Below the pieces are notes generated by a model. That model was not told where the DNA came from and did no database searches. It saw nothing but the letters and a program-made list of their open reading frames with translations. The translations under genes and the position numbers were made by a program. This document shows, piece by piece, positions 1-64,000 of a stretch of DNA of 64,000 bases; position 1 is the first letter of the stretch, and each line of letters begins with the position of its first letter. Source of the stretch: Chlorokybus atmophyticus (taxonomy: Eukaryota; Plantae; Mesostigma and Chlorokybus algae); contig RHPI01001403.1 in NCBI GenBank assembly GCA_009103225.1, forward strand, positions 40,327 to 104,326, read 5' to 3'.

Positions 1-622
1 ACTTCTGTTACCACCTCCACTCTACAAGTGCTGTCACACTTACCTGTGCGCCGTGACTGCATACAAACAGCAGCCAGCAAGGCTCCAAAGGCGGTGCGTT
101 CGCAGTGAACCCGCGTGCAGTCGAGATGATCCTAAGCATACAAAGACAGGCAGATGTGGGTGATTGCGTTTTGCTGCAATCATTCAACATACACAGACAA
201 GCAGCTAAAGCTAACACACTCTATCCTGTACAAAGACAACGAGATTGTCTTTCCTCTATCCTGTCATGTCAAGCTCCTGTCATGTCACCTGGAAGAACAC
301 CTCCACTTCCTGCTGGTTAGCAGCGAAAGCAGGTGGCACAGGCAAGAAGGGGGCAAGAAAGTGAGCAAGAAGGGGGCTTAATCACAGGGTGATGCCCCTA
401 AGCTCTGCATACAAAGACAGAATGAGCAAGCAGAGGGCTTTTTCACGAGGATGCCTCTGCATTCAGCATGAGCTCAGACCTGAATCGGGAATGAGAAAAC
501 AGAGGGCTAAATCTAGAAGATGCCTCTGTGTTCAGCTTGAATTAATATATACACTTACACATGAGGTTGGCCCTGCAAAGCTGGTAGTCGTAAAGTGAAC
601 AACCTCGAGGTTGCTGTCACAG

Positions 623-3614
623 CTACCTCTGCTGCTGCGGCTGCTGCTGCTGCTGTGTTTCCTTCTGCTCCCGCCGCTGCTTTCGCTGCTCCTTTCCCTG
701 CTGAGCCATTCGCTTTATCTGTTGGCGCTCCTCCTCCTTCTGCCGCTTCAGCTGCTTACGCAGCTGCTCCTGCTGCTCAAGGGTCTCCTGTGCAGCTATC
801 ATCTCCTGCTCACGCTGATATGCAGCTTGATGTGCCAGCTTCTTGCCCTCCCGACGACTGCTGATTTGTTCCAGTCGTTCCAATTTCTGCAACCTGCTTG
901 GCCTTGCTTTGCCTAACTCAAACTTTGAACGATCTAGGAGGTGTGCTTGCTGTTTAACAAGCAAGGTCCGTTCATAAGTCTTGGCAGCCGACACAAGCAA
1001 ATCGAACTGATCAGCATTCCAATCTTGGTTGCAAGGACCCTTGGGCACGCCAATGCGCACTACTTTCCTGAGTCTCTGGAGAAACAGTTGTAGTTTAAGG
1101 GCCTTAGGCACCAGCTCAACGCAGGTGTTTGCCACCCCGCACAATTGTGCAAACTGCGCATGATATTCGTCCACGGTGCGCTCCCCATGTTGCACACGAT
1201 GCAGCTTCTAGAAAGCATCGGAAGGCGTGTTGTCCCTTTGCAAAGCAGCTCGCTGTTGGCGGCGTGACGGGCGGCGTCTGCGTTTCTTGGGGTCACTGGT
1301 GTCACTGGTTGCTGCGGTGCTGATGTCAATTGACATATCACTGATAGCATCAGCCTCCTCCTCAACAGCGGCATCAACCTGCACAGCGCCAGCCTCCTGC
1401 TGGCTCCTGGCCTCAGCCTCCTGCCTTTACTGGTCTTTAGCCTCGTTGGCCTTAGCCTCCGCCTCCTGCCTCTGCTTGGCCTCGGCCTCCTCCTGCTTGG
1501 CCTTAGCATTGGCCTCATCCTGCTGCTGCTTGGCCTCGGCCTCCAGCCTCTGCTTGGCCTTGGCATTGGCCTCATCCTGCTTGGCCTTGGCCTCCGCCTC
1601 CTGCCTCTGCTTGGCCTCGGCCTCCTCCTGCCGCTGCTTGGCATTGTCCTCATCCAGCTTGGCCTTGGCCTCCGCCTCCTGCCGCTGCTTGGCCTCCTGC
1701 TTGGCCTGCTTGGCCTCGGCATCAGCTTGCTGCTTGGGCTGGGGCTCGGCTTGCTGCTTGGGCTGGGGCTGGGGCTGCGGCTCGGGCTGGGGCTGGGCTT
1801 GCTGCTGGGGCTGGGGCTGGGGCTGCGGCTGGGGCTGGGGCTGGGGCTGGGGCTGGGGCTCGGCATCTGCAGGGTACATGCAGCGCAGGACTTCTGGTGG
1901 CATGTCGCTGCGCTGCCAAGAGAGTATACCATTTGCATCACCAACAGACATGTAATGCGCGCTGGGCTTGCTTGGATCCGTGTTGCCAATGATTATATGG
2001 CCAGCCACATCGATAACATCCTCGCCAATCACCACTACAGGTTTGACGGAATGCTTCTCTCCCTTGGCATCCACCGTGTAGTACCTCCCGTCATCGCCTT
2101 CGATGAGGCCGCCCTTATGCTCTGCTTCCCAGCAGTACTGCTTCTCGTCGGCAACCTCAGTGAGCTGCACAGTACCGATGTGAATGCCAAGAGCGTGTGC
2201 CATGATCGCCACTTGCAGTTGATCGGCATAAACGCTCTCTTCAGCGATTACTTTCTGCAGAGCCTCTACAGCGTTGTCTTCATCTTGCTTAGTCTTGAGT
2301 TGCTTTTTGTTAAGTGCCCTGGTTACGCCATATTTGCTGGCCATCTTTTTGTAATCCTGGCCCATGTCACCATAGGCCCCGTACTTGCGATACTCCAGCA
2401 ACCAATAAAGGTTGACCTGCTCAGCACAGATCTTCCGAAGCTTTTGCGCTTGCTCTCTTGTTGGCAGCTGTTTGCCATTGTCCAGCACAATGCTTCGCCA
2501 GAAAGACCCGTTGTCCGCTGCGTTCGCGCGTGTCAAGCACGCAGCGTTCACGCGAGGGCGCGACTGGGCAAGGCAGGCATAGAAGCAATTCCCATCTGCA
2601 TAGGCATCGAAAAGCCGAAGCCGGTGTTTATCATGCAACAGCCCAACCAGCTCTAACTCGCCCTCCGTTTCTGCTGGAGGTAGACCGTCTTCTGGTTCAA
2701 AAGCAGAAGCAGAGGCCTCCGCGTCGGCTTGCTGCTTGGCTTGGGCCTCCACTTGCTGCTTGGGCGCCTCTGTTTCGTAGTCAAGACCGTATTCCCCGAT
2801 GTCGATGCCCATAGCAGCTGCCTCTGGATCACATAGCCTTAGCTCTTCCTCCACATACTGCCGTAGCTTGAGCCTCCATTCTCGATTGAGGGAAGCCAAG
2901 TCTGGTTTGCACAGCGCTTTCTTGATAAAGACCACCAGCTCACCCCATGACATGAGGTTCTTGCTCTTCGCCTTCGCTTTCCTCCAGTCAGAGAATTTTG
3001 CTTTCCCCACTTTGTCTTCGTTTCTTCATGGATGTCATTATCGGTAACAACATCTTCAAGGCCAAAATGCCCGAGGTCCATACCCTAGCAGCTGCCTCCG
3101 GATTACAAAGCCTGAGCTGGTCCTCCACGAACTTCCGTAGGCAGATCTGCAAGTTCTTGTCGAGCTCAAGCAAGCGAGGATCTTCATTCAGGTTCTTCTG
3201 CATTACTTCAACCACGACATCCCAACTGTATTCTGCGGACATCTTCGCCTTCCCAGCCTTCTCCTCCTCCCTTAGTTTCCGCCAATTATTGAACCCCTCC
3301 AGCAACTGAGCCTTTGTGGTGTCAAAAAGGTCTGCAATAGACAGTGTTATTGCAACAATGGTGGCAAACAACCGCAGTGAGCATGCGTTAGTATGGTCAG
3401 CTGGAACAGCGCTACATTACTTGATTTTTTGCAGGGTTTCCGCAGGACAGCTTCCTTCTTAGCGGGTTCCTTCTTGTGCGCTTGACCCTTGCTTCTTGTC
3501 TGTGTGCATGACCAGTGTTACCACATGTTAATGATAATCATGCTGAACAAGCATACATTACTTATTACCTGCAGGCTTAAACTGGCCAAAGGGAACGAGC
3601 TTTCGCTTGGACAT
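623..3614 (-). pseudogene. Spliced gene: duplicated helical N-domain + OTU-like cysteine protease + PQ/coiled-coil repeats + retrotransposon gag-like domain; disrupted
   Basis: ORF 1427-3010 has OTU motifs DGNCFYACLA (Cys codon 2585-2587), YADQLQVAIMAHALGIHI and AHY (His 1955-1957). It reads through in-frame stops at 1427 (TAA) and 1208 (TAG) into ORF 623-1195 (QHGERTVDEYHAQFAQL...KLQLFLQRL, gag-like). Two frameshifts near 3010-3090 link ORFs 2988-3371 and 2839-3081; GT-AG introns at about 3350-3570. Confidence 0.7.
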
Positions 3615-3760
3615 GATGAACGACCTGAGGAAAGCCTCACAGCCAAAAACAAGCACACATAGTTGAGCAACATGAGCATGCACACACACACACGGCTGCC
3701 TATTTGAGCATGCAGACAAGCCTGAGCATGCACACTTTAGCCTCAGCCACAATGAAAACT

Positions 3761-4032
3761 ATAAAACAGCTTGAAAACTGAGCAAGAGGTGGTCTTACGC
3801 ACAAGGCCGCCCCTCTGGTTAGCATCAAGTGGTGGCTAACAGGAGTGCATGCTCAAATAAAACAGCTTGGAAACTGAGCAAGTGGTGGTCTTACGCACGA
3901 GGCCGCCCCTCTGGTTAGCATCAAGTGGTGGCTAACAGGAGTGCATGCTCAAATAAAACAGCTTGGAAACTGAGCAAGAGGTGGTCTTACGCACGAGGCC
4001 GCCCCTCTGGTTAGCATCAAGTGGTGGCTAAC
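3761..4032. repeat. 96-bp tandem repeat, about 2.8 copies
   Basis: Unit ATAAAACAGCTTGGAAACTGAGCAAG...GCTCAA starts at 3761, 3857 and 3953; copies nearly identical. Confidence 0.95.
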
Positions 4033-4385
4033 ATAGACAACATGCACTTTTGATAGTTAGCGAAATGATCAAACGGGCATGCATGCAAACAAAGACAAGC
4101 ACGGCATGTGCTGCACCTTGTTGGAAGCAGTGCCAAAACCCTCCAGCAAGCCCACCCGAAGCTGCAAGAAACCACCTCGCCAGGGTTCTCGGACCCAATG
4201 AAGTAACTACAACAACCAAGCGAAAACACAACACTTGCACTTCAGCATTGAAGCCAACGCCGCCGCCCTTGCCGCCCAGCCTTGCCAGTTGCAAGTTGTC
4301 TGCTCGATCGCTACACCAAAACCCTAAGGAAATCAGTGATGGTCCATCAGTGATGGGCTATCACCTTTGACGCCATAGCCGGCAT

Positions 4386-5230
4386 CCCTAACCCTAACCC
4401 TAATGTTTTTGTAAGTTGTTGTAGTTTGCAAGGTTGGTGGCGGGGAGGTTGTTGTGGTCGGCGGCGAGGTTGTCTTGGTCGGCCGCGGCAGCGTCTTTAG
4501 TTATAAAGGTTGTGGGCGGCGTGGTCGGCGGCGAGGTGCTTGAGGTTGGCGGCGACGGCGGCAGCCATCCTTGGTTGATGCAGAGCTACTTAGACAGATA
4601 CGTGCAAGCCTGCCTGCCTGCCTGCATGTTTTGTTTGTGCGCGTGCGTGTGTGTATGTGTGCTGGTCATTCACTGGGGCGGCATGTAAGCCCTCAGTGAT
4701 CTGCCTTGTTGTTTTGTTTCTGTGATTCTGTTGGTGATTCACTGGGGCGGTCTGTAAGACCTCAGTGACCTGCCTTGTTTTTGTGTTTCTGTGCATGTGT
4801 GCTGGTGAGTCGCTGGGGCGGTCTGTAAGACCTCAGTGTCCTGCCTTGTGGTTTTGTTTTTCTGTGAATGTGTTGGTGAGGAGCTGGGGCGGTCTGTAAG
4901 ACCTCAGACCGGCCTTGTGGTGTGGACTGGGTGAATGTTTTTGTGACTCTGTTTCGCCATATGTCATAACCCTAACCCTAACCGCCCGGACATGTTGTTG
5001 TAGGTTGTGGCCGGGAGGCGGCGAGGTTGCCGTGGTTGGCGGCGAAGTCTTTGAGGTCGGTGGCGATGGCGCCAGCGATCTTGAGTTCCTAGCAAGAAAC
5101 TCAGGCAGATACGTCGCATGCAGATTTTAGTCAAGGTCGGCGGCGGCGGCGCCGGCGCAGGCAAGGTCATCGTCGTCGGCGGCGGCGGCGGCGATGCTGG
5201 AGCGCTAGCGGCTACACAGCAGATACGTGC
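4386..5230 (+). repeat. Duplicated GGC-rich modules, the first two headed by short telomere-like (CCCTAA)n
   Basis: CCCTAA x3 at 4386-4403 and x2 at about 4968-4983, each followed by similar GGCGGCGAGG-rich sequence ending in CAGATACGT; third GGC block at about 5135-5230. Confidence 0.7.
4660..4920 (+). repeat. About 70-bp minisatellite, 4 copies (related units at about 5310-5425 and 5957)
   Basis: Core CTGGGGCGGTCTGTAAGACCTCAGTG..CTGCCTTGT at about 4672, 4742, 4813 and 4884. Confidence 0.85.
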
Positions 5231-5565
5231 ATGCCGTGCTTCCTTGCGCATGCCATGCATGTGTGTGTGTGTGTGTGCGTGCTGTGCGTGCTGTGTTTGC
5301 TGCAAGCCGCTGGGGCAGCCTTGTGCATAACCCCTCAGTGGCCTTACCTGTGCTGCGGCACAAAAGTTGTTTGCTGCAAGCCGCTGGGGCAGCCTTGGGC
5401 ATAACCCCTCAGTGGCCTTGCCTATGCTGCGGCAAAAAGGTGTTCTTTCTGTGTGTGCTTGCGCTAGCATTGTGTCTCTCAAGAGTCATTTCCCTGCTCC
5501 ATTTCTGACTCTACTGTTGGTTAACTACGGTGTGTGATCTACAGGTAAACAGCTACCATTCAGCG

Positions 5566-6207
5566 ATGGCCGGTCGCTTTAGGTCCAGTGTAGTTGATCT
5601 CGTCGAACATGAGGTAGGTATTTGGTCTTGACTCAGATGCTTGCATGCATTCAACAGAGGGTATGATGATCCAGCCGGCTGCTTCCAAGACAGCAGGTAA
5701 ACCAGAGCTCGCATGCCAGGCATGGTGTGTTTGTGGATGAGACTCAGGTCAGAGTATTTGGCTCTGTGTTTTGGGTGTCTTGGCATTCTTACAGCTGCTA
5801 TCAACAGGTTGAGCATTGCCTGCAGCATGTTTGCAGGACACCGCCAGTCACGGTGCCCAAGAAGTTGGCAAGAGCTCCAGCGACGACAGGGACAGATAAA
5901 TGCATCCTTGCATGCGTATCACATGAATGTGCATGTGTGTGTATGGTGTCCAGTCAGCTGGGGCAGTTGATTGTAAGCCCTCATGTGTGTGTATGCGCGC
6001 GTGTGTCGCAAAAGTCCGTGTTCACTTCTTCTGCTGCGCAAACATACCTTGTATTTGTGCATATGTGAGTGCAGTTGTGAGGGGTTTTTCCAACAGCATG
6101 TTTGGGCAATTCTACTGCCAGTGTTAGGCGCTTGCATGCCTGATTTGTGTCCAACAGTTTTGAGCGCAACCCGCTTTGCCTTGCAGGCTGTGCTACGGCC
6201 ATGAGGT
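5566..6207 (+). CDS. Possible small multi-exon gene, unknown product
   Basis: ATG 5566 (MAGRFRSSVVDLVEHE) followed by GTAGGT donor and further short CAG/GT-bounded segments; no recognisable domain. Confidence 0.2.
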
Positions 6208-6253
6208 AATACAAAGTACAAGGTCAGATCTTTGCGTCATCCTTGCACAAGGC

Positions 6254-7487
6254 CTATAGTTTGGTGGTAGTTTTGGTAGTTGTATAGTTGTTGTGTAGTT
6301 GTTGTTGTTGTGTAGTTGTATAGTTTGGTGGTAGTTTGGTAGTTGTTGTGTAGTATAGTTGTAATGTAACTAATCTGCTAGTCACTATGTTGTTGTGAAC
6401 ACGATCGTGGCGGTTGTGCCTGAGCTGATCTGCTGCTAGATCTCCAAGTTGCACAAAGGCACACACCCCACTGTTATCAGTAATTGCACATGCAACAGCC
6501 ACACTTGGAGAATTACCAGCAGAGCAGCTCAGCGGTAACCAGAGTGTAAAGGGCAAACAAAGTGTGTAGAGCAATGGTCATTGCGACGAGTCACTAGAGT
6601 CACTAGGTTCACTAAGAGGGTCGCGAGTGGGGAAAATTCCATTACAAGTTGGTGTGAGATTGGTACCGGGCGTTGCATCAGGTGCAGGGACCTCGGAGCC
6701 AGTAAACACACTCCAGCGTGCAGCAATATTGTTGTCGCACTCGATCACAACGCGCAGGCCAGCAGCGCCATAGGTGCCCGAGTCAATGATAGTGCGAGCA
6801 GGAAGAGGCGCATCAGGAGGCGAGGGAGTGTTCTCATGCACGGAGACTGCCACATACACACCGGTTTGTACAGTAGCTGCAATCGCAATGGGTGCCTGAT
6901 GAACAATTCCACGAGTTGAAAGCTCCCAATTGCATAATTGGACCTGACAAACAAGTTTACAGGTTAACTCGCATGTTGCATCGCATTCATTCATAAACGT
7001 GCGCCAGAAGTTGATGCAAATGCATAGACAGCGCCTCTATTGTTATGGACATGAACTGGACACGCATTCAGGCAGTAGCATGGCATGACATGCACGGCAT
7101 GTAACGCGCAAGGGTGCTGCATGGTAGCAATCAGAGCTGTGCATATATATAGGCGTTCCTATCATAGCAGGACAAACATATGCACACTACACATGCAAAC
7201 TCAACCCAAATTGCACACAAGGCATACGCATGTACAAACAATGCGCAATAGTATGGCACATGCATAGTGGCATGCATAGTCAGCAGCATGCAGAGTGTCA
7301 TAGCGCACGCAACTCACACCATGAATAGCGAGAAAGATACCTGATGATAGCGAGCATCGCCAGAGTCCACATAGCCGTTCCACGGTTGTGTCAAGACCTG
7401 ACCTAGTCCCACTAATCGCCGCCCGACTGCGAGGAGCGCCTGCGTTAGAGCCTCATTCATGGTGCGCATGGGTACAGGGGGGTCCAT
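6254..7487 (-). pseudogene. Possible spliced gene of unknown function with one in-frame stop
   Basis: Exon MDPPVPMRT...DARYHQ then GTATCT donor; ORFs 6578-6994 and 6254-6574 share a frame separated by one TGA; telo-like TTAGGG upstream at about 7527. The 6257-6370 end is low-complexity (GTT/GTA). Confidence 0.3.
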
Positions 7488-7993
7488 TGTTGCAGCACAA
7501 CTACCAGCATGCATTGGATGTTTGGGTTAGGGTTACTTATAGTTTGGGGTAAGCCACACAGACACCGTCCTCGGACATGGAAGATTTCATCGGAAATAGA
7601 GAATGTAATTTCGCTTGGTTTGTATGGACCAATAAACATAGAGTTCATTTTGGCAATCAAAGTTTCGACAAAAGGCAATTTCCACGGCAATTGCTCGTGC
7701 GGCCTATTGCGGTCGGAGACGCGACTGGTGTCCGACCAGCACAATTGCTGATGTGGATTTTCCGAACGATCACTGCATTCCATTGATTGCAGGGATTTCC
7801 GCACCGGGAATTGCACTGATTGTCCCACAGCACCGGCGTACTTGCTGGTTGTGTTGGCGGCGGCGGTGCTGTGGCGAGGTGAGCGAGCGTTGTCAGCTGT
7901 CTTGTCGCACTGCTTTTCTAGTGGTTGCATGCTGGGTCACTTCGTTGCAATTAGCAAATACAGCATGGTGCTGTGCAGCTAGCATTCTGGACT

Positions 7994-8428
7994 GCCATTT
8001 GCCTGCTAGCTTGCTGTTAGGCTTACCTTTGTCGTGTTCAGCTGGCAAGAAGCTGAAGCAGCTTCTACTCTACAAGGTACTGGGTGTTTGGCTTGTTGGG
8101 TGCCTGTTTGACAAGTTCACAAGCACATGTTTGTGCATGCACATGCCATTTGCCTGCTAGCTTGCTGTTAGGCTTACCTTTCTCGTGTTCAGCTGGCAAG
8201 AAGCTGAAGCAGCTTCTACTCTACAAGGTACTGGGTGTTTGGCTTGCTGGGTGCCTGTTTGACAAGTTCACAAGCACATGTTTGTGCATGCACATGCCAT
8301 TTGCCTGCTAGCTTGCTGTTAGGCTTACCTTTCTCGTGTTCAGCTGGAAAGAAGCTGAAGAAGCTTCTACTCTACAAGGTACTGGGTGTTTGGTTTGCTG
8401 GGTGCCTGTTTGACAAGTTCACAAGCAC
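7994..8428. repeat. 151-bp tandem repeat, about 2.9 copies
   Basis: GCCATTTGCCTGCTAGC... starts at 7994, 8145 and 8296; near-identical copies. Confidence 0.95.
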
Positions 8429-8622
8429 GCCCTTTGTGCAAGCAGCTTGGAGACACTTTTTTTGCAAGGTACATGGTTTGCTTGATGTGACAAGTCAACA
8501 AGCAAGTCCACATGGCTTACAACCTGCAGTCACTTGAGTCAACCAAGACTTGAGGTTGATTAGGGTTGCGGTTGCAACTGACTTGTAAAGCAAGCTTGAT
8601 CTATCTACAGGAGGGCATCATC

Positions 8623-11118
8623 ATGTCAGGCACCACGTCGGGTGGGCGGTCCAGCAACTGCAGCGAAGGATGGGAGAATTTGGACGAAGAGATATGGGGG
8701 AAGAATGCTGGTGGTCCTTCTGATGAGCAGCTGCAGCATGAGTGGGAAACCAGTGAGGCGACTGTTCACCTGCGTGATCTTGAGACCACAGCAATGGTCT
8801 GCTTAAAAGTGAGCTTATGCATCAAGCATCCGCAATCAATGTCAGACCTTGCTGCCGAAGTCTGTTTCGTCCCATGTTGTACTAGTGCACCGATGTAAAC
8901 TATGCAGGCACTGAAGGTCCGACATTGGCGTGGGAAGCATCATGCCCGTGATCGTCGCAAGGTCACCAAGCTGGCCGACAAAGGCCGGATTTGCTACGAG
9001 TACTGTCGCATGATGCCGGGGAAGACTCAAACGAAGCAGGACCCATTCAAGTTCGCTCTTGCAACCAAATGCTGGCATCTGCTGAATCCAGAGCTCTCCT
9101 ATCAAATAGTTGGCAATTTCCCACAGTTACATGAGCCGTCATGCAATATGGCAGCATTGTCTGAGCTGGGAGGAGTTTGCTTTGCATGTGTTGGCCTTCA
9201 CAACTTCTTCATTGGTGGGTAGGCGCGTTTGAAGATTCAACAGTATCTGGGCAACAAAAAGGGATACAGCAACCCCAAGCACAAAGAGAAGCAGAAAGAA
9301 AAGAGTCGGAAGCGTTACAAGGAGATGATGGAGAAGGCTTTCGCGGGGGGCTTTGTACCAAGGCGCAGGGGAGAACCTAGCGACAAGAACAACAAGGTGT
9401 GTGTCATGTAGTGACTAAGGTGTTTGTGCGATGTGCATGTCTTGAGTGCCTTTGCCATGTGCTTGATAGAAAGCCAACAAGAAGAAGCCCAAGAAGTCAA
9501 AAGAAGTGCAATCTGCCAGCGACGACGAGGATGCCACCTCAGAGGGTGACCTACAGTTTGCACAAAATTGGCTTTGTCAATGTCGTGTTGAGAACGATGC
9601 TTTGTGTTTGATGGTGCCTTATGTATGCAGGTTGTGTGGTGTGTATGATGACCCCTTGTAATTGCACGGCGCCCACGCGTTCACATCCCGCCAGCGACGC
9701 CAGCGACGACAGAAATGGCACCTCGCAGCGTGAGCCGTGTCTTGCGCGCGCAGGCAGTTGCTGGAGTACTGTGTGTATATGCAGGCTTTTGTGATCGGTG
9801 CCTTGTGTATGCGATAGGTAACAAGGAAGGCACTGCACCACAACCCTCAAGTTCTCCTGCTACTGGTTCACAGGTCAGATGCCGCTCTTGCTTGTACTTT
9901 GCTAAACATGTGTTCATGATCGTTCATAACTGTTGTGTTCAGGCACGTGCCAAGCAGGGTGCTGATCTGCGTGACAGCAGCTCAGGGAAGCGCAAAGTGT
10001 CTGGTGATGTACGCAGCATTGGACTTGACAGAGCGGCAATGCACTGAGTTGTGGCTCACCATCTGACTTCATGCTGTTGGCAGGAGGATGAGGTGTCAAG
10101 CCCCCTCAAAAAGAAAACAAACAAAACTGTTCGCTCAATACCGGCTCCCTACAAGTCTCAGGAGGCAGGCCACTCGACTGGCAAGCAGGAGACGGTGTTG
10201 GAGAAGAAGAGCGGCAAGCAAAAGGAGGTATGAAAGCACCATGTACTTGATCTTATGGGCTTCTTGCGTTCTTCCGGCTGCACACAAACTGTCACCTGCG
10301 GCAGGCGCGCATTCGTTGCGTGACGGTTGTAAGCTTGTTGACACGTCGTGTCACCTTGTCGCAGGATGAGCCAACGTATTCAGAAATGCCTGAGACAGAT
10401 AGAAGCGAGAACAGCGGTGAAGATGGCGCCAAGGACAGCGCCCCGGACAACGAGGGGGACAGCCCCAACAACAGCGACAACGACTCGCAGAAGGCAGGTC
10501 GCTTCGCAAGCGCTGTATGAGAGATCACATCTGTGTATGTGTGTACCTCTTGATGTGTTTGTCACTTGCATGCGCAGGAAGAGCTGAGCGACAAGGACGA
10601 CACCGCACCGATGATGAAGGTTGGCAGTAAAGTCCAACTGTTCATAAACGGGCGCAAAGAACCAGTAGGGGAGGCGCACGTAAGCGACATCAATCCTGTC
10701 AACAAGTTTCATGGCAAGAAGATTGGAGAGGGCAACATGGTGGTCCAGTTCAGCCGCAGTCTTCCCATCACTAGGACCAGACGTCCCGGACCAGGGGAAG
10801 AAGAGGTTGTGCCTCTGCCAATCAGCTTCAAGCGTGATGGGGTTGGAGTGCAAGTGACCCACTTGAAAGGTGAACGCGTTTGTGTGCATGCGATTGCATG
10901 AACAGTTTCAACATTGTGCAAGTCAGCTGAGTTCATGTGTGGTTGATGTATGCGCAGAGTGCGAGCCGGGTTTGTTGCTACTTTGGCCTGTTGGGTTGCT
11001 GAAGAGTATCAAGGTGAGGGAGCCAGCAAAGGAAGGCACAACCACACAGCGCGGGAGGGGCCGTGGGAAGGGCAGCCGGGGTGGGCGCGGTGGGCGTGGT
11101 CGAGGCAGCAAGAAGTAG
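8623..11118 (+). CDS. CACTA TnpA/TNP1-like accessory protein (multi-exon, possibly decayed) with RGG tail
   Basis: ATG 8623; successive GT-AG bounded exons. C-terminal VGSKVQLF...VGEAHVSDINP..KFHGKKIGEGNMVVQF...PLP...LLWP resembles the En/Spm TNP1 C-terminal domain, also seen in elements A and B. Ends RGRGRG...SKK-TAG. Confidence 0.6.
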
Positions 11119-11267
11119 GTAGCAGAGATACATTGTAGACATCAGTGAATTTGTTGTTCGAGTCAGCTGCCATTCAGCTGACATTGCTGTCCAAATTCAC
11201 CGGCTGGACTGATTGCTATGTGCTATGTCACAGCTATGCTATGTCACAGCTGTTGACGATAGCAAGA

Positions 11268-11880
11268 TGCAGTGATTATTCAACCAAACTGTGAGTGAAT
11301 AACCACTTATATGTGTGTGAGCAGAAGTGCTGTATTATTCAATTATCATTTGCGTGAAAAATCAACCAAAGGCAGCAGTGTTCAACCATACTATGGGTGA
11401 ATAACCACTCATATATAGGACTGTGTGAGAGCAGATATGCTGTATTATTTAATCACAAATCGTATGAATAATCACTCGCCAGTGTGGTACATGTGCTGTT
11501 GAAACAGCTTTAGTATGTGTGAACATTAAGCCAATATGCGTGTGAATAATTACCAATAAGGAGGACATAGTGTGAGAGCAGGCGCTGTAAATATTCATGC
11601 ACACAAAGTATGAATAATCACTTGGTGCCATGGTACAAGTCTAGGACCATGTATACCTAAGAAGACTGAATATGCAGTTCTGTCGCGAGTGAATAACTAC
11701 TCACATGTAGGAGGTTGTGTGCGAGATGGACAACTACAATTATTCATGACCAAAACGTGTGAATATCCATTGCTTGTATTCAGGGCATTTGGCCTGAATA
11801 ATCAGCAATCGTAACAGCGACCTCTGCAGCCACGCAAGTGGCGAGTTCACACATAAAACAGATGAGTATTCAGGGCAAAT
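11268..11880. repeat. Dispersed GAATAA(C/T)CACT / TATTC motif array, like transposon subterminal repeats
   Basis: About 10 or more copies in both orientations (e.g. about 11272, 11297, 11399, 11466, 11612, 11691) in AT-rich non-coding DNA downstream of the TnpA-like gene. Confidence 0.65.
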
Positions 11881-11923
11881 GCGCTGAATTTTCAGAAATT
11901 CGGGGGGTCCAGAATTACCGGTG

Positions 11924-11963
11924 CTGCATGCAAAGAGGGGTACGTACCCCTCTTTGCATGCAG
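11924..11963. repeat. Perfect 40-bp palindrome
   Basis: CTGCATGCAAAGAGGGGTAC followed directly by GTACCCCTCTTTGCATGCAG, no spacer. Confidence 0.97.
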
Positions 11964-12589
11964 AGTGCAATAATGTATGGTGCATATAATCTGCGTCTTG
12001 TAGGCGCAAATTGTGGTTGGTGGCGTACATTGACTGCGGTGATAGCCACGTGTGATGAGAGTGCTGCATAAAGTGTTCGAAAGGCGAAGCTATCAGCTTG
12101 AGAGTCAGCAGGTGTTGTGTTACCGCAGTGCGGAGTGGATTATCGAGCATGATTGTCAGGTCGTATTGGGTGTGGTTGGGAGCTGAGCTGGAAGCTAATA
12201 ACAACATTCTGCTTGCAGTTGAAGGGACAGAACTTAAACTGGGTACAGCCTTGCCTTTGGCCACCTCGAGCGCAGTAAACAGCATGTTATGCTGATGCAC
12301 CTATACAACCCAGTGTGATGTGCTGACAGGTGGTGGCCTGCACCCATGCAGGCCACAACATTACGTAGCTGCATACCTTGTACAGAAACACAGTGATTGC
12401 TCCAAATTGCTCTACCTAAGCTCCATTGTACATGGGCCATAACAGACATGATGAACTTGCAGCAACCTGTTTTGGTTGTGACTGTACCTACTACTCTGCA
12501 AAGCTGAGTGGTAAACCCGACATATATAAGTGGACTTGAATGGCGTCTTTGCCTACATCTTGTTACACTTCTCCCGTGTGCCCAATTGA

Positions 12590-13800
12590 CAGAACACTTG
12601 ATCGATCGCTTCCTCCGAGCGCGCAAACATCGCATTGCTGTTCCGTGGAGATTGACGGCGTGGAGCTGTCACCTTGAAAGTCCAGCTTCTTGAAACACCT
12701 GGGCATCTGTCCACAAGCCTGCATGGAACACCATGAGAGATGTAAGCGACACTGCTAAGGCATGCGCCCATGCGCCGAGATGAATGTGTTCAATAGTGCA
12801 AGCTCTGCAACATGGCACACAACTAAGTAGTGAGGCTGCAAATAGACACACCCGCGCTTAGCCCGGCAGCGAGTGCAGCGCCCAGCGCTGTCGTCTCCAC
12901 ACCTCACGGTCGCTCCACAGTGATGCCCGATATGTCAGCCCGGCCAAAGCAGTGAGTGGGTATGACGGTTGTGCTGCCATTGACGTCAATACAACGCCGC
13001 CATCAACGCGCAAGAACTTCAGCTCCGTACTTGCATATGACTCCATGGTGTCCCCAACCCCTCTAACCTGATTGCCACATGCGGGCACACACACGTGCAC
13101 ATGCAGGCATACTTGCCTGCTTGAGGCATAGCCAAGTGTGGGACTAGCAGATGGAGTGAAGAACTGTGCTTGCATGTTGTAACTATTTCGGTTGGCTACA
13201 TATGCTATTCAGTATGCATTGCGTTCAACTTGCCTTGCCTGGAACGCGATGGCTTCCAACACAGCCCTGGCAATGTGAGCTTTGTTGTTGGCGTAGCGTG
13301 CAAGACCGGCACATATGCCACGCGCATCCGCACGCCAACGCGGTGCCAGCAGCCCTTGCAAAGCGGGCACAGATACCACCCCTGCACTGTCGAGGACGGT
13401 CTGCGCCAGGACTTCACACTCATTCACATTGTTGATGCTACCAAGGTTATTTCGCAGCCACTGCAGCCAATTCCAACATGTGTGTGTGGGTGTGACACAA
13501 CGCTGCTCCTACCTGAAAACAACTGCACCTGCCATCGCCACAGAGCCCTCCAGCGCATGCACTGCAGTTGTGCTTCTTTTTCCCAACCTGTAGCACACGG
13601 CGGTGAGAAGGCCCGATGACGACGGCTTAGGCTGCTCCCCCGTGTTCAGCAGCATGACATGTTCTTGACCTGCAGACGTGCTCGGATGTTTAGAAGAGAT
13701 GTGGCAATGTGACTGAAGTACGCATGGACTGTACCTATCCTGGCAGACAACACCCCGAGATGGGCACGCCCTTAGGAGGTCCCGTGTCAATGTGGCCCTG
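12590..13800 (-). pseudogene. GK: Glycerol kinase pseudogene, C-terminal part
   Basis: FGGY kinase motifs in canonical order: [85 protein letters not shown]; several frameshifts and stops. Confidence 0.85.
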
Positions 13801-14293
13801 AACCTCTGCGTTGCTGGCATGCTAGCGCAAGCCAGTCAAGAGTAAACTCCTGAAGAAACGTTTGTGGATGTGTGCTTCACTGCACCTCACTACAAACTGC
13901 CCTTGGGATTGTAGATATCTACGATATCCATATGCATATCGCTAATAGCAAGGTTCATATCTATTTTGCGGACCCGCCACAGAAGTTTACCCGTGAAAAC
14001 TAATTCATCAGCACTGCTACAAAACCATCATTAGCATCTACAATATCATGATTAATGTCCATGTGAACCTCGATAAAATCATGGTAAATGTTCGAAAGTG
14101 TCGCCTACAATACAGCTGTAGGTGTCTATTATAATGTTTTATACATCTATAATGTCGGTATTGTAGGGTTCTTGCGGTCATTGTTGAGGCTGCATGCGGA
14201 TGGGTTATATATATGCAATTGATTGATATTATCATTATACGCATGGACATGTTTGCGAGCAATCAGCTGGGCAATATAGTGAACAAGCCCTAT

Positions 14294-14490
14294 ATTATCA
14301 ACAAGGATATCGACATTGTAATGTTCGTACATTGCATTATCACCAAGTTTATCAACATTGTAGCAAAACTTCACTGCATTATCAACAAGAACATTGACAA
14401 TGTAGCAAATGTACACTACATTATTAGCAAAGTTATGGATATTGTAGTAGATGCGCACTGCATTATCAACAAGGACATGGATAGTGCAGC
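14294..14490. repeat. 42-bp subterminal tandem repeat of element A, 5 copies
   Basis: ATTATCA(A/C)CAAG-like core at 14294, 14336, 14378, 14420 and 14462; period exactly 42. Confidence 0.9.
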
Positions 14491-14544
14491 AAAGCGCAGT
14501 ACAGCAGAACCCGCTGCAACTACACATGAGAGGTTCTACCACGT

Positions 14545-17281
14545 CTAAGTCTTGCTCTTGTAGAAACCGCCGATGCAGCCTTCAAACGCGCAACCCGAGC
14601 CCGCGCACCGCACATGACGGGCATAGCCTGTCGGTGCTGTCAAAGCATGCGAGTTTATTTTGAGGTGCTCGATAGCATAATACAACTTGGAGTACAGCAA
14701 GTGAAAGCAAACTTGTACTTACACATGCCACGCAATGCGATGTGCCTCATCCGGATCAAGCTGACGGAGGAATTCCTTATCATTCGTGTTGACTAGTATG
14801 CGGGTGTCGGGCACAAGTACCTTGCGTACCCAGATAGGGACCTCACCTGCAAATGGTTATCCAAATTGAGACAACAAACTACCCAAAACAGCAACAATCT
14901 TGAAGACTTACCAACTTTCAGTACAGTCTTATGCACTCTGCACTCTGCCTCCTCAGATAGCGCCTCCACAGTGCCTTTGGCTACAGGCACCTTGCTCTTG
15001 GAGCTCCACAGCAGGACTGCATCTTCGTCTTTGAACTGGAAGAAGCCTTGGACTTCGTCCTCCGGTGAGGGGCTCTCTTCGTTGCGAGCCACAAGTTGCT
15101 GAGACGCCTGTGCACATTTATAAATGTTGTGTTGTGGTTATGCAAGACAAATGTGTTGACAGATGTGCTCTTACCTTCTTGTGTGCTTGACGTGCCGACA
15201 TGCGCGTAGGAGACACCACCTAAGGGTTGACCATTGTTAACCAGCAGCACATCTTGTCGTTAGCAGCAGCGTTATTTACCTTGTTCTTGGCCGCCGTCGT
15301 GCTCGCGGCCTTGGCCGCCTGCTTCTTGGCTGCCTTCGTGTTCGCGGCCTTGGCAGCCCGCGCCTTGGCCGCTTGCTCCTTGGCCGCCTTCTCGTTGGCG
15401 GCCTTGTCCTTGCCCGCTTTCTCTTTTGTCGCCTGCATTGCCAATGGCATGGTTATCAATGTACTTTCATAGTGCACAAGACACAGCCATTCAATGACCG
15501 CACATGGACAATGCCCTCATCTTTGTCGGTGGCCTCCTCGTCGTCCTCATCGCCATCATCAGCGTCCTCCTCATCAGCGCTCTGTGACCCGAACCGTTGA
15601 CCAATTTAATAAATAAAAGATTGCCACGACTTAGGCAGCAATACCTTAGACTGTTACACATGATGTTTGCGAGATGTAGGTGGGTAAAAACACTACAGGT
15701 GTTGACCCACTACCTTGTCCTTGTCTGACTTGCTCGCGGCCGCCTTCTCCTTGGCTGCCTTCTCTTTGGCTGCCTTCTCGCGTGCTGTCTTCTCGCGTGC
15801 AGCATTCTCGCGCGCTGCCTTCGCGCGTGCTGCCCTCCCTTTGGGAACCTACTCAGCATAACTGACAATGCAATTGGATTGTGTGATGTATATACAAAAC
15901 CTTACATTATCAATGCATGCACCTGTTTAGCGGTGGCCTCTTCCTCAAAGGCCTCCTCATCGCCACCGCCATCGTCGTCTTCCTCCTCGTCCTCCTCATT
16001 GTCGTTAGTGTTGTTAAGGCCTTGTCTGGCCTCATCGTTCACAAAGTCTTTGGCTGTGACCTACGACCAGAAGCATTGGTTAGTTTAGTGAGCAACACAT
16101 TGGGACGGGTCAGGCAGCCATACCTTTAAATACTTAAACTAGACACAAATGGACAAAATAGACAGCAACAGCAGCAGTATCAATATCTGCATGGACATTG
16201 TAGCTAACATTCTGACCTTGTCTTTCTTGGCCCTTCCTTGAGTCTCGCCTTCTTTAAATGGTGATGCGGGCTGCACATACACTCAAATTAGTAACTGCTG
16301 ACTACACGCACGCATGCATGCACGCGCACGCACGCGCGCGCGCGCACGGACGCATGCGCATACCCACGCTAACAACCTAACCTTCTTTCTCTTCAACTTC
16401 CGTTTGACGATCTTTCCCTCCACTGCATTTTCTTCCTTTGTCTTTGCACTCTGTGCACACATGTAAAGACTTCACACATGCTTATACTTACACACCATGT
16501 AGATGTTGGATTTAAACTTACCCGCTTGGCGGTATACTTCAGTTGCGATAACTTGCGTAAAGCCTCTTCTCGAAGCTTCACCGCACTCCATTTGGGGAAA
16601 TATATCTGCAAGGCCCTGTTATACATAGACGCATGTATGCATGAGCACTTGGATACAAATGCCTAATGTTTAATGTGTGATGTACTTACGTCTCCAACAT
16701 GTCCCTTCTGCCTGGAGGGATGTGCGTCCACTTGGTGCCAAGCTGGATGTACTTACAATCTACGAAAAGCTTGACTTCCTTCTGCACACCAGAAGGAAGT
16801 AGACATGCATAGTAGCTTTGCGATTGCCCAATGCCAAATGCCCATGCTTACCCGGACTCCCTCGCCGTAGTCCACATCATCTTTGAATGCGTACGGGGTG
16901 ATGGTCCCAAACTCAACCCTCATCCTCTTCCTCAACTGTCAGACAGCAATTATTGGTAGCTATGTTGGTTAGATATGTGCAAACACAACGCAACCTATCG
17001 TGTGCTCCTGCGCCAGCTCCTTTTCCCTTTCATTGGAGGCTTTGGCGTTGTCGTCCTCCTCGACTTCCTTACCTGCAACAACCACAAACAATGAGACCAA
17101 CAAACTAGCATACTTCACAGCATGCTCACACACTACAAGTAAGCGTACTGGTGCTTGCAGAGTGCCTCTGCTGCTGCTTTTGGTGCTTCTCAAACGCTTT
17201 CACAAGCTTGCCAATATGCTTGTCGGTGGGAGAATCCACCTCGTTGCTCATGATGACTGGCTTCTGGCTCGCTGCAACCAT
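14545..17281 (-). CDS. TnpA/TNP1-like accessory protein of element A (multi-exon, probably disrupted)
   Basis: ATG 17281 (MVAASQKPV); exons KEVKLFVDCKYIQLGTKWTHIPP and ALQIYFPKWSAVKLREEALRKLSQLKYTAKR; Lys/Ala-rich region; VPVAKGTVEALS...HRIAW; final exon HVRCAGSGCAFEGCIGGFYKSKT-TAG. Confidence 0.65.
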
Positions 17282-17519
17282 CAGTTGTCAAGCAGACAGC
17301 CTAACTGTATGCGCGTGTGCTTGTGTGACTGCTGCATGCCTGCTGAATGAGTGATGGTCTGTGCACAAGCATGCGCATACAAGTGTTTGTGCGTGTGAGC
17401 GTGAGCGCATGAATGAGTGAAGTGCAGGAGCGTAAGCGTGTGCGCATGTGACCATGTGTACAGCAGAACCTAGTTGTTCTCTCAGAGCCAGCATTTCTCA
17501 GAGACCCAACTTGTCACAC

Positions 17520-17620
17520 CTTCAGATTGGTCCAGTATGGTCGTGTAAAGTGTTCAGCGAGGGCTTCGCGCCACGAGGGTTCGGTAAGCAGCACCTGGAG
17601 CTCAGGGTACTTGCCCCTCT
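17520..17620 (-). pseudogene. UNG: Captured uracil-DNA glycosylase (UNG family 1) exon
   Basis: 101-nt exon with CTCCAG acceptor and GTGTGA donor encodes RGKYPELQVLLTEPSWREALAEHFTRPYWTNLK, matching the start of the UNG catalytic domain (LLxExSWxxAL.xEF.KPY). No catalytic GQDPY exon seen. Confidence 0.7.
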
Positions 17621-19243
17621 CTGGAGAAAAAAGGACAATGCCAGTGAGCAATGCGCGTGCATTCCACCACGCAATTGGTATAAGGACTGCAAGTAAAACA
17701 TGCATGTGTGCATAAGCCCATCCGTGTGCGCGTGCATTTTGGGGTGAGTCCGCATGTGTGGGTGTAATTGGTTGTGTATGAATGTATGACTTACGGAAGG
17801 ACAGTAGCTGGAGAAGCTGCGAGGCCAGAAGCTTCTTAAGCTGCGAGGCCTTGTCGCTCCAGGCAATGGATGCTGCCGTTTTCAGGTACAGCACCTGGCA
17901 ATGCAAACACAAGGAGTCAGAACGCTAACTTACTTGTTTATGTGCGCGTGCGCGTGTGTGCGCATGTGACCACCATGTGTACAGCAAAACCTAGTTGACA
18001 GCTAAAACCAGCAACAATCAGCAACAACCAACAAGCTGGTTGTTGCTGATTGTGCTACAAGCAACAAGCTGGTTGTTGCTGGTAGCAGCACAACAACCAA
18101 CAAGCTGCCCACTGTTGACTTGTCCATTCAACAACAACTACTAATGAAAAAGTTACCAATACAGAGAGGGGATAAGCTATCAACCAGCCACAGTTAGCAA
18201 CAACCAGCTTGTTGCTAGTAGCAGCACGACAACATGCCCACTGTTGCATTGTCCATTCAACAACTACTTTCGAAAAAGCCAACGCAGAGAGAGGGGGGGA
18301 GGGGATAAGCTATCCAACCAGCAACAGCTAGCGTACCTTGTAGCACCATTTCCTCATGTATGCCTCGCCTCACACGCTTGTCGCCCAGAATGTCGCCGCC
18401 TTCAGTTTCTGATTGTCACGTTGAAGCGCAAGCAGCGCGAAACCCTAATTAAAAAGCCCTAATTAAGGTTATGCATGTGCTCACGCTAACATTATCGCTG
18501 ATTTGACACATTACTCATGTGTTATGCTAGTGTTTAGCGCCGCAAAACACCCAACAAACCCAACCAAATGACATCATGCAACATCAATTGCCAATGCAAT
18601 ACCGGTAGGTTGCTAATTAATTAAGCAGTGCAAAAATAGAAGTGATGCTCCAAGAACGCACGTGCGCAAGGCAGGCATGCAGTTGCGAGTGCATGGCGGG
18701 CGAGGAGTGAAAGGACAGCCGGGAGGGAGGCGGCGAAGGGAAGGGGGGCAATAGGGAGCTGGTTGTGGTTGAGGTTGTGGTGGACAGGCGGCGGAGGTGA
18801 AGGGGAGCTGGAGGTACGTAGCTGGTCTGGAGGAACATTGCTGGAGTGACAACGTTGCTGTCACTCCAGCAACTGCAGGCGGCGAGAGGGAGGGGGTTGG
18901 GGCAGTGTTCATGCCTCGGGGCATGGGGAGGGGGAGGGCAGAGGGGGAGCGTTGCACAGCAGGAGAATTGGAAGGGCGGCCACAAACATGTCCGTCCAGC
19001 AGCTCAGCGGCCTCAAGTGATACTGAGCCTGTGAGCGCCGCTAAGTCTGCTGAGCACTCACTGCTGCCAGCTGGCAGCCAACCTGCCCAGCCCGGTCCAA
19101 GTTCTTCGGACAACCCAAGTAGCAGTTCAACCAGCTCCGACAATGTCTTTAGTTTGAGGCATGTTGACCAGCTTGATCAGCAATCACAAGCTGGTCCGTC
19201 TCATGTACACTACGACGGTTACGTCATGTCTTGCACATCAATT

Positions 19244-19826
19244 GACCACGAATGGTCCGTACCTCTGGACCGGGATTTTCTCCTGCTAAATGAGATTAGC
19301 GGACCATATATGGTCGGACTGTTAATGACAGTTGGACCATGCATGGTCCAAATTTCACATGAATGGTACTATTGTCCCTTGAGACGCACCAGGCATGGTG
19401 GCCAGTATACATGAGATTTGTGGACCATGCATGGTGCGATGCCCCCTGGGATAGTGGACCATGCATGGTTTATTACTTCCTTCATGTCCAGTGACGGAAA
19501 GTCGCACCATACCTGGTCCATGGATATGGACCGGAAGTCTTGTTTGTTACTGAGATTGTACGGACCATGCATGGTGCGCTGCCCTCCTGGCACAGTGGAC
19601 CACATATGGTGCCGGTCTGGTCGACAATCGCACCATGAATGGTCCATGGCTACCGTCGAGGTGTTGCGCATACATGGTCCACAAGCGGCACCATATATGG
19701 TTCTGCCAGACACCGCACCATACAGGGTGCGGTCTACTTGATTTGGTGCACCAATCATGGTCTGTCATGATGTCCATGGGAGCCATGCATGGTGTGAGCG
19801 CTGTTTCATGCACCATGCCTGGTGCA
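19244..19826. repeat. Array of about 16 palindromic (G/C)ACCA-N4-TGGT(C/G) sites
   Basis: Examples TGGACCATGCATGGTCCA (19333-19350) and ACCA cores at 19303, 19388, 19424, 19458, 19506, 19564, 19599, 19632, 19690, 19717, 19750 and 19812; intervening sequences differ; spacing often 33-36 bp. Confidence 0.9.
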
Positions 19827-20159
19827 TACAATCCGCCACGCATACAATTCACAGAATTGCTGTAATGGGCTGTCAATAAATAGTCTAATCGTGATCATTA
19901 GTATCAAGCTAGCATCATGTTCTATACCTACAGTCTCCTATATGCACTGCACGCTGCTGTGGACAGTTGCAGTTGGACCCCATGTGAAGCCACTCCCGGA
20001 GATCTTTCCACATTGTGTGCTGACTCCCAGCCTCAGGAGCCAACAACAGCCTCAGGAGTTAGAGACACCCTTGCTTGACAGCCTCTGTGGACAGCCCCTC
20101 CAGCCAACTCATGCATCAAATATCTGCGAGACAACTGTGAGTCTACCTGTGCTTACACA

Positions 20160-22151
20160 AGACATACAGTATTGAGACACACATGTAACTGTAGCACAGT
20201 AAACCACGCACCTATGGATGACGAGGGCTGTCGCATCCACTGCCTCTTGGGTTGCCATGGCTTCTTCTTCCTTCCCTCGCTCAACAGCCCTGCAATGTGT
20301 AGTCATCATGACAACTACCCAAGGACTGTTAATGACTTGCAGTTCAATATGCACACCTGGTAGTTTGCGAGATTCATACCGCCACTCGCACCCTCCTTCA
20401 ACCTCGTTGTTCGCCACCAACCACTTTTTCTTTGCTGCAAAGCTGACAATTGCTCGCAAGATCCTCTCGTCTGGATGAGACTCCATTCGCTCAGGATCCT
20501 TGAAAGCAGCTGGTGACGACCGGTGAACACCGCGTGCTCAATGTGCTGGTAGTATTCGTACACGTCCATCGCCTGCTCTCTGGTGGGAGCATTTGGTTTG
20601 GTGTCGCAAACAATCGCAGCTACATAATCCAAGTCCATTGCAAATGTTTGACAGTCGGAGATGGCTCCAGCAGCCAGCACATGTCATACATCCGTCAATA
20701 GATTGCATTGGCGACTGTCCATGGGACAGCCTGCGACTGTCAAGTGACTGTGAGGACCACGAGTGCGCGGCGTAACATAGCGCCATACAAGCATGGTGTG
20801 ATATGTGTGTGCGACTGTTCGTGTGTGACAGAGTGCAACAGATAGTTGGAGACAATGCGTAACGTGATGTAAGAGATGGTATGTGTGCTGTTGTGAGTGT
20901 GTGCGCAAACGCGTGCCAATAAGTCATGCCGTGTGCTAACAACAGCCTTTACTGACCTCTGTGTCTGTGTCTGTGCTGTGCCGAGCTGCGGTCGTAGGCA
21001 GTATGTCCTTGATGCAACCCGGCACCCCAATGTGATCGTCGTTGCCGCATGCCTCACAGGGACAGATGCCTCCGCCGGCCAAGAACATCATGGGCCACTC
21101 CATCTCCCTGCCCTGCATGTTGTTTAACACAGAAACAGTCTTGCACTTATGCACCATACAGTCACAGCAAGAGCATATCCACAGCAAGCAATGTACCTCC
21201 AGAGTACGCCCACCATGGCAGCTGCTTGCCAGCTGGCCATAGAGAAAATGCCTCTCTTTTACAGGTAGGCGAATGCCATGGCACCTCAGGCAAGAGCAAA
21301 TCCTCTGGGAGACTTCTTGCTGCTCGGGTTCTTCAACAGCGTCTCTGTCACTAGTCAGCGCATGCAAGTCGTCAGTTGGCATGTCAACAATCTCTTGCAG
21401 GTCTGATTGTTGCCATGAATGCTGAGAGGGGGCAGCACTGCTGGTGCCGGCCATGTTTACAGTCGGCTGTGGAGCAGACTGTTGTTGAAGTGGAGTTGTC
21501 GCTGCACTGCCGGTGCCAGCCATGTTGACAATCGGCTGTCTATTGAATTGCGGTGGAGTGGCTGTTGCGGCACTGCTGTTGCGGGCAACATCGACAGTCG
21601 GCTGACCACCTAACTAATGCCTTGGGTGAAGTGTGGCTGACACTCTACTGGTAGTGATGCCGGCCACATGGACAATTGGCTGTTGATTTGCGAGAGGCCT
21701 ACAGAAATCCTGCAATTAGACCATATGCACTGGCACCATCAACTGACAGCAATACACAGCAAGGCAGCTAGTGCACGCAGTTCGTCGATAGTCTCCGAGC
21801 ATGGTGAAGGTAGCTGTCACAGCAAGGATAGTAGTTGGCATGCATAGTAGACCGCGTGACCATTGCGTGAGAAGAAAGTAAGGTAAGCAAGTAAACTTAC
21901 TGCTCATGCTGCTGGCTGATCTCGCCATCAAGCTGGTCGTGCGTGGCCTCAAGTTCATGGGCAGGCTGTGGGCTGTCAACATCTTGCTGGACATCAGCCG
22001 CAGCTCCCTGCTCCGGCAAGGGTAGGGAACTCTGTTGGCTGCGACGGCGGTTGTTCCTACGAAGGGTGTTCCTCTTACTGGCTGGTTGCAAGTTGATTCC
22101 CAGCTTAGCACTAATGTCCCTGGCAAAGTTGACAGCTTTCTTGCTTGCCAT
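20160..22151 (-). pseudogene. Orphan Cys/His-rich protein gene inside element A
   Basis: Telo-box 22240; ATG 22151 (MASKKAVNF); GTAAGT donor at 21900; four QP(I/T)V(N/D/H)(M/V)A repeats; Cys-rich ORF 20936-21523 (CSCLRCH..HCLLWICSCCDC..HKC..GICPCEAC); C-terminal ORFs 20315-20680 and 20109-20486; in-frame TAG at about 21614. Confidence 0.55.
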
Positions 22152-22254
22152 TGTTATTCCGCCAACATTCCTCCACCAAGGGCACCGCCAAGAGGCCGCC
22201 GCCACCATCAAGAGCGCCGCCGCCAACTCAACGAGCGCTAAAACCCTACTGCGC

Positions 22255-23190
22255 AGACCATGGTATTATGAGCCCATGCACGTGAGTTGACAGTCGCACC
22301 ATGCACGATGCGACGATCACTTTGACAGTAGTCATTGCCCACCGTTCGATATGCATGGATCGACGGTCAAAAGAGGCTGAGCTACGTCTTGGCCCAGCCT
22401 TTGAGCAAGATCAGTTCAAAAACATAGTTAAACTGGGGGGAAACTGGGGGGAAACTCTCATGACTTACCTGTGAGAGCTAACAACGGTACGTATACACCT
22501 GATCATTTTTAGTGCAGCTTGTTTCCAGCAGTTTTTCTTACTTGACGCGCCAGCAGTGGTCCACCTTAAGCATTAACAGTCGGACCATGCGAATCAAGTT
22601 GACAGTCGCACCATGCACGGTGCGACTGTCAATGTGGGCAACTGATTGGCTAGGCATCAGAGTTTCATGACTTGGTAAACACTGCTGGCGCGTCAAATAA
22701 AGAAGGGATTATAGCAGCCACTTCCAGACACCGTTAGTGCGCCTCTTCTCAGGAGCGTACAAGGACCATGCACGCTGACCCCTCTACGCGACTGAGGGAA
22801 GGGGCGTATTGACGGTGGCTGCCGAAGCTGCGGAAAATGTGGTATGACTTGAATATATGTAGGGTGATATTGGCTAGTTTTGCGCACACATTAGGTGTCG
22901 ATATGACCGTCGATCTATGCTGATCGAATGGTGGGCAATGTATCATACATAGAGTTAAGACTTGACAGTCGCACCATGGTGCGACTGTCCATGAGCTGAG
23001 CATTCCTCAGCAATGGTCCGCCCAATCATTTATGTTTGGACCAACCTCGGACCATGCATGGTTCAGCAATCATGGAGAACCGACCACGAATGATCCGTAC
23101 TGTCGTATAAACTCGGACCAGGAAGGCTTGGTTAGGTTAAAGACCATGAATGGTCCGCAACCTTACGAAAATGTGGACCAGTACAGTCGG
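22255..23190. repeat. Second cluster of ACCA-N4-TGGT / GACAGTCGCACC palindromes
   Basis: GACAGTCGCACC-ATGCAC-GGTGCGACTGTC (22601-22630); perfect 26-bp palindrome at 22964-22989; further sites at about 22290, 22765, 23048, 23080 and 23141. Confidence 0.85.
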
Positions 23191-24178
23191 GTCGCCCGAG
23201 GGGCTTTTCCCTGCTACCCATCTTGCAAGCCTCGACCCCGTGTGTCGGGCGTGATCAGCGTGTTACACGAAGAGTCGCATGGAAAGTGCTGGCTGCCGGG
23301 GTTGGGCAGTCATGTATTTGCGCGTGGATTCATGGCGGATCGAGGTGGGACGTGATGGGTTTGGAGGATTGGGTGGGGTGGTGAGTCCTCAAGCTTCGGT
23401 GCGGGTCGCGGCGTTGCGTGGTATAACGGCGTCGTGACTCTGCAACCCATTTTAGCATTTTAACTGAATATGACCGGCCAAATGTCGATGCTGTTTAACG
23501 ACAGACTAACGATGGTGTTATGTTGCGAGCAGTCGATTGTCAACGCATGCATGTCAACAAATGGTTATTGTATGTTGTTGTGCTCATGCAAGCGATGTGC
23601 CTCGCCGACGATCCACGCGACCTTGCATGCATCCAATCCAGGCCGCCGCCGGCCTGGTGCCCAGGCAGGCGGCGGTCACAAATGGCGCAATGAGGGTCGG
23701 CGCTGACTGGCTGGTCGGCTCTAGCGCCCCCCCACTACTACAGAGCACATGCTGCAATGCCGCCGCCACCTCTCCCTGCGGCACACAATGACGCCGCCCT
23801 CCCCACCAAGGAGGAGGTGACGGTGGCCCGGCATGACCGCGCGGACAACCCGAGCAACCCGCGGACATGACACGCATGGCATTGACAGCCCGATTGACGA
23901 GCGTGGCACTTCACGTTGGTCCGCGGCGACACACGCCGACCAGACCGCGCAAATTGTTGACATTCGCTGCACACGGCGTGTCACATCCTGCTCGACCAAC
24001 CGAACAACACAGGACCCGCCGTGCCCCAGCATGGCACATCCCGTTAAAGTAGCGAGTTTTTTGCTCCCGAGGCAAGGCACATCCACGCGGATGCGCCGAC
24101 CCCAAACTTCTTTGTATTCAAGCCAAACCCTCGGACACACGGCATGTCGCGCGGAGGCGACAAGCCATTTTCTGCAAG

Positions 24179-27100
24179 ATGGAAACCCCTCGGTCGACCC
24201 GACTGCATAGGCAACCACCAGTCAGAGAGTGAGACACTGGCACATCTCTGAATTGGATTACTTTGACTCCACACAAGGTTCTCCCGCAACATGTACTGAC
24301 ATTGTTTCTTCTCTCCAGCTGTCCGTGTAAAGATGATCGTGCGCGGCCAGCACCAAAGCACATCTCCAAGCGCACACGTCAGCGACATATCCGCACGCGT
24401 GGACTTTAAGGTCCGCAAGTAAGTCATGTTTGTTTTGGTTGTATTCTTTTACACGTGTTAACTACTTAAACCAACGCACAGCATTCTTACAAACACATAC
24501 AGTCCATGCAGCAGTTACTCAAGCTATTGTTAAGCAGTAGGAGACAAGCACTTTACGTTATGGCATGAGGCAAAACCAAGCCCAGCGCTTAAAAAAACGC
24601 AGTTCAAGTGCTGGCTTGAGATGCAGTTAAAAGCCCCACATAACTGTAATAGTTATGTGCCTGACCCCTCATTTCCCCTGTACAACGGTGTCATCCCACG
24701 AGGCAAACGGTTTCAACATTACCGCAACAACTACATGGTCTACAAATCAAGAATCGCAAATGCTGGTTTAGGTTAAATTTTTTATCAAACATTCCGCGCA
24801 ACATCTTGCTCATGCCCTACGACGGTCCGCGTTACACCTATGCGGAGAAGATTGCGGTGTTTGGCAGACAATTGGGTTGGCAGGGTAGATACTTGCTTGA
24901 GGTTAACTCCCGTCTCGCATTGCGTGAGCGTGAGTACATCAAAGGGGATGTGTGCGACGGCAATGTCGCCGGCTATATCAATTCTGGGTCGCGTCGTTGG
25001 AAGCCCAATGCTGAGTATTATGTAGATGATAAACGTGTGTGGATTCGTAGCCTTAGGGACATTAGCATGCATGAGGAGCTGTTGACTCGGTATGAGTTTT
25101 GCCCGTCCCTTCCAGGCCTTACATTAGTTACGTAGTGCAGGTGTAGCGTTCAGACTGACTTTACAGCTGTATTGATGGTGTAATTCCTGACGTTATAGAC
25201 ATGATTGCTGTTAATACCTGCAGTCTTGTCTACAGTCTTATAGTTGCACATGTGTTTGAATGCGTGTTCATGCGTGATGCCGACAGGAGCCTGCACATCC
25301 GTCTCTCGTAGAAGATACCAAGATAGCATTAGAGCATACTACAATTAGCGAGCATGATCCCCACTCTACTTACGAAGTAGCTGCCGAGTTGACATCGACG
25401 CCGCGGTTGCCTTCATCTGCACCGACCAGAGCTCATGCAAGCGAAGTGACATGTGCGGCCCAGCTACAATCATTACAGGAGAGAGATGACGATTATGTGC
25501 AGCTTAACATAGGGGTCCGGGATACCACTCCAATGCCTTGTGCCGACGAACCGGTCATCACATGTACCTTTACAGGAGCTGCAGTCGTTACACAAAAGTG
25601 TGGGTCATTTGCAGCTGGATACATGTTGTCAAGACGCTCCTCAGGAGCCATGCGCGGCACAACAGTCAGCACATGAAGATGTCGGTCATGTCCAACTTGA
25701 CATGGGAGATGAAGAGGGTTCTCCGGTGCCATGCACGGCCCAGCTGCAGTTGTCACGGGAGGAGGAAGACGCTGATTGCGTACAGCTGGACAATGACTAG
25801 CTTGATGAGTTCTTAGAGGATGTTTCTACCCGTGCTGTGAAGCCACTCAGCACGAATCCGGAGTTCAATGTGAGGATGGCATTAATTCTAATGCTGGAGC
25901 TTGGGTGCCGGAGCAAATGGAGCACCAAGTCATTGTCTAGCTTACTGAGTTTGATTTAAACGATACTCCCGGACTACGACATACCCGCAAGCAAAGCAAA
26001 GCTGCTGGTGAGATTACGACATCTGGAGCTTCTTTTTAGAATCATCCACGCCTGCCTGAATGACTGCTGCTTGTTTAACGAAGCAAGCAACGACTTTGAC
26101 ACTTGCCCACACTGTCAGGCTGACAGGTAATAATATCCTTTGTGATACATCTTTGGTCAATGCTCATAGACATTCGCATAATTGCACCGCTGATCTGTCA
26201 TTCTTGTTGTGACTTAGATACAAGGAAAGTTTTGACCAGGGTCTGACTCGCAAGAAAAAGAAAAGGAGGCCTCGGAAAGTGTTCCGTTACTTTCCGCTGA
26301 TTCCACGTCTGCAGCGAGCACTTAGATTGGAGGCTTTTGCCTCACACGTGACCTGTCACGCGGAGCATCGCTCACAAGACGAGTGGATGCGCGCAATATA
26401 CGACTCACAATGCTGGTCGCATGTGGAATAGCTCTACACCGACTTTCGTCATACACGCCACTTGCGGTTGGGGTTCACAACCGATGGCGTCAACCCCTTC
26501 AAGAAAGGCTCCTCCACGCAAAGCAACTACAGCATGTGGTCACTCACCGTCTTCTGCATAAACCTCCCGCCTTCGTTGGTGTTCAACAATAGCTTTTTGT
26601 GAACCGTTGGCATCATACCAGGTGCGCCAATCTAGTCTGTTGATGTGTAATGTAGCGGACATCATACACTTTTTAGATGTACATGTGGATATAATAGCTT
26701 GTTATGTTGATATTGCGCATAATAGCAGCGTTTGTATACTCGTTTTTGTCTGCTGAGCTTGTTCTGCAGGACCCAACGAGCCCAAGCATATCAGCACCTA
26801 CATTCAGCCTTTGGTTAACGAACTCAAGCAGTTGTGGAGGGGTGCACCTGTTGTAGACAGCATTGAACGCACACCGAACCAACCTTCCAAGTTTCTTCTG
26901 AAAGCCATCCTACTTTGCTGCCTACACGACTACCCCGGCTTTGGAAAATGCGCAAAACGTCAGGTGCAAAGGAAAGTTTGCAGTGTGGTTTGCGGTGATG
27001 CTTTCAAGGCCGAGCACAGCTCATGGTTGTCGAAGACGGTAATGGTTGGGCACCGTCGATTCTTGCCACTTGATCATCATCCATATCGACATGACGAGAG

Positions 27101-29409
27101 CTTTGGCCCCCCAGAAGAACGGCCGCCACTTGCACCTTTGACCAAAGAAGATGTTTGCTTCGGAGGTGAATTACCAAATCTACTGATCAATTGTCTTTCA
27201 CCGCACATGTGTGCAAGCCTGGCATCAATGTGTGTTGCATTCATGCGTGCGTGCAAGCATTAATGATGTTGTCTATTGCTAGGAACATGCGTAGAGAGAT
27301 GTGAGCAAGGACAAGGCGACCCTAGAAGAGCAAAGGAGTGAAAGAACAAAGGCATCAAAGGCCTCTCTCCCTTTGAGTAATTACCGTACGGGCATGAAGT
27401 CCCCGGACACATCATCGACCATATGCATTACGTTGCCAACACCGTACGCCGACTTTTACACCTCCTGACCGGCAAAGCTGATATGCAAACACAATTAGAA
27501 CATAGTGTTGGTATTCATCATTATTGATCACAGCGTGGGTTGTTGCAGGTGATGATCTTCGAGGAAGGTATGAGCTGATGGAGATGGACAAGCGCGCTGA
27601 CTTGTGGCCCGTGAAGAAGATTAATACCAAAGGTAACGAGGTGGTAGTGAAGCCCCCGGCCCCTTTCACCTTCACGCGTCAAGAGCTACGCGACGTCCAA
27701 GCAACTTGGAAGAATGTGAAGTTCCCTACAGGGTTTGGAGGCTCAAAGGTCACCGAAGTTATTGCCCGTGAAGATAGATCCCGCCCGAATTCCCATGACT
27801 TGCACAATATAGGTAGTCTCTGTGAATTTCTATAACCACCATTGTAGCATATGCGTGTACATGTGTACACAATGCACGTATGGCAAGTTGTCATGTAACT
27901 TCAACGGTTGTTTTACAGGTAGCATATTGCTGCCCGCAGTTGTTTCGGATAGACTTGAATCAGCCCAGAGGCTAACACTGGCTCGGTTTTCCCATGCTTT
28001 AAGCCAAGCGTCCGCCGCTTGGCTGCCCAATGATGAGCAGCTTCTCCGTGACGTAAAACTCGACATGATGGAGTGCTTGTGTCTGCTGGAGCGCGATTTC
28101 CCGCAATCTTTCCTTACCGTCTCGACTCATCTAATCCTACACACGGTGCAGGAATTGCAACAGTGCGGTCCAGTTCGAGGCGTGTGGATGTTTGGGGCTG
28201 AGCGCGAGATGCAGCACATTCGCATCAAGTCGGTCAGTCGAAAGGGCCCAAAAGCGAGCGTTGCGTCAGCTGTTCGAAGCGACGAGATCGTCTTCAACTT
28301 TTCCAAGGCGACGAAGGCGATTATACCGGAAGCTGGAATGTCCGTGGCGTCCATTGAATCACGACCAGTGCATTCTCTATTGGGACCAGGCAGCCCATGC
28401 GTCCTGAATCAACATGAGCGGCGCGACATTAATTTGTATTTACGCAACATCAGTACCGAGCTTGCAGACCTTGACAGGTAATTTATCAATATTGTTTGCT
28501 ACTTTATCAATAAACATCTCGACTTCATACAGGTTTGTAAGCACATTATTAATATGTTACCATACAATATCAGTACACAGCTCGTATTTCAATGACTTGA
28601 AACATTATGACATGACCACCAACTGGAGTCTTTGCCGCAACTCATAATGCATATGCCTGTTGCAGGCAGTACGAACTATTTCGCAACCGGCTCAAGCGCA
28701 AAAGGCGTAAAGGTGCAGGTGGAAGCGAGGACTTGAACACCGTGACGCGTGCGGATTTTTTGGAGCGCTGTCTAGACGTAATCAACAACGCTAGCTTTCG
28801 ACTACGAGAGCTGTTCTTGGGCTGCCCACCTCAAGCCAGATGCTACAAACACATGGAAGTCGAGGGGCGGCATTTCCGAATCGCGGAGTCGGACAAGGGC
28901 AAGGTCACGAGTGATGCTGGCGTTGAGGCTGCGTTTACATCGGACTTTAGGAGTTGGAAAGGCGACAAGGCAATAGTCACGGCAACGCTCCCCTACTGGG
29001 GAATCTTGGATAAAATATTGGAGATCCGCTTCTTGACGACGATGGTGAGTTTAATGTGTGTTGTGTTTTCGAACATCACAGAATGTATGGTGTCCGTGCG
29101 ATCAAAAAGTATGGCAATATGTAATCAAGTTCTTGCGTGCAGCTGCACATTTGCAAAGTGAAGTGGTATAAGAAGCAATTCGACAAGGAGCAAAGGCCTG
29201 CAACAACAGCAACTGGCTGCTTTTGGGTGGACAAAAACACGTTCACCAAGCATGAGCCCTTTATTAAGCCCGGCCGTATAACGGGCCAAGTGTTCTTTGT
29301 ACCAGATCCATCTCACCGCACCCGCTTTATTGTCCTCGAGAAGGAAAACGCAAGCAGTGCAGCAATGACGGCATCGATCCGTGCACCCGTATCCGACGGT
29401 TTCACGTGA
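24179..29409 (+). pseudogene. CACTA transposase TnpD of element A with N-terminal transposase-associated Cys motif and SET domain; multiple lesions
   Basis: Exons: PPVRD/CPCKDD...RTRQRH; SET; acidic repeats; IIHACLNDCCLF..CPHC; RKVFRYFPLIPRL; KAILLCCLHDYPGFG; HRRFLPLDHHPYRH; LERDFPQSFLTVSTHL; GPVRGVWMFGAER; CKVKWY...GQVFFVPDP. Stops at 24407 and 25798 among others. Confidence 0.9.
24733..25093 (+). other. SET domain within TnpD of element A (1-nt frameshift at about 24774)
   Basis: YMVYKSRIANAGLG / LSNIPRNILLMPYDG...DGNVAGYINS..KPNAEY..RVWIRSLRDISMHEELLTRY reproduces the SET motifs GxG, YxG, N.A.(F/Y)IN(H)S..PN and RDI..(G)EEL...Y. Confidence 0.85.
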
Positions 29410-30159
29410 GAAGCAGATGTGAGCTATTATAGGGAGCTGCGGGCGTCAATGCTAGAAGAAGGGCGTGGTTTGTGTTTGAAGGGGCGGAACGCAGTTGACG
29501 CCGCCGCCGACGTTCAAAGTGAGGAAGAGGAGTAGAGGATATAGGCCAAGCAGCGCAGCAGATGCTATGTGTTTAACTACATTACAGATGATAGTATTGG
29601 CTGGTGCTGTTATGACAAAGGGGTTGTCAAGTGCCAGCTCAATGCATAGATTGATGATGTCCATACGATGAAGGACGGCTATAGTGATGTCTATAAAGTA
29701 GATACGGTTGACTGCGTCTGATAGTCATCGTGATGAGGTCGTAAGATGTCATTTCCTTAACAATGTGGACAATATCAATGTTAATATGGGCAGACTATAG
29801 TTTGGTCCATAAAGTAGATGTGAACGCGGGCTGCCCGTCTCGTGGTGTGAGAGGAATTAATAAAATATCCATAAACTAAGTGATAAAATCACTGTAAATC
29901 TAGCAACCCAGATTCAGATCTATGATGCTTACATTTGCATGGGTCATGAGGTCCAACATCGAGCTGTGTTCGATCACACGCCCATAACCACATCTACATT
30001 ATCAACATATTTGTGGATATTGTATACATGCCCTCTCCCTTGGATGTGATTACAGACGCAAATCATTACTTTATCCACACAAATACTGATAACATAGATA
30101 TCTACAATAGGGGGGGAAGTTTGTAATGCCTGCGGGCTGCCGGCAGCACACTCTATATG

Positions 30160-31880
<1,721 letters not shown>

Positions 31881-31939
31881 CACCCTTGGCATACTGCATG
31901 AGTCATGCAGTATGCCAAGGGTGACCTAAACCTAGACCC

Positions 31940-32249
31940 TTGCAAGACGACATGTATATACTGGAGCACCCGGTTGCAAAACGCCCTTCTATGTGGGGTG
32001 AAGAAACTTGGTACGCGACCGTCTGTTCGCAGTTGCTTGATTGCGCACATAATCTAACACCAGCTGACTTTTGTGCAGATCGTATATCATACCAGAGCGA
32101 CAACTGCAACAAGGCCTATGTGGAGTTTTGTGCTGCTGTAGACCAGGCGCATGGTGATGTCTTCAAAGAGATAGACCTTGAGATTTAGATGCATGTTGAA
32201 GGGAGCTTCTGGTACCAATACCAACTTGACGAAGCCGTAGTAATACCTG
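31940..32249 (+). pseudogene. Unknown coding-like sequence interrupted by element B (continues 41591-41697)
   Basis: ORF 31940-32188 continues past one TAG to ...LDEAVVIP; removing element B gives in-frame VTPFRASLHKAVLRVSKPERLRVVRS... to TGA at 41695. Confidence 0.35.
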
Positions 32250-32599
32250 CACTACAAAAATATTGCCTGTTTCAGACGTCAGAATTTCAGCTGTGTGCAG
32301 CTGACATTCAGTCGTAACGGAACTGAATTGCAGCACATTGGTAGCAGTCAGACATTAAAGACTGAAGGCGCAGCTGAACTTGAGATGCTAAGGACTGACC
32401 TTGTCACCTGGCCTTGACTCAGATCAGACTTTTGGTACTCACATTCAGCTGCGCAGCTGAACATTCGATGCACGAACGCCTAATGTAAGTTGTTAACAAC
32501 TAGCAACTGAATGCAAGTTGTGATTGCGAATTAAGCGCATTCAGAGCGCGTGAGTTTCAGCACAAGGCCCATAACAAACAATGATCAGTCACTCGTTGA

Positions 32600-35500
32600 T
32601 GCTCGATTGCAAGTACACATGTTGTCCTTGCCCTTGCTATTGCTATCAACTGGCCTGCTGTTGACAGTATCTTGTCGCAATGCGCTGCATGTACTGGCAG
32701 CGCTACCAACACCAGCCCACACGACTCCACTCAAGTGCTGTCGTCGTCAAGTTCGTCTCCTAATTAGCGGACAGCTAGTTTGCCTGTGCGCTCTTGTGAC
32801 TAGTCAAGCGTGTCAATGACTTGTGTGAATGCACAAAACATGCATGTGTGTAATTGGTTATACAACCAACCAGTCATGGCGTTCAACCATGTACCTGTGT
32901 CGCTGTCCTCCTCCATCTCTTCTTCACCTTCGCCGACAGCTGCTGCATCTCCCACCTTGAAGGCTTCGCGCGCTTGTCGCAGTAGTTTATCACGTGCGCA
33001 AGCAGACATTGAAGAGCGCCTCTCCTCCGCATCAGCAGGAGGAGAGGGATCCTCCATGCGAGGCCTCACCGACTTGATGAATGCCACTCTCGTGGCCACC
33101 TCCTTCTCAAGCACTATCAGCCTGTCACAGTCTGCCACAGTCGGCATGGCAAAGAACACTTGCCCTGTGAGGCGATCCGCCTCAATGTAGGGCTCCTCTT
33201 CCTCCTTGAAAAACTGGTTTCGATGCACCCAGAACCTCCCCGTGTCTGTGACTGAGGATTGTTGGTTTTCAAATTGCTTCTTGAACCACTTCACGCGGCA
33301 AAGTAACAGCTGCATCAATAACGCACCTCAGCACAAAGTTCCATGTACGTGAAGGTTGGAAGATACATGCAACACTTCTCACCTCAGAACCGAGAAACTC
33401 TATGTGGAATATGTTGAGCAAAACGCCCCAAAAAGGTAGGATCGCTCGCACAGGTTGGTTATCATTGCGGCGACTTACATACTCGCATTGAAACCCCGCC
33501 TCCACACCACAGTCAAAAGTTACCTTGTCTTTGTCCTTATGTGCTGTCCTGTAGTGCTTGCCCTCAACCGTCATGTGTGAGTACGCGCTGCACTCAGCCG
33601 GGCAACCCAAGAACATGGCACAGGCCTTGGGGCTATACTTGTGCAAGAGATCCGGCTGTTGTTGCAACATCGTGGCAGCATCAATATCATCCTTTTCAGA
33701 CCCATTGCGCAAGTGCTTGCCGTGCCTATCGCGCTGCTTGACTTGACTCTGTATACGCAGTCTATTCACTTCATCCAGTAACCTGGCAACATACATGTAC
33801 AGTCTTAGGTTTTGCCACACACCTGTACATGCCAAACATGGTTAACCCCTGAGTTGATCACACTTCGCACTCACTTGTGTAAGTCTCCAACTTCGGGGAA
33901 GTTGTTGCGCACATAAAGGTTGATGAGCTGCCTGTGACGCTCACTTAAGCGCCACTTGCGTTTGGTGCCGAGGGGAATAGGCATAACATCAGATCTGTCA
34001 AACAGTCGGACTCCGGCAGATGGCCATATCTGCTTCATGGCGCTACTGCAACACAACAAAATCTCTTCCAACTCTATGGACATCACAATGCTTGCTTCGG
34101 GGTCTTTCCGACTCGTTGCCTGCACACAATGTGTTGAACTCAAGAAGGTACTAGACTAACCATTGGCTTGAAGTAGCCTCAACAACTGCATACCTGCTGG
34201 CGTATATCTTGCATTCGTCGCTCAGCTCCAAACATCCAGGTGCCTCGTACAGGACCAAGTTTGCGGAACTGTTGCATTGAGTGCAGCAGCAGGTGCATGG
34301 AGATGTTGAAGATGCCGCGAGGGAAGTCTCTCTCTAACAAACACAATGCCTCCACCAACTCCACTTCCAACTCATCTAGATCCTGCTTCTGTTTAGAGAC
34401 CCACGGTGAACCGACAATGGATAAGGCATCGCATAACTTCACTAGAGTAGTTCTTTGACGGGGTTGTAGCTTTTGCGATATGACTGCTGGAAGCAAAATT
34501 GTGCCTGCAATGTAAGAGAAGTCACACTTGCAGGAGCTCTACGGCACATTGGCTGTGCGCACGACTGTGTGCGGTTGCTTGTGCGCGTGACAACCACATG
34601 TATACCTGTAATTACATACCTATGTTGTGCCAGTTGTGAGTCTTTGCCTTGTATCGCCCCCCTCCCGAGAGCACACCAGCCAATGCTCGACCCCCGAATC
34701 CGGAAGGGTAACGCATGGGGACCCATGTTTGTCGGACTTGCTCCATTTCCTGTTTTGTAAACACATAAGGTGCAGGTGGCCTAACATAGTACGCCTCTCC
34801 TTGCCGGTTTGTCTTCATGATTGGCCATAGCTCCTCTATTACACCTCTCTCCATGAACTCGTACCTGTAATGCAATCAACCTTAGCATTGGCCTGTTTCA
34901 AATCTCTCACTTACAACGTGTCACCTGTCGCGCAATGTGTTCCCTTCTTTGCCTGTAAGACACAAGACAATCTTCTTGATGGCGTTTGAAAGGCAGTGCA
35001 TGCGGTCTATTAGATGGCCCGGGACATGATTCCAATAGGGCAGTAGAGCAAATGGCGAGATGCCTTTGACGCAAGTTAGCACTGCGGGGTGCTGATTAGC
35101 TGGCCCTTCGTATGTCTCTCCAGCAATCGCTGCGCGCATGACGTCACCATTGGAGAAAGGAGCTGGAGGTGGTGCCGTCTCTGTTGAGCCCCATCCGGTG
35201 CTGAGCCTAAATGCATGACCTTCTGGCAAGCAGCGACGATGGTTCATAAACACGCACTTTCTTAACCAAGAGACGTATTCCCCTTGGTAGTTTGGACCGC
35301 ACACTATGCAGGCAATGCGACCACAGATCTGTCTACCAGCTGTTTTACCAAGACCTGGATAATCATGTAAACAAGTCATCAATATCGCCTTCACTGTGAA
35401 CTCAGCTGGCAGGCCTGGTGCTGGCGCCACGTCATGCACCACCACACCTTCATCCCAGAGGCGCATGAGCTCCTTCACGAGTGGCATGATGTACGTGCTA

Positions 35501-37450
35501 AGGTTTTTTGGCTCTCCAGGGCCTGCTCAATGCAACATTGCAAAACTTCAATGGCATGCTGCTGTGCGTGTTTGCGTGTTTGCGTGCGTGAATGCATGCG
35601 TGCGCGCGCGCGCAACTTACCAGGTATTATACCTACAGTCCACATGTATTCTCGCTTGAAGGTAAGCCAAGGAGGAATATTGTAACAAAAGACTGTCAAA
35701 GGCCACATTGAACACGTGCTCTGAGCTGAAGGACCTCGTTTGAAAGGGCTGACCCCATCAGTTGAAAAGCCCAAGCGTAGGTGGCGCGGTTCTTGCCGTA
35801 GCTCAGGGTATAAATCTTCAAGTTCCGTCCAGGTAGGAGAATCGTAGATGCTCCTCATCCATGGGTCGCTGGAGCGGTTGCGTTTATGATAGCTGAGGTT
35901 TGCTGCAAAATGTCGGAGGCGAAAGGCGCGCTTGATGCGTGGTATGAGCGGCATGCAGTGATAAACTTTGCGAGGTTTTTGCTTATCCATGGTGCCTTTG
36001 AACCTGTGGTGCAGGACAACATGTCTGAGCTGGTACAAGTTAAGGTCAAGGAAGCACATGCAACATGAAGACGCACCTCGGTTCGTTGCACTGCGGGCAG
36101 ACCTCCTTATCTTCGACCTCACCGGCAAACAGAACGCAGTCATTAACGCACACGTCGAACTTGATTGTGGGCAGGGCAATGTGCTTCAGAGCATGCAGCA
36201 ACTGCCGTTTGCTTGTGGGAAGTAAGTTGTCGGAAGGTAGCATGCATGCGTGCAAGAACATCGCCAGCTGATCCAGACCCTCTGCACTCGATTGACTTTT
36301 AAGTTTGTGAATGAGAAGCAGCAGAGAAGCCATTTCCATTGACAAGCTGCTATTCTCATACAACGGTACTTGATGAAGGTGACTGAGATCTTCGGCAAAC
36401 AAGTCCACATGGTCTTCACCACCTGCCTGCTTGAAGTCCTCCCCTAGCCACTCCTCTGCTGCTCCCTCTTCCTGCTCCTCTTGAAGTCCATCGTCATCAC
36501 GTGTGCAATCCCCAAGTACGCTGCAAATTACATAAGTTAGCATGCGCATGCGTGTCAGGCAGTTCATGACGCCGTGTGTAAGCCGCCAAATTCACATCAG
36601 ACCTGTCAAGCCATCGTGTGTGGTGTTCACCACGCTGCTTGCTAGTCTCATCCACACAAGCTTCGCTGCCGACTTTGTCATCAGTGTCGTGCCGCGCGCC
36701 TCATTTTGCACGCCAGGATCCTCACAACTTGCTAATAACGGTACCGCTGTCACACGCTCGCCTTCAACTGCTGCGGCTGGCGAGGTTTCATTGTGCGCAG
36801 GGCTGAATGAGGCTTCAGTTGGCGGCTATCACAATGCGCTGTTTGTTAAGCGTAATCAACTCTCACCCACGTACTCACCCAGCACAGATGCGCGCGCACA
36901 CACATGATCCATGACAACCACGACAGCACACAAACCTGCCAACGTCCATGTTGTTGAAAATGTCTCCACTGTTGCCGCAAGCTGATGGCATCCTTCAATC
37001 CTCTGCAAAAGTTTGCACATGCAATACACTTTGGCGAACGGCAACGAGGCCCTCCGGACGGTCGACTGCATATTCCCAAGCCCTGTCGAAATCATGTCGT
37101 GCGTGTCACACAAGTGTTTCCTAGCCATTGCTCAATTGCAATTCAACGCTGTGGCAATGGTATGTTAGAGATTCCAGAACCATGACATGCACACGCATGT
37201 CCATACAGAGAGCACCCGCACACACCTGCAAACACAAGCGTCCCTCCTCCCCTCCCCCCCCCCCGCGCGCGCATGCGCACACGCACCTTGGACCACTACT
37301 TTCAGCTGTCAAGGCTCATGGGCGCGTCGAAGCTGATGCCCTCCGGCTCAAGCAGCATTCCTGCACATGCACGACAATTACAACAGAACGCAGGTATGCG
37401 TATGTGCTCGAGCTCCTTGCCGTATGTGTTTGTCGTAGTTGCAATGTCTG
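32600..37450 (-). CDS. CACTA transposase TnpD of element B (multi-exon, few lesions)
   Basis: YCMCKL/CRGLKDAISLRQQWRH (frameshift at about 37010); DVCVNDCVLF..CPQC; HLRLGFSTDGVSPF; AILMTCLHDYPGLG; IDRMH; LERDFPRGIF; GPVRGTWMFGAERRM; CRVKWF...GQVFF. No SET domain seen. Ends are approximate. Confidence 0.9.
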
Positions 37451-38318
37451 GGTATGGGTATGGGTACTTACCTGTTAATGAGATATTAACTGAACGGCAC
37501 GCACGCACGAACTGCACGCATTAGCATGTGTAAGTTGTACTTATATCTTACAGCAATCGCAAATAACAATTCGTTTCCCCTCCTGTTAACAGGCCGCACG
37601 CAATCACCAATGACCACGCGCTCTACCTTTACTGCACCTGCTGAGAGTGCTCCCGCAGTACCACAAGCTGTTCGCTAGCACCTGTGTGTGAACGGAGAAG
37701 AGGCACATGTGTGTGCGTGTGCGCTTGTGTGCACGCATAAGCGATAGCAAAACTGTTCGTCAGCACCTGTGTGCGTGCGCTTGTGCACGCATGAGCATGT
37801 GTGTGCGCTTGTGCGTGCGCGCACTCAGCAGCATGCGTGCGGGTGCATACACATTTGCATGATGTCACTGATTGTGCTGTGCAGCATAGTAATATGACAC
37901 AGTCAGCAGTGATAGACATGTACTAGTCTACTAGCATAGCAGTAGCATAGCAAAAACATGCTCAAAATGACAACACCGGAGCAGTCAACACGCTACCTAC
38001 CAGTGTCTTCCGCCTGTCCGCTCTCTCCGCATAATTCTCTATGCCTCCCACCGCCACTCCCGCTGCCGCCAGCAGACCCAGCATGTTTATCAATACTACA
38101 TCGCATGCCATGCAGGACTTGTGATGGGACTGTTCTCTATGCCTCGCTGCTCCCCCCGCTGGCTGTTCTCTCCCTTCCTCTCCGAGACCCGCGCAATCCC
38201 ACTGTCTACGCCTATCCAACCACTCTCCTCCTTCCCCTCTATGCCTCGCCGCCGCTTCCAGCGCCGCCGCCGGCGACAACCCTGCGTACCGCGTGCATGC
38301 CGCCGCTGTTGTCGTAGC

Positions 38319-38360
38319 AAACCCTAGGGCCATAAAAGGGGCTATAAAAGGGGCTATATA
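38319..38360. promoter_or_regulatory. Putative bidirectional promoter of element B
   Basis: Telo-box AAACCCTAG followed by tandem CATAAAAGGGG/CTATAAAAGGGG/CTATATA TATA-like motifs, between the divergent TnpD and TnpA-like genes. Confidence 0.45.
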
Positions 38361-38710
38361 CTTAGGTATTACTGTTAGCGAAAAACTGACTGCAGTGCAT
38401 GGCCGGCTACACATGCATGGGAAGAGCCCAGCGCCCAAGGCAGCATACAGAACAGCATAGAGAGCAACAGTTTCAGCTAGCAGGCAAGAGCAGGCGGCAC
38501 TAGCTAGCAGGCGGCAGTTGCTCTACGAGTAGCAAGCTCTACAGAAGTTGCTAACAGCAGGCGGCACTAGTAGCAAGGCGGCAGTAGTAGCAAGCAGCTG
38601 TAGCGACTGCAAGCAGCAGTAGAAACCAAAGGTGACACTGGCAAGGGGGCATACTTGTACAAGAGCTAGTTAGAATGCAGTTAGTGCTAGCCAGATTTGT
38701 GCTGAACAGT

Positions 38711-41083
38711 CTGTCAGAGTTTCAGGCAATCAGCCCTGAAAAAGTAGAGGAGGCCAGACGAGTGATTGCAGCAGAAGATGAGAGAAGGAGAAAGCAAGCT
38801 GCGCAAGTGCTTCAGCTAAACGCACAGCTAGCTGAGCGACAACGTGCCGAGCAGCAGCCTGCAAGCTCCTCGCACCGTGTTGCTCCAGTCACTCGTCACG
38901 AAACAGGTGAACAGGCCTAGGCTTCATGCTCAGCAATGTCAGGCAAGATTGCAGTGCATTATCCAAGCAGCCTGCTGATCTTGAGCACTAACCGCTGAAC
39001 ACAGTGTTAACCATCAAGTGACTGCTTACTAAGCAGTAACTGCCCGACACTAATGTTGTTGGTTAAGTGCTAGCTAGCTTGGGTCTGTTGGTGCCACCAG
39101 TGTGCATAGCTAACCTTGTACATGTAGCTAACTTGGTGGAGTTGCTTGCTAGCTTTGTCCATTGGTACCGATTGTATGCTTCTTGCACTGTTTGCTGCCT
39201 ACACTATCAGTCATAAGAGTGACAATGTTGCTTGCTACTTCAAGTAGTAAGCATCAACAACATTGTCAAGTTGATGCGTTCCTGTACATGCCAATCCGCA
39301 GCTACAGCATGCTTTGCTCACCAATGCTTTGAAATTCGCAACACCGACGGTCACAAGAGTGACATGTTGTTGCTGCTTGCTACTTGAAGTAGCAAGCAGC
39401 AACAACATTGTCAAGTTGATGTACATGCTTATCCGCAGCTACAGCATGCTTCGCTCACCAATGGTTTGCCATATGCAGCACCGACGGTAACATCTAGTGA
39501 GCACCATGAAGCTGGGCAGCTTGATGAGCACAAAGACGAGGCTTGGAGAGGTGCTGAGGTGGTGAGTGCAAGTGTAGATCCATGTTGACTATGATGTTTT
39601 ATGTTGTTCTATGTTGCCTTATGTTTTAGCGGTGTACATGGCTGTGTGTACAGAAACGTGGGAGTCTGGTGAACCTCATGGCTCTCTCGCAACCACACGA
39701 GCCACGCCATCTATGCGGTGAGGACGTGTACAAGCATGCGGCTAGGGTGAGAATGTGGCACAGCTTGCAACTTTGCAACTACGTTTCTCTCACATTCGTC
39801 AGAGCGTGCAAAGCTTTGCGTGATGCCCATGCCGCATGACCCTGCGACAGGAGCGTGCCAAAGCTTTGCGTGATGCCTTCCTTGAGAAAGGCATACGCCT
39901 TCAGCACCAGAAGCAAGGCATAGTTGACGCGATCATGAGGTAGGTAAGGTATGTGCTTGTCTTGCACATCATAGACTCACTGAATGATCGACTACATAGT
40001 TCTGAACATCGAGTTCCCGGACTATGATGACAAGGAGCTCAAGTACATCATGCGGCGCACAATGTCAAACCGTGATCATTACAGGAAGCGCAAGGTGAGC
40101 TTGATGCTTACGCTAACTTGCTGTCATGTTGCATGGCTGCTTGTGGTTTATATTGTTGAGCGCAGGCTGCAGGCAAAGTGACAAGCAAAGCAAAGAAACC
40201 ACGAGACGACGGGCGCGCTCAGACAGCCCAAAACCCAGCTCCACAACCGACTCAAAAACCAGCAAGGGTCCCATTGCAGGAACAGTTGAACAAGAGTGCC
40301 GCGGCAAGCAGCTGCCCAGGGTCTCAACCCGTTGCATGTAGCCAAGCAACGGACATCTCCTTGGACGACCAGCTTCTTGATGTAAGTTAGAGAACGTCAC
40401 AACTCAGCACGCACTCTGTACATTCACACGGTGTTGGTAATCACAGGTGATCGGACAAGCTCAGCGGACTGGTGACAAGGAGAACGATCAGTCATTTTCA
40501 CAAGTGCACCTGTGGTTGAGCCGAGGTGCAAAGCCAGTGGGTAAGGCGCGGTGCTGCACTGAGGGGAGTGGTAATGTCCACAACCACGTGCTGCAGACAG
40601 GTAGCGTCTCAGAACAGGCTGTTCGTGTGTGTGCGCGCACGCATGCGTGTACGCGCACACACGTGCGTGCATGCGTGGGTGGGTGGGTATTGGCTTATCA
40701 CTAAGTTGATGTTGAGAATTGTTTGTCCACTAGGTGAGATTGCAGTGTGGTTTGATGAGGCGCTGCAGGGCAATGCCAATCTGCCCATCAAGACCAACTC
40801 GTGGACAAAGATCAAGGATGTGGAGATAGGATCCCGCATCGCATGGCCGGAAGCATGCATTGGTAAGTTAAGACAAAATTGCTTGAAGCTGTATGTGTGT
40901 TAATTATGCGCCAAGATGTTCACCAACAGTTTGTGCACCGCAGCACCGGTTGACATGGTGCGCCACAAAGCGTGTGATGGTCAGGGCTGCGCGGAGTGCG
41001 AAAATGGCTTTTGCAGCAAGGCCAAGGTGGTGCAGAAGGCGGGGCCCCGTGCGCGCAGGCCGGTGACGCGCATGAACGTCTAA
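38711..41083 (+). CDS. TnpA/TNP1-like accessory protein of element B (multi-exon)
   Basis: Coiled-coil exon; VLNIEFPDYDDKELKYIMRRTMSNRDHYRKRK; EIAVWFDEALQGNANLP...DVEIGSRIAWP; phase-1 intron to last exon APVDMVRHKACDGQGCAECENGFCSK...TAA. Start is uncertain. Confidence 0.65.
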
Positions 41084-41929
41084 CAGTTTTTGACTAGCCG
41101 GTTACGTGTAGCGGCTTGATAGCTACCTGATACATCCTTGTAGTTAGCGCTCAAAATCTGATCACCAGCACTTGAGTCGTAGCGTTCGTGAATAGCACTT
41201 GGTGGTGCAGTTGCTGCGTTCAAACATTGGGTGCTGATTAGCAGCAATGCAAGTATAAATACAAGTGCATTGCTTGTACATGTTGGGCTGCTGAATGCCA
41301 GCACTTCAAGTGCGAATGCAAGCCGTTGCATGTGTGCAATGCATAACACAAATTCAAGTCACAATGACTGAATTCCAGCATTACGAAGTGCATGACAGTC
41401 AGTCACAAAACGCTGACTTTCAGCACTGGTATCAACGGTGAGGAGCTAGTGTAAAGCATGACTGTCAGGTGCAAACGTCTGACATTAGGACTGACATTTT
41501 AAGACGTAGTGGTAGGAGACCTTTGTGACTGATTGTAAGCTACTTACAGCTGATTTCGCAACGTCTGAATACCGCCCTGATTTTGTAGTGCTGTTACGCC
41601 CTTCCGAGCCAGTTTGCATAAGGCAGTTCTGCGAGTTTCCAAGCCCGAACGCTTAAGAGTTGTTCGCAGTACTAGACCGTGCACGTCCAGCCACTGATCC
41701 ATGATTAGATCTCTTAGTGACACACAATTTCTATCCCGCATGCCTCGACAAGGTTGAGCGCAGACTGATACACCCATAGGAGAGCAATTAAACAGCCTAA
41801 CAAGTGCTGTGACAAACGTTACACAGCCCCAACGTGGCTGTCACATTCTGCCAGTTGCGCTCTGGCCGTGCATTCACACAGTTCAAACAACGTTCTCCAC
41901 GGCGTGTACACTTGGTGTATATATCGCGG

Positions 41930-44563
41930 GTCGCATGGTGACGACGAAAACAATTGGTGTGCATGCAACCGCATCACCCCTGTCACAGGCTACCAACATT
42001 TTGCACAGCTACTCTCAGTTCGTTGAGGCTATCCAAAAGGCGAAGCAACACTGGCTGACTACAGTCGCTGCTGCGGCTATGCACATAAGCCAGTCCTGTT
42101 GCTGTAGGCTTGGTGTAGGCTTGTTGGTGTAGGCAGAGTGGCCAGCGCAAGAACTATTCAAAAGGCACGAAACACACGCTGGGAATGCTGGTCGAGTCTG
42201 TCGCTTCTGTCGCGAATATTTGCAGCTAGATGCTGCAAGAACCTTGAAAAAGCGCAGCTCTCTTAGCGCTGCTCTGTAACGAATATATTGGATTGATGTT
42301 GCAACACTTAACAATACTGTACTGCACTGGGTATGCTGCTTCCTTGAGAGCGAGTAAGATGTTTGTGTACAAAGCTGTGACATGATGCAAGCACACAATG
42401 CAAACACATCACACCTTCACTGCACAGCATTGAGCATGGTAGACGTAACGGTGCTGTCAACTGCATGCGCAAACGGTTGGCCTGGGGAAGAGCAACATCA
42501 AGTACTAGCATGTGTTGGAAACGCACCCTTCACATAATTCAAACATAGTATAAAAACAACCAGTAACATAAGACTCAAGCGCTACACGCTACCAATGAAC
42601 ATGCACTCATGCAGTTATGCACACACAGCTCTACGCGCAAGTTCTCCAGACACTCACAGACGTGTGTACGCTCTCTTTCATTGGCACGCTCATGCACTCT
42701 CACTTGTACTGTCTCATATCCACACAAACTTGCGGCCACTCTCTTCAACACACGCCCAGCAAGCAAAATCCGCCAACATTCTCTTGCAACCAGACATGCA
42801 TGTCTGCTCTAACACACAATGGCCATCATGATGAGGAGAACTTTGAGAAGTGCAGACCAGCTGATTGCGTGCAAATGGGATTGAGAGGATGAGAAGCAGG
42901 AGAGGGAAGGCAGACGCGGCGGAGTGGGAGCCAACCTGTAATACATTCACCTTTGCTGCTAATGCCGGTAAAGGGGAGGAAGCCACCCACCAGGCGGCGA
43001 GAATGACGCCTCTTTACTCCACGACGAAGACGAGAAGGCTGCCGCCGCTCCCGCCCACAAGGACAAGCTGACGATGAGCTTGATGGCTACAGTGTTATCA
43101 GCATGACAGAGTTTGGTGGCGGCGGCGCATGAAGAGGAGGCAGTGGGTGTACGCTAGGTGTGTAGCAACTACTCTTGTTCTCCTGGTAAGTAGTAGTAGC
43201 AGAAATCAACCTGCCGCCTTTCCAACTCTCACTCCCGCGCCCCATCCTTTCTATTGCTTTCTCGTGCATGGGCATTGCTAAAACTTCATGTGTGTTGCTG
43301 TCACTCTTGGTACACCTACGCACATACTCATGGTACACCACCACAGCCCTTGCACACAGTCATGCGCGCTCTTACACACAAGCGCACCTGCATGCATGCG
43401 CACTGGCAGTCTGTCAAGCAGACAGCAGACCCAAGTCGCCTCTCAAGAAAACAAATGCAACCCCATGCTTTGTCTATTTGCCCATTGCTTGCGGTAAGTG
43501 CCATCGTCACTGATGAATGACAATCGCATTTACACCATCGTCATTGATCCGATTAACGGACACCTTGCCCTTGTATGCACTACCGCCAAACATTGTGCCT
43601 GTTGTACAGTGTGGGAGTCTCTTCTATCCACCGCATCCAGCACAGATTGTGCATGTGCGAGTGCGTGTTATCTACATGACATACTATGTGTACTTGGGCA
43701 ACAACATCATTCATTGACAACTGCACATCACGTGTGCATGTTCAAGGGGGTTGTAGCTGCACGCCTCACACGCAGGTTCATGCGTAATGAGGTAGATGCG
43801 AGCGAGCGTGGTCGTGCGAGTGGGCCACGGGTCGTGTCAGCCCAGGTACATGGTGGCAATGTTGGTGACAAGAGTGATGAGATGGGTTGACGGGCTGGCT
43901 AGATTAGTGATTCAGTCATCGTCGCTATGCTGCTACGGCATTGTGAGTCTACTTCAGCCAGCACAGCATTGCGACATGAACGCAATGTTGTTGGTGTTGA
44001 TGATCTGTTTATAGTCTGTAGGTTTGCACAGGCTTCACATGCAGACAAAATTTGTCTCAATGGTTCGCACAACCACCAACAATGGACTCGCAGGCGATCT
44101 GACACATACGTGGACACATGACTCATGTGTGCAAGTGCAGTTGGAAGGGTTGTTGCAAACTAGCAAAGTGGGTTAATAAGCCCACAAATGTAGCAACCAT
44201 TGCATCATCCCCAAACACTAGGTATGTACATTGAGTTCAGTAAGTTACTGACTATTGTAGGTGGTAAGTTGCATAGTTGGCTGATGGTTTCATGATGTGT
44301 CACCAACATGTCCACTCCAACTAGTCACCAATGACAACGTGCATGCTTTATGTCGATACAGCGAGGATGTGTTGTAGTTGACGGTTGGAAAACGTCACTG
44401 CACTCCAATCGGACAACTTGTACTTGTCCGTAAGTTTGTATACCTGTTATGAGTGCTGCTGATCTGTCACATCCATAGCTATCATCAAGCCAATGGTACA
44501 TGTACTTCGTCACACAACCCCGACAACAAATGCTGATGCAATGGTGGAAGGCGACATGTAATG

Positions 44564-44597
<34 letters not shown>

Positions 44598-45000
44598 TTG
44601 TTGTTGCTGTTGTTTTTGTTGTTGTTGTTGTTGTTGTTGTTCACATGCATGTGCATTGACGCACACATGTGTCTGCGCGCACGCGCACATACTTACAGGT
44701 TTAATCACATTATAAAACGCTTTGTACTATCCCTTTGCGACCACTCATGCTGCATACAACTGCGTTGTCAACTGCTGACTCCAGGCCACATCAACGGTGC
44801 AAAAGCGTTTGTAGAAACCAATGTTGAGCAAGTGGTGGCAGGCGCGAGGCAGGTGCATGCCAGCCAGAACCTACCAGTCACCTGCAGTAGGACAGGTTGT
44901 AGATACCGAAACGCAGCATAAATGCACGCAAATATGTATGCTGGCCGCGGAACGCAGGGTTAACATTATTAATAAACAACATGACAGCAACGAGCTGGCT
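41930..45000. repeat. Diverged segmental duplication, copy 1 (decayed minus-strand multi-exon sequence)
   Basis: Colinear similar blocks with 54900-58250, e.g. GCAACCGCATCACCC, GAGCATGGTAG..GTAACGGTGCTGTCAACTGC, CTCAAGCGCTACA, GACATGCATGTC. Boundaries are approximate. Confidence 0.8.
44567..44641. repeat. Compound (CTG)n(GTT)n microsatellite
   Basis: Direct reading of the sequence. Confidence 0.95.
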
Positions 45001-46780
45001 GCTACCATGTTGTCAGCAGCATGTCTTGAAGGCAAGCAGTGACAGCTTTCGTGCAGAAGGTATATCACGCGCACTAGTCACTTCCTGGCGCGTGAATGCT
45101 TACTGTCGGTTACTGCTAATTTCATGTTTATGAGCCACTCGTACCCGCCGACCTCAGCGTCACGAGGATCCATGAGTCCTAGTGCCTTGTCTGCAGGTAT
45201 GAAAGTGGCTCAGTAACACAGGTAGGCTTGGTACTGAGCCAGTACCAAGCCTACCTGTATGTTGCATTAGCTGCAGTCATCAGCACTTGCCACACTGGCT
45301 GCAGCTTGCTCCATTACAAAAGCACGTCCTAGACGTGGTACATAACATTTAAGTGACTGGGAACAGCTTTGCCCAAGCAAGCTTGTCGTATAGCAGCAGC
45401 AAACACTGCGCAACCCAGGCTCAAAGCTTAAAACAGCAGCAGAGGGTATGCAGCACCGTGCGTGTTGCTGCCAGCTGGAGCGCAGCTGGTGCGCAGTACG
45501 GATGTCATATAGTGGGCGGCTTGCACCACTCATCCCCAGCAGCAGAGCGGCCTACATGACGTCTCAGCTCAGCCCTGCAGGCCCCTCCTCCGCCCAACCA
45601 CGGGCATGCAGGTTCCTCTGTAGCATAGCTCGCACAGCAACTTCACGGCTTGGTCATGGAATTTCCAACAACAGAGCCCATACTGCAAGTCCAATCTTTG
45701 CCGCAAAGACTTTGTCAGAAGGTGAGGTTGTAAGTTATAATGCAATGTCACGATAATTTACAACCATTATGTGCTTTTTGACCCGGCAACATGTTTCGTA
45801 TGACAAGAAACATGTCGCATGTAGCCGATGAGAGAAAGTCAAGGTCTCCGCAAGACTTTCTCCGACTTCCCACAGACGGAGTTCTCTTGCATTAGACTGA
45901 GCCAGTGTTGACGCTGTGGGCGGGCGGGAGGGAGGAGGGGGCGGCGACGCTGCCGTTGAGCTAAAGGGCTAAGGGCAAAGGCAGCCCAGGCTTGCGCCTG
46001 TCGGAAGGAGCGCTGCTCGCCGAGGTTGCTGGCTGGCCGCGTCAGCAAGGAGGCAGTGTCATGGCTCTGAAGCTGTTCCCAATCTCCGGCGCTTGCTGCT
46101 GGAGCAAGGAAGCCTGAAGCCTAAGCCTAGTAAGAGGTCGGTGTGGCTTGCTAGCCAGAAGGTGCAACACGCCGTCAGTGCTGCCTGTTTGTGTATCGAC
46201 TAGTGCCAGTGACAGCTTGCAAAGCTTGCTCAACCTTGGCTTACATGCATGCACACATACCGGCGTAGCACTGTACTGCTTACGTTGCTTGATTGATCCT
46301 GGCCGCTGTAGCGAACATTTGGCTTCTGTCATTCGTTTTCGCGTTGTTTGGCGTGGTCGCTCGTTAGCCATGCTGTGAACATGTCCGTAAGCTGTTGCCG
46401 TCATGCTCGCCAGCTGAACTGAGTAGCGCCATGCATACTCATCACCATATGGTTCATGCTCGCTAGCTGAACTCAGCAGTGCCATGGCCAGCCCGAGTCG
46501 TCGCAGCTTGGCTGGGCTGGTAATTGGTTTGGAGCAGCTTATCCCAAGCTTATCTGGCTGGCAAGCGTGCACTCATTGAGTAAGCCTGGCATGCGGTTTA
46601 GTTTGCAGGCGCGTTTGCACTGCTGAGGGGTGTTGCAACATCTCCGCTCAAGGCAATGGGATTGGGATGAACATCAACATAAACACCCTCTGGCATGCGC
46701 AGTGCCCAAGTCCGCTGTACAAAGGGGAAGGAGCAAGAGCAAGAGCGCATGCACGCGTGGGGTTCATTACAACCCAACAG

Positions 46781-47476
46781 ATGGCTGAACCAGCGCCTCC
46801 CTGGCCCAGCATCCTCGCCTGTCTGGTCGGCTTGCTCGGGTTCTTGTTTGGACTATACGCTTTTGTGCGCAATAGGGAAGACGCTCGGAACAGGCAGGCA
46901 GCAGAGCTGTCTATGAAGTACGATGGTGTTGATGACGCAATGGATGTTATCAAGCAGTTCCAGGACGAACAGGACTACTATGTTGCCTTCAAAAAGAACC
47001 GGCCACCACAGATTGAGAAAGCTCGGGTTAAACTGAAGAACTTCTGGGATTGGGTTACAACGCAGTACGAACGCGGTTCCATACCGAAGGACGTGCTTTC
47101 TTCCACAAGCGACTGGCTCGCAAGAGGCAACAATTACCGGATGCTGGTAGAGCCAATTGACATTGCCAACTGGTACTCTACAAAAGGGGCTAATTACCAT
47201 GGCACCTCGGGCAAGCATTACCTTCGTCTCTCGGTTGCTGAGGTTGTTGTGCGGCCGCGGCGTTACTACCTGCTGGAGCAGGCATACCGCAAGGCGTACC
47301 CCGAGAGGCATGAAAGCTCAATCAACTACGCATTGCAGGAGCTCGTCACTGCTGGGGTGAGAGGGGCCCGGCAACCCGATGATGACCTCAGGCAGCAGGC
47401 TCATCAGCTCTCCGATGAGAAAGCGGAGTCATCAACGTTACTTCGCAAGCTGCTAAGGAGGATGAGGCTCATTTAG
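46781..47476 (+). CDS. Intact intronless 231-aa protein with N-terminal TM helix and helical soluble domain (DUF4760-like resemblance)
   Basis: Open frame with no lesions; TM segment ILACLVGLLGFLFGLYAFV followed by RNR; core ARVKLKNFWDWVTTQYERGSIP...LVEPIDIAN. Confidence 0.7.
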   Translation: MAEPAPPWPSILACLVGLLGFLFGLYAFVRNREDARNRQAAELSMKYDGVDDAMDVIKQFQDEQDYYVAFKKNRPPQIEKARVKLKNFWDWVTTQYERGSIPKDVLSSTSDWLARGNNYRMLVEPIDIANWYSTKGANYHGTSGKHYLRLSVAEVVVRPRRYYLLEQAYRKAYPERHESSINYALQELVTAGVRGARQPDDDLRQQAHQLSDEKAESSTLLRKLLRRMRLI

Positions 47477-48875
47477 GTAGTTAGCCTATCTCTCGGACTG
47501 TTGTAATCCACCTCGCACTTGCCAATTTGCGAGGCAGTGAGGAGACATAGTAGCCTTTGTCTGCGAACAGTTTCAACACGTAGAATTATATGAGATGCAC
47601 ACCAACTGCTCGTGTGCATGCATACAATGCAACCCAATATATGCGTGTACAGCTTGATGGTCATTCGCATCTAAAGAATATGCCGTTTAGCGGTGTGAGG
47701 ATAAGTGTGGGGCAAACGTCAGAGCTAAGAAAGTTAACTTCATGCACCACGTGTTGGTAATGAGCGTGTCCGTGACTGTGTGGGTGTGAGAGTGTGTGTC
47801 ATAGAGTCTTGTGCTGCTTGCTGTGTGTGTGCTTGCTGTGCTGGTGCTTTTCTTGCATTGGAACTACTGGGAAGCCTATAAATGAGCATGACGCGCTACA
47901 CGACCGGTGTACATATATATATAGAGTGGTAGGCACGTCTGCACGTGTAAAAGCATCTGTTGGCAACACATGACGACTAGAACCAACTACCCAAGCTCCT
48001 CATAAACCCTGTTCAGTACGTTGTGTACTTGTCGTGCATCCCCGCCCCCAATGTATCAGCTGCGGTCAGCTCTTCAACGACAATTCCTCGTAAAACTTAG
48101 CACACGGCCAGAGTCACCTGAAGCATCATGAGAACAAACGCAAATCACAGCATGCATTGCTATCATGCAGACGTGCCTGCTTACTGCATACAATGCCAGA
48201 CATTGGGGTTTGTTGATGACAGCGACCATGCGCTGTTCACCACTAGTAATAATGTGACAAGTGGTACCTTTGTGCCGGCCATGACTAGTACTGGTTCTTA
48301 AAGTCCACAACGACGTCTATGTTGTCTGATTGCAATTGCTCGGCAAGCCTCCACACGTGCTCTTGGTGTTGGTTGTCGAACTGGCGGTAGCTGCTGAACA
48401 CTGTCAATTTTGCCATTTGGCGTCGCGGACAGTGCCCCTCGTAGCCTCTTGTCCCTGCCCGCTACTTTGCACAGCAACTGCAAAATGTTACAAGCATGGT
48501 TAAGCATGTGTCGCAATAGACATGCTCTGCATGCTTTACAAGCAAAGCTGTAGCGAAATTACACTTACGCAATAGCAGCATTGTTGAAAGCAGCCGAGTT
48601 CAGGTATTATGCAGCACTACCATGGTTGAGGTACGTGGTTTCAGTAACCAGCGCCAGTGACAATGGATGCAGCCGCAGCCAGCACTGCAGGCAGCCTCCG
48701 AGATACCCGTCCGCCCATCTCAAGCAAGCATTTCTGCTTCTACTTTTGCTCCTCCGCCAAGAGTGGTGCAGTCCAGGCTTACAGATGGGTGCAGTGCGCC
48801 AGCTTTTGTTCAGCAGTAGCCATGTCAGAACCCACCAACAGCTGCGCAAGACACAAAAGATTGTCAACGGGAGAG

Positions 48876-48966
48876 GGGGGGGGGGGGGGGGGGGGGGGGG
48901 NNNNNNNNNNNNNNNNNNNNNNNNNNNNNNNNNNNNNNNNNNNNNNNNNNNNNNNNNNNNNNNNNN
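48876..48966. other. Poly-G tract and assembly gap
   Basis: G run followed by N at 48901-48966. Confidence 0.98.
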
Positions 48967-51128
48967 ATCGCATACACAACATGCTCAAGATGTTCGTTGT
49001 GGACCCGCCCTACGAGAAGACTTCCCAGCAGGGGGGTGAGTGTTATCGGCTGAGGTAGATTACAACGGAAGTTGACTACATACGTGTCCTGTCCATCAGT
49101 TGTTCTGGTTTATTGGTGGTTTGCGACAACTTGCGTGATAATATCTTGCAATTGCACTACCGCAAAGCCAACACTGTTACTGCCCGCAGTAAGGCCCCAA
49201 CGACATTGACAATGAAATTGCACATCATGTGACTCTGAGTACCACAGCATGCTTCCCTTAAGTTACGCAGCTGCACACAAGGAGCTAAAGTACTGAATGG
49301 CTGCAAGAAGCACACCTTTTCTTACAAATGCAAGTGAAGATGTGTGTGCGCGTGCGTGCGTGACGTGTGTGTGTGCATGCATGCCAGTGTGTATGTACAT
49401 AGACGCATGCATACACACGCACAGGCGCTCATCAGCATGTGTGCGGTACCTACAGATGCTGTTGCGCGAGCTGTGAAGTTGCTTTAGCCAACAAACTCTC
49501 TGGAGTGCTGGTTGAGCAGCAGCAATTGGGGACAACAGGTGGGACTATGTCCGTAGGAACGACGAAGCGGCGAAGGCAGTAAGACGCTAGAACGGCCAGG
49601 CATTGCCGAGCGCTGAGCAGCGGCGGAAGGCGCGGGGCGGGGCGGGGCGTGGAGGTGGCGGAGCTGAAAGGCGACGACGCCTCGCACAGGCAGGGGGACA
49701 ACAGCAGGGGAGGCGGGGCGCAAAGCGCAGCTGAAGCCAGCTGACTTCACCGGGTGCGTTGCCATTGGTGGTCGTCTGCGGACGCTGGTGGTGGTGAGCA
49801 AAGATGCCAGAACAGCATGCCAGCTAGCTAGCCACACTCAGGTAGCCATGCAATGCTTGACAGAGACGCATCCCACTCGCTGCCAGCTGGTGGTGCTGGC
49901 TTGATTGAGTACTGCTACATGTAGTAGTGGTGCCATGGCAGGACAATTGCTGTTTCATCTTGTGAATGCATGTGCAAGCAAAAGAGCACTGGATAGGATG
50001 TCAACCGTTCAACTGAGTTTTAGGGTTGGTCGCAGTCTCAGTGCAGCCGCCCGCTGGTTGTCGTGTTGAGACTACACAGTCATTGACACCGACACTGGCA
50101 CTAGGTGAGCAAAGCCAAAGGTCGGCCAGCACTAAAAGCATTCAAAACCATACCTTGCTGAATAATCTCCTGTTGGCGTGGGCAACGGCTGTAGCAGTGG
50201 CAGGACGTCGCGGCTGGTGTTGTGGAGTGCCGCTTGCTGTGCTGGACATCGTTGAAACAGGTGGTAGTGGGTTGTATGCTGACTGTCGGCGGAGTGGCCA
50301 TCCAAGCTGGCTCCCATTTTGGCGCGCGCTATCAGGTATGAGGCAGGCGCTAAGGCTATCAACATCAGCATTCAACTTGCGCATCGTATGCTAACTATGC
50401 TTATGTACTTAGTTTTGAACACTGTGTGGTGTTTGTTGAAACATAGTGCATATAATGCCAATTGCTGTGCGAAAACAAGTTGTATGCACTGCATGGCCAC
50501 ATGTCGCACAGTTGCAGGATGCGGAGGCTTTTGTTAGCTGCCCTGCTATTGTATGGTGGTATGCGGAAGTGTAGCGCACAAGCAAGGCAATACACTTGTC
50601 ACTTACATACCTTGCATAGTGCACAAATGGCACGTTCTCAATGCAAAGGCTGCGTATGTGGCTTTAACGCAAAAACGCTGTACTGTGCACGCGTTGCACA
50701 TGCACTGTGCATGCTCTGCGTCAAGCTCTGAGTGCTTCTTACGCTCAGCGCGTGGTTCTTTGCATCAAGGGGATGCTAGAACAGCAGCGGCAGCGTGAGT
50801 GCCACTCCAGTGGATATGGGAGCAAAGGGCCTGAGAGTTGCAATGCAGGAATAATCTGTCGACGTTTCTGTTTTCAAGCAGCGCCAGCTGCGTTGCAATG
50901 CAGTAGGCAGCTGGCCGCAGCAGCGGCGACGTCTCGTTCCTCAGCTGCAGGTATGCTTCAAGCCACTGACTTATTGAAGCCTTGCTGAGCAGGTTCTCAC
51001 GGTTTATACTGATCAGTATAAACCGCTTACTGCAGGCTTCAGTTGGACATCCTCACTGTACCTCCTTCAACCTGGTGCTGTGCTGCTGCGGAAGCCGCTG
51101 GTGGTGTACTGCAGCTCACCGTGGAGTC

Positions 51129-53932
51129 ATGGCTGCGCAGCAAGGGGAACAGTACGACGTCTTTCTCTGTCATCGGGGTCCAGATACGAAGAAACATTTC
51201 AGCGTGTGGCTGAAGCGCGAGCTTGAAAGGCAGAAGCTACAGGTGTTTTTTGATGATAGGTCAATGGGTACGGGAGATCGTGCGTCTGAAACAATGAACG
51301 CAGCCATGAGGACGGCAACATGCGGTCTTGTGGTGCTGTCTCGGGGGTTCTTTGTTAGCAAATGGTGCATGCAAGAGCTCTGCAACTTCCTGGATCGAGG
51401 AAATTGCATACCAGTCTGTTATGATGTCACCCCTGATGACATAAACGCAGAGAAGATCATGAACAAAGAAGGTACATTGCGACATTCTCGATATCTCCAT
51501 TGGGGTTCTTGCCCCTTCCTCAGGCTGACCCATGATGCATCTATCACGTTAGGTGAAATTTGGAATGTTTACGGGGGCCAGCTGTGGACAAGCTGCAGTA
51601 TGACTGAAGCAGACTGGACACGAACAGTTCAAGACGTTGCAGACGTATGCATGGACAACATAAAAAGATATGACGATTACCAGGACACCTATGTTGATGC
51701 AATCGTCCGCGACGTTTGCAAGCGGCTCAATCGATCGTGCCTTATAGGGAAGAGAGTCAACATGACGCCGTACCGCAACAACATGCATTTTGTGGGAAGG
51801 GGCAAAGATTTGGCAGAGCTGCAAAACAAGTTGAGAGGTGACTGTGGCTGCGTCTGCATCCAAGGCATGGGCGGTGCTGGCAAGACGCAGCTGGCACTGA
51901 AGTATCTGTATAGCCGCCAACACCAGTACGACAAGCTGCTCTGGATCAATGCCAGCAAACAGGCGTTGCACAGTGGTTTCCTAGGGTTGATAAAACCACT
52001 GGGTATTGACCTGAGCGTTGGCGACACAAGGTAAGAGCCTCTGATGGCTTTCTCTGGCAGCTCTACTACTCCCTGCTCACCGCAAACTGCAGGTGTGGAA
52101 GAATACACCTCAAGCTAAAGCTGATCAATGGTGTTACACAGGTCTTTGCTCCCAGCCACTCTGCCACTTGATCAAGAGCAAGACCGAGACCGAGAACTTG
52201 TTTGGAAAATCCGGACAGCACTGGAACAGTCGGACACCCCTTGTCTTCTGGTGTTGGACAACGTGGATGAGGAGGAGCAGTATGTAAAATACCTACCAAG
52301 GGAAGGATGTTGCCATGTCATACTGACTGCTCGTCAGCGTATGGATGGCAAGCATGATATCCTGGAGCTGCAGAATCTTGAAGAGGTTTCTGCTCGTGAG
52401 TTGCTGACATGAAGGCTGCCGCCTGGAACGCCCAAGGACAAGGTCCAAGAGCTGGCTGTGGCTCTAGGGTGCCACGCTTTATCCCTAGCAGTTTCCGCCA
52501 AACTGATGTACGAGGGTGGGCATAACCCGGATTGGATCTTGGAGTTGCTGAAGCAAGAAGGTATAGAAGGTATAGAAGTATTTGACCAAATACTTCTATA
52601 CCGAAGAGTTGGACGACTGTGAATCCCAGCATACGCGGAAGTTAACTATTTTGTTCAACACAAGTGTTATGATGATGGTGAGCGATGGCAGATATCCTCG
52701 GGCGGTGCCTTTGGCCAGACACTTTCTTTGGTTGGGTGGATGGTTTGCTGGTGTGCCGATCAGGCTAGAACTGTTGACACGTGCTGCTTTCAACTTTCTG
52801 GCGGTGCACCCCGGCAACAAAGATGTCGGCCATGCGTCGGGACTGCTTCGAAAATATGCGCTAGCCGAGCGGCTGCCGGATGGACGGTTGTACTTCCACC
52901 CTCTGGTGCAGAATTATGGCAGATGGGAGGGGGAAGAAGGAATGGGGAGATCAGATTGCCAAGGCTGCCGTTACGGCCATCGCTGCGTGCAAGGTCAGAG
53001 AAGACGCGGATCATGTTGCATATGCGGTGTCCATGGCACTTCCGGAGGGTGATGGCCCCAGCAATGTCAAAGTTCCACTTGATGAGGACGGCTTGCGAAA
53101 AGTCAATACCGTGGCACTGAAGTTGGTGGAATTTTACCAGACAGCAGAAGCTTGGAGCATTTTGCAGAGGTGCGAACATATGTTGCAGCGGCTTAGATCT
53201 CAATGCCCGTCATGCTGGTTGAGCCTTTGGCTTTCGCAAAGCCATTGCTTCAGACTTCAGCGCAACTACCGCGAGGCTGAGGCCCTGCTCAGACGGACGC
53301 TAGCGATTAATAAAGCCGAGCTAGGGCCAGATCATTCCAACATCGCAATGATTGTTGGTAATCTGGCACTCGTGCTGCATAAGCAGGGCAAGCTTGACGA
53401 CGCCGAGGCATTCAATTTGCAGGCGCTGGCAATGAATGAAGCAAACCTGGGGCTGGACCACCCACACATCGCGACCTCCCTCAACAATCTGGCAATGGTT
53501 TTGCACGATCAGGGTTGTTACGGCAAGATCGGGGACCTGCACAGACGGGCGCTAGCGATTCGTGAAGCCAAGTTGGGGCCGGACCACCCCGACACTGCGA
53601 ACTCTCTCAACAACCTGGCAGTCGCTCTTCAAGAGCAGTGTCGGTACGGTGAGGCCGAGGACCTGTACCGGCGGGCACTGGTGATCTGCGAAGCGAAGCT
53701 GGGGCCGGACCACCCCAAAACCGCGAACATCCTGAACAACCTGGCATTTGCGCTGCACAAGCAGGGTCAGTACGGCAAGGCCGAGGCCCCGTACAGGCGG
53801 GCGCTGGCGATATGCGAAGCAAAGCTGGGGCCGGACCACCCCGACACCGCAACTACTTTCAACAACCTGAAAAACGTGCTGCAAAGGCAGGGCAAGTACG
53901 ACGAGGTGAAGGCCCTCCGAAACCGACAGTGA
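51129..53932 (+). pseudogene. TIR-NB-ARC-TPR (TNP-type) immune receptor, disrupted
   Basis: TIR (YDVFLCHRGPD, SKWCMQEL); introns 51472-51552 and 52031-52141; P-loop GMGGAGKT; Walker B LLVLDNVD; GCHAL (GLPL-like); FHPLVQ (MHD-like); about five 42-aa LGPDHP..A.SLNNLA TPRs. TGA at 52410 and frameshifts at about 52580 and 52940. Confidence 0.9.
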
Positions 53933-54899
53933 TAGGCGACTGTAAGTATCCATAAGCTTCAGTACCTGTTCTGTTTCACAGCCTGTAAGTATGTGCTTCG
54001 CCATGTTGTCTGCTGCTCCTAGATACTGATAGTGTAAGGAGAGGCTGCTGAGGCAAGTGTTAGTTTATATCAGTTACATCCTGTGAAAAGGACATGGACA
54101 GCATTAGGTGAAGTTGGCGGCAATGGCAGCATTGCAGTATTGTGTGGTATCTCGCAATTGTTGTGGCACAAACCAAATGGACAAGGATGACTCGGGCTGG
54201 CTGTCTGAATAGCGCTACAAGGTGGTCGAATTCGTCTTGCTGAGACACCTGGAGTATAACTACCTAGCCGCCCATCAGCTGATGGGGTCTGCCTCAACGG
54301 CTGGCTTGCCTACTAGAAATCAAGGCTTACACCTGCGAGATCAGGCTTATCTCCCCTCCTCCCCCCCTGCCCCCCCCCGGCACCACCTCGCATAGATCTA
54401 CCTTCGCGCGCTGCACATTATCCTTGGCACTTTTGTACACACCCATGTACACATGTACATAGCTTGTGTTTGTACCTTCGGATGGCGATTGCCAGCATCC
54501 ACAAATGCTCAGCAGCGGCTGCTTCCTTAATACAGCGAGCTCACGGAGTTTGTGGGCATAGAGTCCATGGTGGACAAGGTGTATTGCGACCATTGCTCCA
54601 AGCAGAGCGGTCAGTACACCGCACATTGGCAGCGTTTGTAATGCCGCTCCTGGGAAAGAGGCTTCTATTGGCGGAGCCTGCCTTCATGAGCACGACCTGA
54701 CTGAACGTGTAGGGCGAACGTGAATGGCTGTAACTCAATGTACCAGATAACCTTTGCTTCGCTTAGTTTACGCTCCAGGAAGAATGAGCCAGGATGTCCC
54801 ATCCCCTCGTATTGAAGGTACACAAACTGCTATTATGATATGCCATCATCCTTTGATAACAGTGCACTTGTATAGTATACATGATGACTAGTCTCTTGG

Positions 54900-57800
54900 T
54901 ACCCAAGTGTAATGGTGCGTGCGCAACCGCATCACCCTGTCAAAGGCTACGAACCATTTGCCGGACAGCTGTCCTTAGTTAGTTGAGGCTATTCAATAAG
55001 GGATGCAACAATGGCTGACTATTGTTGCTGTGGCCATGCGCACTAGCCAGTCCTATTGGTGTAGGCAGTGAGTGACCAGCGCAAGAATAATTCCGAGCGC
55101 ACCTAAAACAGCACTGAGAACGCTGAACGAGTCCATCATGGGTTGTAGTATACGTAACTTGCAACATCCAGCGGCTGGTTACACATGCTGCAAGCTACAT
55201 ATATCCGCCGCCACAGTTGGGACTGCCCACTTTGGCAGTGCCTAACTTGTGGCGCTGTCATCTCAGGTGGGGATGACCATCGCGGTGGTCGCTATCTTGG
55301 GTGCTGCTGCTGCCTGCCTCCCCTGCCTTCTTGCTTGCCAGCTAGTTGTTCGTGTGTTATGTTGTGTGTTGGCAAACACTCAGTTGTTAGAGGCTAGGGC
55401 CAGCCCTCTGCATTGTGTATTGCCTGTGCTATCGTATCTTGCATTAATATTGCTTGTATCCTGCACTGTTTGCTTGTCGTTTGCTTCTTGTGCATATATA
55501 TCACTGCAGCTCTCCCCGCGCTGCCCGGTAATGAACGCAATTGTTGGGTGGCTTACTGGGCATGCCGCGTCCATGCGACCGAGTACATTGTTTGTGCATT
55601 GCTGTGAAATGGTACATGCACAATGCACAAACTTTCACAGCCGCACTGCACAACATCGAGCATGGTAGTTGTAACGGTGCTGTCAACTGCGTGGATTGGG
55701 CTTGCCAGGGAAAGAAAAACATCAGGACACGCAATATCAAGTAGCAGCATGCGTTGGTGAACGCTGCACCCTTGACACAATATAGATACAATATAAAGAC
55801 AACCAGGTACTTGGTAACTCAAGCGCTACATGCTACCAATGAACATCGACTCATGCAGTTACGCACACACAGCTTTACGCGCAAATTCTCTAACCACACA
55901 CTCACAGGCGTGACATTCTCTCTCACTGGCACGCTCATGCAATCTCACTGGCTAGTATTCGCACAACATTGCACGCAGTGACGTATCCCCCCNNNNCCGG
56001 GCAAGCAACATCCGCCCACATCCTCTTGCAACCCGACATGCATGTCCGCTCAACGCCACTTCAAACAGACAATGTGTCCGAGGAGGACTGTAATGTGAGT
56101 GCAAAGTACACAACAACAAAGTAGCTGATTGCATGCAAGTGTGGAGATGAGAGCAAAACAGAAGCAGGAGAGGGGAGGGGGGCCAACCTGTGCTGCAGCG
56201 GTACTGGTAAGTTGCCAACATGTGGAGGCAGCCACCCGCCAAGCTGCAGGAATGACGCCTTCTTTATCCACGGAGACGACGACAATGCTGCCCCCGCCCA
56301 CAAAGCCAAGCTAGTGATCAGCTCCACCGCTTCCTGGTCACATCACCAGCCGGCAGCGAGACAGGGTTTGGTGGCGGCGCATGGTGAGGAGGAGGAGGTG
56401 GTGGGTTGAGGCGTGTTGTATAGCAACTCTTCCCATTCCTGTCTCCCTCAATCCCGCCCCTACCATCCTTTCTCTTCTCGCCCTCCCCTTCTCACTTCTC
56501 GCTTTCCCGTCCCCCAGGCTTTCTTGCTTTCTCGCATGCGCGTCTCTGCACTCTGGTCTCTTGCTGTCTCTATTACATGGACGCACACACTCATGGTACA
56601 TCGCAGCCCTTGTACGCGCACACTCGTGCGCACTCTTACACCGTGGCACATGCTTGAGTCAAGCAGACAAATAAAACCCGAGTTGTGGTGCAACTGCTGC
56701 ACCACGCCGAATCTCAATCTCATCCGTGCTCGGCGCCCCATCATGGTGCGTGGATGATTGCTCTCGGTGAAGCTATTTGTCAACCAGTATTGATATATAT
56801 ACCTTACAGTACTGGTGTCAGTGTCTGTTTATATTGCGTCTCTTGGCGGGGAGTCCTTCATTGCGATCAACAACAACGTCGACGCAAACATTCTTTCAAG
56901 CAACGGTACAGCATCCCCNGCAGTTGATTTCAAAACTTCCCCGCCTAGATGTTGTTGCTGATGCCCAGAGCCACCAGCTGGGAAGCGAAGGTGTGATATA
57001 CTTCACAGGGTGGTGGTGTGGGCCTCCCTGCTCAGGATGCGGCACAGTTGCTGCGGAGGTTGGTGTCGAAAGCGGCCACGGGAGGTAGTGACACCGTGAT
57101 GTTGACAGTGATGTACACCGTCTTGGCAAAAGTGTACATGGTCATGAAGGTATGGACAGCAGTCGGTGTTTGACACGCATGCACGCACCTGCCAGCCGAA
57201 TGGGGCTCGACAGGGATTGAGGAGACGGCGTGGAGCACAAAGATGGCGGCGAAGGAGGCCATGGTGAGAGCGCACAGACAGAGAAACAATCATGATGATG
57301 GTGGCTGGATCAGACTGCATGCAGGCACATGTACACGTACACATGCACAGCAGAGCGGAGAGGGACAGTGAACAGCCTCTTACCATGACAGACTGCCTGC
57401 CTCTCTCACCACACAGTTACTGCCTGCATTCGTCCAAGGGTTTCTTCCCACACACAGAACGGTGTGAGAGACAGTAATAGCGCTATTACTGTCTCTCACA
57501 CCGTTCGGCGTGGTCATATTTCCCTGCAGCCGCTGTTGTGCGTAGTAAACCATTGATAACACCAGTATTGATGATGATGTTGCCTTTTGCTATGTCACGC
57601 AGGCCTCCTCCTCTGCCTGATGACAAACAGATAGGATGGGTGAGAACAGTTGTACCTTGTTGTTGCCTGGCATGCATGAAAATGGCACAAAGCAGGCGCT
57701 GAGGCAGGCCTTATGTCGGTGTTTGTGTGCTTGCGTGCGCTTGGCGTGCGTTTTTCTCAAGACCCATGCAAAATGAACGGGGTTTGGAATCTTTGTTCGA

Positions 57801-58250
57801 GTCTTGTGGCCGTTGGGACAGCCTTCTGAGAGCAGGCGACGGCGACAAGGCGGCAGCGTCGGCGGCATGAAGACCAGATAGTGGGTAGATCTCTCTCTTT
57901 CTTGCTCTGCAGAAAAGTATGCACCTATATGGGTTCGTCGCTAACATCTTGTCATTTGGATCGCCGGGACACACACACACACACCCACGCGCGCGCGCGC
58001 GCGCAGGCAAATAGGCAGGCAGGCATGCGCATGCCCGCAAGCATAGATGTGCACCTACATGGGCACATGCATGGCATCTATCGCACGTACGCACACGCAC
58101 GCAGACTTCAAACAACCGCGGCATTGCCGTCGTTAATCAATGTTAAAAACACATGTGCATTCAACACCGCGTTGCTAGCACACTGTGGTCATAGCACAAG
58201 AAAGGACGCAATCAGCAACAACACGTCGTATGAGCAGACAACCACTGCAG
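54900..58250. repeat. Diverged segmental duplication, copy 2
   Basis: Same orientation and block order as 41930-45000. Confidence 0.8.
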
Positions 58251-58376
58251 GTACAGTCGTGAGCTTATGCTTTTCTTCTAGTGATTTGAAACGTCATCAT
58301 GCGTGAACGCAAAAGAAGTTGACGCATGACACTTGTCATCTGACATAGTGGCATGTTTTTGCGGTGAGTGGGAGAG

Positions 58377-58737
58377 ATGTCAGGCAACAACGACTGGCAC
58401 GAGAGCGACTTGCAGAACATCAACAATCTCCTGACGCAGTCGGCTGACAGGATCATCAACGAGCTTGACAAGCTGAAAGTGGTCATCCGAAACGAGTGCC
58501 TAAGAGTCTGCAATCACGATACTCGTCCAGACGAACCCCTCATCCCACTTGTTCGCGAAAAGACAACTGAGGGGGCATTTTACCTGTGAACATGCTTGGA
58601 CTTGAGGAGTGCACTAATGAAGAACTTGATATGATAGACGTATCCGATCCCCTTCTATGGGATTGTGCTGGATCGAGAGCTTGATGCACGACGCCAGCAG
58701 TTCAAGGAGTGGATGACACGGGGGTCTAGGTCTAGGT
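58377..58737 (+). pseudogene. Short coiled-coil + Mug135 C-terminal-like domain protein, two compensating frameshifts
   Basis: Reconstructed LRVCNHDTRPDEPLIPLV...GAF/PVNMLGLEECTNEELDMI.../FYGIVLDRELDARRQQFKEWM fits the N..PL.PL..FP....L...L..FYG..RR pattern; recognised by eye only. Confidence 0.45.
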
Positions 58738-59211
58738 ACTATCATTGACAATGCAATATGCAATGTAGCTGTTGGCTTGCACGAACGTATACATCAGCGT
58801 CGCATAGGGCAGCCTACATTTGCCACTGGTTGTGTAACTTGGTGGTGCGGCTGTTCGGCCCGCATTCTTGCTGCCCAGATAAGCGCAGTGGCCGCATCGG
58901 TGTTTGTGCATGTGTGCTTGAGTGGAGGAGGGGCGGGCCTAACTCGACGTGGAAGTTCTGCTCCATATTCTGTCCTGTTGTTGCGCCACACAAGATCGAC
59001 CATGGCTCTTTGGCGCTGATGTCGCAGACAAGCTTTATCACTTGCGCAGAGTGGTCAACACCCACGCCCGCGACTACGCCACTGCCAGTGGTAGGCTATC
59101 ATGGACGGGCAGACCTCTGCCACGCATGCTTTGTCCAAGCTACTAGCGTAGTACCAACGCGCACAGCCTTGCGCCTGCCATGCACAAGCGAATATACACT
59201 ATACACAAAGT

Positions 59212-59212
<1 letters not shown>

Positions 59213-59258
<46 letters not shown>

Positions 59259-59543
59259 NNNNNNNNNNNNNNNNNNNNNNNNNNNNNNNNNNNNNNNNNN
59301 NNNNNNNNNNNNNNNNNNNNNNNNNNNNNNNNNNNNNNNNNNNNNNNNNNNNNNNNNNNNNNNNNNNNNNNNNNNNNNNNNNNNNNNNNNNNNNNNNNNN
59401 NNNNNNNNNNNNNNNNNNNNNNNNNNNNNNNNNNNNNNNNNNNNNNNNNNNNNNNNNNNNNNNNNNNNNNNNNNNNNNNNNNNNNNNNNNNNNNNNNNNN
59501 NNNNNNNNNNNNNNNNNNNNNNNNNNNNNNNNNNNNNNNNNNN
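59213..59543. other. Poly-C tract and assembly gap
   Basis: C run followed by N at 59259-59543. Confidence 0.98.
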
Positions 59544-60610
59544 CTCTCGCTCAGGTCTGCCACACTGCAAGGAGGAGAATAGGCAGCAACGTGTTGGCCA
59601 GCAAGGGCAAATTCAGGTACAAACCAAAGGTCCACAGCAGGGGCAGCACGGAGGACCTCGTCCGCGCTCTTCTTGGTCTCAGAGACTGCCGTCGGCTTCA
59701 GCTCCTCACCCGCATGCAGGGGTGTGCATGTGAGACGACATATGTATGTATGCAAATGTGCGTGCACGTAACTGTGTGTGAGTGAGGATGTAAACCAACA
59801 GTGTGCCAGGTTGGAGCGCACACCCGCGCCCGCGATACTGCCATAATCAATTGGCAAACGTACGTCACGTGCGGGTAAGTCTTGTGTAGTACAACGTCTA
59901 TGTAATGCAAGCACACACATGCAACAGACACTGTACACACATTGATCGCATGACTTTATCACACAGCAGCACGCAGGCGCAGTAACCCTGAACATTCGAG
60001 ATGGAGCGAACAGCGCACACGCACATAGAGTGCCCCGCCGCATGCGATCTGCACGCAAATCGGGCTGCAGCGGCTAGTCTATCAGGCGATTTCACTTTTC
60101 GTATATGAGTACTTTATTGCTGTATACAAGAAGAGTGTAGAAGCTGTCAGTAGTTCAAGCGCCATGTATTTGTTGGCGCGGCTTATGACTGTTGCGTGCC
60201 TCTGCATTGGTGCACGCACATGTGGGCGAATCCCTCGGTGGTAAGGGAAAGCACTGCGTGGCATTGTTGGGTACTTTATCCTCTTGGCGGTCATGTCGCA
60301 TGCGTGGTCGATATGTAAAGCATGCAGCATGAGTAGGATCTTCACGCACGTTACCAACGTGCCGGCGTGCACGCGTGTAGAAAACGGCCCTCTGCCAACA
60401 CTCTGCCTCGTTCACATTTGCACACTGCAGGGGTGGCAGGAGATTTTGAAAATCAGCTGAACAGCAGAGCAATATGGTTACATCACGTTGCGGGTGCGCA
60501 TGTCAACCCGATATGTTTGTCAATGCACGTGTCTGTTCTCTCAAAGCTCAAGCTACCTGTCCAGAACAGGAGCGAGAGGGCGCTATGCACGGCACAATCA
60601 GCTAGGATCG

Positions 60611-63600
60611 TCATGCTTCATCGTCACAAAGAGCCTCGAGCTTCGCCAGCGAACTGAGGTATCTGTCCGCCATTCTACTCTGCGAGGGACACTCAGGTAG
60701 GCCAAATTCATCAAGGATACCACTCTCCCTTACGAGCCTGCATGCTTCGGGGACAACCGCCATGTGTGCCAGTGCACCCACTGCAGATAAGGTATTGCAG
60801 CCATTTGCAACAGCGGCGGCACAGCTCCAGCCTGGACCAACTCCTCCGCCATTGCGCGATTGGTAACTAGAGCGGATTCGTGCCCTTTGCATGCCAGGCT
60901 TACGAGAAGCATGCAACAGAACAACCTGCGAGTTTGGGGCTTCACCGAGCTCGAGCCATTTGCAGCAGGTTGCAGCAGCCTGACAACACGAGGTATGGCG
61001 CCAGCTTGCACAATCACACCCTGCGGGCCACAACTTGCCATGAACTCGGCATGCAGGTGCTGCTGTATTGAGTGATAGCCATGCGCCATGAGCTTTCTTA
61101 CCTTCATGATCTGGTCGTCATTTCTAGCCAACAGATGCAACAGCCTTGCACAGGCCTCTTGGCAGGGCGCACTGGTAGACGTCATCATCTGCACCACGAG
61201 CGGAATAGCACCCGCATTTGCTACCAATCTCTGCAACAACGCCAGTCATGACCGTGTCGCCTGCCACTAAGCACAGAACATATGCCCCTCACAAAACCCC
61301 TCACAGAACATACGCCCCTCACATATGCACCACACATGTTTGCACGGAGACAAAGGTCATGTACACCACGAGAGTCACAAGTGACGCAAGGCATACCTTG
61401 TGTTTAGCCATGTTGAGTACAACCACCAATGCGCTATGCCTTGAGTCCTCATGGTTGCTTTTGAGACTCTCAACCATAATCTGGATAAGCTCGGCCCACC
61501 TCTTGTTCTGCGCCAACTGGAACGCCTGCGGCACAACCTTATAGGACACCTTGTAGAACAAAATCTTCTTGCTAAGCTAGAACGTCTTGCTCATCTGCTG
61601 GAAGCATACCTGCTGTGTAGTCCTTTCGTTAAGCAGCGGAATCAAGGACAACAGCCTATCACCTGCTTGCTCCTGCCCATTTGTTCCGAAGGCAGACAAA
61701 AGACCTTGCACGGTATGATCAGATGACGACTTCAGCTTTTCCAACAGTTCTGCCCGTTGGTCTTGTCTGGTCAGCACTCGTAGCACCACGTTGTCGACAA
61801 CAAGCAATGGCACTGAGCCCCAGAAGTAAGTACGCACGCTTTGCAACAGCCATGAGGTCCTTTCGAGCTCATCAAGAGCTGCATTGAACTCAGCAATCCT
61901 CCTGCCTGCTCTCACCCAGACGAACTTCACCACATCTTTCCCAACAGGGTTTTTGAAGCAAGAAATGAGATCGATCAAGTGTCTCGCAGCATCCAGCAAC
62001 CCCTTTATGGACAGCTCAATGGCATGGATCAGACTTGTGCCTTGGCGCCCGTAAGCATTGTCTTCAAGAAGGCGCAGATAGTCCTTGTATACGTTCTGCC
62101 ACCTCTCAACAGGTGGCAACTGAGAAGGGCGTGTGATGTGCCAGCCAAGGGTGCACAGAGCCCAAGGGAGACGAGTTGCTTCTCTCAACATTTTGCGCGC
62201 GATTGTCTGCATAGATTCCATGTTCCACGTTGGGCAACAGACTAACTCACGCCAATGCTGTGGCCCACTGCATTGGCCTGAGTTGCTTGGCGTGTGTTAC
62301 ATCATATGGTGCAAGGTAACCTTGGAATGAAAGAATTACATTCACATACCAGTATGGTGGCGGCATCATTTCTGTCAACGCCAGCATTTCTGAAGTATGC
62401 TGTACTCTGTAGACAATCTAAAGGGTGAATGTTTGCGAGAGCATACGGGTCAGCAGCTTGGAAAAGCATACGTAGGGCTTGCTCGTGCCATGGAAGGGGA
62501 ACCGGAACGTGCTGCGTCGGCAAGCCCCCGCACACGGTAGAGTCCCTGGAAGTCACAAGGACCTTTGAACCATTGTTGTTCTGAATGGCAAAATCGCTGA
62601 CCCAGCGGCGGTGTGGCTGCTGGAAGTCGTCCAGCACAACTAGATACTTGTTAAGTGTTGTCAACCAACGCATGATCGCAGCTTTGCGCGCCTGTGCATG
62701 TCGCATCTCTTCAGTTGACATGTTGTGGCCAAGTTGCCTCAACAAATTCTGTTGCAGGGATTTTAATGTAGTTTGTGGCTTACGCTCCAGCCAAAAGACT
62801 CCTCCTGGGAAGTCTTTGTGTGTCTGCAGCAAGCCAGCTGAATCTGCACCGGACACTCACTGAGGTCAAACGCCAGCAGTGTAGAGGACACATAGCTTAC
62901 CTGAGGTATGGGGGACTGATCAAAGTGAAAGATTCGCGCGTTCTGGGCATGAAACTGCCGTGCAACATGCAATGCCAATGATGTTTTGCCATAGCCGAGA
63001 GGTCCTGAGATGAGAACTATGGGAAGAATTCCTGACTTCAACAGCAGCGCCAACTTGGTAGAACATTCTCCGGCACGACCGACTGCCAGCCTCATCGAGG
63101 GATCAACATAGGGGTGTTCGGGACTCAACTCTTCCAGAGCCTACAGTCTCCGCGTTTCTCGCCACTCCGCAGCTTCTGTCAATAGCTGTTTGACGGCGGT
63201 CAGCTTACTGTGCATGATGTCCGCTATTTCCATTGCTTGTCCTGGAAGCGCAGCTGTGGCAACAAGTGTAAAACAATTGCAGACCTTGCTTTTGAACCAC
63301 GAGAGCCAGTTGGCAGTTTGTAGTGACTGGGTTAGGTCCTGTAACCTCGGTATGACGTGGTCCTCGAAGAACTGGGCCGCGTGCTGTAGTGCTTGTTGCA
63401 CTGGTTCATAACCCCACAAGTCTTGTGCTTGGGTTTTGGCTACGTTCAATTCTTGTGTGATGTCGTCGCACTTGGCAATGCAACGAATCAGTTCATTTCT
63501 TGCATGGCCGAGAGTCTTTGTGACTGAAAGCAAATTTTGGGCAATTGCAAAAACGGCGTCAACTGCAACCGCAATAGTTATAAAAGATGTGTGCGCTTGG

Positions 63601-63617
63601 TAGAACCGTGCCTGCAA
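60611..63617 (-). pseudogene. Helical N-domain-NB-ARC-ARM repeat NLR-like protein, disrupted
   Basis: Amphipathic N-domain of about 150 aa; P-loop ISGPLGYGKTSLA; Walker B LVVLDD; GSKVLVTSR; LPWAL (GLPL-like); ARM repeats AGAIPLVVQMM, AGAIPRVVRLL, AGAVPPLL; in-frame TAG at 63141 and 61577. An upstream exon near 63900-63952 is possible. Confidence 0.85.
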
Positions 63618-64000
63618 ATGTTATTGTTGTGGCTGCTGGACACGCTAGTTTCTTTCAACATATGTTGAGCCAGTGCAAACGCTGCCTGAATGCAATGATA
63701 GCCCCATCAAGCAAGCAAGTGCATCTGCACCCGTGTACATGACTGCTAGCACTGCAATAAAGTAACCTGTTACCTGCCGGAGCTCAAGTGTCCTCAAAGC
63801 AGTCTTGAGAAGGGCCCTGCTTTGTTTGCAATATTGGAACAGTGTAGGGAGGCAGCGTGCTTTTCCTTTCGCAGCTGACGTTCTTCTCACACACCTACAC
63901 TTGGTGCACAAGGCGGCCCTCCAGGGGGTGTTCCTTGGCTGCGTCTCGCCATTGATGCAACAGCATACCTCTCCAAAAGCGCGGCAAACCTACAAGACGG

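Follow-up and report, generated by a model that had tools for sequence, protein, structure and literature searches.

Does a transposon of the CACTA/EnSpm type in the alga Chlorokybus atmophyticus carry a SET domain, and does that domain belong to the transposase or to a protein of its own? This question is raised by a stretch of 64,000 nucleotides (contig RHPI01001403.1, positions 40,327 to 104,326), referred to here as the window, for which the original prediction was a SET domain spliced in frame into a CACTA transposase. Part of that prediction stands, as SET lies within a CACTA element, directly upstream of the transposase and on the same strand, but neither the splice sites nor a paralogous transposase found elsewhere in the window favor an in-frame fusion. 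The reading favored here, with a confidence that falls just short of even and on features of the sequence, is that SET is accessory cargo of the CACTA/EnSpm transposon, probably encoded as a small protein of its own directly 5' of the transposase and in the same orientation.

The element was delimited by its inverted-repeat ends and by the sequences that flank them.

13888 to 30128, plus strand: whole CACTA/EnSpm element, 16,241 bp, with inverted-repeat ends and flanks read
13888 to 13933, plus strand: left terminal inverted repeat, 46 nt, 76% complementary to 30083-30128
30083 to 30128, minus strand: right terminal inverted repeat, in which CATTA replaces CACTA

It is flanked by a 3-bp target-site duplication, CCT, at 13885-13887 and 30129-30131. 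The left end reads CACTACAAACTG... and the right end, as reverse complement, reads CATTACAAACTT..., so that both ends are of the CACTA type (CACTACAAAC on the left and CATTACAAAC on the right) with one mismatch. The terminal inverted repeats, the 3-bp duplication, and a tnp2-type transposase with Transposase_21 and DUF4218 all agree with membership of the CACTA/EnSpm superfamily. The transposase gene, which contains introns, makes up the 3' third of the element on the plus strand, and arrays of ACCA-N4-TGGT are found inside the element at about 19.3 to 19.8 kb of the window. A Pfam scan of chosen ORFs (roughly at least 35 aa) detected no domain in the other ORFs of the element, and among the ORFs scanned around SET and elsewhere in the element none matched the N6-adenine DNA methylase PF01555. 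This copy of the element is dead and decayed.

The window also contains a second CACTA element, whose transposase served for comparison.

32250 to 41590: second CACTA element, terminal inverted repeat CACTACAAAA, CTG duplication
33049 to 36567, minus strand: paralogous transposase, 31-58% protein identity, open exons

The paralogous transposase starts at its own ATG (36567), which has a stop 8 codons upstream, and continues with an acidic N-terminus and then the conserved region. It is without SET, and no other SET-like motif was found within the window. In addition, a TIR/NB-ARC/TPR-like host gene was recognized by eye at 50982-53932, which fits a host of the green lineage.

The SET domain is located on the plus strand at about 24732-25099, inside the CACTA element and about 0.7 kb 5' of the tnp2-type transposase, and its reading frame falls into two parts.

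24621 to 24773, plus strand: N-terminal part of the SET ORF, frame 0, with ATG 24621; SET begins at about 24732 (YMVYKSRIANAGLG), by eye only
24773 to 25135, plus strand: C-terminal part of the SET ORF, frame 2, with GNVAGYINSGSRRWKPN, EELLTRY, and TAG 25133-25135; recognized by Pfam and ESM Atlas

These parts form a complete small SET ORF of about 170 codons, which runs from ATG 24621 to TAG 25133 and is interrupted by a single frameshift; the domain, of about 125 aa, is a minimal SET. The stop comes 13 codons past EELLTRY, which is the last SET motif. The frameshift, of 1 nt, is located in a T run at 24773-24776, where frame 0 ends with ...NAGLG and a stop, and frame 2 goes on with LNFLSNIPRNILLMPYDG. 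This lesion and a TAA at 24407-24409 are the two that had been claimed for this copy, the frameshift having been placed near 24774.

The predicted SET identity is borne out by two kinds of search. The Pfam SET profile (PF00856, cut-off 22.4 bits) matches the ORF at 24806-25132 with 25.9 bits and an E value of 1.4e-5, and it matches the longer frame at 24665-25132 with 26.3 bits, covering profile positions 36-104 of 105. A language-model search of the ESM Atlas returned SET for 89 of the nearest 100 clusters, with a best score of 0.97. Most of these neighbors are minimal SETs with a length of 80-130 aa, and the Atlas also contains a SET cluster of 99 aa from a chlorophyte. The SET motifs follow in canonical order, with YMVYKSRIANAGLG in frame 0 and then LNFLSNIPRNILLMPYDG, GNVAGYINSGSRRWKPN, and HEELLTRYEF in frame 2, the last of which represents the C-terminal EELxxxY motif and has the conserved catalytic Tyr at 25091-25093. 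The claim of a full minimal SET domain holds for the C-terminal motifs and the profile match, but the HMM falls short of the N-terminal third. This GxG-side third (YMVYKSRIANAGLG) is visible by eye in frame 0 just ahead of the frameshift and lies outside the HMM coverage, and the N-terminal half alone (51 aa) was not recognized in the ESM Atlas. The NHS/C...PN motif is altered to INSGSRRWKPN, in which Asn and PN are kept, Ser stands for His, and three residues are inserted. Because Ser replaces His in this motif (INSGS), the SET domain may be inactive. The loss of the His may postdate the insertion of this copy, since the decay of about 4% estimated from the stop count suffices for missense damage such as NH to NS.

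It would be the least probable of all the explanations weighed here that there is no SET in this element and that the profile match arose by chance in decayed sequence. The Pfam score is just about 4 bits over the cut-off, phmmer found no SET chain in the PDB, the N-terminal third is not recognized, and the single-sequence AlphaFold2 model of the SET piece has a pLDDT of 33, which is too low to use. A chance match is opposed by an E value of 1e-5 per protein with about 50 pieces scanned, by the agreement of the independent language-model search, and by the occurrence of GxG, N-x-x...PN, and EELxxxY in their canonical order within an open frame of about 170 codons, which has a chance of about 3e-4. 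Judged by these sequence features, the SET domain is real.

The transposase core lies downstream of SET and was read as several exons.

25795 to 26126, plus strand: conserved N-terminal transposase region, ...HACLNDCCLF...CPHCQADR; stops 25798 and 25957; donor GTAATA at 26127; tblastn against the paralogue E 2.6e-10
26218 to 26621, plus strand: transposase exon with the start of Transposase_21; stops 26429 and 26600; 58% identical to the paralogue, whose ORF is matched by Pfam
26770 to 27476, plus strand: exons of Transposase_21, probably split by an intron at 27166-27360; stop at about 27378; Pfam PF02992, 59 bits
27557 to 28478, plus strand: middle transposase exons, with DUF4218 at 27927-28478; Pfam PF13960, 46.7 bits
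28718 to 29529, plus strand: C-terminal transposase exons, by similarity to the paralogue

The ORFs matched by Pfam are located at 26811-27260 (Transposase_21, 59 bits) and 27822-28478 (DUF4218, 46.7 bits), both on the plus strand downstream of SET, and the predicted position of SET upstream of the transposase core on the same strand is thereby confirmed. Alignment with the paralogue places the transposase lesions at stops 25798, 25957, 26429, 26600, about 27378, and 29407 and at a frameshift near 25545; the stop at 29407 is probably premature because the similarity to the paralogue runs beyond it. The two coding regions are damaged at a similar density, the transposase with about 7 lesions over about 3.3 kb and SET (515 nt) with 1 over 0.51 kb. 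This similarity indicates that SET was probably intact when the copy inserted. It speaks against a fragment that had long been decaying and suggests that SET was under selection in the active element or had joined it very recently.

Upstream of the SET ORF, one exon-like stretch had been proposed to encode a transposase-associated motif.

24319 to 24418, plus strand: exon-like stretch of 100 nt, putatively coding; a pyrimidine tract and CAG precede it and GTAAGT follows; CPCKDD...RHIRTRGL; TAA 24407

The splice geometry described for this stretch was recovered, since its acceptor is good, its donor (GTAAGT, 24419-24424) is perfect, its end is in phase 0, and an AG farther on, at 24625-24626, opens the same frame. 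Its identification as a transposase-associated CPC...RH motif was not sustained. The stretch has no Pfam match even at an E value of ≤10, which includes the transposase-associated domain PF13963; a BLASTP comparison with the sequence 5' of the paralogous transposase gave nothing at an E value of ≤100; and in a permissive tblastn search of the whole window, the upstream region of the paralogue was not among the best matches. A motif common to this stretch and the stretch upstream of the paralogue, IS.R...RH....G, was considered and rejected, as BLASTP and permissive tblastn put it at chance level. The ATG at 24179, which had been proposed as the start, lies inside an arm of an inverted repeat (23 nt; 23184-23206 and 24183-24205).

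The relation of SET to the transposase depends on the short interval between them and on the open stretch that follows.

25136 to 25286, plus strand: spacer from the SET stop to the next long open frame; acceptors TGCAG 25223 and ACAG 25286; ATG 25201 (frame 1); TGTAA 25179
25287 to 25797, plus strand: acidic, Ser/Pro-rich open stretch with four diverged repeats of about 25 aa (PC.AQLQ...E.D..VQLD); frameshift near 25545; TAG 25798

The distance from the SET stop to the next open frames is 45-145 bp, being 45 bp to frame 1, with its ATG at 25201, and 142 bp to frame 0. The latter stays open over 84 codons (25278-25530) with no ATG; the chance of this for one of three frames is estimated at about 0.05. 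Through the four diverged acidic repeats, this open stretch passes into sequence homologous to the paralogue's acidic N-terminus, which is the counterpart of 25287-25797. A hand count between repeat units 1 and 4 gave about 5 silent and 13 amino-acid-changing differences, with no sign of constraint.

If SET and the transposase were fused in frame, one mRNA would join the SET exon, the acidic exon, and the transposase core in active copies, and the resulting N-terminal lysine methyltransferase on a transposase could mark chromatin at the element's own ends or at its targets. We consider this rather unlikely on the sequence features of the interval, which point in both directions. SET and the next open frames share a strand and are separated by the 45-145 bp described above, the frame-0 stretch from 25278 is open without an ATG, and the acceptors at 25223 (TGCAG) and 25286 (ACAG) resemble those of the transposase genes, for the most part TGCAG or ACAG. 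As a reference for splice sites, 12 donors were read across both transposase genes; 11 of them have G at -1, and all 12 start with GTA or GTG. At the end of SET, the only gene-like donor is G/GTATGA at 25090 (the slash marks the cut), but its use would separate the Arg from the conserved Tyr of EELLTRY, so that the Tyr is lost, and it does not keep the phase of the open frame downstream. A single join, that of 25126 to 25287, preserves the frame with no additional lesion, but its donor, TTA/GTTACG, has neither the G at -1 nor the GTA or GTG start and differs from every one of the 12. If the acceptor at 25223 is paired with a donor at 25090 or 25132, the reading enters frame 1 and needs another frameshift at 25278-25309 to continue; at least two frameshifts are already present in this copy, and such joins are possible in so decayed a copy, yet they amount to special pleading. 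A fusion is also opposed by the paralogue, which has its own ATG and no SET, and by the nearest Transposase_21 clusters in the ESM Atlas, none of which carries SET and whose partners are Transpos_assoc, DUF4218, and DUF4216. The 5' transposase-associated exon that a fusion would share is not borne out by the Pfam, BLASTP, and tblastn searches described above.

A somewhat smaller probability is given to the explanation that SET is a functionless captured fragment, specific to this copy or lineage, which was picked up once and has decayed neutrally without being a selected part of the family. CACTA elements pick up pieces of host genes. Relatives of SET were sought widely. With the C-terminal half as query, HMMER found no relative among 1.84 billion representative proteins, its sole match being a repeat-inflated kinase artifact that was rejected. 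Word-indexed protein searches with the C-terminal half and with the DUF4218 exon, which were length-limited, found none; scans of metagenome and viral contigs found none either, whether SET or a two-sequence transposase alignment was the query; and NCBIfam and PHROGs gave no match. Thus, no second copy of SET was found in the protein, metagenome, or viral collections searched, which fits a fragment captured once, as does the missing His of NHS. Two of six sequencing runs (X1 and X2), which behave as low-coverage DNA reads, were also compared with 24100-29900. Their contigs are 100-200 nt long and fall on introns and exons alike, some being identical to the window and some 80-99% alike. In these two thin skims, the diverged contigs (80-99%) are confined to the transposase core at 26.2-28.0 kb, and the read depth over 24100-25069 is zero, which would also suit a fragment found in this copy. 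However, the acidic N-terminal region of the transposase is likewise without diverged contigs, and the argument from read depth against SET is therefore weak. One X2 contig departs from the window at 25793 and joins the motif GGACCATGCATGGT, which suggests an internally rearranged copy. The capture of a functionless piece is further opposed by the state of the domain, which is complete, lies in one exon-like ORF, and bears 1 lesion in its 515 nt, being no more damaged than the transposase, whereas a long-neutral piece would be expected to be in a worse state. In addition, no conserved host SET family is close enough for a recent capture from the host. Explanations other than those discussed here are together regarded as very improbable.

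The favored reading, in which SET is a separate ORF, would account for several of these features. The ORF has its own ATG and a TAG soon after EELLTRY, with the one frameshift between them; the use of a gene-like donor would destroy the SET catalytic motif; and the paralogue possesses its own ATG and no SET. SET genes that are separate cargo of transposons are, moreover, documented in Phytophthora and red algae. Against a separate ORF, the ATG-less stretch at 25278-25530 fits an internal exon that is fed from upstream, and a coding gene located 45-145 bp before another needs a special mode of expression; the searches for a second SET copy came back empty, and NHS reads N-S. A second promoter would hardly fit into the gap of 45-145 bp. 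The small distances from SET to the next frames and the merging of the ATG-less frame 0 into the acidic N-terminus indicate that a single transcription unit most likely serves both SET and the transposase. The SET protein of active copies would then be made from the transcription unit on the transposase side. It is predicted to methylate lysines, putatively those of histones or of some other chromatin protein located at the element or close to it, and this methylation may alter silencing or targeting.

A model for two proteins from one promoter is offered by En/Spm of maize, the type element of CACTA, in which alternative splicing of one transcription unit yields TnpA and TnpD. Of these, TnpA binds DNA and is not a methyltransferase. 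By analogy, one promoter and two proteins would be a plausible arrangement for a SET and a transposase that lie 45-145 bp apart. SETMAR (Metnase) of anthropoid primates combines SET and a DDE transposase in one polypeptide and is a host gene with a captured, immobile mariner copy. The likeness to SETMAR would exist only if SET and the transposase were fused, and SET lies here inside an element that has its own ends and target duplication. The minimal SET proteins, such as the chlorovirus vSET and bacterial SETs, also consist of a SET core without pre-SET and post-SET Cys clusters or reader domains, but no relative of the present domain was detected at the sequence level in the searches made, and the likeness lies in the domain layout and the nearest ESM clusters.

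Other DNA transposons with SET genes are closer in arrangement. A passage in PMC12730594, which cites Kojima and Jurka 2014, describes SET genes as cargo of the HarbingerS and MuDR families of Phytophthora, and Helitrons with SET are mentioned by citation in 10.1101/2025.02.11.637652. Like the present element, these are DNA transposons that have, beside the transposase, a SET frame whose product presumably acts on chromatin. In contrast to HarbingerS and MuDR, as compared by description, the element described here is of the CACTA/EnSpm tnp2 type, and its SET is minimal and located head-to-tail directly upstream of the transposase. The giant Plavaka elements of red algae, which are related to EnSpm/CACTA, carry the accessory genes PAG1-3, with PAG2 encoding an N6-adenine DNA methylase and SET, and have inverted-repeat arrays that adjoin another accessory gene (10.1101/2025.02.11.637652). 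They share with the present element a large size (16-19 kb), a CACTA-related type, an algal host, and a SET-bearing accessory gene, and their inverted-repeat arrays are comparable to the ACCA-N4-TGGT arrays at about 19.3-19.8 kb of the window. Unlike in PAG2, no methylase domain accompanies SET here among the ORFs scanned, and the element has Transposase_21 and DUF4218, CACTA ends, and SET directly upstream of the transposase.

DNA transposons with SET cargo are thus already known, and what is new here is a SET frame directly before a classical tnp2-type CACTA transposase. Chromatin enzymes borne by transposons bear on how mobile DNA fights or exploits host silencing. Other examples are the TET/JBP enzymes in fungal elements and the anti-silencers of VANDAL elements. 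If the fusion were true, it would correspond to SETMAR in a mobile form, as a transposase that writes a chromatin mark at the sites it binds. It would then be the first mobile SET-transposase fusion and would provide a natural test of whether a transposase marks its own insertion sites.

The window carries a second CACTA element, which is much better preserved than the main element, the decayed CACTA/EnSpm transposon that holds the SET ORF and a tnp2-type transposase. This second element and the other features considered here are as follows.

23184-23206 and 24183-24205, the two 23-nt arms of an inverted repeat, which are 91% complementary and separated by 976 nt
31390-31800, long (CA/TG)n microsatellite, just beyond the right end of the main element
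32250-41590, second CACTA element, with the terminal inverted repeat (TIR) CACTACAAAA and the 3-bp target duplication CTG
33049-36567, - strand, paralogous tnp2 transposase of the second element; its exons are long and open, and it has an ATG of its own at 36567
48869-48900, G run of about 30 nt
about 59210-59610, region in which a run of 32 or more C adjoins an assembly gap
50982-53932, + strand, host-like ORFs, identified by eye only
54634-54643 and 63316-63325, - strand, two more sites that match CA[CT]TACAAAC, the terminal motif

No SET domain was detected in the second element, in which about 4.5 kb (37.1 to 41.6 kb) without an assigned feature lies upstream of the transposase. At the protein level, the similarity between the main element's transposase and this paralogue continues for about 40 codons past the stop at 29407 (window 29407-29529), and the stop, which is the annotated end of the main element's transposase, is therefore probably premature. 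On the 5' side of the SET gene, the ATG at 24179, taken as the gene start in the original prediction, is overlapped by one arm of the 23-nt inverted repeat, and this repeat could represent either a small nested element or a structural internal repeat.

The two listed matches to the terminal motif may mark the ends of additional CACTA elements that belong to the same family group, with the motif occurring 8 times in the window versus 5.9 expected, which is not above chance. The gap beside the C run is an assembly gap, and the window contains 357 N. By eye, one host-like ORF opens with a TIR-like sequence (YDVFLCHRG...) and contains a P-loop (GMGGAGKTQLA), and a second has TPR repeats of the kinesin light chain type; these sequence features suggest that the ORFs together form a TIR/NB-ARC/TPR immune-type gene.

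A DNA contig from run X2, one of two low-coverage sequencing runs compared with window 24100-29900, matches 25650-25793 exactly and diverges after 25793 into GATTGTACGGACCATGCATGGT, a tail containing the palindrome ACCATGCATGGT, which is also present in the main element's arrays at 19.3 to 19.8 kb and 23.05 kb. This departure from the window sequence into a palindrome-bearing tail suggests that the contig derives from another genomic copy that is internally deleted or rearranged.
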